Virus record (IMG/VR): IMGVR_UViG_3300027516_000001
Span: 1-50,164 of that record
Reading direction: 5' to 3' (one strand)
From: a virus
Taxonomy: Duplodnaviria; Caudoviricetes
Length of the DNA: 50,164 nt
The notes under the pieces were generated by a model. It did not search any database, was not told the origin of the DNA, and saw only the letters and a program-made list of their open reading frames with translations. Both the position numbers and the translations under genes were made by a program. How positions within the stretch are numbered: position 1 is the first letter of the stretch; each line of letters begins with the position of its first letter. Below are positions 1-50,164 of this stretch, in pieces.

Positions 1-99
1 GCAGTTCAAACATATCCAAATCCTCCAATTCCAAACCAGCCAAATGCTGTAAACATCGCTCTTGGTACACCTGTAGCAGATGGACGCACTTTGTTCATG
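1..99. repeat. Terminal direct repeat, identical to 50066-50164 (assembly overlap of a circular or circularly permuted genome)
   Basis: Exact 99-nt identity at both ends; an ORF reads through the junction in frame. Confidence 0.97.
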
Positions 100-369
100 T
101 CCCCTGACGCGGATAATGTATTCGAGGCGATTTTTGACAATTCCAACGGCTCTGTAGCTGCTGATTACACTCCAACGCAGGCAGATATTGGCAAACTTTA
201 TGGAATGACGAAGGATGCGAATAGGTTCTGGTATGTGGATAAGAATAAGGCCACTGCTGGAACCAATACCTGCGTGCAAATTGTTGGTATCAACACTTCT
301 GATGGCTTTAGCGTTAATGCTAGAGTTCGTTTTGTGTTTGTACCAGCGAACGCCGTCCAAGGCTTCTAG
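1..369 (+). CDS. 3' part of the junction-spanning capsid accessory/decoration protein (49772-50065 + 1-369, ~220 aa)
   Basis: In frame with ATG 49772 across the junction; directly upstream of the MCP. The listed ORF 91..369 is only its C-terminus. Confidence 0.8.
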   Translation, partial: AVQTYPNPPIPNQPNAVNIALGTPVADGRTLFMSPDADNVFEAIFDNSNGSVAADYTPTQADIGKLYGMTKDANRFWYVDKNKATAGTNTCVQIVGINTSDGFSVNARVRFVFVPANAVQGF

Positions 370-406
370 AAGACCGCGCTGAGAGCGCAGAAAGGATATC
401 TGAAAA

Positions 407-1438
407 ATGCCTCAAGTTAGGGCGAAGTTTCCTCAACTCATGCAGCCGGGATTAAAGAAGATTTATTTCGATTCTCTCGACTCTCAGCTCAAGGCATCTG
501 ATTATCCGAAGGTCTTCAATGAAGAAAAATCGGATCAGCAGTATGAGCAAGAGCTGGAAATGGCGGGAATCTCTGCTTTACAAGAGAAGCCCGAAGATGC
601 TTCAACTGTTTATACAGAGATGAAGCAAGGTGGAACGAAAAGATTCGTCCATCTCACTTATTCTCTTGGGATTAGAACTTCCCGAGAACTTTACGATGAC
701 GATAAGTATGGCCTAACGGGTAAGAAAGGGCCACAACTTCTTGCGCGGTCTGCTGCTTTTACGCAAGAGATGGTAGCATGGAATGTCTTTAACATGGGAT
801 TCACATCCTCTGTACAAAGTGTTGATGGCAATCCACTCTTCTTCAATCAACATCCACTTCTAGGTGGTGCAGCAGCTACAAACTTGGCGCCTGGAGCAGC
901 TGGTGTAATTTCTCTAGCTGGCACTTGGCCTAATCGTCCAGCTGTTGATGTAGATTTTAGCGTAGCTGGACTTCAACTCGCCACAAATCACGCAGCTCGT
1001 ATGATTGACAATATGGGATTTCCCATTCGTTTGCGTTGGGAGAATCTCATAACTCCTCCAGAGCTACGCTTTCTGGTAAGAGAGATCTTGGGATCTCCTG
1101 GTAAACCTTACACATCAGATAATACAATCAATTCTCTGTTGCCTGAGGATTACAAGAATCTTGAGATTCCGTGGCTCAATTCTCCATCGAATTGGTACTT
1201 AGTCGCGGCGAAAACTGATCATTCAATGCGTGTCTATCATCGTGAGCGTCCTTCTACAGATTTTGACGATGATTTCGACACAGATGCGATCAAACAAAAA
1301 ACTCGCCTGAGAATGAGTGCCGGTGCTACAAGATGGCAAGGAGTCTGGGGCACGCAGGGTCCAGTTATAGCATTTTGCGCCCTCAGTCTTGGCGCAATGC
1401 TAGGTTCTGCGCTAGGCTCATTATTTGGAGCTTGTTGA
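407..1438 (+). CDS. Major capsid protein (Mu gpT-like/HK97-fold family) with a 24-aa hydrophobic C-terminal extension
   Basis: N-terminal QLMQPGL, TYSLGIRTSRELYDDDKY, DGNPLF..QHP and the C-terminal WQGVWGTQGP are typical of this MCP family; follows portal and scaffold. Confidence 0.9.
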   Translation: MPQVRAKFPQLMQPGLKKIYFDSLDSQLKASDYPKVFNEEKSDQQYEQELEMAGISALQEKPEDASTVYTEMKQGGTKRFVHLTYSLGIRTSRELYDDDKYGLTGKKGPQLLARSAAFTQEMVAWNVFNMGFTSSVQSVDGNPLFFNQHPLLGGAAATNLAPGAAGVISLAGTWPNRPAVDVDFSVAGLQLATNHAARMIDNMGFPIRLRWENLITPPELRFLVREILGSPGKPYTSDNTINSLLPEDYKNLEIPWLNSPSNWYLVAAKTDHSMRVYHRERPSTDFDDDFDTDAIKQKTRLRMSAGATRWQGVWGTQGPVIAFCALSLGAMLGSALGSLFGAC

Positions 1439-1449
1439 GGAGTTGAAAA

Positions 1450-2019
1450 ATGGAAGGTAAGGTTTGTATTCAATGTGGACAATTGAAAGCTTTAACATCC
1501 TTTGATGTGTCTTTCGATGGGCAAAATGCTAAGTATGGTTTTACTCAAAGAACGTCATATAAAAGTAGATGCAAAGCTTGTTATGCGTTAAGGGATAGAC
1601 TTGGAACAAAGATGAAGTTCATAGCAATGTATGGAAGTATTTGTATTTGCTGTGGAGAATCTGATCCGAGATTTTTAACTCTTGACCATGTTAAGGATGA
1701 TGGTAATATACACAGAAAAGATTTTGCGTGTAATCAGATTATGGCTGTGGCTATTAAGCAGCATAGACCTGATCTTTACCAGATTCTTTGTTACAATTGT
1801 AATTGTGGAAAAAGTTCAAATGGTGGTACTTGTCCACATAAAGATATAACTCTTCAAGAGTATGTTGATTCTGTAAATAAACTTCTTGAAGTAGTTAAAA
1901 AACCTGCTGTTGGTGAAAAACGAGTTCGTCTTACTGCTCAACAACAGTTAATGGAGCTTTTTAAAAATATACCTCCAGAACAATTGGAGGCGTACTTGAA
2001 ACGTATACACGGTCCATAA
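1450..2019 (+). CDS. Zn-binding HNH (homing-type) endonuclease
   Basis: CxxC...CxxC N-terminus; CICCGE..LTLDH...QILCYNCNCGK...CPH; RBS GAGGAG. Confidence 0.85.
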   Translation: MEGKVCIQCGQLKALTSFDVSFDGQNAKYGFTQRTSYKSRCKACYALRDRLGTKMKFIAMYGSICICCGESDPRFLTLDHVKDDGNIHRKDFACNQIMAVAIKQHRPDLYQILCYNCNCGKSSNGGTCPHKDITLQEYVDSVNKLLEVVKKPAVGEKRVRLTAQQQLMELFKNIPPEQLEAYLKRIHGP

Positions 2020-2042
2020 GCTGCGTGGGCAGTCTTATGTGC

Positions 2043-2089
2043 GAGGGGGAAGAGGTTAACCTGCTCCCCATCTTCTCCCTCTATTTTTT
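2043..2089 (+). terminator. Rho-independent terminator after MCP/HNH
   Basis: GAGGGGGAAGA...TCTTCTCCCTC stem followed by TATTTTTT. Confidence 0.7.
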
Positions 2090-2092
2090 AGG

Positions 2093-2365
2093 ATGAATTC
2101 CATGTCCTATCTTGGACTAAAGCGAAGCTTCTTACAAGGTCCGTGGCATCATTGTGCGAGGTGTGATAGAAAGACGCACATTTCTGAAATGTCATGGCAG
2201 CGTGGATTACTTCTCTGTGATCAATACTGCAAAGATACTGAGTTAATAGGTCAGCGTGATGTAAGAATTGCTCAAGTTTTAGGGGATGGGAAAGAGGAGT
2301 ACGTGCCTGTTCCCAAACTCCGTAATCCTGATACGTTCATGGAAGAAGAGGATTTCATCCTCTAG
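2093..2365 (+). CDS. Small zinc-finger protein of the virion-gene region
   Basis: CARC...W.RGLLLCDQYC motif. Confidence 0.7.
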   Translation: MNSMSYLGLKRSFLQGPWHHCARCDRKTHISEMSWQRGLLLCDQYCKDTELIGQRDVRIAQVLGDGKEEYVPVPKLRNPDTFMEEEDFIL

Positions 2366-2379
2366 AAGGAGATTTGGAA

Positions 2380-3075
2380 ATGCCAAATACTGATCAATAT
2401 TGGCAGGCTGATACTCCGTTTCCCGATCAAGAAATCTTTGTAGGAGCTACGGAGTTTAAAGATTTAGCGGGCGTTGCGACCTTTGCTTCTGCTGGAGCAG
2501 GGTTGCTATCGTTGAATCTTGGCACAGCTGCTGCTGGAAATTTCTTTGCAAATATCACGGCAGCTTTGAAAAGGACAGGAGTTTTAGCAACTCCAGCATT
2601 ACAACAATCGCAATTTGGTACAGGTGCATCTATGCCTGGACCTTCAGGTGTTGCTAACACAACCGATCCTGAAGGAATTCGCGGATTTCCACCTTTTCCA
2701 GCATCTAAACTTCCAACTTTAATTGGAGCGCAAACTGGTCCAATAGTAAAGGGCATTCAGGTAAACTCTGTGGATTTGCTCTATAACATTGGTACTGTAA
2801 ATGCTGGACTTGCTCAAGTTGGACTCACAATTACGAACTTCATCGACAACAATGCTGCGACTCCAACTTCAACAAACATTATCGCTCTTGGAGCGAATGG
2901 AATGCCAACAGCATTTCGCGCGAATTACTATCGTTTCAATGTTCCTGTAACATCTCCAGCGATGGTAACTGCTTTTGATAGTGAGTTAATTGCGAATGTG
3001 AAACTCACTGCTGGATCTGGTGGAACAGTTGTTTTCTATGGAATGGTTGCGAAATGTTCGTTTAATTTTGCATAA
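2380..3075 (+). CDS. Putative virion structural protein
   Basis: RBS AAGGAG; G/A/T/N-rich beta-type composition; structural module. Confidence 0.6.
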   Translation: MPNTDQYWQADTPFPDQEIFVGATEFKDLAGVATFASAGAGLLSLNLGTAAAGNFFANITAALKRTGVLATPALQQSQFGTGASMPGPSGVANTTDPEGIRGFPPFPASKLPTLIGAQTGPIVKGIQVNSVDLLYNIGTVNAGLAQVGLTITNFIDNNAATPTSTNIIALGANGMPTAFRANYYRFNVPVTSPAMVTAFDSELIANVKLTAGSGGTVVFYGMVAKCSFNFA

Positions 3076-3084
3076 GGAGGGACT

Positions 3085-3366
3085 ATGCCTTTACCGGGAA
3101 CAAATGATTACAGCGGGCGAATACTCCGTCTAGTTACAACAGGCACGATTCCTCTTGCGAACTTTAAAGTCAAAGGAGGAGTTTGGACTGGCGGAACTGC
3201 TGCTGATATCTTCTCAATGGTAGATGAGGCGGGAAGACAGTACGATTGGATATTTCCTACCGCTGGAAATGTTCAAATAAGTGAGCTTGGATGGATGTCT
3301 GGTCCTGTTACCATCACAGCTTTGCCTCATGGAGAAGTGCAGCTCTTTCTTGGCACAGGAAAGTAA
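3085..3366 (+). CDS. Small putative structural protein
   Basis: Strong RBS AAGGAGG; position in structural module. Confidence 0.6.
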   Translation: MPLPGTNDYSGRILRLVTTGTIPLANFKVKGGVWTGGTAADIFSMVDEAGRQYDWIFPTAGNVQISELGWMSGPVTITALPHGEVQLFLGTGK

Positions 3367-3402
3367 AGCTTCCCTGAGCGGGGAACTTTTAAGGAAGCAT
3401 CT

Positions 3403-5973
3403 ATGGGACTCTTAAAAACAACCAAACTGGATAACGGAATGGTTGGGTTTGAGTGTATTTATGGTGGTCTAGAAGCGCCATTCGGTGGAATTGATGCTTC
3501 TAGTCCTAACCCTAGATACATTGATCCTAAGTGTTTTGCAGATGCTTCCAATTTTTTGATCATTAATAATGAGCTTTGCTGCTGTTTTACATCTGGCGTA
3601 AATCAATGGCCTAGCTTCGCTCCTGCTGTTCCTCCTTCTGATTGGAATCCTTGGCCGTTAGCTCCTACTTCAGCTAGTCCTGGAATACTTCTAGGAATGG
3701 GAAAATTAGAATGCGAAGCCATAACTAAAACATGGGCGTTATTTAGCTCTCCTAATGTTGATAGCTCAAATTTCTATCATTATAGACTTCTTGTCTGGCA
3801 ATCTGATGGTTTTGCAGCTACAGATGGATCTATTCCAGCGAATAAGATGAGTTATTATGATTTCACAATAGTCGCAAATACAGTGACTTTTCCTGCTCAG
3901 CAGGCTCAATGTGTGCTAACAGTGGGATGGAATGGCTCTCTTACAGCAGTGCCAACGCTTCCAGTAGCAAGTACTCCTGTACCTTGGGATCCAACTAGTC
4001 CTGCATCACCTACTACACCTCCTGCGGCAGATGGTAAAATCTACGAAGTTGATGATTGGAGCACGAATGTAATTGCTCCAGCAGGATATACTCTTAATTT
4101 TGGATTACCATTTTATGCAATATATCCTCCAACGAACGCTGGAGGTACAGCACCTGCGCATCTTCCTGGAATTGCTGATGTTGTAACTGGAATTATAACG
4201 AATATTAATACTTATATTGGCTTGCCGTTTAAAGCAACTGCTGGACCAGGAACTAATCAAATAACGCTTACAGCGTTTACTCAAACTGGATTACCGTCAG
4301 TAGATGGAGCAGCTGGAAATTCTCTACAAATGGATGATGCGCAACCTACTCCTATGCTATTTGGATGGTTTCCTAATGTTGCAAATGCGCCTTTTACAAA
4401 TGGAGCGTTTACATCTACTTATCTTAGTGGCTTTTATAAACCACCAAATCCTTTTACGCAAGCTGCATTTTCAATCAGCGCAACTGCTTTTGAAGGTGGA
4501 GAAGATGCTAAATCTTATGTAAATGGGCCAATTCAAAATCTCACATGGCAAACTGTTGGTAGTAGTTTATATCTTGCTGGCTGGCCTGCTGGATATATAC
4601 TTGAATATAATGATATAACTAAGTATTTTGGCTACATCACGCAGTATCAAGGTGCGCGAGTTCTTTCAAAATTCGCAGGACACTTAATTGCTGTTGGTGT
4701 AATTAATGGTTTAGGCGCAGGTGGGGAAGGAACTAACTTTGATAATACTCAACTATGGTTTGCGTGGAGTAAGGAAGGAGATTTTTCTACATGGAACGCA
4801 GTGGATTCAGGAGGACTCGTTACAGGAGCAGGAGGCGAACAGCTAGCAGATATCTCAGATATGTTGACGGGATTAGTAATCTCCAATTCTGTCGCATTTA
4901 TCTTGAGAGCGGAGGGATTAAGTTACGCCACAGTTCAAGCAAATGCGAGTGTTCCATTCGACGTAAGCCACGTGGCATTATCAAAATTCGGTCAAGGCTG
5001 TCCAAGTACTAGCTTATGGACGCAATTTGATCAATTGGGATTTTATATAGGTCAAACGAATGTTTTCATGCTCTCTCAAGCTCCTCAAGCAATTGGGGAT
5101 AAAATAGTCATGGCTCTGTTTCCTCAATTAATTAATATGGCTAATAGATTAAATGATGTACTTATTGGGCCTCCATATAATTTTCCTCTAGTTGGAAATC
5201 CATCGCCGTTTGAGGATAAATATTACAATAAAGTCTCTGTTGAACCTCTTACTTTTATGAACAATAATCGCGAAAATGTTGACTTTGGAGTGCTTATAGA
5301 TAACTTAATATATATGTTTTCTCCCGTAGATGGAACATGGATGAAGCTAGATATGAATCCAGTCTTACCTCCAGAGTTGATAAGTGCTTTAACTTGGAGC
5401 ATTAAAAAGCTTGTTACGTTACCACTTTGGAGTAGCGTAGGATATGATGGATCATATCAATCAAGAAGAGCACTCGTTTACGCACAACGTTTTACTAGTG
5501 GGCATTATCAAGCTCCAGAACTTTATGATCTTACGCCTCGTTTTTATTCAACAACAACGCAAAGTGGATACATTTGGTTTCCTGCTGAAGAGATATCTCT
5601 TGGAAGAGATATTACAATAGATGCTCTCTATGTGCTTATCAGCGCAGCTCCTGGGATTGAGATTGATTTTCAAATAGATGGATGGCAGAGAGATCAAAAT
5701 GGAAATTCTGCATACGTTCAAGCGGCGTTTACTGGAAGTATTGTCACAGATGCAAGTGCATATCCAGGTTTTTATGAGGAGTATCAAGTCTTTAATGCAG
5801 ACGGCTCTGCCATTACGCTTAAAGCTCCACAACTCAAGATTAATGTTAATCCTCAAAGTTCTTGGGCTGGTTATACTCCTCCTATACCTTATCCTATTTT
5901 TTCGCAACCTTTTATAAAAATTTCGAAAGTTGCAATGTTTGGATCATTTGATCCTAACCAGAGGCCAGTATGA
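3403..5973 (+). CDS. Putative tail hub/nozzle protein (P22 gp10 / T7 gp12-like)
   Basis: 856 aa; N-terminal PFGGID..P; beta-propeller-like segments (LWFAWS..GD..TW, LADIS, FDV..V..GC); podovirus synteny. Confidence 0.65.
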   Translation: MGLLKTTKLDNGMVGFECIYGGLEAPFGGIDASSPNPRYIDPKCFADASNFLIINNELCCCFTSGVNQWPSFAPAVPPSDWNPWPLAPTSASPGILLGMGKLECEAITKTWALFSSPNVDSSNFYHYRLLVWQSDGFAATDGSIPANKMSYYDFTIVANTVTFPAQQAQCVLTVGWNGSLTAVPTLPVASTPVPWDPTSPASPTTPPAADGKIYEVDDWSTNVIAPAGYTLNFGLPFYAIYPPTNAGGTAPAHLPGIADVVTGIITNINTYIGLPFKATAGPGTNQITLTAFTQTGLPSVDGAAGNSLQMDDAQPTPMLFGWFPNVANAPFTNGAFTSTYLSGFYKPPNPFTQAAFSISATAFEGGEDAKSYVNGPIQNLTWQTVGSSLYLAGWPAGYILEYNDITKYFGYITQYQGARVLSKFAGHLIAVGVINGLGAGGEGTNFDNTQLWFAWSKEGDFSTWNAVDSGGLVTGAGGEQLADISDMLTGLVISNSVAFILRAEGLSYATVQANASVPFDVSHVALSKFGQGCPSTSLWTQFDQLGFYIGQTNVFMLSQAPQAIGDKIVMALFPQLINMANRLNDVLIGPPYNFPLVGNPSPFEDKYYNKVSVEPLTFMNNNRENVDFGVLIDNLIYMFSPVDGTWMKLDMNPVLPPELISALTWSIKKLVTLPLWSSVGYDGSYQSRRALVYAQRFTSGHYQAPELYDLTPRFYSTTTQSGYIWFPAEEISLGRDITIDALYVLISAAPGIEIDFQIDGWQRDQNGNSAYVQAAFTGSIVTDASAYPGFYEEYQVFNADGSAITLKAPQLKINVNPQSSWAGYTPPIPYPIFSQPFIKISKVAMFGSFDPNQRPV

Positions 5974-6158
5974 AACTTATTAATGCGCAGCATATGCAAG
6001 CTAAGATTCATCCTGAGCATCTCAGATGGGCGCAGGCTATGTATCAGAATGTACTTTATATTCTGACTCAAGTTCCTACTCCTCCTCCTACGATGAGTTA
6101 TAACATGGCTGCGCAAATTGAGTTAAAACGCAGAGCAAGGAGGCAAAATGCAGGTTAG
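5970..6158 (+). CDS. Hypothetical protein
   Basis: Overlap-coupled to both neighbours. Confidence 0.55.
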   Translation: MKLINAQHMQAKIHPEHLRWAQAMYQNVLYILTQVPTPPPTMSYNMAAQIELKRRARRQNAG

Positions 6159-6897
6159 TGATCTTTATCCGGGAATTAAGCGTTTACTTATGGGTAGATC
6201 TTTGACTAATGCTTTTATGGCTACTTATGTTCAAAAAGGAGTGTATGAGATAACGGAAAATTTCAAATTCCAAAAGCTTCAAACAAGTGGACCAGTAGTG
6301 CAACTTACTTCGCTTCAAGCGAACTATGATCCTCAGTTTTTTATGAGTTCTACTGATTCTGCGCAAAATAATGTAATTAATAAAATTAATTCATTATTTT
6401 TATACACAACATATTATGGTCCTTATGTGCCTGGAACTCAACCTGCGCTTGGAGGAAACTCTGGATATAACTTAACCTTCAAAACAGTTGATAACATCGA
6501 AGTTCTTATAAATGTGCCTGGAATGCCTATTTATTGGACGAGATTTAACGATCAAGTTTGGGTTGGATCTATTCCTGACAACAACTATAGCTGCTATGCG
6601 AGATATCAAAGAGAGCATCCGTTTTCTTCTCCTACCGTGGCTGATACTGATCCATTATATTTGCCAAATTCTTGGCAAGATATTCTCGAATACCAAAGCT
6701 CCATGAGAGCAGCTCAAGAGCTTAATCTTTCTACGAAAGTGTCTGAGTTTAATGCTAGATTAAATGGCGATAAGCAGTTTCAACAATCTAGAGGATTAGA
6801 AGGTTCGCCTGGTTTAATTTTTCAGCGTACTTCTCAAGAAAATAGAGATCAAACTACCTCGCGAAAGTCGTTTAGATTGAAAATGGGGAGTGTGTAA
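6148..6897 (+). CDS. Putative head-tail adaptor (tail tubular A/gp4-like)
   Basis: G.P.YW...V.VG.IPD..Y...ARY...LP..W.DILEY pattern; RBS AGGAGG. Confidence 0.65.
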   Translation: MQVSDLYPGIKRLLMGRSLTNAFMATYVQKGVYEITENFKFQKLQTSGPVVQLTSLQANYDPQFFMSSTDSAQNNVINKINSLFLYTTYYGPYVPGTQPALGGNSGYNLTFKTVDNIEVLINVPGMPIYWTRFNDQVWVGSIPDNNYSCYARYQREHPFSSPTVADTDPLYLPNSWQDILEYQSSMRAAQELNLSTKVSEFNARLNGDKQFQQSRGLEGSPGLIFQRTSQENRDQTTSRKSFRLKMGSV

Positions 6898-6898
6898 C

Positions 6899-7642
6899 AT
6901 GGGCAGCGTACCTTACGGAAATCCTGGTGGAGTAAATCAAACAGCGCCTCAAGCAACTGGTACTGTAGCAACTCCGGCTCAAATCTCAGGTGGTGGTGTG
7001 CCTTCTTCTTCAAATCCTTATATGTTCTCATCAGGTACTACAAATCCAAGTGGTAGCGGTGGTGGCGTACCTACTTCGTATGATCCAAATCAGCAGAATC
7101 TTCAAAAACAATGGACAGATATATATGGACAAGGTACAGGAAGCGCAATGCTTAATGAATATAATAATCTCATGGGCACAAATAGTGCTGCTTTTCAAGC
7201 ATTACAAGCAAGCATGGCTCCTGTATTTGCTCAGCAAAATGCTCAATTCGGCCAAGGTATGGGAGCAGCAGGAGTTGGACCAAATTCTACAGTTCAAGCT
7301 TTGGGGCTTTCTAATCTTCTCGCGAATCAAGGAGCTACGCTCTCAGGCGCAGATGCTTCGATGATTATGCAAAATCAACAAGAGAGACTTGGCCTTTTAC
7401 AAGGAACAGAGCAAGCATCTGCTGCTGAAGTTGCGCAGAGTGGATGGGATGTTTTTGGACAAGTAGCTGGTGCTATTGGCAATGTAGCAGGTGCTGTTAT
7501 GGGAATGCCAGGAATTGGTGGATTATTTGGAGGAGGAGGAACTCCTGCGGGATTATATTCTCCATCTGTTACAGGTGTGAATACGCAACCAGAACTCTCT
7601 GGAGATTATAGTATTCCATCAGTTCCAACGGAATCTTTTTAG
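6899..7642 (+). CDS. Putative DNA ejection/pilot protein
   Basis: Q/G/A-rich with C-terminal Gly-rich hydrophobic helix; podovirus synteny. Confidence 0.6.
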   Translation: MGSVPYGNPGGVNQTAPQATGTVATPAQISGGGVPSSSNPYMFSSGTTNPSGSGGGVPTSYDPNQQNLQKQWTDIYGQGTGSAMLNEYNNLMGTNSAAFQALQASMAPVFAQQNAQFGQGMGAAGVGPNSTVQALGLSNLLANQGATLSGADASMIMQNQQERLGLLQGTEQASAAEVAQSGWDVFGQVAGAIGNVAGAVMGMPGIGGLFGGGGTPAGLYSPSVTGVNTQPELSGDYSIPSVPTESF

Positions 7643-7650
7643 GATGATTT

Positions 7651-9342
7651 GTGGCGCAGCAACAAGAACCTAGTTCGCAGGATTTGACTCCTATAGCTCC
7701 AGCTCGTCCTATGCCTACTGGAACACTTGCGGATTATGAAGCAGATCAAGCTTTTTTAGCAAGAATTGGAATACCGAGTACAATACATTATGAAGGTTCG
7801 GATATTCCATCGAAGGGAGTTTCAAAAATGGCGCAATCTATTCCTTTAGGTGCAGTCCCAAATCCTGGTGCTCTTTTTGGAAATACTGTAGTTCCAACTC
7901 AAGCTATGACTGGAGGTGGAGGAGTTCCTTCTTCTACGCCTACGGCTGGATTAAGTGCTCAAGATTTAGATGATATTAATTCTGTAATGAAATCTGTATA
8001 TACTCCTATAGATCCAAATATTATTAAAGCAGCAACTACACCTACAGCTGGTGCTGGAACTCCTTCCATGCCTTCATCTATGACGAATCCTCTTCCTGAT
8101 TTTCAGCCTATGCCTATGATGCCTTCGAGTTTTTCTCAAGGAGTTGTGGGTAGAAAAGCAGCGCATCAAAGAGGAATTGCAAATGCTATAACTGGCGTTA
8201 CGAATGCTGTGGGTTCTATTATAAGTCGTGAAGCAGAGCAAAAACATGAGCAAATTGCTTCATCTACGAAGAATCTTATAACAATGCAACAAGCAATAGA
8301 TCAAGCGAAACAGGTTCTTTCTAATAATCCTAAAATGGACCCAAAGCAAGCTGCGGCGTTGCAGCAATCTATTGATAGAAATACAGAAAATATGAATAGA
8401 ATTCTTTCAGATAAGAAACTGGCGAAAGCTATTTCGAAGGGATTAGATATATCCTTCACAGATCCTTCTGAGAACAAAACGCCTGAACATGAGGCTGTAG
8501 CTTCTGGAAAACAACAAGCTCAAGAAACAATGCAGCAACAATTTGCTCGTCAAATGCCTCAACAAGTTGGGCCAAATGTTCAGGCAATTCAACAACTTCA
8601 AGCTCAAATGGCTCAACAAAAAGCGCAAGCTGAAAGTGCGAAAGTTGTGTTTCCATATCTTGCGCAATTAAAGCGTACCCAAGCTGCATTTGGAGTTGAA
8701 GGCATGAAAGAAGCTGCTAAAGCTGCTATTGTAAATGCGAATTGGGCTAATAAATTTTCTATGCAAAATAGACAATTTCAATTTTTAGGCCAAATGCAAG
8801 GTAGAAAATATCAGGCAGAAGCTCAACTTCTTGATCGTAAATACAAAGATCTAGCTGCTGCCCAGAAAGAGATCTTTGACGCAAAATGGGATAAAGAAGG
8901 TCTTGGCAAATTATTTTCATCTATAGAACATCAAACAGATACTACCATAACAGCTGAAGAAGAACATCAAAGAAGGTTAGAGAATGATATGAGTTTGAAT
9001 AAAATTCCAAGAGTTAAGATTCCCTCGAATCCTGATCAAGCTACAATTTCAGCTTTAAGAGCAAAATATCCAGAGCAAGTACTTGAATATAATATGCAAC
9101 TTCAACAATCTCAAACAAGACTTGCTGATCTAAATCGCTATAAAGTAGATTTAGGTAAACAAATGGCGAGTGTAGGAGGTTTATTGGATGCCTCAGGATC
9201 AGATGACGATAGTGACACCGGAGGGGAGAGGGATCTCGACAGTGCCTATAGCTGGCTCAACTCCTCTCTCACCAATCCAGATGCCACCGGAGGAACTGGC
9301 GGAGCCGAAGCAGGAGATCTCAACGTCGGGGACCAGCATTAG
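7651..9342 (+). CDS. Putative internal virion/ejection protein
   Basis: 563 aa; Pro-rich N-terminus then Q/A-rich coiled coil. Confidence 0.6.
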   Translation: MAQQQEPSSQDLTPIAPARPMPTGTLADYEADQAFLARIGIPSTIHYEGSDIPSKGVSKMAQSIPLGAVPNPGALFGNTVVPTQAMTGGGGVPSSTPTAGLSAQDLDDINSVMKSVYTPIDPNIIKAATTPTAGAGTPSMPSSMTNPLPDFQPMPMMPSSFSQGVVGRKAAHQRGIANAITGVTNAVGSIISREAEQKHEQIASSTKNLITMQQAIDQAKQVLSNNPKMDPKQAAALQQSIDRNTENMNRILSDKKLAKAISKGLDISFTDPSENKTPEHEAVASGKQQAQETMQQQFARQMPQQVGPNVQAIQQLQAQMAQQKAQAESAKVVFPYLAQLKRTQAAFGVEGMKEAAKAAIVNANWANKFSMQNRQFQFLGQMQGRKYQAEAQLLDRKYKDLAAAQKEIFDAKWDKEGLGKLFSSIEHQTDTTITAEEEHQRRLENDMSLNKIPRVKIPSNPDQATISALRAKYPEQVLEYNMQLQQSQTRLADLNRYKVDLGKQMASVGGLLDASGSDDDSDTGGERDLDSAYSWLNSSLTNPDATGGTGGAEAGDLNVGDQH

Positions 9343-12103
9343 TGCTGCGCGTTTTCTAGGCCCGATTGAAGCTGACGTTCAAGCGTTTCATAAACAACAA
9401 ACTGAAATTAGCAAATATGCCGACTTCGATGCTTATGACAAAGAGGTAAAGAAAGTTATGCTTAAAGATACGAAATTAGATCCATTTAGAGTTCCAGCGT
9501 ATGACGGTCTTATGAATTCTCTTCATAGGTGGAAAGTTATAGCATCTTCTACTGGTAAAATGACTCCAGATCAAAAAAGAGAAGTAGCTTCAAATTATTT
9601 TAATAAAGTAATAGTACCAATGTATCAAAGAATGGGATCTCAGCCTCCCTCTGAGAAGGTTTGGCAAGAGCAAGCGTATGATAGAGCTTTAAAATGGAAT
9701 TTAGACGATGCGTATGATAATAATTGGAGTAGAGGTTATTATGAAGGCTTTAGACAATATGAAAATGCGATGAAGCTGGGTGTATCCTTTTTAGGAGGCA
9801 TGGCGAAAGATTACTTTTCACTCTTTCCTTCAGGTATTCCTAAAGGTCAAGGTGTAAGAGAACACTATGAAGAGGAGGCGCGTAAAATTCCCGTAGTTGG
9901 TGGTTTCATGAAGTCATTAGATCGCTCTATTTCTCAAGATACATTCTGGCATGATATTCAACCTAATCATGGATGGGGAGATAAAGCTCAATCTCTTATT
10001 GCTGAGCAAACAATGATGCTTCCATTGTATTTCGCATCTGGAGGATTCGCGGGTGGTATAATGGAAGGATTAGGTACAGGAGGAGGTTTGACTGCGAAAC
10101 TTCTTGCGAATCCTGCTGGTAAACTCGCTGGTCATTTACTTGCGAATGGTACGGAAGGTGCAGCTTATGGTTACGCGATGGCTAATGACGATGATAAAAA
10201 AGATTGGTGGAGAATGGCTATAGCTCAAGCAGTGTTTGGTACTGCTATACATTTTGGATTTGGAGGAGTTGGTAAAGTTTTTAAAAGTATAACTTCATCT
10301 TCAGCATCTAAAAAAGCTGCGGCAGATGTTTTACAAAAAGGATTAAAAGACGCTGACTCTGGCGATCTTAAAGAGAATCTTATACGTAGTTTAGGTGGTA
10401 TAATGGCCGCTGGAGGTAGACCAGCAGCACATGAGTGGATTGATGCAGCTATGAATTTTGCAAGACATACAGAACATCTATCAGATCAAGATTATGGGCA
10501 AGCTGTACAAAATGCTATAAAGGAAGATCCTGCGCGAAATCATGGCGTAACTACGATAGGTACATATATAAAGAAATATGTAAAAGAGCATTTTGATGGA
10601 AGAAGTTTTGATAACTTAACAGGATTAGAGAAGCATGAGTTAGAGGTTCATGTTGGTTCTTTAATAGAAGAAGCAGGAAATAGAGTTCCTGAGACAGTAC
10701 AAAGTGTTGCTAAACAAGCTGGAACTGACGCTGTAGAGAGTACTAAGAATGGAAAAAATCCTAACGGAGCGAAGCAAATAGCTGAAAGAGCTAATGAAAT
10801 TCATCAAGAGAATGTAAAAAATGGAATGCCAGATACTCCTGAAAATAAAGCTAGAGCGCAGAAGATGGCTGAAATGGAGTATGCAGAAAAGAATGCAAAA
10901 GCTGCTGCTAGAGCAGCGAAGGCTAATGCTGCAAAGCCTGTAAAAGAGGCTCAAGATATAAATGCGCGAAAGAACGGGGCATCTTATCCTAAAGATACTC
11001 CAATTGGAATTCGCGTAAGTAAGCCTAAGTATGGGCATGGTGGAGTTAATTATGATCTTGAGTTTGAAGATCCTAGAGATAAAGCCGCATATATAATTGG
11101 AAATAGAGGCAAAAGTGCTGCGCATGATTCTATTGCAGAGTGGTATACTAGAAGTGGACCTATAACTGAAGCTGAAGCGCATTCGCAGAGAATTAAAGAT
11201 TTTATTGCGAAAGCAATTAAAAAAGGAGCTAATCCTGATGAACCTATTAAGATTCCTAAGATTGGTGCGAATGCTGAAGTTAAAGTAAAACCAAAACCTA
11301 CAACATCTGCTTCATCTCGCGTGGCTCCTACGGTATCTTATAGAACTACTTCTCGCGTATCTAAAACAGGAGAAAGAAGTGTCTCTTTTAACACGCAGCA
11401 CTCTTGGATTGTTTACGCTAAGAAAGCTGTAAAAGAGGCTGGATTAAAATGGAATAATGAAGATATCCAAAAATGGCTCTATGAGATGGTTGATAATGAT
11501 CCTAGAGAATTCGCGAAGGATCTCCATGAGCATTTTTATCCAAAAGATTTGAAAGATCAAGGAATTTGGTTTGAATCTCAGAGTACTCCTACATTAGGAA
11601 AAGAAGATCCAAACTTCTTAGCGTTTATGTATAATTATACCGATCAAATGCCAAAAGAGTTCGCTGAAGCTCTTTCTTATGCTATTGAAGAAACTGCCAA
11701 GTTTGAAAAGAATATGGAAGGAACTGTATCTACGGATCTTCAGAAGAATGAATATGCAAAGAATGTATGGAATCATGTTGCTGAAATGATCCATCATCCT
11801 AAATTTACTTCTGGAGAGGAAGCGAACATTTATAGAAGTTCTTATCCAAACATGCGTACTCCATCGAAATGGCAGGGATCTAAAACTCTTGCGGAAATTG
11901 AAGACAATGAGCGTAATATGATTAAGGAAATGTTCAAAGGTAATCCTACGGCAGGAAAAGCGGCTATGGCAGCATATGAAGCTGCTGCTTCAAGTAGAAG
12001 ATCTGCTATTAAATTGAAAGATCCAGAAGCTAGAAAAGCTGCGAATTTCGCAATTGATGACGTTCTTGTAAGTACTGGAGAAAGGGAGAGGATGGAATTT
12101 TAA
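9188..12103 (+). CDS. Large putative ejection/internal virion protein
   Basis: 971 aa, helical with Gly/Ala hydrophobic segments; strong RBS AGGAGGT at 9174-9180. Confidence 0.6.
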   Translation: MPQDQMTIVTPEGRGISTVPIAGSTPLSPIQMPPEELAEPKQEISTSGTSISAARFLGPIEADVQAFHKQQTEISKYADFDAYDKEVKKVMLKDTKLDPFRVPAYDGLMNSLHRWKVIASSTGKMTPDQKREVASNYFNKVIVPMYQRMGSQPPSEKVWQEQAYDRALKWNLDDAYDNNWSRGYYEGFRQYENAMKLGVSFLGGMAKDYFSLFPSGIPKGQGVREHYEEEARKIPVVGGFMKSLDRSISQDTFWHDIQPNHGWGDKAQSLIAEQTMMLPLYFASGGFAGGIMEGLGTGGGLTAKLLANPAGKLAGHLLANGTEGAAYGYAMANDDDKKDWWRMAIAQAVFGTAIHFGFGGVGKVFKSITSSSASKKAAADVLQKGLKDADSGDLKENLIRSLGGIMAAGGRPAAHEWIDAAMNFARHTEHLSDQDYGQAVQNAIKEDPARNHGVTTIGTYIKKYVKEHFDGRSFDNLTGLEKHELEVHVGSLIEEAGNRVPETVQSVAKQAGTDAVESTKNGKNPNGAKQIAERANEIHQENVKNGMPDTPENKARAQKMAEMEYAEKNAKAAARAAKANAAKPVKEAQDINARKNGASYPKDTPIGIRVSKPKYGHGGVNYDLEFEDPRDKAAYIIGNRGKSAAHDSIAEWYTRSGPITEAEAHSQRIKDFIAKAIKKGANPDEPIKIPKIGANAEVKVKPKPTTSASSRVAPTVSYRTTSRVSKTGERSVSFNTQHSWIVYAKKAVKEAGLKWNNEDIQKWLYEMVDNDPREFAKDLHEHFYPKDLKDQGIWFESQSTPTLGKEDPNFLAFMYNYTDQMPKEFAEALSYAIEETAKFEKNMEGTVSTDLQKNEYAKNVWNHVAEMIHHPKFTSGEEANIYRSSYPNMRTPSKWQGSKTLAEIEDNERNMIKEMFKGNPTAGKAAMAAYEAAASSRRSAIKLKDPEARKAANFAIDDVLVSTGERERMEF

Positions 12104-14055
12104 TGGGTGGAGCAATAGCAGATGCGTTTAGCTCTCTTCTAAAGGGATTAGGTCCAGCGGTTAAAGAAGTAGCTACTGGCGAAAGTAAAGAATTCCCTGA
12201 GATGATGCAGAAGATTCCCCTAGGACGTAAAAGTTCTATGTGGGATGTTACTGGTGCTATGGATGATGTATTTAGAACTGGAGGTGATAAGGGAGTTAAA
12301 ATTCAACAAATGCATAGTCAATGGCAAGTGGCTAGAGCGCAAGCTCAAAAGAAGCTTCAAGCTCCTATTACTCAAATTTCTGATGCTATAGCGGAAGATA
12401 ATAATTTAAGTTCTAAGGTAAGTTTGAACTCTAAACTTGGCGATATCCATGCAACGATGAAAGCTCAAAATCATCCATTAACAAACGTAGCAGGTAGCTT
12501 AGCTGGTCCTACTGGAGATGGATTCTTAAAGACTCTTGAGCAACATTCTACTGGCGTTATTTCTCAAGCTAGAATGCAAGCATCTGCTCAAATATATGGA
12601 GATAAAATGCAGAATCTATTTCCACATATTATAGATGCTTTTGATTCAAAAGATCCTCTTCAAGAAACATGGGCGAGAACTGTATTAAATGTTATATCTC
12701 GCGAAACGCATGATAATACTCAAGTATTTAATCCTATCTTAGATACTACGCACGAGGTTTCTGGAGTAAAGAGCCAGATTCAAAAAGCAATTAAAAGAGA
12801 AAATCTCATGCGTGAAAAACTTGGAGAGGATAGACCTCAACTTCCAGCAATTGACGTATCGCGTACTTACATCTCTGCGGGAACGATGGAATATCGTATA
12901 AATAATATTCTTCGCGCAGTTCAGTTACCTTTTGTGGCTTTAAAGCACATTTCTCAAATTGGAAATCTCTCAAGTATTCCAGCGCCAATGCTTATTAAGG
13001 GATTGCTTAGTATGGGGGATGAGGAATTTAAAACTCATCTTGATATATCAGCAATTCTTGCTTATACAGATCATGATATGATGGATAAGCAAATAAGAGG
13101 AAGATTTGGTTTAATATCTAAGATAACAGGAAATCCCACCGCAGGTGATTTATTCTACAGATCTTATCACATGCCACTCTTTAATTATGTTCGTGCTCGT
13201 CAATTAACTATGGCTGCATCTGTAGGATATCATTCTGCTAATGTATGGGCAAAGCAACTCCTTGAAGGAAATAAGAGAGCTTTAGAAGAAATTAAAGAAA
13301 TGGGATTAGATCCAGAGCAAATTTTAAAGCAAAAGGGAATTCTTACAAACGAGCAAAAAACTCAAGCAATGTTTCAATTTGTAAATAATCGCTTCTTTAT
13401 GGATAAGAGCATAGAGCGTTCTATGGCTGCATCTTCTCATCCTATTTTACGCTCTGCTACTATGTATCATACATTTATAAATGCACAACAACGCTTTATG
13501 CGTAGAGAACTTGCGAAGATGGTTAGAGCTAGAGACTTCGTTGGAATAGGTCAGTTCGCAGGAACTATAGGAGTTTTATATCCTATGGTAGCTCCTATGC
13601 TTAAATCTCTCGAAGTTTTTGGACGCACTTTTAGTCCAACTCAAGCAGGGAGAAGTGCAAGAGAAGATTATGATAAGTTAATTAATGGTTCCTTTGGAGA
13701 TAGAGCAGGTACTTATCTTGATCTTCTAGCGCATTATGGTTCTTTAGGAATATATAATGGATATTTAAATGCAGCTAAGACAGATCGTTTTGCATATCAA
13801 TTACTAGGTCCAAACATAGCTGTTGGAGCAAGGTTTGCTGGAGATGCTCTTAAATCTGCTTTAGTTACAAATCAAGCAGGAAAGCATAATCTTGCTCCTC
13901 CAGTGCGCGATTTGCTTGAGCTGGTTCCTATTATTGGAAGTCCTATTGCTCACAAAGTTGCTCCTACTCTTAAAGAGCAGAAAGATGAATCTGGGCGATT
14001 ACCAAGACCTCATCGTCCTTCACGTCGTCAATCAGGCAATTTCTGGGAATTTTAA
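12103..14055 (+). CDS. Putative ejection/internal virion protein
   Basis: 650 aa helical protein with C-terminal LLGP....G...LLELVPIIG typical of large podophage ejection proteins; TAATG coupling. Confidence 0.6.
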   Translation: MGGAIADAFSSLLKGLGPAVKEVATGESKEFPEMMQKIPLGRKSSMWDVTGAMDDVFRTGGDKGVKIQQMHSQWQVARAQAQKKLQAPITQISDAIAEDNNLSSKVSLNSKLGDIHATMKAQNHPLTNVAGSLAGPTGDGFLKTLEQHSTGVISQARMQASAQIYGDKMQNLFPHIIDAFDSKDPLQETWARTVLNVISRETHDNTQVFNPILDTTHEVSGVKSQIQKAIKRENLMREKLGEDRPQLPAIDVSRTYISAGTMEYRINNILRAVQLPFVALKHISQIGNLSSIPAPMLIKGLLSMGDEEFKTHLDISAILAYTDHDMMDKQIRGRFGLISKITGNPTAGDLFYRSYHMPLFNYVRARQLTMAASVGYHSANVWAKQLLEGNKRALEEIKEMGLDPEQILKQKGILTNEQKTQAMFQFVNNRFFMDKSIERSMAASSHPILRSATMYHTFINAQQRFMRRELAKMVRARDFVGIGQFAGTIGVLYPMVAPMLKSLEVFGRTFSPTQAGRSAREDYDKLINGSFGDRAGTYLDLLAHYGSLGIYNGYLNAAKTDRFAYQLLGPNIAVGARFAGDALKSALVTNQAGKHNLAPPVRDLLELVPIIGSPIAHKVAPTLKEQKDESGRLPRPHRPSRRQSGNFWEF

Positions 14056-14069
14056 CTAAGGAGATAATC

Positions 14070-14234
14070 ATGAGTGGACAAAGCGCAAATCTTACTCTCG
14101 CAGAGGCAAAGGCCATGCAAGAGTGTGTTCAAGCTTCAGGTTCTCATGCTTCCAATAATGGAGGCTCTAAAAAGGGCGGGGGATCTAAGAAAGGAGGTAC
14201 ACCTCTTGATTCAAAAGTAGCACATCAGGGGTAA
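14070..14234 (+). CDS. 54-aa Gly/Ser/Lys-rich peptide (not in ORF track): MSGQSANLTLAEAKAMQECVQASGSHASNNGGSKKGGGSKKGGTPLDSKVAHQG
   Basis: Translated by hand; RBS TAAGGAG 6 nt upstream; fills the gap exactly and ends 7 nt before the ATP-grasp gene. Confidence 0.75.
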   Translation: MSGQSANLTLAEAKAMQECVQASGSHASNNGGSKKGGGSKKGGTPLDSKVAHQG

Positions 14235-14241
14235 TAAGACA

Positions 14242-15546
14242 ATGCGGATAGCACTATCTTCGTATACTGGTTTAGGAGCATGGTTTGTCCTTCGTTTACT
14301 CTCGGAAGGACATGATGTGGATTATTTTCTTTCTAAATCAGAATACGGAGATGTGCTATCTGGCATTATTCCGAAGCCTAAAGTTTTAAGCATTGACCAC
14401 CGTAGAACTCTACAAGGATTTGGTTATGCATCTTACGCAGGATATGACCTCTCGATATTTGATCTTACGGGAAAAGCTAGACAAGCGGATTCTTCAAAAG
14501 GAGAATGTCCTACCTTTGGAGATGGAACGTTTGAATGCTTACTCGAAGATGATAGAGAAGCAGGGATCAAGTTCATGGAAACCTGTGATATCAAAACGCC
14601 ACCATACCAGAGATTCGATAAGGCTTCAGACGCTAAGAGTTTCATTAGAAAAACTGACAAAAGATATGTCTTCAAGCCCTTTACTCCGAGTGGCAGTACT
14701 CAAGATACTTCTACGACGTATGTATCCAAAGATGCAGAGGATATGATAAAGAACATAGATAATCTCTGCGCAGATGCTAAAGGGATGCCCTTTATCCTAC
14801 AAGAGTATATTAAAGGAATTGAACTCTCAGTTGAAGGATGGTTTAATGGAGAAGATTTCTTCCAAGTTACATGCGATATAGAAGAAAAGAAATTCATGAA
14901 CGATTGCAAGGGACCGAATACGGGATGTTCTGGAAATTTGATCTTCGCGATACATCAAGATATGCATATATATAAGGATACGCTTTTAAAGGCGAAGCCT
15001 CTTTTGCAAAAGATTGGATTCAAAGGAGTTATAGATGTCAATTCGATTGTTACTTCAGGGGAAGCTTATTCGCTTGAATGGGGACCAAGGTTTGGTTATC
15101 TATGTTGCCCTGTGTTTAGTAATATGTATGGCTCTGGTTTTGGAGATTTTCTTCATGCTATTGCATCGGGGAAAACTCCAAACACAAAATGGGCAGCATC
15201 CTTTGGAGCAGCAGTTACTATATCAGTACCCCCATATCCAACAGAAATACGTATGCCTAAAGCAAAGGATCTTCCTATAGAAGGAATTGATCCATATAAC
15301 TTAGATGAACTCCTAAATTGTTATCTCTATGACGCGAAATTAAATGGAAAAGGATTGATTACATCTGGTAATTATGGCTATATAGGCGCTCCTATAGGAG
15401 TTGGAGACTCTATAACAGAAGCGTTCATTAAATGTGATCGGCTTCTTGAACGAATTCAGATTCCTAATATGCAATATAGAACAGATATAGAGAAAGTGTG
15501 TTCAAAGAAATTCTATGATCTTGAGAGGGATGGGTGGTTCTCATGA
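14242..15546 (+). CDS. Divergent PurD (GAR synthetase)-like ATP-grasp ligase
   Basis: FILQEYIKGIELS, KKFMNDCKGPNTGCSG, LEWGPRFG, PPYP and YRTDI align with PurD motifs; lacks GxGGREH and EFNxRFGDPE. Confidence 0.85.
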   Translation: MRIALSSYTGLGAWFVLRLLSEGHDVDYFLSKSEYGDVLSGIIPKPKVLSIDHRRTLQGFGYASYAGYDLSIFDLTGKARQADSSKGECPTFGDGTFECLLEDDREAGIKFMETCDIKTPPYQRFDKASDAKSFIRKTDKRYVFKPFTPSGSTQDTSTTYVSKDAEDMIKNIDNLCADAKGMPFILQEYIKGIELSVEGWFNGEDFFQVTCDIEEKKFMNDCKGPNTGCSGNLIFAIHQDMHIYKDTLLKAKPLLQKIGFKGVIDVNSIVTSGEAYSLEWGPRFGYLCCPVFSNMYGSGFGDFLHAIASGKTPNTKWAASFGAAVTISVPPYPTEIRMPKAKDLPIEGIDPYNLDELLNCYLYDAKLNGKGLITSGNYGYIGAPIGVGDSITEAFIKCDRLLERIQIPNMQYRTDIEKVCSKKFYDLERDGWFS

Positions 15547-18422
15547 AACTTCGTTATCTTCTTCTTTTGCTTTTTGCGACTCAAGCGTTAGCTCAGAGTG
15601 CTACTATCTCTGGCACTGTTACGGATACAGATAGTCAATTATGGTTTGGTGGAACATGGGGATATGAATTTTATCCTAATCCATCGTATCCGAACTTGAG
15701 TTCTTATTATGTTGGAAATGTTCCTTTAAGTACGTATTATACTAAACCTATTACAGGGCAAATGGATGCTACGCTTGGAACATTTACAATGAATAATTTG
15801 ATTCAAAATAATCTTATATCTCCTTCAGGTTCTCAGTGGACTTTGAAGTTCTGTCCTCAAGCATCCTCTGGATGTGGATCATTTCTTATAACAATGAATG
15901 TTCCATCCATAACAGGATCAACAATAATCAATGGAATTACATTTAATGCTCTCATTACTTCTCGAATTACAGCGCCTCGCTTTGAAGCCGTAGCTGGAGC
16001 TTTTGGTTATAGCGATCTAGAAGCGTCAGGTGGAAATCAATTAGTAGCTGGCTCTACGTATTGGAATGTTACGCAAGCTTGTCAGAGATATTATGTAGCG
16101 TTTCCTCCAGGATGGAGTTGTGGAGGTGGAGGAGGTAGCAGCGGGACCGTATCCGGGCAGGCTGCGAACACCATTCCTCTTGGCACCAGTTCAACCGTAA
16201 TCGGAAATCAGTCGCACATAACAGACAATGGCGCCACCGTAGCCTCGTCGGAGCCTTTGACCGCGCCTAGCATGACCGGGGCTCATTACGATACAGGCGG
16301 CGCGGTCTTCAATGTCAAGGCATATGGAGCGACCGGCAACGGATCGACAGACGATACTTCATCTATAAATGCGGCCATTGCTGCACTGAACACGGCTGGA
16401 CGAGGTGCCCTTTTCTTCCCGGAAGGCACCTACTACACTGCGGCCTGTAACTTCACCACCATTTCGGCTCAGGTCACGATTTTTGGAGTTGGGGCCAGTA
16501 ACGAGTGGTACTCGTCACCTAATTCCCAGATCAATTGTGCTTCGACAACTGCGAACCTGTTCACGCTGGCGGGATACGCCAACACTGTCAGAGACATGGG
16601 ATTCCACAATACGAACGGCGGCACCATCGGAACCTCGACTGCCGGAGCGGCTATCTATGTCGTGACCACAAATCCGTTAGGTAGAACTAACATCGAGAAT
16701 AGTTCCTTTTACGGGTTTTATGACGGCGTCTATGAGTCAGTCGGCTCTGCCTGGCACATCACTGGAAATCACTTTCTAAACCAGACCAGGTACTGTGTCA
16801 ATGTTAATAACACCGTGGTTACCGATGACGGGGACTGGGTCATCGCACAGAACTACTTCGGAAACACGACTAACTCGAGCAGTCCCACTCAGGCCGCAAT
16901 TGCTATTCTGGGTTCCGGCGGCGCGAAGATGCATCACAACAAGATCAATGCGTGGTTCGTGGATGGAATCTATCAGAACGCGACCGGGTCTTCGCAGACT
17001 CTGATCCAGGACAACGACATCGAAAACGTCACGCGCTACGCAATTAACATGACGTCGACCTGGCCGATGGTGATGATTGAAGACAACTATATCGCTGGCG
17101 CGGCGAACGAGCCGGATATCTACTTCGGGGCCATCGTTGGGAACGTGATTATCACCGGCAACTTGCTGGAGACCTATGCCACGGGAGCGATGACTCAATA
17201 CGCGGTTCAGTTCCCCAGCGCCGGAATGACTTTTACCGCAGTAACAAACAACGTCGTGAACGCTTTTTTTGCTGGTCAGGTGAACTACGGAACATACGCC
17301 ACGCCTCCATATCTTCAAATTGGCTGCGGAGACTCAAGTTGTAATGATTCGCCCACTCTCAGGCTGTACAGCCAGGTGACCGGCTCCTCTTTCTATAGTC
17401 AAATCGTTTCTTCGTGGGCTGGTAACGGTCTTACTTTCAACCTGCCGCGCACTCTCAGCGGCAAAGGATACCACTTCCAGGACAGCGGAACGACAGACTT
17501 ATTTGTTATTGACAGCGCCTCTGGCGCGGGTACATTCAAGGGCGGCATTTCCAGCCAGGCTGCCACCGAGGATGACGGTATAGGTAATGCAAGCTGGAAA
17601 GGTAACACGTTCCAGCTTGGGTGCACGGCCTCTACTTGCGGTAACAACGTTACTCTAACGTTTGGCTCATACGTCGCGGGAACTGGTGCTGTTACCAACG
17701 GTATTACTTCTAGTTGGGCTGGTGATGGTATCGACTTTACACTGCCGCGAAACCTGCAAGGCAAGGGATATTACTTCAAAAACAACGGTGGCAGCGCAAC
17801 GCCTGTATTCTTCGACGCTACTGCGCCGAACGGCAGCTTCCAGGTACAACAGACTTACGGACAGGTCAACATTGGACAGATGGAGTCCTACACGATAGGA
17901 ACGGCCATCGCTTCAGCCGCCTCGATTAGTCCTACAAATTCTGTAATACACATCACCGGCACGACGACAGTGAACACCATCAATCCTTACGGTGCTGGCG
18001 GGCAGGGTTGTTACCTCTCTGGAGAGTCGTGCAAGTTGACGCTCATTCCAGACGGAGCCTGGGCGCTTGGCACAAGCGGAAACATTGCTCAGGCCATGCA
18101 GTCGGTGGTCGGCGTCCCGATCACGCTCTATTACGACAACAACACCAGCAAATGGTATCCGGAGGGCGGGTCGAATCTTATTGCCGGTGTAGCAACGTTG
18201 GTATCTGGCACGGCTACGGTCAGTACAACATCGGCATGTGCTGTCGCCGCCGGGTCCTGCGAATATATCTTGTCACGCTGTGGTCCTAACAGTTCCACCG
18301 CAATCGGTTCGCTGTCTACGGGTACGATCACAGTCGGCACGAGCTTTGTTATTAACTCACTTTCAGCTACTAACACCGTAGCGACGGGCGACCTAAGTAC
18401 AGTCTGTTGGAAGATCAACTAA
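15543..18422 (+). CDS. Tailspike/receptor-binding protein with pectate-lyase-like beta-helix and N-terminal signal-peptide-like sequence
   Basis: FNVKAYGATGNGSTDDTSSINAAI...LFFPEGTY (Pectate_lyase_3 motif) and parallel beta-helix repeats; ATGA overlap with ligase stop. Confidence 0.85.
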   Translation: MKLRYLLLLLFATQALAQSATISGTVTDTDSQLWFGGTWGYEFYPNPSYPNLSSYYVGNVPLSTYYTKPITGQMDATLGTFTMNNLIQNNLISPSGSQWTLKFCPQASSGCGSFLITMNVPSITGSTIINGITFNALITSRITAPRFEAVAGAFGYSDLEASGGNQLVAGSTYWNVTQACQRYYVAFPPGWSCGGGGGSSGTVSGQAANTIPLGTSSTVIGNQSHITDNGATVASSEPLTAPSMTGAHYDTGGAVFNVKAYGATGNGSTDDTSSINAAIAALNTAGRGALFFPEGTYYTAACNFTTISAQVTIFGVGASNEWYSSPNSQINCASTTANLFTLAGYANTVRDMGFHNTNGGTIGTSTAGAAIYVVTTNPLGRTNIENSSFYGFYDGVYESVGSAWHITGNHFLNQTRYCVNVNNTVVTDDGDWVIAQNYFGNTTNSSSPTQAAIAILGSGGAKMHHNKINAWFVDGIYQNATGSSQTLIQDNDIENVTRYAINMTSTWPMVMIEDNYIAGAANEPDIYFGAIVGNVIITGNLLETYATGAMTQYAVQFPSAGMTFTAVTNNVVNAFFAGQVNYGTYATPPYLQIGCGDSSCNDSPTLRLYSQVTGSSFYSQIVSSWAGNGLTFNLPRTLSGKGYHFQDSGTTDLFVIDSASGAGTFKGGISSQAATEDDGIGNASWKGNTFQLGCTASTCGNNVTLTFGSYVAGTGAVTNGITSSWAGDGIDFTLPRNLQGKGYYFKNNGGSATPVFFDATAPNGSFQVQQTYGQVNIGQMESYTIGTAIASAASISPTNSVIHITGTTTVNTINPYGAGGQGCYLSGESCKLTLIPDGAWALGTSGNIAQAMQSVVGVPITLYYDNNTSKWYPEGGSNLIAGVATLVSGTATVSTTSACAVAAGSCEYILSRCGPNSSTAIGSLSTGTITVGTSFVINSLSATNTVATGDLSTVCWKIN

Positions 18423-18461
18423 GAAAGAAAGGGCTCCTGGCGAGATTGAAAGGACATTAAA

Positions 18462-18869
18462 ATGTTAGTTTTGTTCTTTTTTGTAGTAACAATGGCACAT
18501 CAGGCAAAACTTTATTATCAAAACACAGCTTGCACTACAACTACGCCTTGTCAATTACAAGTATATAGAGCAACTTGTTCTTCAAGTACGAAATGTCCTG
18601 CATTCAATTTAAACTCACCTTCGTGGAAACAATTATCCTCCGGTTCTGCTACTGCAATCATAACTACAACAGGAACTAAATGGACTGTTGTAGATAATGA
18701 TCCTGCCTTGCAAGATAACACAACGTATGCATATTGCGCTACGAATTCATTCACTTCAGCACCTACTGTGCTTTCGAATTGTGGATATGGCTGGAAAGGA
18801 ACTACTGGAGCAGCAAATGCGAACATACCATCAACTCCTACTGTGGGCACTGGCAACTCCGTTAATTAG
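18462..18869 (+). CDS. Secreted-type Cys-rich Fn3-like single-domain protein
   Basis: Hydrophobic N-terminus; CxxxxxCxLQVYRAxCxxxxxCP ... D..L...TTY.Y.ATN. Confidence 0.75.
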   Translation: MLVLFFFVVTMAHQAKLYYQNTACTTTTPCQLQVYRATCSSSTKCPAFNLNSPSWKQLSSGSATAIITTTGTKWTVVDNDPALQDNTTYAYCATNSFTSAPTVLSNCGYGWKGTTGAANANIPSTPTVGTGNSVN

Positions 18870-19986
18870 TCAAACAATTCCTCCAGCTCCGCAAATCCAA
18901 GGTGTAAGTGGAGCTGTAGGCGTAAACACCTTAACCGTACATGAACCTATGTGTTTATATGGAGGAACTGCGTGTGGTTTAAGCGATTGTGGATGTTGGT
19001 GGCAGATATATAGAGCGCAATGTTCTTCAAGCACAAGTTGTCCTGCAATAACATCTCCAGCTGGAACTTATATAAATCCCACAAATACTGCTGTCTCTTC
19101 ATCCTCTACAGATAGCGCAGGAACAGGAACTAATGTTGTATTTACGGATACAGATTCTGCTCTTGTTTCAGGCACTACTTGGCAATACTATATGACAGTA
19201 AACTATGCACAATACACGCCTGTCACTTATAGTCCTGCCTCAAATATTAGCGGTCCTGTAGTATTAGGGGGCACGACTTCTGCTACTACGATATTTTCTG
19301 TGTATTTAGATTATGACAATGCTTCATGTAATACTGGAACAGCGTGTAAACTCTCTACATGTACATGTTCTACAAATGTATATAAAGCTATATGTTCTTC
19401 ATCTACAGCATGTCCTACATATCCTAACGGAACATGGAGCAAACTTGCTTCTGTGGATTCTTCAAATAATTCTTATGTAAATACAACAGTGAGTGCTACA
19501 AATACGCATTTTCATTATAAAGATGATGGCGCTATCGTGAATAATCTTAAATATAATACAATCTACACCTACGTTGCAACCAATACCTACACAGCAGATC
19601 CAACTTCAACAGAGAGTAAACCAGGTTCTCCTGTAATTAAAGGAACTCCTGATCATATGGCTGCTATAAATTGGAGCAATCCAAGTTGTAACACAACAAC
19701 GCCTGCATGTACTTTTCAAGTTTATCGCGTAGTTTGTACTAGCTCAAACTCTTGTCCTACGTATCCTTCAGGAACTTGGACAAAATTAAATATGACATCT
19801 GGTTTAACCACTACTATAACTACACAAGGTACTTCATGGAGATACGCTGATATGGACCCTACTTTAGCACCTTCTACAACGTATTCGTGGGTAGCAACTG
19901 CTTCTTGGAATAGTACTACTTCTTCCCCAGCGTCAGCACCTTTTGTCGGAACAACAATTTCAACACTAACAAGGAGAGTAAAATGA
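18817..19986 (+). CDS. Secreted-type protein with three Cys-rich Fn3-like repeats
   Basis: Start moved to ATG 18817 (GGAG RBS, signal-like MRTYHQLLLWALATPLISQ); three copies of the motif. Confidence 0.75.
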   Translation: MRTYHQLLLWALATPLISQTIPPAPQIQGVSGAVGVNTLTVHEPMCLYGGTACGLSDCGCWWQIYRAQCSSSTSCPAITSPAGTYINPTNTAVSSSSTDSAGTGTNVVFTDTDSALVSGTTWQYYMTVNYAQYTPVTYSPASNISGPVVLGGTTSATTIFSVYLDYDNASCNTGTACKLSTCTCSTNVYKAICSSSTACPTYPNGTWSKLASVDSSNNSYVNTTVSATNTHFHYKDDGAIVNNLKYNTIYTYVATNTYTADPTSTESKPGSPVIKGTPDHMAAINWSNPSCNTTTPACTFQVYRVVCTSSNSCPTYPSGTWTKLNMTSGLTTTITTQGTSWRYADMDPTLAPSTTYSWVATASWNSTTSSPASAPFVGTTISTLTRRVK

Positions 19987-20453
19987 AAATAGCGTTTCTT
20001 CTGATTCTCATGCTTTTTGGTCAAGCTAGGAAACCAATGGTATCTCCGCCTCAGGTGGGAGTTACATCTTCAACCGGGCCTCACCAAGCTGTTCTAAATT
20101 GGAGCAATCCCTCATGTACTACAAATGCGCAATGTAGTCTTCAAGTATACAGAGCGCAATGTACATCTATAACTTCCTGCCCAGTATATTCTCCAGGCTC
20201 TGGCTCATTTACTACGTTAGTAATGACAACGAACTTGGTTCCTACTGTTGGCGCAAGTGGAACATCGTGGGTCTATACAGACTCTACGCAAAACGCTGCG
20301 ATGCAAGATTCTACTACGTATGTGTGGGTAGCTACAAACACATATGTAAATGGCTCACAACCATCAGGTGCTAGCACTGCGTATAGCGGAACCACAAACA
20401 ATGGTACTCCTTCGGCGCCAACTTTGAGCGCGAATGGGAATAGTGTGAACTAA
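19983..20453 (+). CDS. Secreted-type Cys-rich Fn3-like single-domain protein (paralog of 18462)
   Basis: Signal MKIAFLLILMLFGQA; same motif; same GNSVN C-terminus. Confidence 0.75.
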   Translation: MKIAFLLILMLFGQARKPMVSPPQVGVTSSTGPHQAVLNWSNPSCTTNAQCSLQVYRAQCTSITSCPVYSPGSGSFTTLVMTTNLVPTVGASGTSWVYTDSTQNAAMQDSTTYVWVATNTYVNGSQPSGASTAYSGTTNNGTPSAPTLSANGNSVN

Positions 20454-20863
20454 TGAAACTTCTCATTATTCTCCTACTTCTCCAATCTGGATTTGCGATT
20501 AATAAGAATGGACCTCGCGCTGGAATAGAGCTGCGTCCTGATGATCCTCATCGAAATAACGGAGATTTGATGGTTAAATGTATTCAACAAAGTAACGGCG
20601 GAGGATGTAATGTACGCTTTACTCCAGGTGAATACTATATCTATAAACCAATTGAATTTCCGTCAGGCGTTCTAGATGCAAATCTAGAAGGAGTGCTCAT
20701 TCATGTTTGTGCTAAAATGGGATTTGTATTTGGCACAATAGCTATAGGTCCGTGGGGTTCTGCATATATTCATCACATAGCTGTAATTTCCAATGTACCT
20801 TGTGGAACATGGAGGCCAGAATATGCGTATCAACCATTTTTTGAGGTTATTAGAAGGCGTTAA
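20453..20863 (+). CDS. Signal-peptide protein, possibly a beta-helix cap fragment
   Basis: MKLLIILLLLQSGFA; GG..VRFTPGEYYIYKPI resembles a pectate-lyase-like N-cap. Confidence 0.55.
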   Translation: MKLLIILLLLQSGFAINKNGPRAGIELRPDDPHRNNGDLMVKCIQQSNGGGCNVRFTPGEYYIYKPIEFPSGVLDANLEGVLIHVCAKMGFVFGTIAIGPWGSAYIHHIAVISNVPCGTWRPEYAYQPFFEVIRRR

Positions 20864-21042
20864 ATGAAAGGAGGGTGAGTATAGCCTATGATTAATTCGA
20901 TGCTCAGAGCTAAGGATCAGGTGAACCGAATTCTTTGGGCATCGAAAATATTGGATACTACCAGAGGGTGTTTGCTACTCAATTGCTGGGTAGAGATATT
21001 GGTTCTATAGCACCCTCTGCTATCATATATAGGAGATACAAA

Positions 21043-21159
21043 ATGAATCGCAGACTCTTTCTACTAGGAATTCTAAGCTTCATTGCTCAAGCTCAGAATC
21101 CTAAACCTAAACCACCCCCCGCTCCTAAACCAGGACCAGGGACTAACACGATTTCATAG
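21043..21159 (+). CDS. 38-aa peptide: twin-Arg/Sec-like signal followed by Pro/Lys-rich tail
   Basis: RBS AGGAG; MNRRLFLLGILSFIAQA-QNPKPKPPPAPKPGPGTNTIS. Confidence 0.55.
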   Translation: MNRRLFLLGILSFIAQAQNPKPKPPPAPKPGPGTNTIS

Positions 21160-21168
21160 GAGGAAAAA

Positions 21169-21774
21169 GTGCCTCCGATTAAGCCACCAACTGAAATTGA
21201 GTTGTTGTCTGCGGCTGTACTTTTGTTGCAGAAGTTAGTTGAGCAAACGAATGAAATTGAACCTCTCCTAAAGAGAATATCTGCAAAGCAAGATGAAACA
21301 AATGCTATTTTGCGGAAAATTCTCTCTGCTGTCAGCCCGAAACCTCCTGCTGACAAAAAATTAACTACGATCAAACTCGTTTTCACGGAGATTCCAATGT
21401 CAACGAATCCAATTCCTATTACGCCTCCAGTTGTCTTAACCCAAGCTGGTCAGCAAGTTCAAGCGCAAGTTGTAGGCTATGATCAGTTTGGAAACCCGTG
21501 GACTGGCACGATGCCAGATTACACTCTCACAAACGATAATGAGAGCGCCGCTACGCTTGATCCAATCTCAGGATTGGTTACAGCAGTAGCAGATGGCGTT
21601 TCCAATATCACTGGCGAACTTACAACTGCTGAAGGTCTTGATCTCACAGATACAGAGAGTGTGACTGTGAATATTGCAGCAGAACCGCCAGTTCTAACTA
21701 CCGTGAAGGTTGTCTTCACGCAACCGGCAGGAGCTTTAAGCTCGAAAGTGAAGAAGCCTGTAGTTAAGAGATAA
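21169..21774 (+). CDS. Ig-like (Big_2) domain protein with N-terminal coiled coil
   Basis: DQFGNP...T.DN..AAT.D..SGLVTAVADG...IT; RBS AGGAGG, GTG start. Confidence 0.7.
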   Translation: MPPIKPPTEIELLSAAVLLLQKLVEQTNEIEPLLKRISAKQDETNAILRKILSAVSPKPPADKKLTTIKLVFTEIPMSTNPIPITPPVVLTQAGQQVQAQVVGYDQFGNPWTGTMPDYTLTNDNESAATLDPISGLVTAVADGVSNITGELTTAEGLDLTDTESVTVNIAAEPPVLTTVKVVFTQPAGALSSKVKKPVVKR

Positions 21775-21786
21775 GATAATTTTTAA

Positions 21787-21851
21787 CTCCACCACGGGGT
21801 AGAGATAGGAATGAGTCTGAGTCCCTTCTACCCCGTTTGGATTTGGTGGAG
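21787..21851. terminator. Long hairpin where the two transcription arms converge
   Basis: CTCCACCA/TGGTGGAG outer and ACGGGGTAGA/TCTACCCCGT inner stems. Confidence 0.6.
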
Positions 21852-21854
21852 AAC

Positions 21855-22010
21855 TTAAGAGGATTCGTCAGAGTATTTCTTCTTCTTTCCTGATCTCCTC
21901 GCTGTTTCTAGAGATGCTGCTACTGCTTGTTTCTGTGGATGGCCAGATGCCATCATCTCCTTGATATTCTCGGATACGACTTTCTTCGATTTGCCCTTCT
22001 TCAAAGGCAT
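21855..22010 (-). CDS. Small basic phage protein (MPLKKGKSKKVVSENIKE...QKQAVA type)
   Basis: Recognisable widespread small phage protein motif; start moved to 22010. Confidence 0.75.
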   Translation of the reverse strand: MPLKKGKSKKVVSENIKEMMASGHPQKQAVAASLETARRSGKKKKYSDESS

Positions 22011-22200
22011 TATACACCCCCATTGGTTTGTTTGTAAGAGTGAGAAGATCATCAATGGTAACTTTGTTACCTGTGATTATATCTTCCCAAACTTTGGTTG
22101 TGTCTTCGTCGAGCTTATACTCTAAGACAATTACTCTTAGAGCATTTTGCTCCAACGTAGTCAAGTGGCGAATGCTGTTCATTTTCCTGCTCCTTTTCAA
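21868..22200 (-). CDS. Hypothetical protein overlapping the small basic protein in another frame
   Basis: Coupled to the groES-like stop; open frame. Confidence 0.45.
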   Translation of the reverse strand: MKRSRKMNSIRHLTTLEQNALRVIVLEYKLDEDTTKVWEDIITGNKVTIDDLLTLTNKPMGVYNAFEEGQIEESRIREYQGDDGIWPSTETSSSSISRNSEEIRKEEEIL

Positions 22201-22937
22201 TTGGCTTGAATAAGGAAATCAAACGCCGCGAGATCTTCACCTCCTGTGATTTTACACCACGCTTGTGAAGCATCCATGATCTTGAACATCAATCCTGCTT
22301 TCGTAGGAATCATACTTCCAGCGTATGGTCCAAAGAGAATCCTATCTCCTACTTTAAAGTGCAGCTTCTCAATATCGCATTGCGATCCAATAGAAACTAC
22401 AACTCCTGTAGTCGGTAGATTCTTACTGTTATCTGGAAGATGAAGTAAGGCTCCAAGTCCCTTACATTCGGGACATGTTTCATCGTGTTGTACGGAAATA
22501 TAATTTCCGTTACACTCGGGACAGGGCATATTAACGCGAGCGTTAGCAACATCTTCACCCAAAGACTCTTTGATTGTTTGAATTTCATCTGGTCCATATC
22601 TCACTCCTGCGTGTCCACTCGCTTCACAATTGCAAAGAATGTGTATTGACTTTTTTCCTTTGCATTTTCTACATTCATACCCGCTTTTAAAAACATCGAT
22701 GGAAACAAGAATCTTTTCTCCGAGAGATTCGAATTTGTACGGAAACCCTGGAAAAGAGACTTCGTTTGAGTTGTCGAGAATAAGCTCAGTCGTACTTTTA
22801 CTTGCATTTTCCGCATCGATCCTTTCTTGCAGCTCTCTTACTCCCTTTGCGAGAGCTTCTGTTCCACTCGCAGCACTGGTTGACTTATGAATGGAATGTT
22901 TTGTCTCTCCGATTTGGTAATTGATTGTGTCATTCAT
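22197..22937 (-). CDS. groES: Co-chaperonin GroES/Cpn10-like protein with inserted DnaJ-type zinc finger
   Basis: SLGEKILV...LHLPD..K..PTTGVVVSIG...KVGDRILFGPYAG...KIM is the Cpn10 core; insert has CxxCxG repeats. Confidence 0.8.
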   Translation of the reverse strand: MNDTINYQIGETKHSIHKSTSAASGTEALAKGVRELQERIDAENASKSTTELILDNSNEVSFPGFPYKFESLGEKILVSIDVFKSGYECRKCKGKKSIHILCNCEASGHAGVRYGPDEIQTIKESLGEDVANARVNMPCPECNGNYISVQHDETCPECKGLGALLHLPDNSKNLPTTGVVVSIGSQCDIEKLHFKVGDRILFGPYAGSMIPTKAGLMFKIMDASQAWCKITGGEDLAAFDFLIQAN

Positions 22938-24157
22938 GGTTTACTCCCGTTTCTTAATCTCCACATTGTGGTCTTACCTACACTTGATGTTTCGCAAACG
23001 CTTGTATATTCAAGCAACCAAAGACATCTGTCAAGAGTCTCGATTGTTACATAATTGCGTAAATGCTTAAGCATAGATTGTTTGCTAGATATTCCAACTT
23101 TCTCAAGATAAGTTTGAATCTTTCCCATTGGGATAGCTAATTCAGATTCACCAGTTCCTCTAAAGATTTTCTCAAGATCTTTAAATACAGCTTTAATATA
23201 AAGAATCGCATTATCCATATCAATTCCCTCAATTATAAGCGAGTCTTTTCGCGCTGCTGCTAAGATCATCGCTAATTTTAATGTGTGCGTTTTAATACGA
23301 CCTCTAAAGTTAGCCACAGGTTCACTATCCATATCATTAGTGATATCAACGATCTTAAGAAAATTTTCAAATTTAACGCGCGCTTCTGTGTTACAGGTAT
23401 ATTCTCCTTTAAGGTTATATGATATATGCTGTAGGTCATTTTTAATACCCTGCATAATAGAAACAGATTGAGGATTAGATTCAAGAGCAGGAGGGAATGG
23501 AAGATACCTAGCGCGTTGATCAGCATATATAAATAAACACCTAGAAGTGAAGCCACCTGAGACTGGAAGATTGATATTTTTATTAATATTTTGTATAAAA
23601 TTAGGAACAGTGGCAGCGATAAAAGAATTGCACATACTTTTAATAGTATGCGTACCTTTGTTTTTCGTATCATATTCATAATCATGCCTATCCCAAGTGT
23701 CTGTTAAAAACGTCAACATCCAATCACTTGCAGTAAGTAAAACTTGAAGTTCAGTACTTACTATTAAGGATGTATGATCTAAAGCTCCTCCTATAACAAC
23801 TTGACCATTAACAATCTGAGGAACAGAAGAGTTCCATCCATTCGAAATCCTCTCTATAATCCTCGGTGCTGTAGTACGATCGGGAATTATGTTTATAATT
23901 TCGTTTGGTGCTGTACTCTTGATTATGTCCATTACAAAATTGATTGTCGTTCCCTTTCCTATTGCGGGCGGGGATACAAGGATGATGTATTGATTTGGAT
24001 ATAGTTCGAATAACCCCTCCTTGATGTAAACTTTGTTCTTAAGAACTGCTCCAATTAACGAAAACGCACCCCAAGTAATGAATTTATCAGGCGCTTCAGT
24101 GTGAGGTTGAACGCATCTTAGTATTGCGTCGTGGATACTAAATTTCAACTGCCTCAT
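22934..24157 (-). CDS. DUF3987-like P-loop helicase (primase-helicase C-terminal type)
   Basis: PNQYIILVSPPAIGKGT Walker A; LTDTWD, AATVP, GGFTSRCLFIY, HTLKLAM; C-terminal wHTH-like. Confidence 0.75.
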   Translation of the reverse strand: MRQLKFSIHDAILRCVQPHTEAPDKFITWGAFSLIGAVLKNKVYIKEGLFELYPNQYIILVSPPAIGKGTTINFVMDIIKSTAPNEIINIIPDRTTAPRIIERISNGWNSSVPQIVNGQVVIGGALDHTSLIVSTELQVLLTASDWMLTFLTDTWDRHDYEYDTKNKGTHTIKSMCNSFIAATVPNFIQNINKNINLPVSGGFTSRCLFIYADQRARYLPFPPALESNPQSVSIMQGIKNDLQHISYNLKGEYTCNTEARVKFENFLKIVDITNDMDSEPVANFRGRIKTHTLKLAMILAAARKDSLIIEGIDMDNAILYIKAVFKDLEKIFRGTGESELAIPMGKIQTYLEKVGISSKQSMLKHLRNYVTIETLDRCLWLLEYTSVCETSSVGKTTMWRLRNGSKP

Positions 24158-25613
24158 TGAGAGTTCCCTTCTTTGAACTCTCTGTTACTTGCTCCAGAGC
24201 TTCTTTGATTGTGTTTGTTTCAAAATCTTTCAATTCTACAGCGTCTGCGAAGGAATATCCTATTTTGTACTCAAGCGGAATCTTAACTTCAATACCATTA
24301 TGGAAACGTATAGTTCTATCAAAAGCATGATCCGTTCTATGGCAATGAGATTTAATCGTATCCACGTTTGCCACAATATCTTGTACAAGGGAATCATGTC
24401 CCTCTTGAACGATACTGTCGTCTCTATCTTTATCACTCGATTCCAAAATAAGCACAGCGATACCCGTGTTGTCTCCAATAGTAGATTGTGGAATAAAAGC
24501 ATAGGCTTCTTTAAAGATTGTAGAGTTATAATCTCCAGGCCGCGCTCCAAGAAATTGACGTTCTCTTTTGAAGGGGGTAATGAGAATCCGTGAATTGCTG
24601 ATGCAGTTTTGGACATACTTATGAAATACTCCTTTCACATTTGGCTCAACGATATCAACTTTGTGTAAAAGAACTTTACACGTAGGCTCTGGTACAGAGA
24701 ATCCTTCTTTCGCAAGTTCATCGCTCATTCTAGGCGAAGTCATATCATAATTATGAGCATGGCGAGTCTTTTTTCCTAAATAACGTTCCATAGAAGCTTT
24801 CCATTCCTTTTTAGAGCGAGAAGAGATAGGTATATTAAATATCATTGAAGCTAACTTTGTATGCCTATCTATTCTCGCATTTAGCTCCTGTAACGCAGTA
24901 TAATTCTGCGAAAGCGCCTGAACTGGCCAATCTTCAGCTTGATATTGATCTACGAAGAGAAATATGTTTCCGGGTCTTGGGATAAGGCATTCTCTAAAAT
25001 AGACAGCGATGTCAGAGTGCTCTGGGAAATTTTGGCCGTTGTTGCCAAATCCAAAAGTATGTTTCTTGCTACTTCTGCGTCCTGTAACAGTACCTGCAAC
25101 ATTGTATATAGAGAGGAAGTAATACTCTCCTCCTCTGGGAAGGAGCCTTGCGTTAAGATAGCCTGACTTAAGTTTGCCAAGTTCTCGTACCTTAAGAATA
25201 GCTTTGATAGCGGGATCACCGCCGGGGAATCCGAATTGATTTGTTGATAACATTTTCTGGAGAGCAAGCTCTCCGGTGGAGTAAGTGGCCTCATAATCAC
25301 CTTCCTCATTTTTCTTTGGGATTTTGGGGACGTTATAACCGAGATCATCTTTGAGTTTCTTGAGTAATGCATATTCTCCTTGTGTTGCATTCAAATTAAC
25401 TGCGCCGTTTGTGCCTGGATTGTTATCTTTTCCGATAAAAACAGAACAACCCCATTGATTAGATGCTATCGCGAGATTACGCGCGATCTCTGCGTTTATA
25501 ACTAATCTAGATTTCTTTAAACGCTCTACATCTACACGAATTCCTCTATTAGAAATATCATAATATGCACACTGAAGATCGTGTTCATAGCGAGATGTAA
25601 TCTTAAACTCCAT
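24138..25613 (-). CDS. polA: Family A DNA polymerase, polymerase domain only
   Basis: RGIRVD; GTVTGRRSS; NGQNFP; motif A DQYQAE; motif B RYLGKKTRHAHNY; PQST; motif C GHDSL. Confidence 0.92.
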   Translation of the reverse strand: MEFKITSRYEHDLQCAYYDISNRGIRVDVERLKKSRLVINAEIARNLAIASNQWGCSVFIGKDNNPGTNGAVNLNATQGEYALLKKLKDDLGYNVPKIPKKNEEGDYEATYSTGELALQKMLSTNQFGFPGGDPAIKAILKVRELGKLKSGYLNARLLPRGGEYYFLSIYNVAGTVTGRRSSKKHTFGFGNNGQNFPEHSDIAVYFRECLIPRPGNIFLFVDQYQAEDWPVQALSQNYTALQELNARIDRHTKLASMIFNIPISSRSKKEWKASMERYLGKKTRHAHNYDMTSPRMSDELAKEGFSVPEPTCKVLLHKVDIVEPNVKGVFHKYVQNCISNSRILITPFKRERQFLGARPGDYNSTIFKEAYAFIPQSTIGDNTGIAVLILESSDKDRDDSIVQEGHDSLVQDIVANVDTIKSHCHRTDHAFDRTIRFHNGIEVKIPLEYKIGYSFADAVELKDFETNTIKEALEQVTESSKKGTLNEAVEI

Positions 25614-25788
25614 TGACTTTTACCCCCGTAAGTTTGTACCCGATGAAATTGTGAATAGGGAAATAATCATTTTCTAACCTATAACACATCTCATTTACTG
25701 CCCAGATGCTCTTTTCGCGCAGATCTTCTTCTTTATAATCTGCGCTTATTGTAACTTCGATTGTGAGTTTGATCTCATTCATGCTCAT
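25603..25788 (-). CDS. Small hypothetical protein between the two polymerase halves
   Basis: ATGA overlap with the exonuclease stop; overlaps the pol start. Confidence 0.55.
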   Translation of the reverse strand: MSMNEIKLTIEVTISADYKEEDLREKSIWAVNEMCYRLENDYFPIHNFIGYKLTGVKVNGV

Positions 25789-26885
25789 CCCCTTAAGTGA
25801 GGTCTTTCTTTGAACTCTTCTTCTTGAGCTTCCCACACTTCGTAAGTGACACACACGTCGAGCGCATTATAATGCATTAAATCCGTCATATGCTTTATAT
25901 TCCATCTCTTGCCGTCGTCTTTATAGAATGGAGTTCTTGTATATTGACGCGTCATAAATTGAAGCTTATGCGAAAGCTCAGGCCATAGAATATGATGCCT
26001 AATTAAGGTATCTTCTACCTGCTTAGGCTTTATATTAAATCCTATGGCTGCTTGGTAGTAAGTATCGAAGTTAATAAAATTTTGACCGATGATTCTTGCC
26101 TGAGAGATGAGATCATCATATGCTCTCCATAGAATTCTACTTTCCTCGATGCTGTCACGATATAATCTGAATGATACCCCGAAATCAGCTGAATCTGCGA
26201 GTCCAATGACGATAGCAAAACCTGGGTGAGGAAAGAACTTTGATTCCTTTTTTGGATAGACCGTCTCAATATCATTAGAGAGATATTTTGCTCTGGAAAA
26301 TCTTTCGAAGTAGTTAAGTAACTCGTTAAGATCAATTTGATCATAACAGATGAGTTTCCTTTCGCGAAGTGGCTGCACTTTACCAGTTACTTTCCAATAA
26401 TTGAACTCATCTTTTATTTTCTGAAGATCAATATACACAGTGACGTTACGCTCTGTCCAATCTTGTGCGCATTTATCAGGACCATGTATTGGCATCATAT
26501 AATGAGGGAAAGGAAATCTATCACATGTCATGAGAGAGCCAACGTACTTATTTAATTGAGTCTTATAGCTCTCTTTTACAGAGCGCGCTCTCATCTCAGG
26601 AAAGAAATAAGATCCCACTTCATTAGCCAATAACATAAAAGGAGGCTGATAATTGAGAAGAGCACTATCAATAGTAGCGTACAAAGTAGGATTATCAGTA
26701 TCCGGCCTACGAGCACACACATATATATCGAAAATGTTAAGTCCTGCCTCTGAGAGCATCTTCTCGAATACATAACCCATACCTCCACTAAAGAGATATC
26801 CTTTTGGAATATCCGAAGGAAAAGGATGATCCAGAATCAACCAAATTCGCGATGCTGGATCACCCCTTGTGTGTATATACGGCAT
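25785..26885 (-). CDS. Degenerate family-4 UDG-like domain fused to PolA 3'-5' exonuclease
   Basis: G...SRIW.I...P...D..KG.LFSG..G..F..ML..AG (UDG-like); ExoI DIET, ExoII GQNFINFD, ExoIII YNALDV. Confidence 0.85.
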   Translation of the reverse strand: MPYIHTRGDPASRIWLILDHPFPSDIPKGYLFSGGMGYVFEKMLSEAGLNIFDIYVCARRPDTDNPTLYATIDSALLNYQPPFMLLANEVGSYFFPEMRARSVKESYKTQLNKYVGSLMTCDRFPFPHYMMPIHGPDKCAQDWTERNVTVYIDLQKIKDEFNYWKVTGKVQPLRERKLICYDQIDLNELLNYFERFSRAKYLSNDIETVYPKKESKFFPHPGFAIVIGLADSADFGVSFRLYRDSIEESRILWRAYDDLISQARIIGQNFINFDTYYQAAIGFNIKPKQVEDTLIRHHILWPELSHKLQFMTRQYTRTPFYKDDGKRWNIKHMTDLMHYNALDVCVTYEVWEAQEEEFKERPHLRG

Positions 26886-26887
26886 GT

Positions 26888-27100
26888 TTAATCCTCGCTG
26901 AGAGATTGAAATTTCAATCTAAAATATGCTTGGTCCTCTCGAAGACGCCTTCTTTTTGCAATTATATGTTCAATTATAACATATATAATAGATACAACAA
27001 TAATGGTTAAAGAAAGTCCAATGGCAATTAAGCCATCACGCACCACTTGATCAAAAAATCCAAGTGGATCAAAAAAGAGATGGTGCAAATAATGTTTCAC
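26888..27100 (-). CDS. Small single-TM membrane protein
   Basis: Hydrophobic helix followed by basic tail. Confidence 0.55.
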   Translation of the reverse strand: MKHYLHHLFFDPLGFFDQVVRDGLIAIGLSLTIIVVSIIYVIIEHIIAKRRRLREDQAYFRLKFQSLSED

Positions 27101-27393
27101 GCGTCGTTTCCTTTTTGAAGATTTACATCAAACTTTAGATGATACGGTCTGCTATGGACTTCTTCTCTCTTTCGAGCTTCAGCTAGAAGCTGATCAAGCC
27201 TTTCAGGTGTAAGAGGACCACCTTCTTGCGTGATAGCTTCTAATAGCCATACAATATCAGGTGTATAAGCCATCGCCATATTTAGCGGTAGCTTAAGAAG
27301 GTGGCCTTTCTTAAGCTCTTCAATATTAGCAGGTTCGATAATAATAAGAGCCTTATCTCCTGAGTTAAGTACGAGCATGTCAATTCTCCTCAA
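27097..27393 (-). CDS. Hypothetical protein
   Basis: Overlap-coupled ORF. Confidence 0.55.
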   Translation of the reverse strand: MRRIDMLVLNSGDKALIIIEPANIEELKKGHLLKLPLNMAMAYTPDIVWLLEAITQEGGPLTPERLDQLLAEARKREEVHSRPYHLKFDVNLQKGNDA

Positions 27394-27616
27394 ATTTTTG
27401 AATGAATTCTCTCAAAGCTTTCACGTAATCTTCGCGATTCATAGAGGAAACATAAAACATTCCTCCTCCTTCGCCGTAGTTTAAGATGTGTAACGCAAAG
27501 CCATACCCTTCTGGCATGGTCTCTTTTAGCAATCTCCCGATATCTGAAAGAAGCTTCTCAACTTCTTCATTGCGTACTTCGTAATAAGGCTCAGTCATCC
27601 TATTCCTCCTATCCAA
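27380..27616 (-). CDS. Hypothetical phage protein
   Basis: GFAL..F/L..G....YVS...RED...ALRE motif of a common small phage protein; RBS GGAGG. Confidence 0.65.
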   Translation of the reverse strand: MDRRNRMTEPYYEVRNEEVEKLLSDIGRLLKETMPEGYGFALHILNYGEGGGMFYVSSMNREDYVKALREFIQKFEEN

Positions 27617-27824
27617 GAATCTTATCTTTTATATCTCTAAGCCAAAAGAGTTGTTTTACAGATACTTCACTAGCGTGAAGCATTTTGAGAAGAAAGTTAA
27701 ACTCAGATTCCGTGAACTTTCTCGGATCTGGTTTAGCCGCTGTGATGATTTGGAGAATCTGATTCTTTTCACGAAATCTCTCATCATCGTTGAGTGTGCA
27801 TTCTGAAAGATCATGATACGTCAT
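27609..27824 (-). CDS. Hypothetical protein
   Basis: E..FL......S.KQL.WL..I motif; coupled ORF. Confidence 0.6.
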   Translation of the reverse strand: MTYHDLSECTLNDDERFREKNQILQIITAAKPDPRKFTESEFNFLLKMLHASEVSVKQLFWLRDIKDKILG

Positions 27825-28024
27825 AGATACTTCTCCTGAAGAAATAGAAGCTTTTCAAAATCATTACCTTTTATTTCATGATACTTTGTTCGGCTTATAG
27901 AGAGGAGGAAGCGTATATCTCTGGCGCTTATGTTCCTTCTCTTTCTTGGAGAAGCTAATACGACAGAAAATTCTAATAGGATTATGAACGTTTTTGCTGC
28001 TCTTTCGCTTGGCGTCATTTTCAT
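27821..28024 (-). CDS. Hypothetical protein
   Basis: ATGA-coupled both sides. Confidence 0.5.
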   Translation of the reverse strand: MKMTPSERAAKTFIILLEFSVVLASPRKRRNISARDIRFLLSISRTKYHEIKGNDFEKLLFLQEKYL

Positions 28025-28191
28025 TCTCCCTCGAAAATTTCAACTCTGTCAAAATTCTTGAACTCTTTCTTATGCTCCTCACACGTATCCACAAACTCAA
28101 AAGGGTGGTCATGACCATACTGAAGACGATAAATCGCTTCTTTCTCACAACGCACCCCCTTCGAGTTAATGAACGTACATTGCCATCTCAT
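28021..28191 (-). CDS. 56-aa C-C-C-H zinc-finger protein (not in ORF track)
   Basis: Hand translation MRWQCTFINSKGVRCEKEAIYRLQYGHDHPFEFVDTCEEHKKEFKNFDRVEIFEGE; ATGA overlaps at both ends. Confidence 0.7.
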   Translation of the reverse strand: MRWQCTFINSKGVRCEKEAIYRLQYGHDHPFEFVDTCEEHKKEFKNFDRVEIFEGE

Positions 28192-28694
28192 TTTGAGGAG
28201 ATGAGATTTGTTGAGTGTTTATCGCTACAATCAGGAACAGCGCAGCGGAATTGCCTAATTTCATTCCTCTGTCTTCCCTGATACTCAGTTATCGCAAGTT
28301 CACACTCAAGAGTTTTATTCACCAAAGGTCCGAGATACTTCCACTGAGATGGATCATCTGGAAACTTATCAGCATTCTCAAATACACCTGGAATGGTGTA
28401 AGATGCAGCTTCAGTTCCTTGATTTCCATCCTGAATCTCTTCCATTCGCAATCCCATAGCGTGAACGAAATCATTCAAAATCCATCCAGCTTTGGAATTC
28501 ATATTGGCAAATACCTTGCGTCCATCATATTCGCCAGAGCCTACAATTGAGAACTCAGGTTGCAAGCTCACAGAGTCTTTCTGTTCTCCTGCAATCTTTG
28601 GTTTGAAGTGTTTAAACTGAAGGACATACCACCCTGGAGGTACAGGAGGTTTTCCTTGTAAATCCTCACGGTTGAAATTCATTTTGAACGGCAT
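28188..28694 (-). CDS. DUF669-like single-stranded DNA-binding protein
   Basis: PVPPGWY...F.IV..GEYDGRKVF...EYQGRQRNEIRQF; next to AAA_24 ATPase; RBS AAGGAG. Confidence 0.75.
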   Translation of the reverse strand: MPFKMNFNREDLQGKPPVPPGWYVLQFKHFKPKIAGEQKDSVSLQPEFSIVGSGEYDGRKVFANMNSKAGWILNDFVHAMGLRMEEIQDGNQGTEAASYTIPGVFENADKFPDDPSQWKYLGPLVNKTLECELAITEYQGRQRNEIRQFRCAVPDCSDKHSTNLISSK

Positions 28695-28718
28695 TTCAAA
28701 GCTCCTTTCTGAGCGAGG

Positions 28719-28925
28719 TTAGATTTCCTCAACTTTCGCTAACTCACCTTTCTTAATGATCCAAAAGATTCTCTCAATTGGAATCATCGCGATCTCATCA
28801 TCTTGATCATCGCTAAAGGTAAGGATTCCTTCGCTTACATTGATCTCTTCAACTCCACGAAGGATAATATTCATACCATCCGTGGTTCTTACTTGAAGAT
28901 CGGGGACACTTCTTTCATCATCCAT
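28719..28925 (-). CDS. Hypothetical protein
   Basis: Coupled ORF with RBS. Confidence 0.55.
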   Translation of the reverse strand: MDDERSVPDLQVRTTDGMNIILRGVEEINVSEGILTFSDDQDDEIAMIPIERIFWIIKKGELAKVEEI

Positions 28926-29721
28926 TCTTCACTGCTCCTTTCATTGCTGCTCTCTTTGTTTCATGCTTCTTAATCATATCGAGAATATTTGGCATCTCGA
29001 TAGGATCAAGTTCTAACGTAGTATTCCAATTCCCTGAAGAATTAGGGCGACATTCGCAAATGTATTTCTGAACCTCATTTACTTTGATATGGTAAACTTC
29101 ATTGAAAAGAGAGAGGCAAGTATTGAGATACTGAGGGTCAGTAACAAGCTGCCCAGTATAAGCAGCCTCTTCCTTAGTTGACTCGGCATAATCCTTCTCG
29201 TTCTTTTCATGAAACACAAAAATAATATCAACCCCGAGTGAGCTATATTCAGCGATAAGATAGTTAATATAACGTTGTATACCGTTGATGGTATCCCATC
29301 CTTTACGAACTTTAACAGTAGTAGAATTGCCAACTTTAATTTCACGGTAAAAATCCTTTCCACCTTGTCTAAAGATTTCATCTTCCATCGCGCGATTCAT
29401 AAATGTAACAGAGTCGTGAACTATCGTTTCTGGAAGAGGAAGCTTTTTGATCTTATTCGCTTTCATTATAGATAAGTCTGTTTCTACATCTAGCATAGAT
29501 GGTTTGCTTTTAACAAATAATCCTGATTTTCCAGCGAGAGATTCTGGTCTATCATCGTGATCATAATATAACATGGGAGTTCGCGCTGTCGTTGCGAGAG
29601 TGGATTTTCCACTCTTAGGCTTACCTACAATCCCAATCTTCAATCTCTCTGTAGAAGATAAATCCTCAGATTTAACTCCTGTCATTCCTGCGAATGGATT
29701 TCCCTGAGCGGTAGAACTCAT
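28918..29721 (-). CDS. AAA_24/Sak4-like P-loop ATPase (recombination)
   Basis: GKPKSGKST Walker A; TIVHDSVT Walker B; IIFVFHEK; adjacent SSB and nuclease. Confidence 0.8.
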   Translation of the reverse strand: MSSTAQGNPFAGMTGVKSEDLSSTERLKIGIVGKPKSGKSTLATTARTPMLYYDHDDRPESLAGKSGLFVKSKPSMLDVETDLSIMKANKIKKLPLPETIVHDSVTFMNRAMEDEIFRQGGKDFYREIKVGNSTTVKVRKGWDTINGIQRYINYLIAEYSSLGVDIIFVFHEKNEKDYAESTKEEAAYTGQLVTDPQYLNTCLSLFNEVYHIKVNEVQKYICECRPNSSGNWNTTLELDPIEMPNILDMIKKHETKRAAMKGAVKNG

Positions 29722-29733
29722 AGCTTGCTCTCC

Positions 29734-30078
29734 TTACGGGTGATTTACTTCTGAAACGTAAGTCTTCTGTGTAAATCCTTTGTTCTTTGAATCCTTAGTT
29801 CCTGCTGTCCAAAATCCATTGATATCGTCAGAGCATGTCGCGCTATTTAGCGTTTGGTCATTTCTTTGATTCCCTGACGGTGTGAAGAGAGACGAATCTG
29901 TTGCTTTCAGAATGTTAAAGTGTACATGGCACACTTGATAATTCTGATAGTTTGCTGGTAAACCAGTATCATTTACAGCCCACTCTACTGGTCTAGGACA
30001 TTGCACCGAATTCGGGAGAAGGTAAGAGCAAACACCCGGAATGTTCGATGCTGTAAGCAACGTGTAAGTTCTAGCCAT
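29734..30078 (-). CDS. C-C-C-H zinc-finger protein
   Basis: CSYLLPNSVQC...YQVCHVH; RBS AAGGAGG. Confidence 0.65.
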   Translation of the reverse strand: MARTYTLLTASNIPGVCSYLLPNSVQCPRPVEWAVNDTGLPANYQNYQVCHVHFNILKATDSSLFTPSGNQRNDQTLNSATCSDDINGFWTAGTKDSKNKGFTQKTYVSEVNHP

Positions 30079-30101
30079 CTTACCTCCTTGTGTTTTTTCC
30101 C

Positions 30102-30662
30102 TTACTTCTTTTCTTGGTGATGGAAGAAACCACCTTGGTCTTTTTGAGGGGGAGAACTTTGCTGTTGCTGCTGCGCTGCTTCAACTTGTTGCTTTTTTGT
30201 ATCAACAGTTGTTTTCAGCTGTTCTGCCTCCTCTTTTGTTTCATATTGTACAGGATGTACACTCTCCTGTTCTGCTTGAGTTTGATCCGCAGGTGCAGCT
30301 TCAAAACCTTGAGGCGTGGCTGGAATTCCTGTTGTATTTTCAATTGTCATCTCTTTCATAGGAGTATTGATCTGCTCCTCTGTAAGAGCACCTGCATCAA
30401 TCGCTTTCTGAATACGTGTGTGACGTTCACAGAATTGATACGTTCTTCTTTCAGCCTGCGCTCCTTGCGTCTTCGCATCTTTCACGCTTGGAACCAAATA
30501 CTCTGTTACTTCTTCTTCTCCAGCTTTCCAGCATTGTAGACGATTTGGCAGAATGTACGCACATCTGTCAATTCTATCTCCTACAACGAGAGGGCGAAAT
30601 TCTTTCTTATTTTGCGCTGGAGCCTTCGGCGCTTGCTGTTCTTCAGGCTTGGTGATTGCCAT
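30102..30662 (-). CDS. C-C-C-H zinc-finger protein with Q/E-rich disordered tail (paralog of 29734)
   Basis: CAYILPNRLQC...YQFCERH; RBS AAGGAG. Confidence 0.65.
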   Translation of the reverse strand: MAITKPEEQQAPKAPAQNKKEFRPLVVGDRIDRCAYILPNRLQCWKAGEEEVTEYLVPSVKDAKTQGAQAERRTYQFCERHTRIQKAIDAGALTEEQINTPMKEMTIENTTGIPATPQGFEAAPADQTQAEQESVHPVQYETKEEAEQLKTTVDTKKQQVEAAQQQQQSSPPQKDQGGFFHHQEKK

Positions 30663-30715
30663 GTTACTAACTCCTTTTTCTTATTGTTGAAAGTTCGTTT
30701 ATCTTACGGCACTGC

Positions 30716-31795
30716 TTACACTCCATTCAAGGATATGTTTTCAGTGTCCCATATTGCCAGCCGAACAAATCCATTGTTTAACGTTGCCTGCTCCCCAGAC
30801 AGATCGCTCTGTCGGTGTACGTCAAAGTAAGCGCACTTTCCGTGGAACCAGTTTGTACAATGAGATGTATCTCTAGCTACTGGCATTCCATCACTAAATC
30901 GCGCGAGATCCTTAAGTAGGTTCTCACAATCCACAATCATTCGATTCTCATACATCGCGAGTTGTTCATCAGTTTTCCAAATGCACAATCTTCTAAAGCG
31001 ATCCATTGTGTCCTTCACTGGAGGATTCTTCGCGATCATATTAATGAGAATTCGATGACAATCTCGCTTCATGATATATTCTTCAGGTACATACTTTGGA
31101 AGAATCTTCTTGAGCGCATAGATATAACCTGTTGGTCCTTCATCAATAATATATCTATCAAGAGGATCATTCTTGAAAGTACCCGTAGTCTTATGATCCA
31201 TAGGCATGATAAAGAATCCATCATCCACAATCACATCCATTCTTCCCGCTAAGCATATGATAATATGCTCATTCTCATATAGAACAATCTCTCTATTCTT
31301 GCCAAAGGCAATCTCTGTTCCAAGGATGCGAAGCTTCTCATTCTCCGCTTTAAACCTATGCGCGTATTGGAGGAGAATTCCAACAAATCCTTTATATCCT
31401 CCAATTTGATGATACTCTGGATGCTGCGCATAAAGCCCATCTATGTTCATTTTATCCCAATGAATCCAAGATCTTGTGCTCCATTCTACTACGTCAAATT
31501 TCTCATTTCTAAATTCTTTATAATACGATTCCATCATTTTATGAAATACTAATCCAAAATCTAAATACCATCTTCTAAGATTCGGAACTCCATATCCTGG
31601 CTTAGGATGGTATCCTTCTACGTGCATTTTTACAAAAGCATCTGCGCAAGTTCTATGCGTAGAAAGCAGATGGTTATCTACCACAAGTATGAATTTCCCA
31701 GCTTCGCTATCAAAGCGTAACCAAGGCAACTCATACTTCTCAAGAAGTCGATGCAATCCATCAACCTCATAGGACGTAATCAAATCAATGAACAT
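30716..31795 (-). CDS. PD-(D/E)XK Cas4/RecB-like exonuclease
   Basis: L.FG..FH..ME; E....GRMDVIV....DHKT; C-terminal C......C.Y...H. Confidence 0.85.
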   Translation of the reverse strand: MFIDLITSYEVDGLHRLLEKYELPWLRFDSEAGKFILVVDNHLLSTHRTCADAFVKMHVEGYHPKPGYGVPNLRRWYLDFGLVFHKMMESYYKEFRNEKFDVVEWSTRSWIHWDKMNIDGLYAQHPEYHQIGGYKGFVGILLQYAHRFKAENEKLRILGTEIAFGKNREIVLYENEHIIICLAGRMDVIVDDGFFIMPMDHKTTGTFKNDPLDRYIIDEGPTGYIYALKKILPKYVPEEYIMKRDCHRILINMIAKNPPVKDTMDRFRRLCIWKTDEQLAMYENRMIVDCENLLKDLARFSDGMPVARDTSHCTNWFHGKCAYFDVHRQSDLSGEQATLNNGFVRLAIWDTENISLNGV

Positions 31796-31801
31796 ATTCT
31801 T

Positions 31802-32386
31802 TCATTTCCTCCCCATCAATTTCATTAAAGCAGCCAGCGCATCTTCTGGTTTCATATTCCCCAAAATTGTCGCTACCTTTTTCTGATTTCTTTCAATCGT
31901 AGTCTGCGTAACATTCGCAGTATCTGTTTTTGTTTCTGTTGTGGTTGAAATTGTTCCAAGCTTGATGTTCTGAGCCTTGAATTTCTTAATCTTTCTCTCT
32001 TCACGCTCAAGAATCATTGAAATTACTTGTTCTTTGTAACATTCAATCTTGAGTTCCAACTCAGCATCACTCATTGTTGCGTTTCGACGCTGCATGAAAA
32101 GATAATCAAGGCCATTAATCTTTAAAATCGTAGCTCTCCTTCTAACTACGCGTTCTTTCTCAGCAACGAGATCGTAATCAACTCTCTTATATACCTCTTC
32201 GCCTTTTAGAAGAGTTAAATCAGAGAGACAATCTACGCAATACTCATTCCCATCAATCAAAGACGCAAAATGTATACAGTAAAGAGCACTGCATCTTATG
32301 CATTTCTTGATTCCTACAGATTTGAGAAGATTATCGTTTGTACAGACTTCGCAGGTTTTTGGAAGAGATGTTTCATTCTCAGGCAC
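31802..32386 (-). CDS. Zinc-finger (AN1/B-box-like) plus coiled-coil protein
   Basis: CEVC...CIRC...YCIH...YCVDC; RBS AAGGAGG. Confidence 0.6.
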   Translation of the reverse strand: MPENETSLPKTCEVCTNDNLLKSVGIKKCIRCSALYCIHFASLIDGNEYCVDCLSDLTLLKGEEVYKRVDYDLVAEKERVVRRRATILKINGLDYLFMQRRNATMSDAELELKIECYKEQVISMILEREERKIKKFKAQNIKLGTISTTTETKTDTANVTQTTIERNQKKVATILGNMKPEDALAALMKLMGRK

Positions 32387-32400
32387 TAAATGCCTCCTTT

Positions 32401-32616
32401 CTAAAACTGTGTTTCATGCATATTCTGTTGCGTCCTCATTACCTCCTCAATTACCTTTGAATGCATTTGAGGAAGATTTCCATTGAAATATTCACGAAGC
32501 AAGGCACGAATGAGAATCGAGGCAGAAACCATCTTCGGAAGTGTCTTAAGAACACTTAATTGATCATTCTCAAGACGTATTGATGTTATTGCGGTCTTAT
32601 TGTTCTTTCTTGCCAT
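32401..32616 (-). CDS. Putative ribbon-helix-helix regulator
   Basis: TSIRL...QL..L.......S.LIR.LLREY. Confidence 0.65.
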   Translation of the reverse strand: MARKNNKTAITSIRLENDQLSVLKTLPKMVSASILIRALLREYFNGNLPQMHSKVIEEVMRTQQNMHETQF

Positions 32617-32997
32617 TTACTTCCTCCTTTGCACTTTTCTTTTCATATATGTGAATTGCAGTTGTTTTAGTGTTTCTTCTTTATTAAATATTTGTTTCTG
32701 TCGTTTTTTTCGCGGCTTTCTTCCTCTTAAATCTCCATGTTCAAAACGATCCAATGAGTTATCTTTTGCTGTGCCTGCGTAAAGATGTTCAATATTTACA
32801 CAAGTCGGATTATCGCAATGATGGCAAACAAATAGTTCCTTTTTGAATTCATCTGGTCTGAAAAACATAAATAATAATCTGTGAACTTTCCAATTCTTAC
32901 CTTGCCAAAATATGGTACCATAACCTTCTTTATCTTTTACACCATCCCATAGGATGCATGGTGTATTACTCTCTAAGAATTTATTGTAATCTCTCAT
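32617..32997 (-). CDS. HNH endonuclease (HNH_3 type)
   Basis: CILWDG....GYG.....KVHR...VCHHCDNPTCVNIEHL..GT..DN; start moved to ATG 32997, downstream of the promoter. Confidence 0.9.
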   Translation of the reverse strand: MRDYNKFLESNTPCILWDGVKDKEGYGTIFWQGKNWKVHRLLFMFFRPDEFKKELFVCHHCDNPTCVNIEHLYAGTAKDNSLDRFEHGDLRGRKPRKKRQKQIFNKEETLKQLQFTYMKRKVQRRK

Positions 32998-33040
32998 TTT
33001 GTTGTAACTCTTTACGGGGGTAGCACCCCCATTCGGAGAT

Positions 33041-33068
33041 ATTATCCCTGCCGAGGTGCGCTTGTCAA
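33041..33068 (-). promoter_or_regulatory. Sigma70-type promoter
   Basis: TTGACA-16 nt-GATAAT on the minus strand. Confidence 0.55.
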
Positions 33069-33132
33069 GGGGTTTATGTGCTTTAAAATGAAGGGGATGC
33101 AGGTTTTCCACACCCCCCGTCGAAAAGCTGGC

Positions 33133-33366
33133 CTAGAAGTTCTTTTCTTTTTCTTTGTTCTTATTAGCCTTAGGAATAAAATCCTTCCAAACAGCAGTTT
33201 GTCTCTCTTGCACGTCACAACATTTTGTACAAAAGAAGACAGTAAATACCAGAGTATCTGGACCTTGTATCTTACGATAAGTATCCAGAGTCTGATAAGC
33301 ATGTCCTTCACGTTCGCATGAAGTTTTTGTTAGTTTAGGAGAAGACATATGTCCTCCGTATTTCAT
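33133..33366 (-). CDS. Small Cys/His protein
   Basis: C....H...C..C. Confidence 0.5.
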   Translation of the reverse strand: MKYGGHMSSPKLTKTSCEREGHAYQTLDTYRKIQGPDTLVFTVFFCTKCCDVQERQTAVWKDFIPKANKNKEKEKNF

Positions 33367-34522
33367 TATGCTGCGATGTTACAAGAGCAATATCCTGCGT
33401 ACTGACATACGCAGAATGTGCTCTCTTTAGAACATCTGAGCCTGCAATTTTGTAGAGATAATCTCCTTTTCCTAACAAACATTCAGCTCCATTTTCATCC
33501 AATACTACTCTTGAGTCAGCCATTGTTGGTAATTTGAAGCAAATTCGCGCAGGAAAGTTAGCTTTCAAATCACCACTCAAAACTCTCACAGAAGGTCTTT
33601 GTGTGGCAATAATGAGATGTATTCCTGCTGCGCGAGAAATAGCAGCAATTTGTTTCGTTAGCATCTCTATACTTGTAGGACGATCCTTCTTTGGAGTTCC
33701 CGCCCAAAGTATCTCATCTTGTTGGATAATATCCGCAAACTCATCCATGATGATTACTTTGTACTTGAGTTTCTGTCCCATTCCAAGGTTATTCCACTCA
33801 GCTATATTGCGAGCATAACCGCTCATTAACTGAGTTCTCCTTCGTACTTCAGCGAGAGCACTTTCGAGAGATGCACGCAAATCCTCAACTTCGCGGATAA
33901 CTGAAGAAACGTGCTCTAGATCCTCAAAGAATACTAGATCAAGTTGCTTTGTATCCACTAGCGTAAAGCTAAGCTCTTTTGGAGATTTGAATAGAGCCAA
34001 GCTCGCTATAAATTGCGAAGTTGCGACTGATTTTCCTGAGCCAGTTGTACCTGCCATGAGCAAGTGAGGTTGAGTAGCAAGATCAGCGTACAGATAATCT
34101 CCTCTAGTATTCTGTCCCATAAGTAGGGGCAACTGCATATCTCTAACTTGAGGAGATGTAAGTAATTCATGCAAGCAAGAATCAAATCGTATGGTGATAC
34201 GATCTTCTCTCGGTACTTCAATTGCAACGAGTCCAGCATTTCGCTCGATTCTAACGCTCTCTACATTAAGCGTTCCAGCGAGTTCCTCTTCTTTATTCAA
34301 TATCTTACTGAATAAGGAACCCTCTGATGGTTTAAAGAAAAAGGTCCGAAGAATCGGACCTTCCTCAAGTTTCTCAAAGAATGCAGCGAATCCTAAAATA
34401 AGCATCTTGTGAGATAGCTTACCTATTTGTTGCTGCACCTCAATCGGCAGAGTATCTGCTTTCGAATTCAGATTCATCGGCATCTTTGTGGTTTCCTTTG
34501 CAGGGTAAGGTTCGTGGATCAT
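33335..34522 (-). CDS. ftsK: FtsK/SpoIIIE-like DNA translocase ATPase (no membrane domain seen)
   Basis: PHLLMAGTTGSGKS, VIIMDEFAD, RAAGIHLIIATQRPS, KANFPARI, GAECLLGKGD. Confidence 0.93.
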   Translation of the reverse strand: MIHEPYPAKETTKMPMNLNSKADTLPIEVQQQIGKLSHKMLILGFAAFFEKLEEGPILRTFFFKPSEGSLFSKILNKEEELAGTLNVESVRIERNAGLVAIEVPREDRITIRFDSCLHELLTSPQVRDMQLPLLMGQNTRGDYLYADLATQPHLLMAGTTGSGKSVATSQFIASLALFKSPKELSFTLVDTKQLDLVFFEDLEHVSSVIREVEDLRASLESALAEVRRRTQLMSGYARNIAEWNNLGMGQKLKYKVIIMDEFADIIQQDEILWAGTPKKDRPTSIEMLTKQIAAISRAAGIHLIIATQRPSVRVLSGDLKANFPARICFKLPTMADSRVVLDENGAECLLGKGDYLYKIAGSDVLKRAHSAYVSTQDIALVTSQHNEIRRTYVFS

Positions 34523-34673
34523 CTCTCACATAAATTCCTGAGCGATGGGACTTTTGGCAATAGCAGCAAACTTCTTGCTGTCTGTAATTCTCGTGAAAAG
34601 AAAATGCTGGACGATCAGGTTCTTTCTTTTTCCAGCAATCCTCACAAATTGAGTGAGTCCAAGGACTACTCAT
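34440..34673 (-). CDS. Small zinc-finger protein
   Basis: ICEDCW...CCYC; likely start MSSPW. Confidence 0.5.
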   Translation of the reverse strand: MSSPWTHSICEDCWKKKEPDRPAFSFHENYRQQEVCCYCQKSHRSGIYVRDDPRTLPCKGNHKDADESEFESRYSAD

Positions 34674-34747
34674 TCTCAACCTCCTCCATTCAAGCTTAAA
34701 GCCTGAGCTTGGTTCCCTACAACTACGGGACATCTTACGCTTACTCC

Positions 34748-35509
34748 TTAATTGTGTTTTCCTGCTTCCAATTCTGCTCTAAATGTTGGAGACATAAGCA
34801 TCTTGCGAAATGTAGGCGCAAGATACTTAAACGCCTTGGCAAAGTTAACTTTGGCAGGATCGAAGTGAAGGAAGATTCCTCCAGTGCGTTCGCTGAGATA
34901 TTTGAGCAATCCAATCTCATTCTCAGAGTAGCTCCCACCAAAGAACACAGTGTCAATTGGAATCTTCTTCTCAATTGCTTGAGAGATGATTACATCTGCA
35001 TTCTCTTTGTAAACATCAAGCGTAGATTTGGTATAATCACGCGAACCGACATTTACAATCCTATCCGTAGGAGAACCATCTGTGAACGCAACCATTCGCG
35101 TTGTTAGAGGCATATTTACAACCTCATTCAACTTTGTGAATAGTGGCGTGCCTCCAAGGTGAAGCTTAATCACAGTTAACGCTTGCGACTGCGCAGGAAG
35201 ATCAGCGGAGAGATTTTCAAGCGAAGCTGACTCTTCTGTGTTAGTACACAGAAAGTGAATGCTCACAGCAACTTGATTCTGAGGACAATTCCTCATATAC
35301 TCTGTAACGCCTTGTTTCGCGTTATCTATTTGATGACTCATAGAGCCTGAATCATCAAAGATTACGCGAGTTCTATCTTTCGTTTCCTCAGGCTTTACAT
35401 AGCGCATTATGGCGCCATCTTCTGCCTTTGGGCTTGCAGCTTTCGCTTTCGCTTGCGCTAGAGCTGCCTTCTTATCCAAGTTTGGGTCTTTCTTTACAAT
35501 GAACGTCAT
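34748..35509 (-). CDS. von Willebrand factor A (vWA) domain protein
   Basis: MIDAS DDSGSM, GGTPL, VAFTDG, IPIDTVFFG, LSERTGG.F. Confidence 0.9.
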   Translation of the reverse strand: MTFIVKKDPNLDKKAALAQAKAKAASPKAEDGAIMRYVKPEETKDRTRVIFDDSGSMSHQIDNAKQGVTEYMRNCPQNQVAVSIHFLCTNTEESASLENLSADLPAQSQALTVIKLHLGGTPLFTKLNEVVNMPLTTRMVAFTDGSPTDRIVNVGSRDYTKSTLDVYKENADVIISQAIEKKIPIDTVFFGGSYSENEIGLLKYLSERTGGIFLHFDPAKVNFAKAFKYLAPTFRKMLMSPTFRAELEAGKHN

Positions 35510-35514
35510 TTACT

Positions 35515-35760
35515 TCATTCTCCAGCTTTTAGCTTTTCAGCTAAAATCTTTGCATTCTCAGGACTCATCCCTATTATTATCCTTTGAATGTTTGAAATGT
35601 TTGTTTCTTCAATTCTTTGCTCTCTTAGCTTACGCTCTAGTAGCGCGCGCAAGAATTGAATTACAAGATTCTGAGGATCATTCTTCTCAAGATGAGCTAT
35701 ATCTTGCTTTAGCTCATCTACTGTGGCTTTGTCCGTTCTTCTTTTTATTGTCAACTTCAT
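35515..35760 (-). CDS. Hypothetical coiled-coil protein
   Basis: RBS GAGGAG. Confidence 0.55.
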   Translation of the reverse strand: MKLTIKRRTDKATVDELKQDIAHLEKNDPQNLVIQFLRALLERKLREQRIEETNISNIQRIIIGMSPENAKILAEKLKAGE

Positions 35761-35905
35761 TCTCCTCTTCGAGATTGTGAATTAAAAACGTAGTTCGGGA
35801 CTCAAATCTTTCTAGAGTCCCGAGAACGATATCGATTCGACGCATCAAATATGATACGCCTACAGCTTTCGCAATAGCGAGAGTTCTCTCTTTAGTGCTA
35901 GGCAC
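35714..35905 (-). CDS. Hypothetical protein
   Basis: Coupled ORF. Confidence 0.4.
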   Translation of the reverse strand: MPSTKERTLAIAKAVGVSYLMRRIDIVLGTLERFESRTTFLIHNLEEENEVDNKKKNGQSHSR

Positions 35906-36440
35906 TAAACACCCCCCAATACATATTGAGTTCGCTCATGGCTTTACCATCTCCGCCATTCCTATCAGGATGCAATCTGAGAGCAGCCTGACGATAACTC
36001 TTTTTATCTATTACTCCAATCTCTTTGAGCTTACGCTCTGCAAATTCTTTCGTTATATCTTGAGTTGTGGGTACAGCCCTATTGTAAAAGAATTGCGATG
36101 GATCAATCTTCTTAGCCTTATGAAGGCTTATTTGCCCAATTGAAGATTCTAAATCTTCAATTTCATAAAATCCTATGGAGATATGAAGTTCATTAAAGAA
36201 CTTCTGTATAGTCTCCATGAGATGCATTCCAGCATCTCCGAGATAAGACCATACATGAGTCTTATCATTATAATTTCTCGCTTCTACAGGAGGAGTCTTA
36301 AACAATCTCGTCATCAACTCCATATGAAGCTTGTCAATTCTCCAATTAATGCCATTGCCATGTTCATAACTAGAACAAAGCACATCTGTCGCGAGGACTT
36401 GTCCTTCAGAGTCCTTATGATGCTCAAAGAACACATACAT
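35898..36440 (-). CDS. Protein with C-terminal J-domain (DnaJ)
   Basis: KKSYRQAALRLHPDRNGGDGKAMSELN with intact HPD. Confidence 0.85.
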   Translation of the reverse strand: MYVFFEHHKDSEGQVLATDVLCSSYEHGNGINWRIDKLHMELMTRLFKTPPVEARNYNDKTHVWSYLGDAGMHLMETIQKFFNELHISIGFYEIEDLESSIGQISLHKAKKIDPSQFFYNRAVPTTQDITKEFAERKLKEIGVIDKKSYRQAALRLHPDRNGGDGKAMSELNMYWGVFSA

Positions 36441-36513
36441 TGGATATTTCCTTCCCCTCCCATCGGGAGCATTTGAAGGAGCTTACTACGTGCTCACTTT
36501 CAATTGAAAAATA

Positions 36514-36541
36514 GGGAGTAGGCTATGCCTAACCTACTCCC
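36514..36541 (-). terminator. Rho-independent terminator
   Basis: GGGAGTAGG/CCTACTCCC stem; TATTTTT follows on the minus strand. Confidence 0.65.
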
Positions 36542-36558
36542 AAACATGGAGGACTACC

Positions 36559-37140
36559 TTACTGAGTTACCTCTTCAGAGGTATCTTCAGTAAGCTGAGC
36601 AGCAGCACTGAAACGCTTCTGCAACTCTGCAAACATAAGAGACATCTGATCTGGAGATAGACCCATTTGCTTCACCAAACGCTCCAGCTTCTGCTGATCT
36701 GTCAAAGCTCTCTTTGATGGAGGCTCATTGATTGCTTCACGAAGATCAATTGTTTGATCGTTATACGCTGGATTATTCTCATTTCCAGCGCCTTCTTGAC
36801 GCTCTGCCATGTACCCATTGGCTTTTGAGTTTTGTAGATAGTTCAAGCCAGCTTGAACGATATACAATCTCTGAGTCTCATCGGTAATGAGCAGCTTGAA
36901 ACCTTCGTCAGAATTCACAGTGTACTTAATGAATTCGACGGTATTGAGAAGAGTGTATCCACCCTTTTCAAGTTTTTCCCAAGCTGCATTCTTAGCAGAT
37001 TCCTGCTTTGCTTGGAAATCAGTGATTATGCCTTTGTCATCCAACTTAGCATAACCGCGATAGGTGACTTTCTCTTGAGAGAGAGCACCCGAGCTATCCT
37101 GCCCATTGGCAGGAGTGGGATTTGCGATCGTTGTACCCAT
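36559..37140 (-). CDS. Hypothetical protein with own terminator and upstream hairpin
   Basis: 193-aa ORF; RBS GAGG. Confidence 0.7.
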   Translation of the reverse strand: MGTTIANPTPANGQDSSGALSQEKVTYRGYAKLDDKGIITDFQAKQESAKNAAWEKLEKGGYTLLNTVEFIKYTVNSDEGFKLLITDETQRLYIVQAGLNYLQNSKANGYMAERQEGAGNENNPAYNDQTIDLREAINEPPSKRALTDQQKLERLVKQMGLSPDQMSLMFAELQKRFSAAAQLTEDTSEEVTQ

Positions 37141-37338
37141 TTCGTAACCTCATTTGATTTTATTCTCAGTTCTAGCTGAGAACTAGAGCAATGCGCTCTG
37201 TAGGAGGGAGAGCTTAGAGTGAGAATTCTCTAGCGTTCTCAGTACGCTAGAGACAAGAAACTCTAGCTCAATCCCTCCTACAGAGAGCATCTTAAAGCTC
37301 TCTGTACACTTCGAAGCACCTGCGTTTGATCACCTCCT

Positions 37339-37578
37339 TTATTCAGAAATGATCTTTTGGAGATCTCTGTAGGAGAATCCATTTACATCTATGATATGCT
37401 TATTGATCATATCAAGCATATCATAGATATCCGCGAGAAATCCAGCTTGGAGCTTTCCATCATCTGAGAAGAAATACTCTTGATCTTCTTGAGATGAAAT
37501 TCTCACTTTAATCTTTAACTCAATCTCCTTATCTACAGGAAATTGAGTTGTAGGCATTTGCGTGATTGAAGCAGCCAT
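37339..37578 (-). CDS. Hypothetical protein
   Basis: Start moved to ATG 37578 after GGGAGGGG RBS and promoter. Confidence 0.6.
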   Translation of the reverse strand: MAASITQMPTTQFPVDKEIELKIKVRISSQEDQEYFFSDDGKLQAGFLADIYDMLDMINKHIIDVNGFSYRDLQKIISE

Positions 37579-37603
37579 CGTGCGGTGCCCCTCCCTGTAT
37601 ACG

Positions 37604-37632
37604 ATTTTAGCGCGAATCTTCGCGCTTGTCAA
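37604..37632 (-). promoter_or_regulatory. Sigma70-type promoter with palindromic spacer
   Basis: TTGACA-17 nt-TAAAAT; spacer region AGCGCGAA-GA-TTCGCGCT. Confidence 0.75.
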
Positions 37633-37865
37633 GAACTTTTTTCCTCATCCCCTTGTTGATACAACGTACTTGTTGATTGTCTCTCGATTACAAGTGTGTT
37701 TATGATTGAATCAGATGGAGCTTCCTCCATTCTAATCCATTCTGGAACATCGTCAGAAGTTATGCCGAGAAGTTTTAATGCATTCTTAGAAGGTATAGAC
37801 TCTCTGCGCTTAAACCAACTCACAGAGTTATCTGTGTGAATGATTCTGAGATATTGCATTTTCAT
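37629..37865 (-). CDS. Hypothetical protein
   Basis: Start moved to 37865 after AAGGAG. Confidence 0.55.
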   Translation of the reverse strand: MKMQYLRIIHTDNSVSWFKRRESIPSKNALKLLGITSDDVPEWIRMEEAPSDSIINTLVIERQSTSTLYQQGDEEKSS

Positions 37866-37902
37866 TCTGTTTTTTCTCCTTATTCGCGATTTTTCGCACA
37901 AG

Positions 37903-38187
37903 TCAAGACTTTTTTTCCTCATCGCCTTTCTTGAATAGGCTCTCAAGCTCCTCTGCGCTGATAGTATCAGCTCTAACAATCTCTCTTATTTCAAGAAGAG
38001 CCACATTCAATGCTTCTTTAAAGCTTAATCCTAGAAGTGACAAACGCTCCATAGTTTGTCCAATCTTGGCAAAAACCACGCACAATGTCATGATTTGCTC
38101 TTTAAGAGCAGGATTATCCTTTGTCTCCTTGACGCAAGATACTAACTTATCAAGAAGCTCATCGAGTATGTCTGAATTCTCTTTCAT
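37903..38187 (-). CDS. Hypothetical protein
   Basis: RBS AAGGAG. Confidence 0.6.
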   Translation of the reverse strand: MKENSDILDELLDKLVSCVKETKDNPALKEQIMTLCVVFAKIGQTMERLSLLGLSFKEALNVALLEIREIVRADTISAEELESLFKKGDEEKKS

Positions 38188-38390
38188 TTCTTATTCTCCT
38201 TAGAGCCTACGCTCTCTAGGATACATCTTATAAGTTTCAGCCTCATCTAATACACCCCTGTATTAAATGAGCAAATAGGATGTATCCTAGAGAGAGCAGG
38301 TTCGCATCTCTCTTTATAAGGACCAGAGCAGGCTGAACCTTCTCTTTTGGCTAATCCTTATAATCTTGTTCATCATCTTCTTTGAAGATT

Positions 38391-38594
38391 TTAAAGCTTA
38401 CTCCAGCTATTCATCGGAGATTGTGTCCATGATCTCCATAATACACAAAGTTCATGTATTGGAAATGTGAGGATGTTTGAGTTGCGCCATTTGATATGAA
38501 GAGATGTTCCCTGAGATACTACATCTCCAATTCCATTACTTCTTCCAGAGATTTTATCTCCGGGCCTGAGTGCGAGGAATTCTTCACGAGTCAT
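38391..38594 (-). CDS. Small SH3-like hypothetical protein
   Basis: LRPGDKI......G.V......I.W. Confidence 0.55.
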   Translation of the reverse strand: MTREEFLALRPGDKISGRSNGIGDVVSQGTSLHIKWRNSNILTFPIHELCVLWRSWTQSPMNSWSKL

Positions 38595-38602
38595 TTCTGA
38601 GT

Positions 38603-38845
38603 TTATTCTCCTTTTACTACGCTAACACATTTAGCAATCAAATAGATAACGCCTACGAAGATGATCCACATAACGCTGAATCCTACATAGACAATTATCA
38701 TATGTGCGAGGAATCGCAATATTGTAGGTAATGCTAACAATATTACAAATCCCAAAGCTGCGAGAAAAGCAGTGAGAAGTATAAGAAGGATGTATTTTCC
38801 ACATAAATAAGGAACTCCAAGTGCAATTGCGATGATGTTTTTCAT
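38603..38845 (-). CDS. Small membrane protein (2 TM)
   Basis: Two long hydrophobic stretches. Confidence 0.6.
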   Translation of the reverse strand: MKNIIAIALGVPYLCGKYILLILLTAFLAALGFVILLALPTILRFLAHMIIVYVGFSVMWIIFVGVIYLIAKCVSVVKGE

Positions 38846-39225
38846 CTTTCATCCTCACTAATCTCAGAGTAATCTGATTGGAGAATATCTGAGATCTCTT
38901 TATTCTCCATTAAAGCTTTCCAAATATCCTCTGTACTAGAGATTCTGCTAGAATCATCAGCTTGACGCATGATCGTAGCAGCATCAGAAGATAATGGAAT
39001 TTTCTGATCTGGTAGCTCATCAAGAGAATTGTAGAGATATCTCTTCAGACAAGTTATCTCTGTTTTTGAGAGTTGTTGAGATACAAATCCCATATCCTCT
39101 CTAATTAATCCAAGAAGTAAATGCTTTACATTTACCTCAGTGTTTCTGTGCTGAGATGCTTCATATCTCGCAAACATCTCAACTCTGCGAACTTTCTCTG
39201 ATTTCATATGTCTCTTATTCTCCAA
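38842..39225 (-). CDS. Stand-alone ClpA/ClpC N-terminal (Clp_N) domain protein
   Basis: SEKVRRV.MFARYEA......V...HLLLGLIRED, then a second repeat IPLS..A..I...A......TE.I..AL. Confidence 0.8.
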   Translation of the reverse strand: MENKRHMKSEKVRRVEMFARYEASQHRNTEVNVKHLLLGLIREDMGFVSQQLSKTEITCLKRYLYNSLDELPDQKIPLSSDAATIMRQADDSSRISSTEDIWKALMENKEISDILQSDYSEISEDER

Positions 39226-39333
39226 TCAAAATTCTCATCATCAAGAGGTGGTTGTATTCTCTTTCCTCATCAAGGCGCCTTAAAACAAGCGCCTTGAATA
39301 AGAAGTAAACAATCATACCCCCTAATGTTAGAA

Positions 39334-39429
39334 TCACCTGGATAACTCCAATCCCATGAGATATCCAAACACAGCTAAAGCTGTTAACAATCCTATAGCT
39401 GCAACGCGCGAAAGAATCTTATTACTCAT
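39334..39429 (-). CDS. 31-aa membrane peptide (not in ORF track)
   Basis: MSNKILSRVAAIGLLTALAVFGYLMGLELSR; overlaps upstream stop. Confidence 0.45.
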   Translation of the reverse strand: MSNKILSRVAAIGLLTALAVFGYLMGLELSR

Positions 39430-39700
39430 TTCTTCTCCAGAATACTTCATCTGTTTCATAAGGTGAAAGCTCATCAAGAGGTGGATAAATCACTGAGATG
39501 TTCTTTTCAATGAACTTCTGTAAGCACTCTCTTCCACATAAACAAGGAACTCCAAGTGCTACGTCATTCATATCAAATTGGTATATCTTGATAGAGGTTC
39601 CTTTAAGCTCTATCATATACCAATGATTCTCTTCACCTTTGATACAACCGCATTGATTACACCTCGCTTGTGCTGGTATGTATGTCATTGGTGAAATCAC
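39422..39700 (-). CDS. Small zinc-finger protein
   Basis: CNQCG..K...NHW...LCGREC. Confidence 0.65.
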   Translation of the reverse strand: MISPMTYIPAQARCNQCGCIKGEENHWYMIELKGTSIKIYQFDMNDVALGVPCLCGRECLQKFIEKNISVIYPPLDELSPYETDEVFWRRNE

Positions 39701-39875
39701 TCACTTTCTTCGAAGATTCTACAAATTCAGCATTCGCTGATCTTAGAGTATCTATTCCACCTTCTAGATATAGAAGGCAAAGCCTATTCCATGTTAATGT
39801 TTCAGGTAAAACATCGGGGAAGATACGCGAGATCTTATCTTCCATTATTTTGCGAGAGTTCTCTGAGATTCCCAT
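39657..39875 (-). CDS. Hypothetical protein
   Basis: RBS AAGGAG. Confidence 0.55.
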   Translation of the reverse strand: MGISENSRKIMEDKISRIFPDVLPETLTWNRLCLLYLEGGIDTLRSANAEFVESSKKVSDFTNDIHTSTSEV

Positions 39876-39900
39876 TCTTATTCTCCTTTGTTCTGTTCTT

Positions 39901-40260
39901 TCATTTCTTTTTCTTTAAAATTTCAAGCGCATCTTTCCTATACTGCTCAAACTCTGGAGAGTTTAGGAAAGTTTCTTTCTTCAATTCATCTGTCATTACC
40001 TCTTCTAATACTTTCTTAGAAGGTCCAATCCCTCTTTTTAAGAGGAGAATCATTTGTGTTCTACACTCTTGACTCTCTATGTAGAACTTTCGGCAAGCTG
40101 CTTTATAGCATTTGCTTGCAAGATAAAGCTTTGCTGCTTCCTCATCCGTAGGAGAGAATGGATTACCCACACTCTTTTGAATCTCCTTACGCATTAAGCA
40201 AGCAAGTTTATACTCATCCTTCGCTTCTTCAAATCGCTTGAGAATTTGTTGAATTGTCAT
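39901..40260 (-). CDS. Hypothetical protein, first gene after the strong leftward promoter (probably leaderless)
   Basis: ATG 7 nt after the -10 box; no SD. Confidence 0.6.
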   Translation of the reverse strand: MTIQQILKRFEEAKDEYKLACLMRKEIQKSVGNPFSPTDEEAAKLYLASKCYKAACRKFYIESQECRTQMILLLKRGIGPSKKVLEEVMTDELKKETFLNSPEFEQYRKDALEILKKKK

Positions 40261-40267
40261 GTTTTGG

Positions 40268-40295
40268 ATTATAGCAAAAACATGTTATTTGTCAA
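40268..40295 (-). promoter_or_regulatory. Consensus sigma70 early promoter
   Basis: TTGACA-16 nt-TATAAT with extended -10 TGn. Confidence 0.85.
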
Positions 40296-40444
40296 GTCTT
40301 TCGAGGTAGGGGGTGTGAGCTAACGCCTTTGTTTTGTGCGACATGCGTGCTATTTTTTCGCATGGTTTTTACCCCATGCATATGTCGCCCTCCTCGCGCC
40401 TGAGCGCGCGAGATGCGCTTTTTGCATGTGCTCTATTTAAAAAT

Positions 40445-40511
<67 letters not shown>

Positions 40512-40630
40512 AGAATAGAACATATTTAAAACACTCTTATTTAGGGTGTAATTTTTACATACCAAAACGCGCAACAGCGCAGCACCGGCGTCATATACAT
40601 AGCCTACTGACCATAGCGCTTTTTACGCGC

Positions 40631-40643
40631 TAAGTGCTTGATT
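40631..40643 (-). promoter_or_regulatory. IHF consensus site
   Basis: AATCAAGCACTTA matches WATCAANNNNTTR. Confidence 0.45.
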
Positions 40644-40705
40644 CTAGGGTTCTTACCCTATGCCCCCTAGCCTATTAACACACAAATCTTAGCCCTTTTT
40701 TAAAT

Positions 40706-40770
40706 GAGATTAAAAGAGAGAGATTAAGAGAGAGAGAGAGAGAGAGAGAGAGATTAAGAGAGAGAGATTC
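40706..40770. repeat. (AG)n microsatellite punctuated by GATTAA
   Basis: Read directly. Confidence 0.9.
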
Positions 40771-40823
40771 TATTCTCTTATCAAAGCATATCCATACATA
40801 TGGATATATTTTGATAAAAGAAT

Positions 40824-40848
40824 GGGGAGCTTGCGCTCCCCTCTTTTT
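40824..40848. terminator. Probable bidirectional terminator
   Basis: GGGGAGC-TTGC-GCTCCCC (GCAA tetraloop on minus) with T-rich flanks. Confidence 0.7.
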
Positions 40849-40861
40849 CGTGACGGGGTGT

Positions 40862-41443
40862 TTACACCCATTCCGCTTCTCTCACATCCAGTTTTTCCGT
40901 AATCATTTGAAGCATTCTGGATGCGTTTATAGATGTGTTCCCCTTTACTAACAGTGTTCTAAAGCGCTTTCCCACTGCTGGTTGGTGAATTACATCTATC
41001 TTCTCATACTCTGTTTGAATGCTATGTAATGCTGCATCCTTTGATGGTTCGTTTCCAAACAATCCATCGGATGCGTCAAGCATCGCGTCGGCTGCCTTAG
41101 CAATCTTCTTGCTAAGGATTAGATTATCCGCATCTTCCATCAAGCTATAGGTGAAACATGCTTGGAAGTAATCAAGGCCCGGATTCTGCTTTTGCAGTGA
41201 ATCAATTCCAGCTTGACGTGGAGTGATCCAAGATTTATTGAAACGACCGTTAATGTGCTTTTGCTGATTTTCGCTCAAATACAGATAGGGATTGAAAGTG
41301 AACATTCCCTTAACTGTAGCTTCGAGCTCTGCAATTTTTACAAGCAGTTCCTCAACTGTGGGAATTGCAGGGGTTTTGGTTTCGGTTGCGTTATTGTCGA
41401 TGGTTTCGGTTTCGGTTTCGCGAGTTTCCATTTTCTTTGTCAT
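40862..41443 (-). CDS. Isolated hypothetical protein inside the control region
   Basis: 193-aa ORF flanked by upstream hairpin and downstream terminator. Confidence 0.7.
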   Translation of the reverse strand: MTKKMETRETETETIDNNATETKTPAIPTVEELLVKIAELEATVKGMFTFNPYLYLSENQQKHINGRFNKSWITPRQAGIDSLQKQNPGLDYFQACFTYSLMEDADNLILSKKIAKAADAMLDASDGLFGNEPSKDAALHSIQTEYEKIDVIHQPAVGKRFRTLLVKGNTSINASRMLQMITEKLDVREAEWV

Positions 41444-41461
41444 TTGAGTATTCTCGTTTTC

Positions 41462-41935
41462 TACAGGTCTAACCTGTGATCATAGTTTGATTACGGTAGA
41501 ACTATGATCACAGCTTAGGCTGTATGAGATGCAATCCCTTCACGCTATTGCTATCTAGCGGCTAGATTCTGTCTCCGGCTCATATCTTCGCCTTAGTTCC
41601 ATACTCTGTATGGTGGACAGTTTTCAGCATCTCATTGATTCACTCTATTAGCAGAATGCCCTAGCGTCTTACATCTCAGACTGTAACGATTTGTTGCGTA
41701 CCCTGTATCCTTATATCACTACCCACCAAAGGATACATTTGTCGTTACCCTACTTAGTTCTGAGATTGCGCATCGCGCACACTCCGCTTGTATAGGGTGA
41801 ATACTATTCAATTGTACGGTTGTGGCAAGACCGTAACCAGAAAGATCATGGCATGACTGTATTGTTGCAGGAATCCACGATAGCCGCACAATGGGCATAT
41901 CGCAGACAGGTCTGCTGACAGACGCAATACAGGCA
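41462..41935. other. Non-coding region with nested inverted repeats (candidate structured RNA or ssDNA element)
   Basis: Multiple 6-14 bp stems found by eye (see findings). Confidence 0.45.
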
Positions 41936-42164
41936 AAGGCGGCAAGTGGCCAACCTCATGTAGATACATAATAGCAGGCCTTATCTCTGGTGTAACAAGA
42001 TTATTTTTTGTAAACGTTTTCATTCCCACAATGTGAGACGCATGTAAACGTTTACATCTATGCGCCATACCATACCCCCGTAGGGTACTCCTCAAAAAAA
42101 AGTTTCGATGAGAAAAACGCGGGGTACTTCACAAATAATTTTTTCATAAATTTAAAATGAGAAT

Positions 42165-42257
42165 AAGATGCTGAAGCATCTTGAAGATGCTGAAGATAAA
42201 GAGCATCTCTAGAGAGACTGAAGATGCTGAAGCATCTTAAAGATGCTAAAGCATCCT
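42165..42257. repeat. Tandem palindromes AAGATGCT-NN-AGCATCTT
   Basis: Copies at 42165, 42221, 42240 (one mismatch) plus a split copy at 42184-42208. Confidence 0.85.
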
Positions 42258-42343
42258 AAAGATATAGAGAGGCATGAGGATAATACCCTCGCGCTCTCGC
42301 GTAGCGAGCACTAATTTAAGGGCGTAAAATGCGCACTTCGTGC

Positions 42344-42373
42344 TTGACACTGCTTCGCAGGAGCGCATATAAT
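42344..42373 (+). promoter_or_regulatory. Consensus sigma70 promoter for the packaging/structural arm
   Basis: TTGACA-18 nt-TATAAT upstream of TerS. Confidence 0.8.
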
Positions 42374-42486
42374 GCGATGCATGGAAGAAGTGTATAGACA
42401 CGTAGAGCGCTCTCCTCTAATAAAGAGCATAGTGAATTATGTAATAAAGTTACAAGAATTTGCGCGAAGCGCGGAGCGCAGTGATC

Positions 42487-43206
42487 ATGAGTTCAAATCA
42501 AACGACACTACATTACGGCGGTTCCCTGAGGCAAAGCCCTGCGAGCACGCCGGGTCTGAGTCCAGCTCCGGTAGCGCGTAAACGTGGCGCTCCTTCACGG
42601 AACTCCTCGTTCCAGGCGCAGCGAAGATTCGAGCTGATCGCGCGAATGGAGAATGCGGGACTTCCTGAGGCAGCGATTGCGCCTATGCTTTTTATATCTG
42701 TACCACGCTTGCGTTATCTGAAGAAAATGCCAGAATATCTAATCGTTCGAATGAGGATTACGCATGGAATCATCTTGGATCAAGATGCTAAACTTCAAGA
42801 GATTAAAGATCAACGAAAAGAGCTTCTTATACAGCTCTTACCACCTGCTTTACAGACCCTCGCTAATACCTTACTCTCTCAGCCTCAAAATTACGCCGAG
42901 CGTAAACTTCAGGTGGATGTTGCAAAAGATGTGCTCGATAGATCAGACATCTTTGCTAAAGTATCGCGCACTGAGCTTAAGCCAGTCTCCTTCTTTGATT
43001 TCGAGAAAACTGATAAAGACAGCGAAGATATAATGAGAGTGATTAGGAACGTAAGTTCAGCGCCAGTTGCTTTGGATACAAATAGTGTAGAAAATATACT
43101 TAAAGTACATGAAGCATTTACATCTGGAAGCGACGCACTTTCAGAGAACGAACAACAGAGTGCGTTAGAAGATTTAGAATCTTCTGAAGGGAGTGAAGCT
43201 TTATGA
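42487..43206 (+). CDS. Putative terminase small subunit
   Basis: HTH-like (G.....IA..L.IS) plus ALQTL..TL...AKDVLDR; first gene upstream of TerL. Confidence 0.6.
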   Translation: MSSNQTTLHYGGSLRQSPASTPGLSPAPVARKRGAPSRNSSFQAQRRFELIARMENAGLPEAAIAPMLFISVPRLRYLKKMPEYLIVRMRITHGIILDQDAKLQEIKDQRKELLIQLLPPALQTLANTLLSQPQNYAERKLQVDVAKDVLDRSDIFAKVSRTELKPVSFFDFEKTDKDSEDIMRVIRNVSSAPVALDTNSVENILKVHEAFTSGSDALSENEQQSALEDLESSEGSEAL

Positions 43207-43643
43207 ATTTTAAGATTGAAACAATTCCTCACAATGCGCAACGCTATGATACGGTAGGTGATTATTTCTATAAACATATAAATGAAATTATTATCCGAGT
43301 TTCTGACTTTAGTGCGGCGGTTGCGCACAGCAACGCAATGCTTTCTACGGAAGAAGTGAAAGCTGCGGAAAAGATGGAATTCTGCGTAATGATTCATGAA
43401 TTTGTTGAATCATTTCTTTGCCATCAAGATAATATAAAAACATCAGATATTGATAAATGGGATCTAGATCATCTTGATGACGAAGATCCAGGATCAAACC
43501 CTGAAGCTCCTTATCATACCCAACATATGTTCGCGACTGAGGTAGAAAAGCTCATGTGTTCTATCCTTGGCTTAGATTGGGATGAGTACGATCGCGCTGT
43601 AAGAAGTTTTACTTCTAAAGAGCAGGAGAAAAGCGAAGCTTGA
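43203..43643 (+). CDS. Metal-binding/metallopeptidase-like protein
   Basis: QRY.TVGD, IHEFVE, PG..P.APYH.QH..A..VE. Confidence 0.55.
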   Translation: MNFKIETIPHNAQRYDTVGDYFYKHINEIIIRVSDFSAAVAHSNAMLSTEEVKAAEKMEFCVMIHEFVESFLCHQDNIKTSDIDKWDLDHLDDEDPGSNPEAPYHTQHMFATEVEKLMCSILGLDWDEYDRAVRSFTSKEQEKSEA

Positions 43644-45512
43644 GTGCTTTTGGAAGAGAAAACAATCCGAGATACTCTCTCCTCGTTAGACTCTCTACAG
43701 CATGGATTACTGGGGGAGAAGATTATCCCAAGGGAAGCTATCCTCAATTATCGTCTTATTCCTACAGAACTAATACAGGGGAATGCGAAACGCCTTGCGT
43801 TCAGATTAAACTCTTTAATGGATCTGTATTATTTTTCAACCATTGTACTTCACAGAAACAAGTTCTCGCGAAATCCAGATTTAAAAAGAAATCTTCATTA
43901 CCAGATGTGTTTGCTTGTAATGAAAGATGGACTAAAAGAAGGTATAGAAATACCTCGGGATCACTTAAAAAGTACTGTATACAGCGAATGCGCTCCTATA
44001 TGGTGGGCACTTCCTTTCGGCCATCGCGAGGAGGATTATTTCACAAATTTAGGATACAACGACTTATATATTCAATGGATGAAAAGAACTCATAATCAAG
44101 ATGTACGCATAATTTTAGTATCGGAGACGATTAAGAATGCGACCAAACTTGGTGGTAGAATCGCGAACCATTATGAAAATAACGACCTCTTTAGAGAACT
44201 CTTCTTCGATATTCTCCCTACTGAGCGAGAAACGTGGACAGCCGATTCTTTACATCAACGACGTACCAGTGCAGGAAGAGGACACGGAGAAGGCACTTTT
44301 GATTTTATTGGCGTTGGTGCCGCTTTACAATCGAGACATTACAATAAATGCGTTCAGGACGATCTCGTTGGACGTGAAGCTAGAAAAAGTGCCGTTGTAA
44401 TGCAAGATACGATTGATTATCATCAAGTATTAGTAGGAGCGACGGATTCTGACTCAGATGACCCAGGGAGGGATTTCGATGAACTCGTGGTGGGTAATCG
44501 CTGGAGTACAGACGATCTCAATTCACACATACGGAAAGAAGAACCCTACTTCACTTGGACAACCCATGCAGCACTCGGAGGGTGTTGTTCATTACATCCT
44601 TTCGGTGAACCAATATATCCAGAGGGATTCACTAAAGAAAAGCTTCTACGATGGAAGCGGCGTTTGGGTACATATCATTTCTCCTGCCAATTTCTCAATT
44701 TTCCTATTGACCCGACTAAAGCCAAAATCAACATGGGAGATTTCCGCTTTTTTCACTTTGAGCGCACGTACACCGCTGCCGCTACGCCAAAGATAATTTG
44801 GGTGAATGAAACCCAGGAAATTGCTCCAGCTGCGCAATATCGTATCGCGATTAGGCATCATGTAGCTGATGGAGATGTTGAGAAAGATGTATATCCGAGA
44901 AATCTCGAAAGATTTATTATTGTTGACCCAAATCACGGAGGACAACACAGTACAGGCGAGCCTGGCAAAGGGGGAAGATGCCGCCATGCTATTGTGGTGT
45001 CTGGGATACAGCGAGATCCAAGAAGGATCTACGTATTGGATCAATGGGCAGAAGCATGTTCTATTGAGAACTTCGTTCGTAAGTTGTTTTTCTTAGCCTT
45101 AAAATGGAAATTGCGTAAAATTCACGTAGAAGGTGTAGCTTCGCAGAAGTTCTTACTTTACCATCTTAGGTATTTTATAGCCCGAAATCGCAAAGAATAT
45201 CCAGATTTGAGTGGGATTGAGATTGTAGAACTCAAAACTCCTCAAACAGTAGGCGCGAAAGAGGAGCGTATTGATAACTTCATTCCTATTATAGAGAGGC
45301 ATGAAGTTTGGCTTGATGCTAATAATTCAAGCGAAATTCGCGAAGAAGCTGAGGCTTGGGGACAAAAGAGGTATCTTATAGATCTCCTCGATGTTCTCTC
45401 TTATGGACCTCAGATTTGGGAATTTGATTTAGTATCTGAAGATGAAGTTTCAGAGTTCTTGGAGCAGCGTAAGGCGCTTTATCTCAAGAATGTAAGAGCG
45501 TTAAGTGCGTAA
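43644..45512 (+). CDS. terL: Terminase large subunit
   Basis: Walker A-like PRDHLKST; RHY...DDLV Walker B; VGNRW; FSCQFLN.P; nuclease IIVDP...E..A.Q...K.ERI...DLLDVL. Confidence 0.9.
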   Translation: MLLEEKTIRDTLSSLDSLQHGLLGEKIIPREAILNYRLIPTELIQGNAKRLAFRLNSLMDLYYFSTIVLHRNKFSRNPDLKRNLHYQMCLLVMKDGLKEGIEIPRDHLKSTVYSECAPIWWALPFGHREEDYFTNLGYNDLYIQWMKRTHNQDVRIILVSETIKNATKLGGRIANHYENNDLFRELFFDILPTERETWTADSLHQRRTSAGRGHGEGTFDFIGVGAALQSRHYNKCVQDDLVGREARKSAVVMQDTIDYHQVLVGATDSDSDDPGRDFDELVVGNRWSTDDLNSHIRKEEPYFTWTTHAALGGCCSLHPFGEPIYPEGFTKEKLLRWKRRLGTYHFSCQFLNFPIDPTKAKINMGDFRFFHFERTYTAAATPKIIWVNETQEIAPAAQYRIAIRHHVADGDVEKDVYPRNLERFIIVDPNHGGQHSTGEPGKGGRCRHAIVVSGIQRDPRRIYVLDQWAEACSIENFVRKLFFLALKWKLRKIHVEGVASQKFLLYHLRYFIARNRKEYPDLSGIEIVELKTPQTVGAKEERIDNFIPIIERHEVWLDANNSSEIREEAEAWGQKRYLIDLLDVLSYGPQIWEFDLVSEDEVSEFLEQRKALYLKNVRALSA

Positions 45513-45614
45513 AGTGCGGCGCTAGCCGCTATGAGATTCAAGCGGTTTTTCATTTTTAGCGCAGCGGCTATGGGATGCAAGCAGCGTTTCACGCTATAAG
45601 GAGGAGCAAAGCTC

Positions 45615-45880
45615 ATGGCGAAGGTTAAAATATCTGATGATCATTCGAATTATCCTATCTCGAAAGATCTTGAAGATAGGACAAAAGAGTCTTCTTCGAA
45701 AAAGGGGGATTCTCCTTAAGTGAAGGCTATAGGAATCTTGTACAACAGCCTATAGCTTCTGTGAAAGGCGCTGTTAGTGATATTAAGGAGCGTATCTCGC
45801 CAAGCGGAAGCTTGAAAGGTTTTGAATCACAGAGAGCGCCTCGCGATCTTGGAGGAGCAAGGACGCCTCCATATAAATAA
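45615..45880 (+). CDS. Small gene with a -1 frame break (34-aa ORF 45615-45719; 88 aa if shifted at A-AAG-GGG)
   Basis: RBS AGGAGGAG; -1 frame open to TAA 45878-80. Confidence 0.5.
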
Positions 45881-45891
45881 GGAGAATCAAA

Positions 45892-46185
45892 ATGGCAAAA
45901 GCGAGAGTCACGAATGGGCAAGATTACAAACCGGGTGCTGCAAGAGCTGCGAGGCAAACTCAAAAAGAGCAAGAACGAAATAGAGACTTACTTCGTGATA
46001 CCGCAAGTGCAATGGCTATGCGAAGGAGTGTTGGTACGAGTTCATTAACATCAAAAGGAGAAAGAGTAAAAAGAAGTGATGAATATATGAAACAGTTAGG
46101 AAAGGCTGGATTACAACTTCAGCAAGAAGATATTGGTGAAGCTGGACGCAAGGAAATGTATAAGGAGGATAAGGGGAAGAAGTAA
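45892..46185 (+). CDS. Basic hypothetical protein
   Basis: RBS AAGGAG. Confidence 0.6.
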   Translation: MAKARVTNGQDYKPGAARAARQTQKEQERNRDLLRDTASAMAMRRSVGTSSLTSKGERVKRSDEYMKQLGKAGLQLQQEDIGEAGRKEMYKEDKGKK

Positions 46186-48123
46186 ATGCCATATACGCCT
46201 CCAATTTTATTGCGCGAAAGTGATTGGGGAAAAGAAGAGTATAAAGATTTATGCACTTTTATAAAAGATAAAGTGAAACATCTAGACATGAGGCTACAAG
46301 CCTTTAGAACTGAGAAACTTCCTGAATATGTACGTTTATATAAAGGTAGACCTAAAAATAAAGAAGTAGATTGGCCTTGGCCTGGAGCAGCGAATTTAGT
46401 AATTCAACTCATAGGCACTTTCTCAGATGAGTTACTCTCGCGAGTTATTGGCTCTATTTGGCTTTATGATCCTCTTTGGACAGCAGTTCTTGGTGGAGAT
46501 ATTCCTAATAAAGAAGGGAATAGCCAAAAACAAATTTTAGAGCAATTTCTTATGGATATGGCGTATACGCCAGAGGAATTGGATCTTTATAGAGTAGAAC
46601 AAGCCGCTGATCATAGCGCGATAAAGTATGGAACAGGATGGGTTTATACTCCTTATGAGTATACTAAAGAGATAGAGTATACATATATAGGAGGGGGAGA
46701 AAGCTCCAGTTCACTACCTCATGGTGAACCGCGCGAGGTCACACGCAGGGATGGCCCACATCCTGAACTTCTCCCCCTCAATAGAGCGTTGTTTGATCCA
46801 TCTTCGTCAAATTTACAAGACATGAAATTTTATGGCTTTATACAACCTCTCGATTATTGGGATGTAAAAAACTTGCCCTCGAAGAGTCCGTACTATAAGG
46901 ATGCGGATATAGAGCAGATGCTCAATAGTCCTGATGCAATACAAGAAACTGAAATGGAGCGAGAAATTAATGAGCAATTTTCATTCGGTAGTGGAATTGA
47001 CACTGGCGCGGCTAGATGGTATATTTATAACCTCTTCTTCAAATACCAGAAGGGTGAACAAACATTTAGCTTTGGCGCGAAGTATTGGAAACATGAAGAA
47101 AAGATTTTGTATATTACATATAACAACTATCCAGACAATATTGATCCCATCGAAGATGTAAAACTCTCTTACGATGATGAGACATATTTAGGCGAAGGTT
47201 ACGCTGAGATGCTACATGCGTATCAAAAAGAGTTATCGAATAACTCTAATTGGCGCACGAACAATCGTAATTATAACATGATGGGGGTGTGGCGTGTCTC
47301 ACCAGAAAGTAAACTCTCAAGTATTCTCGAATTTTATCCAGGTGTTGCGGTTCCTGCAAAAGAAGGGGAAATTGAGTTACTTAAACCCGGAGCAGACACA
47401 GGTTATAACGACGGACCTGATCAATTTATTTCAGCTCTTGCCAAGGAACGCGCAGGTATTGATCCTGCGATCGGCGGTACGGGAGGTGGGATTGTCAACC
47501 CAAAACGAGGTATATACAGCGCGGCGGGAACGTCTATGGTAATGGCGCAACAGAATAATAGAAATAATATAAGAACAGCAGATATGCGTACATTTCATGT
47601 AAGATTGGGAATTAAATTCTTAAAGATGTATTCTCATTGGGGAATTGGCGGGCGTTTGAGACGTTATGGAGATAATGCAGAAGCTTTAAGGAAAGCTTTG
47701 GATAACTTCAAAAATGGCTCTCTTGGACTGTACATGCGTCCTACATCTGCAATGTATAATAAGGAATTAGAGCGCCAAAATGACATTCTTCTTACAGATA
47801 AAATGGGAGCTTGGGTTCAAGCGCAGGCGCAAATAATTGAAGCGGTTATGAATCCACAAATCCCTCCTCCATTAAAAATGTACTACGCTCAAGCGTTAAT
47901 TGCAAATAGACTCTTGATGCAAGATCTATTGCGTAATTTCAACAAAACTAATGTGGAGACTCTATTACCACAAATCAAAGACATTGTAGCAATGTCTATG
48001 CAACCACCACAAGGAGCAGGAAATGCAAATCAATCGAATGGAAGACCTAATCCCACTCAAGGCGTCCCTCAAGGAGCTGTACAGTTTGGAGGAGTTCCAG
48101 GTACTCCACAGCTTCCTCAGTAG
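46186..48123 (+). CDS. Portal protein (P22/T7-like)
   Basis: PWPGAANL, AIKYGTG, YLGEGYAEML..YQ.E, ER.GI....G, Q-rich tail; between TerL and scaffold. Confidence 0.85.
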   Translation: MPYTPPILLRESDWGKEEYKDLCTFIKDKVKHLDMRLQAFRTEKLPEYVRLYKGRPKNKEVDWPWPGAANLVIQLIGTFSDELLSRVIGSIWLYDPLWTAVLGGDIPNKEGNSQKQILEQFLMDMAYTPEELDLYRVEQAADHSAIKYGTGWVYTPYEYTKEIEYTYIGGGESSSSLPHGEPREVTRRDGPHPELLPLNRALFDPSSSNLQDMKFYGFIQPLDYWDVKNLPSKSPYYKDADIEQMLNSPDAIQETEMEREINEQFSFGSGIDTGAARWYIYNLFFKYQKGEQTFSFGAKYWKHEEKILYITYNNYPDNIDPIEDVKLSYDDETYLGEGYAEMLHAYQKELSNNSNWRTNNRNYNMMGVWRVSPESKLSSILEFYPGVAVPAKEGEIELLKPGADTGYNDGPDQFISALAKERAGIDPAIGGTGGGIVNPKRGIYSAAGTSMVMAQQNNRNNIRTADMRTFHVRLGIKFLKMYSHWGIGGRLRRYGDNAEALRKALDNFKNGSLGLYMRPTSAMYNKELERQNDILLTDKMGAWVQAQAQIIEAVMNPQIPPPLKMYYAQALIANRLLMQDLLRNFNKTNVETLLPQIKDIVAMSMQPPQGAGNANQSNGRPNPTQGVPQGAVQFGGVPGTPQLPQ

Positions 48124-48334
48124 TTTGAGGATACAGAAAGAAGCTGAAATTTGGGGCTATCAGAATAAAAATGGCGAAACCTCTGATGAGTTTAAAGCCA
48201 AAATGATGGTAGCTCTTGCGCAAAGGAATATGATTGCGATGCTTGAGAATTTACCAATGGCAGTAGATTCATTGGAGATGGTACTCGACGCGCAAAAGAA
48301 GCAGAAAGATAATTTCGCGAAGTCACAAAGTTAA
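48023..48334 (+). CDS. Small helical protein following portal
   Basis: RBS AAGGAG; usual synteny. Confidence 0.6.
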   Translation: MQINRMEDLIPLKASLKELYSLEEFQVLHSFLSSLRIQKEAEIWGYQNKNGETSDEFKAKMMVALAQRNMIAMLENLPMAVDSLEMVLDAQKKQKDNFAKSQS

Positions 48335-48343
48335 GGAGCAGAT

Positions 48344-49063
48344 ATGCCGTTCTTGGATTGGATGAAGAAAGAAGTGAAAGATGGGAAGGATCAAGTTGAA
48401 ATTAAACTTGATGATGAGACGCAAAAGAAGCTGGATAAAGCTCTAACTGTCTCTGATGATCTAGCGAAAATGCGTGAACAATTGAATGGATTAAATTCCA
48501 TTACTGCTTATTTTGATGAGCAAAAGAGAGAAAAGGAAGTTGCGGCAGAAGCAGCGCGCAGAAAGGTTCAAGCTGACGCACAGGCTTTGAACGACGATGA
48601 ACTTCAAAATCTCATTCTTACTGATCCAGCGGCTGCGATTAAAAAAGGAACGCAGGATCAAGCAGTGGCGATTCTCACCCTTCGCGCGGACAATGTGAAG
48701 CGCGATGTTTTTGAGAATACTGAGAAGTTCCAGTATTACACTGGAGATGTCAAAAATGAAATCGACAAGCTTCTTAGCGTCCAAAATCTCCAAGCTCGAA
48801 ATGATCCAAGCGTCGTCGAAAACTGCTATTGGACAGTCCTTGGAAAACACTCTGAAGAACTTAGAGAGGGTAAACTTAAATCTCGCTTTGCGTCTTCTAG
48901 TGGTTCGCGCGGAACTTCAACTGGCGCAGCTGGAACAGGAACAGAAGAAAAGAAACTTGATCTAGAGATCAATGACGATATTCGTAAAGCTGCAAAATTT
49001 GCTGGAATGACGCCGGAGGATTATGCCAAAATGTGTTACGATCAAGGAGTAGGTTATGTCTGA
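48344..49063 (+). CDS. Capsid scaffolding protein
   Basis: Charged coiled coil; C-terminal AAKFAGMTPEDYAK. Confidence 0.75.
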   Translation: MPFLDWMKKEVKDGKDQVEIKLDDETQKKLDKALTVSDDLAKMREQLNGLNSITAYFDEQKREKEVAAEAARRKVQADAQALNDDELQNLILTDPAAAIKKGTQDQAVAILTLRADNVKRDVFENTEKFQYYTGDVKNEIDKLLSVQNLQARNDPSVVENCYWTVLGKHSEELREGKLKSRFASSSGSRGTSTGAAGTGTEEKKLDLEINDDIRKAAKFAGMTPEDYAKMCYDQGVGYV

Positions 49064-49757
49064 TCCTAATATTAAGGCTCAAGCCGCAGGACTAACACCG
49101 GAGCAGTTACATGAGCAAGCTCAAAAAAAGGTAGATGCACAAAGGCAACAAGCCAGTTCTCGGATACCTAATGATCCTGCTGCTATGGCTGGTGCTCTTG
49201 CTACTGCTGGAGTTTCTTCTGAGACTCTTGAGGATATAATTAAGCGTGTGCTTGACAATAGGAAAGTTGAAGCAGTACAGCAATTCAGTCCGAAAGAGCC
49301 GGACTACAAGGCTCTTTCGGAAAAGGATATCTTCACTCCTGGAGTATACATTCCTGTAATAGAGCATGATATTCCTGATTACATGAATGTGATACTTAAA
49401 GACGAAGAGTATGTACCTATTTGGGTAAATCGAGATCAGCGCCAATTAGGCGCAAAGCTCGCTGAAGGTTTTGAGTTCCTCAAGAGAGAGCATCTACCAG
49501 AAGGGTACCAAGCTCCTCTGAAGTTTGATTCTGAGGGACTCTATATTTATCAAGACGTTGTTTGTATGAGAGTTCATAAAAGAATTCGTTTTGCTAAGCT
49601 TAGACGATTCGCTGAAATGAGTAAGAATCAGCTAAAACCTGCTCAGGCGCAAGAGAACGCGAAGGGAAAGTTGATGGAACAGGTAATTCTTGGAGATCCG
49701 GCACTTGATCAGGCTTTTGCGAGCGGAGCTTACAAGTTTTACCATACTGACACCTAA
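49056..49757 (+). CDS. Conserved head-region hypothetical protein
   Basis: WVN.......L.EGFEF....D.VCMR motif; between scaffold and capsid genes. Confidence 0.6.
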   Translation: MSDPNIKAQAAGLTPEQLHEQAQKKVDAQRQQASSRIPNDPAAMAGALATAGVSSETLEDIIKRVLDNRKVEAVQQFSPKEPDYKALSEKDIFTPGVYIPVIEHDIPDYMNVILKDEEYVPIWVNRDQRQLGAKLAEGFEFLKREHLPEGYQAPLKFDSEGLYIYQDVVCMRVHKRIRFAKLRRFAEMSKNQLKPAQAQENAKGKLMEQVILGDPALDQAFASGAYKFYHTDT

Positions 49758-49771
49758 AAGGAGGGAAAGAA

Positions 49772-50164
49772 ATGGCGGGTGCAAACCTAACTACTCATCT
49801 CCCTATCATTCAGGTGCAGAATAAGGCGAACACAACTCCGTTCACTTATGGAATGCCTGAAGCTAGGTCACAAACGTTTGTTAATGGTGCTCCAGTTATG
49901 ATTACGATTGGAGCTGATCCTGATGGTGTAGGATACGTGAAAGAGTGGGACGCGGCGACTTTTACAAACGCGATCCTTGGCGTATCTGAATCCGCAGGTG
50001 CTAACTACGCAACTGGTGGAGCGGGTGCGCCTACTCCTCCTTGGGGTGGAATTACTGGAAGTGGCGCAGTTCAAACATATCCAAATCCTCCAATTCCAAA
50101 CCAGCCAAATGCTGTAAACATCGCTCTTGGTACACCTGTAGCAGATGGACGCACTTTGTTCATG
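49772..50164 (+). CDS. 5' part of the junction-spanning capsid accessory protein (missing from ORF track)
   Basis: RBS AGGAGGG; MAGANLTTHLPIIQVQ... open to the end and continues at base 100. Confidence 0.8.
   Translation, partial: MAGANLTTHLPIIQVQNKANTTPFTYGMPEARSQTFVNGAPVMITIGADPDGVGYVKEWDAATFTNAILGVSESAGANYATGGAGAPTPPWGGITGSGAVQTYPNPPIPNQPNAVNIALGTPVADGRTLFM
50066..50164. repeat. Terminal direct repeat, identical to 1-99
   Basis: Exact match. Confidence 0.97.

What the first reader, a model, noticed from the sequence alone, without database searches (positions are those of the whole stretch)
14070..15546. Repurposed PurD-like ATP-grasp ligase coupled to a Gly-terminated, Lys-rich peptide: candidate phage peptide-conjugation system
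Seen: an unannotated 54-aa low-complexity peptide (strong RBS; GGSKKGGGSKKGG repeat; ends ...AHQG) sits 7 nt before a PurD-like gene, whose stop overlaps the tailspike start. The ligase keeps ATP-binding motifs (YVFKP, LQEYIKG.E, GPNTG) but lacks the PurD N-terminal GxGGREH, and EFNxRFGDPE has become EWGPRFGYLC. No other purine genes are present, and the gene lies between ejection proteins and tailspike. Known: PurD activates the glycine carboxylate and forms an amide; other ATP-grasp enzymes (RimK, graspetide synthetases) modify proteins and peptides. Inference: this is probably not a purine AMG. It may ligate the peptide's C-terminal Gly to amines (Lys of virion or host proteins, or other copies of itself), a ubiquitin/Pup-like tagging or cross-linking chemistry, or it may modify virion proteins.
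Basis: partly seen in the sequence, partly recalled or inferred. Interest (0 to 1): 0.82.

Follow-up and report, generated by a model that had tools for sequence, protein, structure and literature searches.

The report
Phage PurD-like ligase beside basic mini-protein
Two real late genes of an uncultured 50-kb phage, a 54-residue basic mini-protein and an enzyme shaped like the purine enzyme PurD but re-tooled for an unknown substrate, sit side by side, yet the evidence does not support the idea that the enzyme uses the mini-protein as a glycine-ended tag.

Summary
A 54-aa ORF (14070-14234) with a strong ribosome-binding site lies 7 nt before a 434-aa PurD-fold ATP-grasp gene (14242-15546), whose stop overlaps the next gene's ATG.

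Both genes are real and conserved.

**Ligase.** It is not PurD: it scores 72.7 bits on TIGR00877 against a cutoff of 288, it lacks the GGREH loop, and E-x-N has become E-x-T (G here). It belongs to a large family found almost only on phage contigs: 210 representative clusters below 1e-30 and 225 viral loci. The ATP-grasp catalytic residues are kept. In relatives, inteins sit in five different invariant motifs.

**Mini-protein.** It is conserved mainly at the N-terminus (invariant M-[S/A]-G-Q) and has a Lys/Gly/Ser/His-rich tail. Of 120 relatives, only 22 end in Gly; 39 end in Cys and 36 in Lys. It always abuts the upstream 650-aa gene, other genes separate it from the ligase in five of the 29 variants, and none of the 80 wider-family loci fetched has it.

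**Reading.** In the wider family the ligase usually follows a cell-wall hydrolase gene instead. I read it as a non-purine amide ligase whose substrate is shared family-wide. Peptide tagging remains a minority reading (about 0.1).

This scan has met the same ligase family before on other DNA.

The parts
12103..14055 (+). 650-aa virion-module protein of unknown family (called 'ejection protein' by position only). The mini-protein gene always follows it directly.
   Evidence: No Pfam or PHROG hit. Its only PDB hit is a de novo designed protein at E 0.01, which I treat as chance. Homologues precede the mini-protein gene in all 26 variants where both could be measured, with a gap of -4 to +39 nt.
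14058..14063 (+). Shine-Dalgarno AAGGAG of the mini-protein gene, 6 nt before the ATG.
   Evidence: Read from the sequence. A GGAG-type RBS is seen in nearly all 29 variants.
14070..14234 (+). 54-aa basic mini-protein. It has an invariant M-[S/A]-G-Q N-terminus, a predicted helix at residues 5-18, and a Lys/Gly/Ser/His-rich disordered tail ending in HQG in this phage.
   Evidence: 29 variants, synonymous Ser codon switches; 136 relatives; termini C 39, K 36, G 22 of 120; AF2 helix 5-18, mean pLDDT 58.8.
14242..15546 (+). 434-aa PurD-fold ATP-grasp ligase of a family found almost only on phage contigs.
   Evidence: Pfam GARS_A/ATP-grasp_3. AF2 pLDDT 94.1. Best PDB folds are all PurD, TM 0.69-0.79, E 1e-26 to 2.5e-22. 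TIGR00877 gives 72.7 bits against a cutoff of 288. Family size.
14674..14676 (+). Codon of Lys145 (in YVFKP), the invariant ATP-binding lysine. It corresponds to Lys143 of Aquifex PurD.
   Evidence: Invariant in 58 of 58 aligned family members. PurD residue roles come from a passage of PMC8880213. The mapping uses the alignment.
14911..14928 (+). GPNTGC loop (residues 224-229), conserved with PurD's GPNTGG. It is a site of an intein insertion in a relative.
15076..15105 (+). EWGPRFGYLC (residues 279-288). This is the family's E-[FW]-T-P-R-F-G-Y version of PurD's E-F-N-x-R-F-G-D-P-E. Here Thr is Gly, Arg283 is kept, and the Glu that binds glycine in PurD is Cys.
   Evidence: (108 of 119 close relatives have T, 9 have G).
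15543..18422 (+). Downstream depolymerase-like ('tailspike') gene. Its ATG overlaps the ligase stop (ATGA), and its product starts with a signal-peptide-like leader.
   Evidence: (Pect-lyase_RHGA_epim, K1-lyase_C).

Best explanation
These are two separate, conserved late genes of an uncultured ~50-kb podovirus-like phage.

**(1) The mini-protein.** The 54-aa product is a small basic protein that belongs with the preceding 650-aa virion-module gene. It has a short N-terminal helix with an invariant M-[S/A]-G-Q start and a disordered Lys/Gly/Ser/His tail. It is most likely a minor virion or ejected component, or a helper of the upstream protein (inferred).

**(2) The ligase.** The 434-aa product is an active ATP-grasp amide ligase descended from PurD.
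- Shown: it keeps the ATP site and the acyl-phosphate machinery.
- Shown: it keeps two of the three glycine-contacting residues of PurD (Asp212 becomes Glu214; Arg287 is Arg283).
- Shown: it has lost the third (Glu292 becomes Cys/Ala), the Mg-site Asn, and the whole GGREH acceptor loop.
- Inferred: it still activates a small, probably amino-acid-like carboxylate with ATP and joins it to an amine that is not phosphoribosylamine.

**Substrate.** The pocket residues are invariant across a family far wider than the mini-protein, so the substrate should be something common to all these phages or their hosts. My ranking of the acceptor, all inferred:
- a cell-envelope or peptidoglycan-type amine, about 30%
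- a Lys or N-terminus of a virion or host protein, about 25% (the mini-protein itself about 10%)
- a small polyamine-like amine, about 20%
- a nucleotide, DNA or other acceptor, about 20%
- true PurD chemistry, 5% or less
For: **Fold and family**
- AF2 model pLDDT 94.1.
- All PurD structures lead the fold search: E 1e-26 to 2.5e-22, TM 0.69-0.79 over the whole chain (~440-480 alignment columns). PurK and biotin carboxylase follow at about 1e-15.
- The family has 1676 representative clusters at E<=1e-3 and 210 at <=1e-30, and 225 confirmed viral loci.
- Only 7 loci were found in 185,579 species genomes. All are MAGs, three of them contigs of 21-48 kb.

**Not PurD**
- TIGR00877 72.7 bits against a cutoff of 288.
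- No GARS_N domain.
- Family consensus S..GDG in place of G.GGREH, and E-[FW]-T-P-R-F-G-Y in place of E-F-N-x-R-F-G-D-P-E.

**Active enzyme**
- Invariant in 58 of 58 aligned members: E102, R105, K145, G192, E214, K216, G224, G228, D265, N267, R283, G285, R413, D415. These map onto the ATP and glycine ligands named for Aquifex PurD in a passage of PMC8880213.
- Five relatives carry inteins, each inserted exactly at a different invariant motif. I take that as a sign of strongly constrained sites (recalled general knowledge about inteins).

**Peptide belongs with the upstream gene**
- Gaps as measured.
- No promoter-like or terminator-like site between the genes.

**Peptide is not family-wide**
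- Its profile finds nothing in the 80 wider-family viral loci. It hits only four MAG loci whose ligases are 37-63% identical to the window's.

**Cell-wall lead**
- Of 53 distinct genes directly upstream of wider-family ligases, 16 carry peptidoglycan-hydrolase-type Pfam domains: Tlde1 9, Peptidase_M15_4 5, Hydrolase_2 1, HH_signal 1.
- A further cluster of 7 matches a solved endolysin, 7q47, at 2.7e-7.
- A cluster of 10 has only weak LAS-fold hits, E about 0.03.
- Many of these genes overlap the ligase start by 3-25 nt.
Against: - No biochemical datum exists, and the substrate ranking is inference.
- The window itself has no recognisable peptidoglycan hydrolase next to the ligase or anywhere else.
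- The hydrolase adjacency in relatives could be simple conserved gene order with in-place swapping of endolysins.
- Inside this clade the peptide and ligase co-occur without exception wherever the contig is long enough: 38 of 42 loci, with the other 4 cut by contig ends; and 26 of 29, with 3 cut. They are 1-27 nt apart in most variants.
- Other, unrelated small ORFs sit before the ligase in some other clades (earlier scan notes). So a peptide link is not excluded.
- This phage's ligase has Gly where the family has Thr in the E-x-T motif (9 of 119 close relatives), so its activity could be altered.
- The mini-protein's role as a virion component is a guess from position only.
Confidence: 0.6

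Rival explanations
1. First reader's model. The ligase uses the adjacent mini-protein as substrate. It either activates the peptide's C-terminal carboxylate and joins it to Lys amines of virion or host proteins or of other copies (a Pup/ubiquitin-like tag or cross-link), or it acylates the peptide's Lys-rich tail or N-terminus.
For: - Peptide and ligase co-occur wherever sequence allows in this clade, and the gap is at most 27 nt in most variants.
- A C-terminal HQG or HQGK motif recurs in 28 of 120 relatives, including divergent ones.
- The tail is Lys-rich in all (K 21% of tail residues).
- Unrelated small ORFs lie before the ligase in some other clades.
- Some ATP-grasp enzymes do act on peptide termini. 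RimK, tubulin tyrosine ligase and glutathionylspermidine synthetase are recalled examples, not tested here.
Against: - Terminal Gly occurs in only 22 of 120 relatives, against Cys 39 and Lys 36.
- The end of the ORF overlaps the ligase's Shine-Dalgarno in several loci.
- The conserved part of the peptide is the N-terminus.
- Other ORFs are inserted between peptide and ligase in 5 variants, and never between the peptide and the upstream gene.
- The ligase pocket is invariant across a family in which the 80 wider-family viral loci fetched have no such peptide.
- The ligase belongs to the PurD/PurK/biotin-carboxylase branch, whose known members act on small molecules (recalled).
Confidence: 0.12
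2. The gene is a genuine, divergent purD auxiliary metabolic gene that boosts host purine synthesis.
For: - PurD is the best match by sequence and by fold.
- JGI pipelines name relatives 'phosphoribosylamine-glycine ligase'.
- Passages in two viromics papers list purD as a viral AMG: PMC12647753 and PMC11097641. Whether their genes belong to this family could not be checked, because supplements are closed.
Against: - TIGR00877 72.7 bits against a cutoff of 288.
- The GGREH loop, the Mg-site Asn and the glycine-binding Glu are all replaced family-wide.
- No other pur gene was found among the 37 window ORFs scanned.
- The gene sits in the late virion operon, not among metabolic genes.
Confidence: 0.04
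3. In this phage the protein is a catalytically dead PurD-fold scaffold that serves as a structural or ejected virion protein.
For: - It sits between virion-module genes and is translationally coupled on both sides.
- The Mg-site position is Gly here, where PurD has Asn and the family has Thr.
Against: - All 14 family-invariant residues are present in the window protein, which is the first row of the alignment.
- The G variant is shared by 9 of 119 close relatives that otherwise keep the motifs.
- Inteins target the catalytic motifs in relatives.
Confidence: 0.07

Closest known systems
PurD, glycinamide ribonucleotide synthetase (EC 6.3.4.13; TIGR00877; PDB 5vev, 2yw2, 1gso, 2qk4)
   Same: The fold matches PurD along the whole chain, with TM 0.69-0.79. 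The ATP-grasp ATP site, the GPNTG loop, the Arg of the RFG motif and the YR.D motif of the C domain are kept.
   Different: - 17-20% identity in the fold alignments, and far below the TIGR00877 cutoff.
- No GGREH loop.
- E-x-N is E-x-T (G here), and GDPE is GY(L/D)(C/A).
- A new invariant D265-x-N267 appears.
- The gene is phage-borne, in late operons, with no pur context.
Glutathionylspermidine synthetase, RimK and tubulin tyrosine ligase: ATP-grasp enzymes that act on peptide or protein C-termini (recalled, not tested)
   Same: They use ATP-grasp acyl-phosphate chemistry on a peptide carboxylate.
   Different: They belong to other branches of the superfamily. RimK-like and TTL-like viral proteins matched the model only weakly (TM 0.3-0.4). 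Their substrates have conserved C-termini, which the mini-protein lacks.
Cell-wall ATP-grasp ligases paired with M15 peptidases: Ddl/VanA with VanX/VanY, and the D-aspartate ligase Aslfm (recalled, not tested)
   Same: An ATP-grasp ligase encoded next to a stem-peptide peptidase. In the wider phage family the ligase gene follows M15, Tlde1/YkuD-type or other peptidoglycan hydrolase genes.
   Different: The phage ligase is PurD-like, not Ddl-like. The hydrolases may simply be endolysins in a fixed gene order. This window has no such neighbour.
Graspetide (microviridin-type) RiPP systems and Pup/ubiquitin-like tagging
   Same: A small peptide gene lies next to an ATP-dependent ligase gene.
   Different: Graspetide ligases are of another ATP-grasp branch and need conserved Thr/Ser/Lys plus Asp/Glu core motifs. 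Pup and ubiquitin need a conserved GG(Q/E) or GG end and a different ligase class (recalled). Neither feature is present here.

Membership tests
PurD (GAR synthetase, TIGR00877 equivalog) | Score at or above the curated whole-protein cutoff | tested here: not met
   72.7 bits against a cutoff of 288.
PurD (GAR synthetase) | N-domain G-x-G-G-R-E-H-A loop and a GARS_N domain | tested here: not met
   No GARS_N hit. The N-terminus reads SSYTGLGAWF, and the family consensus is S..GDG...A. The PurD motif itself is recalled.
PurD (GAR synthetase) | E-x-N Mg site and the glycine ligands Asp212, Arg287 and Glu292 (Aquifex numbering) | tested here: not met
   The motif is E279-W-G281 here and E-x-T in the family. 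Asp212 corresponds to Glu214, Arg287 to Arg283, and Glu292 to Cys288. Residue roles come from a passage of PMC8880213.
PurD (GAR synthetase) | PurD fold matched along the whole chain | tested here: met
   TM 0.69-0.79 to 14 PurD structures, E 1e-26 to 2.5e-22.
ATP-grasp superfamily | ATP-grasp fold with a conserved ATP-binding Lys, a hinge motif and an acidic Mg ligand | tested here: met
   GARS_A 6e-12 and ATP-grasp_3 1e-8. K145, Q187-E188, E194 and E279 are conserved.
Pup/ubiquitin-like C-terminal tag | Conserved C-terminal Gly-Gly or Gly-Gly-Gln/Glu on the small protein | tested here: not met
   Terminal residues of 120 relatives: C 39, K 36, G 22, E 12, other 11. HQG 20 and HQGK 8.
Graspetide RiPP system | A dedicated graspetide-type ATP-grasp enzyme and a precursor with a conserved core of Thr/Ser/Lys plus Asp/Glu | tested here: not met
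   The ligase's nearest folds are PurD, then PurK and biotin carboxylase. The peptide tail is variable and poor in Asp/Glu.
Obligate peptide-ligase gene pair | The peptide gene accompanies the ligase across the ligase family | tested here: not met
   The pair is present throughout one clade. The peptide is absent from the 80 wider-family viral loci, and other ORFs separate it from the ligase in 5 variants.

The most novel reading that the evidence does not exclude
The PurD-derived phage ligases are protein- or peptide-modifying enzymes that act on small, clade-specific, disordered mini-proteins encoded beside them. These would be the basic MSGQSA peptide here, IPGTV-repeat peptides in other clades, and perhaps the acidic mini-proteins reported in earlier scan notes. 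The enzyme would ligate amino acids or cross-links onto them late in infection. That would be a new phage peptide-conjugation chemistry built on a purine-enzyme scaffold.
Probability: 0.1. Interest if true: 0.85.

Novelty: new variant of a known kind. Interest (0 to 1): 0.5.

Why it matters
Pipelines label this family 'phosphoribosylamine-glycine ligase'. Passages in viromics papers count purD as a purine AMG; whether their genes belong to this family could not be checked. For this family that label is very probably wrong.

The family is large. Homologues of the ligase were found on 225 confirmed stretches of viral contigs, most of the 80 fetched coming from contigs of 40-50 kb. In the window's clade it is present in every locus long enough to show it. 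It sits in late operons and is constrained enough to host inteins in its catalytic motifs. A conserved ATP-dependent amide ligase of unknown substrate, made late in infection, points to an unstudied step of phage biology: cell-wall chemistry, virion or injected-protein modification, or synthesis of a small amide.

I found no description of it in the searchable literature. Searches gave zero papers. The listings, and the passages I read, showed only other amidoligases or purD listed as an AMG.

The specific tagging idea that made the finding attractive is weakened, which saves effort on the wrong experiment.

Tried and rejected
- **Complex prediction of ligase plus mini-protein**: no verdict (score 0.01 against a mark of 0.32). 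It counts neither for nor against binding.
- **Wider-family alignment A1** was too diverse for a locus search. A 12-sequence subset, A3, was used instead.
- **No whole genome** is held for the window.
- **Upstream 650-aa protein as a single query** found no loci. An alignment of 9 homologues found 30.
- **PDB sequence searches** with the 650-aa profile and the 971-aa protein gave only chance-level hits, so 'ejection protein' stays a positional label.
- **Viral structure library:** best match to the ligase model TM 0.44; all matches TM 0.51 or lower by either measure.
- **ESM Atlas:** only PurD-labelled or unnamed viral clusters for the ligase, and nothing for the peptide.
- **GenBank phages:** the best match has 26.5% identity (MW202796.1), and there is no nucleotide match.
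- **Decarboxylase lead.** Earlier scan notes say relatives pair with amine-making decarboxylases. None of the 53 upstream neighbours or the 90 other neighbours scanned here had such a domain.
- **Endolysin search in the window** with profiles of the four neighbour clusters found nothing.
- **Literature.** Two searches returned no paper. Iyer et al. 2009 on amidoligases is not held. Several word-start 'purD' hits were Purdue or Purdom.
- **Rejected: conservation of the HQG/KEC endings as proof of a functional C-terminus.** These codons overlap the ligase's ribosome-binding site in several loci.
Full report
**What is there**

The window is a complete or nearly complete ~50-kb phage genome.
- Packaging and head genes: major capsid protein at 407-1438, large terminase at 43644-45512. 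A long ORF at 46186-48123 after the terminase may be the portal, but it had no PHROG hit.
- Replication genes on the minus strand at 22-41 kb.
- One long plus-strand late operon from about 2.4 to 20.9 kb.

No whole genome is held for the window, and it has no nucleotide match among GenBank phages.

Inside the late operon, the finding's features are exactly as described:
- A 54-aa ORF at 14070-14234, with AAGGAG 6 nt upstream of its ATG.
- A 7-nt gap, then a 434-aa ORF at 14242-15546.
- The ligase stop overlaps the ATG at 15543 of the next gene as ATGA.

No promoter-like or terminator-like site separates these genes.

**The ligase is a PurD-fold enzyme but not PurD**

- Pfam gives GARS_A (6e-12), ATP-grasp_3 (1e-8) and a sub-threshold GARS_C, with no GARS_N.
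- The NCBIfam purD equivalog scores 72.7 bits against a cutoff of 288.
- An AlphaFold2 model built on 58 relatives is confident (pLDDT 94.1).
- All its best PDB matches are PurD, aligned over the whole chain (E 1e-26 to 2.5e-22, TM 0.69-0.79). PurK and biotin carboxylase follow at about 1e-15.

A passage of PMC8880213 names the ligands of Aquifex PurD: ATP by Lys103, Lys143, Glu185, Glu192 and Lys214; glycine by Asp212, Arg287 and Glu292. Using the HMMER alignment and the family alignment, these map as follows:

| PurD residue (Aquifex) | Role | Window residue |
|---|---|---|
| Lys103 | ATP | Arg105 |
| Lys143 | ATP | Lys145 |
| Glu185 | ATP | Gln187 |
| Glu192 | ATP | Glu194 |
| Lys214 | ATP | Lys216 |
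| Asp212 | glycine | Glu214 |
| Arg287 | glycine | Arg283 |
| Glu292 | glycine | Cys288 (Ala in most relatives) |

Other differences from PurD:
- The Mg-site Asn of E-x-N is Thr in the family. Of 119 close relatives, 108 have LEWTPRFG and 9, including this phage's type, have Gly.
- The N-terminal G-x-G-G-R-E-H loop (a recalled PurD motif) is S..GDG in the family and SSYTGLG here.

So the ATP and acyl-phosphate half is kept, the acyl-donor pocket is partly kept, and the acceptor pocket is rebuilt.

**The family is large and found almost only on phage contigs**

- An exhaustive HMMER search of 1.84 billion representatives gave 1676 clusters at E<=1e-3 and 210 at <=1e-30.
- The word-indexed search gave 649 proteins at E<=1e-5. 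Many are on contigs of 46-52 kb, and where named they are called 'phosphoribosylamine-glycine ligase' or 'ATP-grasp domain-containing protein'.
- In IMG/VR, 16 close loci (44-69% identity) and 225 wider-family loci (80 fetched) were confirmed.
- Among one genome for each of 185,579 prokaryote species, only 7 loci appeared. All are in MAGs, three of them on contigs of 21-48 kb.
- No cultured phage in GenBank has a close relative. The best is 26.5% identity, in MW202796.1, where the gene also ends a virion module.
- The viral structure library has no good match.

Fourteen residues are invariant in 58 of 58 aligned members.

Five longer relatives (729-870 aa) carry Hint/LAGLIDADG inteins. Each is inserted at a different invariant motif: after GxE.S, GPxxG, IDLN, E-W-T and T-P-R. 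Inteins usually lodge in the most constrained sites of important proteins (general knowledge, recalled). I read this as support for an active, important enzyme.

**The mini-protein is real, but it is not a Gly-terminated tag**

I recovered 29 distinct versions from the fetched loci.
- M1, G3, Q4 and A6 are invariant, and residues 7-24 are well conserved.
- The conserved Ser codons switch between AGY and TCN, and nearly all variants have a GGAG-type RBS.
- AlphaFold2 gives only a helix at residues 5-18, at low confidence (mean pLDDT 58.8).

A profile search found 136 database relatives. Of the 120 listed:
- All start M-[S/A]-G-Q.
- They end in Cys 39, Lys 36, Gly 22, Glu 12 and other residues 11.
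- HQG ends 20 and HQGK ends 8.
- The tail is 21% Lys, 15% Gly, 14% Ser and 8% His.

In several loci the last codons are also the ligase's Shine-Dalgarno sequence: K-E is AAGGAG, and Q-G is CAGGGG or CAAGGA. Part of the C-terminal pattern may therefore be a nucleotide-level constraint.

**Linkage**

- In all 26 variants where it could be measured, the peptide gene starts -4 to +39 nt from the stop of the 650-aa gene.
- The peptide-to-ligase gap is at most 27 nt in most variants. In five variants (L007, L024, L029, L036, L039) 299-401 nt separate them. In four of these an ORF of 89-128 aa fills the gap; in L024 only two short ORFs of 35-43 aa do.
- The 650-aa gene, peptide gene and ligase gene occur together in 38 of 42 loci that have the peptide. 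The other four are cut by contig ends.
- A search seeded with the peptide found 29 loci. 26 have the ligase and 3 are cut. Apart from one new contig, these are the contigs already found.

Co-occurrence is therefore complete, but it lies within a single syntenic clade.

The peptide profile finds nothing in the 80 wider-family viral loci. It hits only four MAG loci whose ligases are 37-63% identical to the window's.

The ligase's pocket residues are the same across the whole family, so a clade-specific peptide is an unlikely general substrate.

**What the wider family suggests**

Of 53 distinct genes directly upstream of wider-family ligases, many overlapping the ligase start by 3-25 nt:
- 16 have peptidoglycan-hydrolase-type Pfam domains: Tlde1 9, Peptidase_M15_4 5, Hydrolase_2 1, HH_signal 1.
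- A cluster of 7 matches a solved endolysin by profile (7q47, 2.7e-7).
- A cluster of 10 carries a LAS-like H..D / H-x-H pattern (by eye) with only weak Hedgehog-N hits (E about 0.03).
- A further cluster is homologous to window ORF 43203-43643.

In 30 of these loci a close homologue of the window's capsid protein lies 0.3-4.5 kb upstream. These are related phages in which the ligase occupies a different slot.

Hydrolases of unrelated folds next to the same ligase could mean a cell-wall function. They could equally mean in-place swapping of endolysins in a fixed gene order, and I cannot tell which. The window has no recognisable hydrolase. No decarboxylase, a lead from earlier scan notes, was seen among the 143 neighbours scanned.

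**Verdict**

The 'Gly-terminated tag' part is not.

My best reading (confidence 0.6) is an active, non-purine amide ligase with a family-wide substrate, next to a basic mini-protein that belongs with the upstream virion gene.

Rivals:
- peptide modification or tagging: 0.12
- pseudoenzyme or structural protein: 0.07
- true PurD: 0.04

Earlier notes of this scan describe the same ligase family on other DNA with similar conclusions. I treated them as leads only.

The searchable literature gave no description of the family: searches returned zero papers, and the listings and the passages read showed only other amidoligases or purD listed as an AMG. Two viromics papers list 'purD' as a viral AMG in the passages I read. 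Whether those genes are of this family could not be checked, because supplements are closed.

Noticed in passing
window 15543-18422; also 18462-18869, 19983-20453, 20453-20863: The depolymerase-like 'tailspike' after the ligase begins with a Sec-signal-like leader (MKLRYLLLLLFATQALA|QS), followed by a conserved TVTDSD..W module. A regex finds the same kind of leader in 19 of 23 distinct relatives. The next three ORFs also start with hydrophobic leaders. GC is 52% at 16-18 kb against about 40% elsewhere. Exported proteins in a virion operon are odd.
   Followed up: partly
proteins P0057, P0099, P0101, P0107, P0109 (relatives of window 14242-15546): Five ligase relatives carry Hint/LAGLIDADG inteins, each inserted at a different invariant catalytic motif.
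   Followed up: yes
L048-L127, gene directly upstream of the ligase: In the wider family the ligase gene usually follows, and often overlaps, a peptidoglycan-hydrolase gene of one of several unrelated folds: Tlde1/YkuD-like, M15_4, Hydrolase_2, an endolysin-like cluster and a LAS-like cluster.
   Followed up: partly
window 43203-43643 (+); L058, L059, L065, L069, L077, L078, L083, L085, L086, L089, L098, L104, L130: A 146-aa protein of unknown family is encoded just before the large terminase gene. Its homologues lie within 0.6 kb of the ligase gene in 12 wider-family loci, and directly downstream of it in L130.
   Followed up: partly
L058, L068, L075, L080, L085, L086, just upstream of the ligase: A different small-ORF family (58-72 aa, starting M[G/S]MKP.L) has about three repeats of an IPGTV(S/T)Q-like motif. 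It sits between a 129-aa gene and the ligase.
   Followed up: no
window 14220-14241 and the same place in L002, L003, L015, L033, L035: The last codons of the mini-protein gene double as the Shine-Dalgarno sequence of the ligase gene. C-terminal residue conservation is therefore confounded by a nucleotide-level constraint.
   Followed up: yes
L032 6030-7315 (same contig as L142): One relative's ligase is split into two overlapping ORFs. This is either a frameshift or an assembly error.
   Followed up: no
window 22197-22937 (-), 24138-25613 (-), 25785-26885 (-), 1450-2019 (+): A protein combines a DnaJ CXXCXGXG zinc-finger stretch with a Cpn10 domain. The DNA polymerase is encoded as separate exonuclease and polymerase ORFs. 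An HNH endonuclease gene sits directly after the capsid gene.
   Followed up: no

Follow-up and report, generated by a model that had tools for sequence, protein, structure and literature searches.

Tailspike-like and neighbouring late proteins of an uncultured phage are encoded with conserved Sec-type leaders

The 959-residue product of the final large gene in the structural module of this phage is best explained as a receptor-binding tailspike made as a Sec preprotein, and the final late genes as a conserved exported module. The window, all 50,164 nucleotides of the stretch analysed, is the complete genome (~50 kb) of an uncultured phage. It encodes an HK97-fold capsid protein and a terminase (Pfam- and PHROG-type matches) and, judged only by gene order and distant capsid relatives, is probably podovirus-like. 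Six consecutive late genes on the + strand (15543–21159; Table 1) had been proposed to carry export signals, and all six N-termini are indeed present as quoted and have Sec-type leaders. Because they are made with secretion signals, the spike and its small neighbours probably fold outside the cytoplasm, the site where the rest of the particle is built. We found no published description of such exported tailspikes in the literature, and the trait extends to a very large group of relatives of this phage.

Table 1. Positions of the late gene cassette and of the parts of the spike
Feature	Position	Strand	Description
ATP-grasp (GARS-like) gene	14242..15546	+	Pfam GARS_A 6e-12; directly 5' of spike gene
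Spike gene	15543-18422	+	product 959 aa
Spike signal peptide	15543..15593	+	MKLRYLLLLLFATQALA; predicted cut ALA↓Q
Spike mature N-domain	15594..16127	+	~180 aa, conserved, beta-rich (homologue alignments)
Spike variable catalytic/binding part	16308..18422	+	Pfam, PHROG and PDB sequence matches
o2	18462..18869	+	short leader MLVLFFFVVTMA, then H; a single FN3-like domain (6 Cys); ends in ...GNSVN
o3	18817..19986	+	leader MRTYHQLLLWALATPLIS, then Q; three FN3-like repeats, 16 Cys; ATG 18817 internal to ORF 18697-19986
o4	19983..20453	+	leader MKIAFLLILMLFG, then QA; one FN3-like domain, 4 invariant Cys
o5	20453..20863	+	leader MKLLIILLLLQSGFA, then I; 121-aa domain with 4 Cys, no family assigned
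o6	21043..21159	+	38 aa: leader MNRRLFLLGILSFIAQA, then Q; Pro/Lys-rich 21-mer ending GPGTNTIS; ATG 21043 internal to ORF 20935-21159
o7	21169..21774	+	final cassette gene; Pfam Big_2 0.0083, under cut-off

Leaders were scanned for with a home-made rule (n-, h- and c-regions plus the −3/−1 rule), not SignalP. The rule flags all six cassette genes and, among 77 crude ORFs, only two others (27876–28148 and 38603–38845), both membrane-protein-like; none of the capsid and tail genes of the genome is flagged. The chance probability of six consecutive leader genes among ~70 genes is near 5e-7. Applied to two cultured control podophages, the rule flags none of 70 annotated CDS in one and 1 of 56 in the other, and in neither a large tail protein. 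Five of the six leaders are textbook. The o2 leader, with 12 residues and no Lys or Arg, is weak alone, yet the o2 homologues in L067 and L068 carry good leaders, that of L067 being MKLLLLILLLAPKIATVS followed by HQATLYYQ. Two details of the initial annotation need revision: judged by its homologues, o4 would be cut at LFG↓Q rather than GQA↓R, and the remark that o6 is twin-Arg picked up a Tat-like RRxF motif, but o6 probably has no Tat signal. With a strongly hydrophobic h-region and a mature part of 21 residues, o6 more likely uses Sec.

The short o2 leader and the o3 and o6 starts within longer ORFs might hint at an artefact, either misassigned start codons or hydrophobic stretches arising by chance. 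We regard this as extremely unlikely, as most cassette starts are marked by a ribosome-binding motif or by an overlap with the gene before, homologues on many contigs keep the leaders, and there is no start between leader and conserved domain. Shine-Dalgarno-like motifs stand at four of the six starts (o2, o3, o4 and o6). The ATP-grasp stop overlaps the spike start (ATGA), o3 overlaps o4 (ATGA) and o4 overlaps o5 (TAATG), and the first 53 nt of o3 lie, in a different frame, over the 3' end of o2; these overlaps suggest translational coupling in the cassette. An ATP-grasp gene also lies left of the spike in L019, L022, L026, L030, G001, G002, G004, G005 and L015.

The spike is built like a receptor-binding protein, with a conserved N-domain, swappable modules and a position at the module end, preceded by helix-rich, internal-protein-like genes. 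Within the N-domain the pair Cys104/Cys111 is invariant, and another, Cys180/Cys193, is common. The variable part has a beta-helix of pectate-lyase type, a pair of C-x4-C repeat modules and, at residues 880–958, a K1-lyase_C-like domain at the C-terminus. The protein matches PF12708 (36.3 bits, cut-off 27), PF24146 (34.2 bits, cut-off 27), PHROG tail spike families (6e-8 and 1e-7) and, in the PDB, the N-termini of mannuronan epimerase and pectate lyase. In relatives the N-domain precedes a beta-helix, SGNH/GDSL-like domains, or collagen-like or fibre repeats, and the genes often stand in tandem, in two or three copies. The tailspikes of P22, Sf6, HK620 and K1F/K1-5 likewise join a conserved N-terminal particle-binding domain to a swappable beta-helix enzyme, and their genes close the structural module, some phages having two or three tandem spikes; the C-terminus described above adds a K1-type likeness. 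To our knowledge, those tailspikes lack a signal peptide and undergo cytoplasmic folding, whereas the family here keeps throughout a leader that looks cleavable, a Gln at +1 and Cys pairs.

A profile search with the N-domain matched 2,240 protein clusters, and leader and cysteine counts refer to the best 150 of these. A signal-peptide-like leader is present in 145 of the 150. Among the 146 with a leader of at least ten residues, Gln occupies +1 in 144, and position −1 is Ala (127), Gly (11) or Ser (5) in 143. In the alignment of spike homologues, all 14 have the leader and then Gln. Leader sequences vary freely while the beginning of the mature protein is conserved, the pattern to be expected if the signals are cleaved off. 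Conservation in homologues had been suggested as a check on the signals, and the pattern of [AGS] at −1 and Gln at +1 indeed recurs across hundreds of divergent homologues. This pattern also bears on the idea that the leaders are uncleaved signal anchors, which would tether the proteins to the inner membrane facing the periplasm until depolarisation or breakage freed them in the manner of SAR endolysins. The strongly hydrophobic h-regions (mean Kyte-Doolittle 2.2–4.0) would suit an anchor, and o6 and its L066 homologue resemble an anchor plus a Pro-rich tether. We nevertheless consider anchoring unlikely, since the small residues at −1 and the conserved Gln mark a fixed mature start and fit cleavage, and the Leu-rich leader cores are unlike SAR domains, which are weakly hydrophobic.

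What is seen directly is that leaders are present, that they are conserved and that they co-vary with cysteines. Of the best 150 clusters, 149 have the Cys104/Cys111 pair, the single exception being the leaderless P0157; three leaderless clusters in this set retain the pair. In the sister phage L015, all three tandem copies are leaderless and without the pair. Whole-protein cysteine content is 1.99% in the 145 leader-bearing proteins (minimum 0.95%), 0.90% in the five leaderless ones and 0.62% in the three L015 copies, so that the rare leaderless copies, most of which lack the pair, have half or less of the leader-bearing content. This joint loss is the strongest evidence here for leader-driven export and disulfide formation. 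The initial annotation had also described the mature parts as rich in paired Cys and in Ser/Thr, and this holds: the six mature proteins contain 47 Cys in 1721 residues (2.73%), against 47 in 6521 (0.72%) for the other + strand late genes, with even counts in o2–o5 (6, 16, 4 and 4). Ser plus Thr make up 22–32% of the spike and o2–o4 and 12% elsewhere (5.8% in o5, 14.3% in o6). Its proposal that the proteins are exported and oxidatively folded is well supported by comparison, through leader conservation and the joint loss of leader and cysteines, as far as sequences can speak.

Conversely, the proteins might never be exported, folding and assembling in the cytoplasm as is usual for tail proteins; the leader would then be hidden inside the protein or clipped off by a phage protease, and oxidation of the cysteines would wait until after lysis. 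Disulfide-rich virions without leaders exist (Jabs; 10.64898/2026.07.24.740622, where Milano, Pam3 and Qbeta are cited as further disulfide-cross-linked cases), and in the available part of that preprint oxidation is proposed to follow lysis and the term 'signal peptide' is absent. Predicted signal peptides of P. gingivalis phage capsid proteins, moreover, are read as cleaved by the prohead protease in the accessible part of the report (PMC10367356). Jabs-type virions share with the present phage Cys-rich extracellular parts and the question of where and when disulfides form; the leader here, unlike in Jabs, offers a catalysed periplasmic route. Cytoplasmic folding is very unlikely in our judgement: it would be hard to shield from SecA/SRP a leader of classical n/h/c layout that has an AXA-like site, the leaders are confined to this gene block, and post-lysis oxidation alone does not predict the joint loss of leader and cysteines.

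Sec-dependent proteins of tailed phages include spanins, SAR and signal-peptide endolysins, and the lipoprotein/OMP morons Lom, Bor, Llp and Cor. Use of the host Sec system is common to these, probably to the six proteins here, and to leader-bearing P. gingivalis phage genes, which, in the part of the report available, also obey a Q-rule, with Gln after the predicted cut (PMC10367356). The known examples serve lysis or exclusion or are small proteins of no assigned role, whereas here receptor-binding-like spikes carry the leaders. Filamentous phage coat proteins, as virion proteins, are reportedly exported or inserted via host machinery before assembly (PMC4823517), but these phages belong to a different virus realm and assemble by membrane extrusion, in contrast to the HK97-fold capsid and terminase found here.

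We infer export, cleavage, disulfides and, above all, virion attachment from these gene patterns, and see roughly an even chance that the spikes are exported, cleaved and oxidised but join particles no earlier than lysis. Late in infection the leader would carry the spike across the inner membrane; signal peptidase I would cut at ALA↓Q and expose a Gln, which may cyclise, at the new N-terminus, and the closely spaced Cys pairs would be oxidised in the periplasm. Finished spikes would wait there as DNA-filled, spike-less particles form in the cytoplasm, until holin and lysis merge the compartments and assembly ends with docking of the N-domain on the tail. We know of no described route from the periplasm to a tailed-phage particle. 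Israel, Anderson and Levine reportedly added P22 tailspikes to spike-less heads in vitro in 1967, which makes a final step after lysis physically plausible. Modular architecture, the place of the gene and the existence of leaderless orthologues tilt the balance toward virion attachment. These orthologues sit at the same locus as leader-bearing ones, which suggests that the partner of the N-domain needs no prior export. The nozzle and adaptor candidates, p856 (poorly predicted, pLDDT 36) and p231, give at best a marginal match in G409, a phage of the leaderless type, so leaderless and exported copies may not share a tail.

A possible but less probable reading is that the proteins are exported and never become virion parts, acting as released spike-like enzymes and FN3-like binders in the periplasm or medium. 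Their target would be the capsule, EPS or O-antigen of the infected cell itself; cutting or masking it would destroy receptors, block superinfection or free progeny from debris and biofilm, and the true virion receptor binder would be another protein. The evidence for export applies equally to this reading, and there are bacterial precedents. As described in the accessible parts of the reports, Pantoea stewartii WceF is a Tat-exported trimeric beta-helix glycanase of tailspike fold that trims the producer's own EPS (PMC7949094), and the Bdellovibrio mosaic adhesive trimers (MAT) have a signal peptide, an invariant beta-rich N-domain without a clear PDB homologue, a long fibre and variable, in some cases tailspike-like, tips (PMC10769870). 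WceF, however, is encoded in a bacterial EPS cluster with a Tat leader and without the phage-family N-domain. MAT genes, as far as that report describes them, are chromosomal and place fibres on the predator's own surface, whereas the present genes lie at the receptor-binding-protein position of a phage; the two N-domains are likened by description. In L068 a leaderless fibre-like gene lies just upstream of leader-bearing large proteins, which may therefore be accessory in some phages, and small FN3-like proteins are atypical tail parts. The fold modelled for the N-domain (AF2, pLDDT 68) gave only unspecific matches to transthyretin/CarboxypepD_reg-like sandwiches (Z 6–6.8), a common type that is frequent in ordinary secreted proteins too and would count against a virion role.

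Several observations nonetheless favour docking on the particle over release as a free enzyme. No other receptor-binding candidate was seen in the genome by Pfam and PHROG annotation, a free enzyme would not need a 180-residue phage-specific N-domain across 2,240 clusters, tandem copies joining one N-domain to different enzymes follow the pattern of multi-spike phages, and leaderless orthologues would be unable to reach the envelope before lysis. All inspected N-domain contexts are phage-size contigs or phage-like inserts. The domain is absent from 400 other genomes of the phylum of G004 (0/400) and has no sequence match among 50,697 phage records; no cultured phage in that set carries it.

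The small proteins o2–o4 (FN3-like), o5 and o6 would be exported alongside the spike and might assist the spike or particle as accessory glycan binders or adaptors. Homologous o3 leaders occur in P0036, L067 and L068. For o4, 28 homologues align at 48–72% identity; 26 of the 29 family sequences pass the hydrophobic-leader test, 22 of those 26 with [AGS]↓Q, and the C-terminal GNSVN is nearly invariant. ESM Atlas indicates FN3-like folds for o4, which has no Pfam match. The o5 homologue in L067 has a hydrophobic N-terminus. The o6 sequence has no lipobox Cys, a feature of o-spanins, and its homologues are in L066 (41 residues, same C-terminus) and, in fused form, in L068. The leaderless o7, a Pro-rich linker with a weak Big_2-like Ig domain, is kept beside o5/o6 in relatives, with homologues in L067 and L068. 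By eye, and unaligned, a single ORF of L068 resembles an o6-like leader followed by an o5-like domain.

The initial annotation had proposed that the spike (959 aa) and the five small genes 3' of it, o2–o6, begin with export signal peptides, here called leaders, and the six N-termini it quoted agree exactly with the window sequence. We compared them with the rest of the genome by a home-made rule, not a trained predictor, that asks for a charged n-region, an uncharged hydrophobic core and small residues at −3 and −1. The rule flags all six and only two others among 77 crude ORFs, both of them membrane-protein-like; in two cultured podophages taken as a control it picks out none of the 70 annotated genes of one, 1 of 56 in the other, and no large tail protein. 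All six leaders have a hydrophobic, uncharged h-region of ~7–15 residues (mean Kyte–Doolittle 2.2–4.0), with −3 and −1 occupied by small or neutral residues and +1 never by Pro. Lys or Arg precedes the h-region in five, o2 being the exception, and Gln occupies +1 in four (spike, o3, o4, and o6). The o2 homologue of the related locus L067 has one Lys in its n-region (MKLLLL...), and the o2 start of locus L068 is uncertain. Shine–Dalgarno-like motifs lie at four of the six starts (o2, o3, o4, and o6), and o3 starts 53 nt inside o2. The other overlaps, ATGA (ATP-grasp gene/spike), ATGA (o3/o4), and TAATG (o4/o5), suggest translational coupling.

The mature parts had also been described as rich in paired Cys, and this is borne out: Cys makes up 47 of 1721 mature residues (2.73%) compared with 47 of 6521 (0.72%) in the other late-strand genes, the counts are even in o2–o5, and the spacings are tight (C-x4-C, C-x5-6-C, and C-x6-C). 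The twin-Arg (Tat) character of o6 has two sides. NRRLF in the window and TRRQF at locus L066 fit S/T-R-R-x-F-L-K, with RK in L068. A Tat signal would also call for a weakly hydrophobic h-region and a folded cargo; o6 combines a strongly hydrophobic core with a cargo of 21 aa. We rejected o6 as a lipoprotein or o-spanin, since neither it nor its L066 and L068 homologues has a Cys or a lipobox. Cargo of the T9SS was likewise rejected, as no C-terminal sorting domain of the Por_Secre_tail type was detected in 13 proteins with NCBIfam/Pfam at E up to 1, and so was a moron with its own promoter and terminator: the number of promoter-like sites in the block, 13, does not exceed the expectation of 16.0, and the terminator scan gave nothing of use.

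In relatives, one to three large proteins are encoded directly 3' of the ATP-grasp gene, and in most relatives each of them begins with a leader and then a conserved ...A/QTTxVxATVTDSD (slash, predicted cleavage), the exception being locus L015. We refer to the conserved ~180-aa mature start of the spike, with its Cys104/Cys111 pair, as the N-domain. Conservation of the leader extends to the homologues: in a 14-protein alignment the Gln after the leader, C104, and C111 are invariant, and the leader sequences themselves have freely diverged. A word-indexed search returned only eight relatives, all metagenomic, four of them with contig data on 6–49 kb contigs. When the profile was restricted to the mature domain, an exhaustive search returned 2,240 clusters at E ≤1e-3, 587 of them at ≤1e-30, and the leader and Cys tallies cover the best 150 of the 2,240. 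Among these, 145 have a signal-peptide-like leader, four start at the domain and one looks truncated; the median leader is 20 residues (99 proteins caught by the first motif scan). In the 146 of these 150 with a leader of at least 10 residues, −1 is Ala in 127, Gly in 11, and Ser in 5, and +1 is Gln in 144. The Cys pair is kept in 149 of the best 150. No relatives came from scanning viral contigs for patterns of the full-length spike, of o3, or of the protein p650. Genomes were scanned with a TerL alignment, the spike alignment (A2) having no stretch conserved enough. The N-domain is absent among 50,697 phage records. One genome has an integrated copy, and 400 others from its phylum have none.

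The single representative among the best 150 without the Cys pair, P0157, is leaderless and lies on a 48-kb contig; a metagenome scan with it found only relatives of its C-terminal part. Independently of P0157, a sister phage (L015, 93% complete), whose ATP-grasp protein is 48% identical to that of the window, has three tandem N-domain genes 3' of the ATP-grasp gene. All three lack a leader, and their Cys pair is replaced by A/S, S/A, and S/A. Three other leaderless clusters among the best 150 keep the pair. Over the whole protein, Cys content is 1.99% in the 145 leader-bearing proteins (minimum 0.95%), 0.90% in the five leaderless ones (maximum 1.01%), and 0.62% in the three L015 proteins. 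These three tandem copies probably reflect a single loss event, hence few independent events. The direction of this joint loss is nonetheless the one that export with periplasmic oxidation would predict; neither chance hydrophobic N-termini nor purely post-lysis oxidation predicts it. The leaderless N-domain protein P0185 (704 aa) carries collagen-like G-x-y repeats right after the domain, at residues ~170–330.

Behind the N-domain, the spike enters a pectate-lyase-like beta-helix (PF12708, 36.3 bits; cut-off 27) and it ends in a K1-lyase_C-like region (PF24146, 34.2 bits; cut-off 27), each match covering a short stretch, and PHROG tail spike families also match it (6e-8, 1e-7). What follows the N-domain varies among relatives: other beta-helices, esterase motifs of the SGNH/GDSL-like kind, collagen-like repeats or fibre repeats. 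Such a single anchor to which different enzymes are attached, frequently as tandem genes, is the hallmark of phage receptor-binding proteins. The N-domain is modelled as a beta-sandwich (pLDDT 68) with unspecific fold matches of the transthyretin/CarboxypepD_reg-like and pilin CnaB-like kinds (Foldseek best E 4.8e-3; VIA-align Z ≤6.8), which indicate a common beta-sandwich only. A stretch of the spike gene has a G+C of 0.52 against 0.41 for the genome, for which the Gly/Ala/Thr/Ser-rich composition is part of the cause, and the GC-rich spike module may have been acquired from elsewhere. At locus L068, read on the minus strand (20–5416), a fibre-like gene of 339 aa lacks a leader, and behind it come two large proteins (969 and 489 aa) that have one. 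Both are without the spike N-domain, so leader-bearing spike-like proteins are not confined to one domain family.

Together, o2, o3, and o4 hold five copies of a ~100-aa domain with two short disulfide-like loops per copy. They have no Pfam match, fn3 included, even at E up to 1. In the ESM Atlas they reach feature scores of 0.89–0.92 and TM of 0.59–0.64 to FN3-bearing clusters, and we take these FN3-like folds, including their likeness to FN3 domains of phage tail proteins, as a lead only. o4 has 28 homologues, 48–72% identical in alignment and on contigs up to 53 kb, with four invariant Cys and a near-invariant C-terminal ...GNSVN shared with o2; 26 of the 29 family sequences pass the leader test, 22 of these 26 with [AGS]/Q. 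Parts of the cassette o2-o3-o4-(o5/o6)-o7 recur on three further contigs, L066, L067, and L068: L067 has an o2 with a good leader, L066 a 41-aa o6 homologue with the same GPGTNTIS end, and L068 an o6-like leader and linker before a domain judged o5-like by eye. The more distant genome G002 encodes two leader-bearing spikes and then a leader-bearing FN3-like protein. Since homologues of the cassette genes carry leaders, all six leaders are supported.

The 53-nt o2/o3 overlap is kept in three phages, the window, L067 (~405–457), and L068 (minus-strand reading, ~5815–5867). These last 53 nt of o2 encode the GNSVN tail, and the other frame encodes most of the o3 signal peptide. A programmed frameshift from o2 into o3 was rejected: a GGAG motif accompanies a separate start for o3, and the o3 leader is kept in the protein representative P0036, L067, and L068. 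o6 and o7 share one frame, and read-through of the intervening TAG was also set aside as unlikely: L066 has o6 without o7, and o7 homologues start on their own. The near-invariant C-terminus of o4 and o2 reads ...NNGTPxAPTLxSxGNSVN (alignment A5), and relatives of o6 share its GPGTNTIS ending. These conserved free C-termini suggest docking or sorting motifs.

Under the Q-rule of Bacteroidota, whose members would need a glutaminyl cyclase, Gln directly follows the site where signal peptidase I cuts (PMC5837995, PMC10653852). The families of the spike, o3, o4, and o6 show this pattern, as do several leader-bearing proteins of related contigs that are unrelated to them. Short MKK-type leaders likewise fit Bacteroidota. 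In Porphyromonas gingivalis phages, genes of unknown function with such leaders are reported (PMC10367356). Links to cellular genomes lead to Pseudomonadota MAGs only, in a search outside which Bacteroidota genomes lay. The first, a whole contig of 47.7 kb, belongs to a bin titled Sulfuriferula; the second (G004) is a 48.6-kb insert with 45% GC that cleanly splits a TonB-dependent receptor gene on a 638-kb contig of 62% GC titled Gammaproteobacteria. The insert occupies ~175,815–224,377 of contig 2 (loci L041–L043), has only a short imperfect repeat at its junctions, and its ends map to ~32.4–33.3 kb of the window, between an HNH gene and the FtsK-like gene. In its ~440 kb of flanks, only 3 of 38 rule-found leaders have Gln at +1. 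The host evidence is thus contradictory, the Q-rule pointing to Bacteroidota and the genome links to Pseudomonadota. Both assignments imply a host with two membranes, in which a leader brings its protein to the periplasm.

The window looks like a whole phage genome; its IMG/VR relatives are contigs of 47–51 kb, two of them with terminal repeats. The closest cultured phages, at capsid identity below 30%, include Roseobacter, Pelagibacter, Alcaligenes, and Caulobacter phages, and terminase identity to cultured phages is ~26% at best. The genes run capsid, 231-aa, 856-aa beta-rich, three helix-rich (563–971 aa), ATP-grasp enzyme, and spike, an order that resembles T7-like podoviruses. Pfam and PHROG showed no family of tape-measure, sheath, or tail-tube proteins in the window, and from this and the gene order we infer a podovirus-like morphotype. 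The nozzle candidate p856 gave an unusable AF2 model (pLDDT 36.3), and PDB sequence searches with it and the adaptor candidate p231 were empty.

Our preferred reading, held with even confidence, is that the spike is exported, cleaved, oxidized and then docks on spike-less particles at lysis. We more tentatively propose, with slightly less than even confidence, that virion assembly in a very large group of uncultured tailed phages is split between two compartments, with spikes and FN3-like accessories joining at lysis. Capsid and tail would assemble in the cytoplasm; the spikes and the small FN3-like accessories would be exported by Sec, cut to an N-terminal Gln, and acquire their disulfides in the periplasm; and they would be added to the particle only once lysis merges the compartments. 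Docking is argued for by the receptor-binding-protein-like build of the spike, by the position of its gene within the structural module, by the lack of another candidate receptor-binding protein in the window and by the leaderless orthologues at the same locus. P22 tailspikes are reportedly added to heads in vitro in a classical reaction, which also favours docking. Docking would have to accommodate three weak points: the N-domain fold is common among secreted proteins, L068 has its extra leaderless fibre-like gene, and in the leaderless phage G409 the nozzle candidate p856 gives no more than a 40-residue match at 8.9e-4 and the adaptor candidate p231 is undetectable. The main alternative, which we consider less likely, is that these proteins are secreted enzymes and binders acting on the infected cell's own glycans. 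They would then resemble the Tat-exported Pantoea EPS glycanase WceF (PMC7949094) or the surface MAT fibres of Bdellovibrio (PMC10769870), the latter likened by architecture. If so, the family would be a large reservoir of phage-encoded secreted glycan-degrading enzymes, likewise little described.

Textbook tailed-phage assembly is wholly cytoplasmic. An export signal conserved on a receptor-binding protein across at least 2,240 clusters (50% identity) would amount to a second assembly route, and two-compartment assembly, if proven, would be categorically new. Full-text literature searches turned up no account of signal peptides conserved on the receptor-binding proteins of tailed phages; a huge-phage preprint, in its available part, describes leader-bearing sortase substrates and outer-membrane proteins and no spikes. 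A preprint about phage Jabs, whose virion is disulfide-linked, calls the site of bond formation an open question, and such export would answer where oxidation happens. Were two-compartment assembly true, secreted-enzyme modules dependent on disulfides, and perhaps on calcium, would be usable as spikes, and lysis would trigger the final maturation step. Cytoplasmic expression of such spikes, for example in depolymerase or phage-therapy work, may lead to misfolding, and in gene calling and annotation they may be dropped as 'secreted host-like' proteins. As a new marker, the N-domain profile can be used to find receptor-binding proteins of an uncultured phage group.

Positions of the genes and sequence features discussed in the window
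Feature	Position	Strand	Match or remark
HK97-type capsid gene	407–1438		PHROG 371, 9e-12; Pfam Mu-like gpT
HNH endonuclease gene	1450–2019		directly 3' of the major capsid gene, within the structural module
ATP-grasp gene	14242–15546		
Spike gene	15543–18422	+	
Six leader-bearing genes, spike to o6	15543–21159		
G+C-rich stretch of the spike gene	16001–18000		
Near-invariant o2 C-terminus	18810–18869		
o2/o3 overlap	18817–18869		
Near-invariant o4 C-terminus	20400–20453		
o6/o7 junction	21157–21171		one TAG and three codons between
o7	21169–21774		leaderless
DnaJ-type/GroES gene	22197–22937	−	246 aa
FtsK/SpoIIIE-like translocase gene	33335–34522	−	Pfam 7.8e-33; PHROG 6e-79
DnaJ-like gene	35898–36440		
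Candidate lysis block	38603–39337	−	
Clp_N-like gene	38842–39225		
Large terminase	43644–45512		PHROG 38, 1e-46

The opposite strand carries family-A DNA polymerase pieces, the FtsK-like gene, and a GroES-like gene; the phage has a translocase gene as well as its own terminase. No tRNA was found in the window, and among the window ORFs scanned no integrase was seen with Pfam and PHROGs and no endolysin family was recognisable. A lysozyme-like ORF without counterpart in the window ends the G004 insert. The candidate lysis block comprises three proteins: one of 40 aa with an N-terminal transmembrane segment, one of 127 aa, and one of 80 aa in which several segments are hydrophobic. In the product of the GroES-like gene, a GroES (Cpn10) domain is fused with a CXXCXGXG zinc-finger region of the DnaJ type, and the DnaJ-like and Clp_N-like genes are separate from it.

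Follow-up and report, generated by a model that had tools for sequence, protein, structure and literature searches.

Introduction

The mobile loop of GroES is a textbook case of a segment that is short and disordered and that tunes the binding of the lid by being flexible. Can such a loop house an entire metal-binding module, and would a protein built in this way act as a lid on GroEL? The question is raised by a gene in a complete 50-kb phage genome (the window, i.e., the whole stretch of 50,164 nucleotides that was analysed). The gene occupies positions 22197..22937 of the minus strand, with its stop codon at 22197-22199, and its open reading frame encodes 246 amino acids (the window protein). 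Translation, Pfam and PHROG matches identify the product as a GroES/Cpn10 homologue with a putative inserted zinc-finger module. An original prediction, made from the nucleotide sequence, had described it as a hybrid co-chaperonin. Here, the parts of the protein, its relatives and the possible roles of the insert are considered in turn.

Genome setting

The ATG of the co-chaperonin gene shares four bases (ATGA) with the stop codon of an upstream primase-like gene. PHROG 3188 (co-chaperonin GroES) matches the 246-aa protein with an E-value of 4.6e-6. In the same genome, 407..1438 encodes the capsid protein and 46186..48123 a putative portal. No match to a chaperonin family was found among the seven ORFs of at least 500 aa in this genome (PHROGs and Pfam for six of them, PHROGs only for the 962-aa ORF); the phage is without a GroEL of its own.

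The Cpn10 core

Pfam Cpn10 (PF00166) matches the window protein with 33.7 bits (E 3.7e-8), which passes the family cut-off of 21.1, and the match covers residues 165-224 only (profile positions 24-87 of 93). Strand beta1 was placed by alignment with the canonical GroES of genome G001 and comprises residues 68-81, KFESLGEKILVSID. Together with a conserved pre-strand, LDxSNxVxFPGFPY, it makes up residues 52-81 (22695..22784, minus strand; alignment A1 and GroES alignment). The rest of the beta-barrel, with a shortened roof-hairpin region and the C-terminal tail GGEDLAAFDF, follows at residues 178-246 (22200..22406, minus strand; Pfam and Foldseek). Compared with canonical GroES, the roof region lacks 5 residues here and 9 in distant relatives; the tail is conserved, with G232, F239 and F241 invariant in A1.

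An AlphaFold2 (AF2) monomer model of the 246-aa protein has a mean pLDDT of 72.6. Foldseek searches with this model retrieved the Cpn10 structures 1wnr_C (E 1.3e-4) and 1p3h_A/B as well as the T4 gp31 structure 1g31_A (E 1.3e-3), all with probability 1.00 and with TM by target of 0.59-0.68; a BFVD search with the same model retrieved viral GroES models. The family profile matched the solved GroES 3nx6 (E 1.7e-5) and Cpn20/23 too. The protein is thus predicted, from its model, to have a Cpn10-type beta-barrel. A failure of the flanks to fold as Cpn10 had been named as grounds for rejecting the hybrid architecture, and the modelled flanks do adopt that fold. The comparison with T4 gp31 drawn at that time is also apt, given the structural match and the roof-hairpin region that is shortened here as well. 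The sequence family of gp31 gave no significant match; the nearest 'head morphogenesis' PHROG, phrog_931, reached only E 0.038.

The N-terminal extension

Sixty-seven residues precede beta1, in line with the extension of about 65 aa noticed originally. The first 51 (22785..22937, minus strand; A1 alignment and AF2 secondary structure) are variable and are shorter or absent in many relatives; a beta-hairpin (residues 4-17) and a helix (residues 25-47) are predicted in this part, with low to moderate pLDDT (44-68). The pre-strand residues 52-67 are conserved (LDxSNxVxFPGFPY), L54, D55, N58, F62 and P63 being invariant in 30/30 rows of A1. D81, at the end of beta1, is likewise invariant in all 30 rows.

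The mobile loop

Residues 163-177 (22407..22451, minus strand; GroES alignment) correspond to one half of the GroES mobile loop, namely the hydrophobic triplet, then P167 and the ascending arm as far as PTT. The triplet L164-H165-L166 aligns with I-V-I/L of GroES, and the stretch G-A-L-LHL-P-D has the same spacing to strand 2 as GG-IVI-P-D of the canonical protein (GGIVIPDTATEKP, genome G001); the spacing from the triplet to the PTTG anchor is also that of canonical GroES. In the close relatives, a hydrophobic residue occupies the first triplet position in 119/119, the second in 87/119 and the third in 119/119; for the scored sequences of the representative set, the window protein included, the counts are 107/107, 98/107 and 99/107, and Pro follows the triplet in 99 of these 107. 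The middle residue is His in the window protein, and His and Glu occur there in 21/119 and 9/119 close relatives, respectively. By the standard of E. coli-type GroES, this His is unusual, and it counts against a reading of the protein as a lid for GroEL.

In GroES, the loop also has a short, flexible descending arm of about 9 residues. The window protein has residues 82-162 in its place, as follows from the positions of beta1 and the triplet in the GroES alignment. The net insert amounts to approximately 72-75 aa and lies exactly between beta1 and the GG-IVI-P motif, which agrees with the interruption of about 75 aa between beta1 and LHL-P in the original prediction. By alignment, the mobile loop has thus kept its hydrophobic triplet, the Pro behind it and its ascending arm, with a Cys-rich module of DnaJ/BSD2 type in place of the descending arm.

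Both junctions (residues 82-86 and 164-171) have a pLDDT below 50 in the AF2 monomer, so the model does not define where the module lies with respect to the barrel, and it lends no support to a 'rigid clamp'. For residues 50-246 (A1), two zinc ions and the apical domain of the G001 GroEL (residues 191-376), a complex was predicted without controls. It scored 0.02 and 0.08 against a mark of 0.32, which speaks neither for nor against binding; the GroEL was a stand-in from the putative host of another element (G001).

The Cys-rich insert

The insert (residues 82-162; 22452..22694, minus strand) is supported by Cys/Gly invariance, matches to DnaJ_CXXCXGXG and BSD2_CRD, pLDDT and the family profile. 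All eight Cys attributed to it at the outset are present, in four motifs: C89-x2-C92-KG, C102-x-C104, C138-x2-C141-NG and C155-x2-C158-KGLG; two more Cys of the protein, C187 and C227, lie outside the insert. Of these motifs, the fourth is canonical (CPECKGLG), the first and third are of the CxxCxG type and the second is CxC. Motifs 2 and 3 are separated by about 33 residues, and a helical hairpin (approximately 116-134) lies between the inner Cys pairs; a conserved arm, VFKSGYE, is also found within the insert. Residues 91-160 are modelled with a pLDDT of 81-97.

C89, C92, G94, C155, C158 and G160 are invariant in 30/30 rows of A1. In alignment A3 (113 homologues and a 94-residue crop of the window protein), C89, C92, C155, C158 and G160 are invariant in 114/114 rows and G94 nearly so; from this invariance across both alignments, the Cys/Gly motifs are not a matter of chance. 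Only the outer pairs C89/C92 and C155/C158 are invariant, and short forms such as P0122 retain just these: motifs 1 and 4 alone are kept in 9/30 rows of A1 and in 18/121 close relatives, motifs 2 and 3 being absent together, in keeping with a nested topology like that of DnaJ. There is almost no variation in the base of the module (FKSGYEC ... CxxCxGxG), and the tip ranges from about 20 to about 63 residues. Three or four canonical CxxCxGxG repeats are present in distant relatives such as L024, L028, L031 and L035.

Of the Cpn10 domain split around a DnaJ_CXXCXGXG domain that had been expected, the Cpn10 part passed its family cut-off, whereas DnaJ_CXXCXGXG (PF00684) matched residues 134-161 with 23.5 bits, below its cut-off of 32.7. 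BSD2_CRD gave 16.6 bits on residues 83-111, and the family profile matched the zinc-finger region of DnaJA2 (7zhs, E 2.4e-3) and Anti-TRAP. With the insert folded alone, Foldseek returned no match at E<=1e-3; the neighbours below significance were headed by BSD2 (6ekb, E 0.071), with DnaJA3 (2ctt) at rank 13 and DnaJ (1exk) at rank 17, and they serve as no more than a weak pointer. No J domain (PF00226) was found in the window protein by Pfam at E<=10. Taken together, profile, alignment and fold support a layout of a split Cpn10 core, a DnaJ-type Cys-rich module and an N-terminal extension.

Relatives and their loci

A search with the window protein found 133 close relatives, and the family profile matches 354 clusters (50% identity) at E<=1e-3; at least two CxxC occur in 142 of the best 150 among these 354. 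In a scanned set of 146 proteins (145 of the clusters and the window protein), Cpn10 matched 129 at E<=1e-3 and ADH_N 5; DnaJ_CXXCXGXG matched 50 at E<=1e-3 (best E 4.1e-10), BSD2_CRD 17 and Anti-TRAP 11. The 146 proteins matched 13 families in all, and the J domain (PF00226) is none of them. The gene is kept in 28/28 loci examined, with the order PolA-primase-gene in 18 and gene-TerL-portal in 10. The layout is widespread in uncultured tailed phages and has been conserved throughout a large clade of them.

Searches by tblastn with the window protein and two distant members (L031, L018) against 50,697 phage records gave no match to any cultured phage. Fused forms were not found at E<=1e-3 among proteins of 432-2000 aa, which is weak evidence. 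A related element sits in genome G001, where groES and groEL form a canonical operon. This element may be an integrated prophage or an assembly join; of the 20 PF00589 (integrase) matches in G001:C2, none is near it (185-235 kb). PF27659.1 is annotated on four relatives (P0020, P0031, P0069 and P0073). It may bear on whether part of the layout is already catalogued; no mention of PF27659 was found in the literature searched. Metagenome annotations label the family genes plain 'co-chaperonin GroES (HSP10)' or 'hypothetical'.

Discussion

We regard the window protein as probably a phage co-chaperonin for the host GroEL that carries an accessory zinc module on its mobile loop; for this protein we infer both GroEL binding and a role of the module. 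It would form a heptameric lid and dock on the host GroEL via the retained triplet, like GroES and T4 gp31. The module would bind two zinc ions in a nested arrangement, with C89/C92 and C155/C158 at the outer site and C102/C104 and C138/C141 at the inner site. Because the chain would enter and leave at the outer zinc site, the loop could carry the module as a compact knob five residues ahead of the GroEL-contacting triplet, and docking would put seven such knobs at the junction of GroEL and lid. From its near invariance, as opposed to the variable tip, the base may be taken as an organiser or as a second contact surface at this junction; it might tune affinity or cage geometry towards phage proteins, as gp31 does, and the tip might be a lineage-specific adaptor. 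With a bulky domain at a distance of five residues from the triplet, docking could also be sterically hindered.

The module resembles protein-binding domains, including binders of assembly intermediates, which suggests a lid that delivers clients, as the original prediction had allowed: seven fingers of Hsp40/BSD2 type on an Hsp10 lid would capture non-native phage proteins such as capsid or portal chains, and hand them into the GroEL cage when the lid docks and closes. The matches of the DnaJ Cys-rich, BSD2_CRD and Anti-TRAP profiles to 50, 17 and 11 of the 146 scanned proteins point this way, as do the position of BSD2 as the top, though not significant, structural neighbour of the insert, the place of the gene directly upstream of TerL and portal in 10/28 loci, and the variable tip, which suggests lineage-specific partners. 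However, the short forms, each a putative single zinc knuckle, are retained with only some 20 intervening residues, which leaves little surface for client binding, and in 18/28 loci the gene lies at the end of the replication operon, outside the head module. We consider client delivery rather unlikely. It would combine a holdase surface of Hsp40 type and an Hsp10 lid in one chain and is compatible with GroEL binding. The same 18 loci, in which the gene is the last of a PolA-primase operon, and its translational coupling to the primase-like gene in the window are consistent with a protein that acts independently of GroEL, its Cpn10 barrel being a ring scaffold and its zinc fingers acting alone as a holdase, an assembly factor or a nucleic-acid-related factor of the replication module. 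Folds of the GroES type also serve outside chaperonin systems, and ADH_N was matched by 5/146 proteins; the matches are nevertheless to Cpn10 proper (129/146) and not to ADH-type domains, and the motif G-[GA]-hydrophobic triplet-P-[DE], spacing included, is under conservation as strict as that seen in true GroES, a conservation of GroEL-contacting residues that would be unexplained if GroEL were not involved. The gene-TerL-portal synteny in 10/28 loci argues against a replication-specific role, and independence from GroEL is, on balance, quite improbable.

A GroEL-binding motif beside a bulky domain that could trap the complex might also belong to an inhibitor for host takeover, which would dock on the GroEL of the host, or on a different ring with seven-fold symmetry (ClpP, for example), and block or re-route it; a chloroplast complex in which ClpP is capped by co-chaperonin rings is known (7ekq). 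The 7ekq chains found among our matches are Cpn20/23, so these matches reflect Cpn10 homology only, and the family is conserved in phages whose proteins presumably need the folding capacity of the host, which makes an inhibitor very doubtful. The DnaJ-type Cys-rich module had further led to the ideas of a bridge between Hsp70 and Hsp60 and of a redox or zinc sensor, which we hold to be extremely unlikely. The J domain is the part that contacts DnaK; all 146 scanned proteins, the window protein among them, are without it and so have no known handle for DnaK, which speaks against the bridge. A sensor would be in line with the weak thiol-reductase activity reported for the DnaJ Cys-rich domain (PMC4428491), but the invariant CxxCxG/CxxCxGxG pairs have the appearance of zinc sites with a structural role.

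A co-chaperonin for the host GroEL with an accessory module would mean that a predicted folded metal-binding domain sits in the mobile loop and has been kept there by purifying selection in hundreds of phage lineages. If this is true, the junction of lid and GroEL tolerates and exploits large additions, and the family would be a natural system for how phages re-tool the host chaperonin, be it in affinity, cage geometry or client recruitment. We know of no chaperonin system with client loading by a substrate-delivering co-chaperonin; client delivery, if true, would provide one, as a one-chain fusion of two chaperone principles. Whether the architecture was already catalogued as common had been left as a caveat: it is common in metagenomic data, as plain GroES, the labels 'GroES' and 'hypothetical' hiding the module, and no print description of a zinc module in a GroES loop was found in the literature searched, although the alignments of viral GroES clusters that supplement PMC5649160 could include unremarked inserts of this kind.

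Comparison with known systems

With GroES/Cpn10 (PF00166), the window protein shares the beta-barrel, the N-terminal strand, the G-G/A-triplet-P-D/E motif and the spacing from the triplet to the next strand. It is 246 aa long, against 97 aa for the GroES of G001 (L003:1087-1380); where GroES has the descending arm, the window protein has about 80 inserted residues that include eight Cys. Its N-terminal extension of 67 residues, the conserved pre-strand therein and the conserved tail at the C-terminus also set it apart, and its roof hairpin region is the shorter one by the 5 residues given above.

To our knowledge, the mobile loop of T4 gp31 is lengthened and has neither an inserted domain nor a metal site. 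T4 gp31 and RB49 CocO are phage lids of Cpn10 fold for the host GroEL; as in the window protein, the mobile loop is changed and the roof-hairpin region is smaller (for gp31, PMC5649160). A role in capsid folding has been shown for gp31 and would extend to the window protein by analogy.

The Cys-rich domain of DnaJ (PF00684), BSD2 (PF25436) and Anti-TRAP (PF15777) have CxxCxGxG-type repeats in common with the insert, with profile matches across the family. In DnaJ (PDB 1exk), the first and last CxxCxGxG motifs form one zinc site in a nested arrangement. Unlike DnaJ, the window protein has neither the J domain nor the DnaJ C-terminal domains, and the module sits inside a loop of another domain, with CxC as motif 2 and the helical hairpin in the approximately 33 residues between motifs 2 and 3.

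The alcohol-dehydrogenase domain (PF08240) has a GroES-like fold and bears a structural zinc lobe with four Cys. The likeness is no more than an analogy, as the family matches Cpn10 proper (129/146, against 5/146 for ADH_N), and in contrast to alcohol dehydrogenase the window protein is without a Rossmann domain and without catalytic zinc ligands.

A GroES-like protein with an inserted Cys-rich module

P0001, the 246-aa GroES-like protein of the window, is encoded on the minus strand (22197..22937), and its ATG and the TGA of the primase-like gene upstream (22934..24157) overlap as ATGA. The original prediction had described a Cpn10 core interrupted by an eight-Cys insert and preceded by an N-terminal extension of about 65 aa; all of these elements were recovered in the ORF, with 67 residues N-terminal to beta1 and with C89, C92, C102, C104, C138, C141, C155, and C158 within residues 82–162. 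Directly 3′ of the gene lies a 110-aa ORF (21868-22200, minus strand), which overlaps it via a TTG start and has no match in Pfam or PHROG; in the related locus L002, unlike the window, the primase and GroES-like genes are separated by a 113-aa ORF.

In an HMM check for Cpn10 split around a DnaJ-type zinc finger, the former passed its cut-off and the latter did not: Cpn10 (PF00166) scored 33.7 bits (curated cut-off 21.1), matching residues 165–224 only (profile positions 24–87 of 93), and DnaJ_CXXCXGXG (PF00684) scored 23.5 bits, below its Pfam cut-off of 32.7. PHROG 3188 ('co-chaperonin GroES') matched the same part as Cpn10 (E 4.6e-6). Alignment with the canonical GroES of G001, a MAG carrying a relative (L003:1087-1380), recovered the first strand, unmatched by Pfam, as KFESLGEKILVSID (residues 68–81), equivalent to KIRPLHDRVIVKRE in G001 GroES, and paired G-A-L-LHL-PDNSKNLPTTGVVVSIG with GG-IVI-PDTATEKPIFGKVIAVG; residues 82–162 lie between the beta1 and triplet segments. 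With Foldseek, the full P0001 model matched 1wnr_C (E 1.3e-4), 1p3h_A/B, 3nx6, human Hsp10, GroES in GroEL complexes, and T4 gp31 (1g31_A, E 1.3e-3), all with probability 1.00; its BFVD matches were uncultured-virus entries named co-chaperonin GroES. The Cpn10 fold and family membership of P0001 are established at the level of sequence and predicted structure.

Family breadth and the retained half of the mobile loop

A word-seeded search within a 135–431 aa band gave 133 relatives at E<=1e-3, where named, 'co-chaperonin GroES (HSP10)' or 'hypothetical protein'; among the matches listed, all had a metagenome or MAG as their source, and many of the contigs measured 48–51 kb. No cultured phage with a detectable relative was found in a collection of 50,697 phage records. 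An exhaustive profile search over 1.84 billion cluster representatives retrieved 354 clusters at E<=1e-3, 121 at E<=1e-10, and 12 at E<=1e-30. Among the best 150 of these 354 clusters, 109 had four or more CxxC motifs, 13 had three (where its CxC second motif places the window protein), 20 two, 3 one, and 5 none; the eight clusters with one or no CxxC represent either fragments of genes or tandem Cpn10 proteins of the ordinary kind.

Pfam was scanned with 146 proteins, namely P0001 and 145 of the best 150 representatives (P0140, P0150, P0257, P0259, and P0262 were left out beforehand). Cpn10 was matched in 129, DnaJ_CXXCXGXG in 50 (best E 4.1e-10), BSD2_CRD in 17, and Anti-TRAP in 11; the J domain was not among the 13 Pfam families matched. 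Four relatives (P0020, P0031, P0069, P0073) carry the precomputed Pfam accession PF27659.1. At least two Cys pairs follow the hallmark F-K-[ST]-G-Y-E-C in 37 of 38 related loci (36 from IMG/VR, 2 from a genome collection), the exception, L033, being cut by a contig end. Distant members (25–35% identity; L024, L028, L031, L035) have three or four textbook CxxCxGxG repeats directly followed by GG-[IL]-[LIV]-V-[VA]-P. Judged from these sequences, the layout is a family trait and not an accident of one sequence.

Triplet positions were located relative to the PTTG anchor that precedes strand 2, counting upstream from its Pro. The anchor was recognisable in 107 of the 146 scanned proteins; 119 of the 121 members of the close set (120 relatives and P0001) were scored. 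The three positions were hydrophobic in 107/107, 98/107, and 99/107 representatives, with Pro next in 99/107, and in 119/119, 87/119, and 119/119 close relatives, with Pro next in 115/119; the non-hydrophobic middle residues of the latter included His (21) and Glu (9). Triplet and anchor are separated by as many residues as in the canonical G001 GroES. A survey of 1,479 virioplankton GroES reports a charged or polar residue at the second or third triplet position in 23% (PMC5649160); a polar middle residue is not unusual among viral GroES. The part of the mobile loop that is kept, triplet and ascending arm, is strikingly canonical in sequence.

The inserted module

In the 30-row alignment of P0001 and relatives, C89, C92, G94, C155, C158, G160, and core glycines are invariant, as is the N-terminal motif L54-D55-x2-N58-x3-F62-P63; motifs 1 (C89xxC92) and 4 (C155xxC158) are the only invariant Cys motifs of the module. 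Nine of the 30 rows are natural short forms with these two motifs only, about 20 residues apart; the close set holds 18 short forms, the remaining 103 having four or five Cys pairs. In the DnaJ CR domain (PDB 1exk), motifs 1 and 4 form one zinc site and motifs 2 and 3 another, and the deletion pattern of the short forms is the one that this nested topology would predict. A loop could accommodate such a module, as chain entry and exit coincide at one zinc site. In the subfamily of the window, motifs 2 (C102xC104) and 3 (C138xxC141) flank a predicted helical hairpin of about 33 residues, and the spacing of 13/37/16 residues is common to 80 proteins of the set examined. The base of the module is nearly invariant (F83, K84, G86, Y87, E88, outer Cys pairs, G160/G162), and the tip varies in length, from about 20 to 63 residues.

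The AF2 model of P0001, built from the 30-row alignment, had a mean pLDDT of 72.6; the module was its most confident part (block means 81–97, residues 91–160). Both junctions (82–86 and 164–171) had pLDDT <50, so the model fixes module and barrel but leaves their relative placement undefined. A separate model of the insert (114 rows) had pLDDT 81, and Foldseek gave it no significant PDB neighbour; the top, non-significant entries were BSD2 (6ekb, E 0.071, probability 0.72) and BSD2 in Rubisco assembly complexes, with DnaJA3 (2ctt) and DnaJ (1exk), likewise non-significant, at ranks 13 and 17. Compared with solved structures, the family profile matched the DnaJA2 zinc-finger region (7zhs, E 2.4e-3) and Anti-TRAP (3lcz, E 0.025). 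The label 'DnaJ-type' is used for the module because of family-level evidence, P0001 itself not being classed as DnaJ.

Genomic context

An exact 99-bp direct repeat at 1-99 and 50066-50164 indicates that the window spans an entire phage genome of about 50.07 kb, with either circular assembly or terminal redundancy; its GC content is 41.2%, and no tRNA genes were found in the window. Among its gene products are a major head protein (407..1438), a large terminase (43644..45512), a tail-spike-like protein, a primase/DUF3987 protein, Sak4, and an exonuclease. The family-A DNA polymerase is divided between two minus-strand ORFs (24138-25613 and 25785-26885), an exonuclease/N-terminal part and a polymerase part about 170 bp apart, as in related loci. 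An FtsK/SpoIIIE-like ATPase (33335-34522, minus strand; PHROG 1358, E 6.3e-79) is placed in the early/replication region; the phage also has a classical large terminase. A 434-aa ATP-grasp protein (14242-15546, plus strand; GARS_A-like, E 6e-12) is encoded within the tail/structural module, adjoining the tail-spike-like gene, and was found at 47–63% identity in 14 of 28 related loci, those whose fetched stretch covers the gene.

These 28 loci remained of the 38 after removal of near-duplicates (L010, L011, L013, L018, L020, L028, L037, L038, L039) and the truncated L033. Eighteen have the window's order PolA - primase - GroES-like gene, converging on tail genes; in ten (L024, L025, L027, L029, L031, L034, L035, L036, L040, L041), forming a second branch, the gene lies immediately 5′ of TerL and portal, on the strand that carries them. 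TerL (33–40% identity) and portal (27–29%) in both groups are homologous to those of the window. The GroES-like gene has thus been kept within one broad phage clade, without its position being tied to a single module.

One relative, P0122, is a 163-aa short form on a 638-kb contig (C2) of G001 ('uncultured Gammaproteobacteria bacterium'), a genome that also has an ordinary groES-groEL operon. The embedded phage-like element (G001:C2:189324-214663; L002, L005) has matching replication genes, TerL at 67% identity, and a head-protein homologue (84%) interrupted by one in-frame TAG, with no integrase nearby; it could be a decaying prophage or reflect an assembly join, and the TAG a sequencing error. 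A second relative comes from a contig of 47.7 kb that was assigned to the bin of a Sulfuriferula MAG.

Discussion

P0001 and its relatives retain the triplet and ascending arm of the GroES mobile loop, a Cys-rich module replaces the descending arm, and this layout is strongly conserved. How the module acts there we infer as follows. P0001 is probably a co-chaperonin for host GroEL, the module base being structural or an interface and the tip a lineage-specific adaptor. None of the window's seven ORFs of at least 500 aa matched a chaperonin family (six against PHROGs and Pfam, the 962-aa ORF against PHROGs only), so any GroEL partner must be the host's. P0001 would form a heptameric lid docking on host GroEL via L164/H165/L166; motifs 1+4 and 2+3 would make two structural zinc sites, and seven modules would sit at the lid-GroEL junction. 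There the base may organise the loop or add a second contact with the apical domain, and would bring affinity or cage geometry closer to what phage proteins require, as gp31 is known to do.

A near-invariant base with a variable tip favours a base that acts structurally or as an interface; the variant in which the lid would deliver clients appears unlikely. A role independent of GroEL is harder still to credit, and we give little credence to an inhibitor. Bridging to Hsp70 or acting as a sensor, taken jointly, seem the most far-fetched, mainly because no J domain was found in the 146 scanned proteins. A metal-binding domain folded within the mobile loop of a GroES would come as a surprise to chaperonin specialists and lends itself to testing.

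A full-text literature search found no description of a GroES/Cpn10 with an inserted zinc finger, and 'zinc' does not occur in the main text of the virioplankton survey (PMC5649160). Aligned with canonical GroES, the roof-hairpin region is 5 residues shorter in P0001 and 9 in distant relatives; this shortening is reminiscent of gp31 and CocO, as quoted in the same survey.
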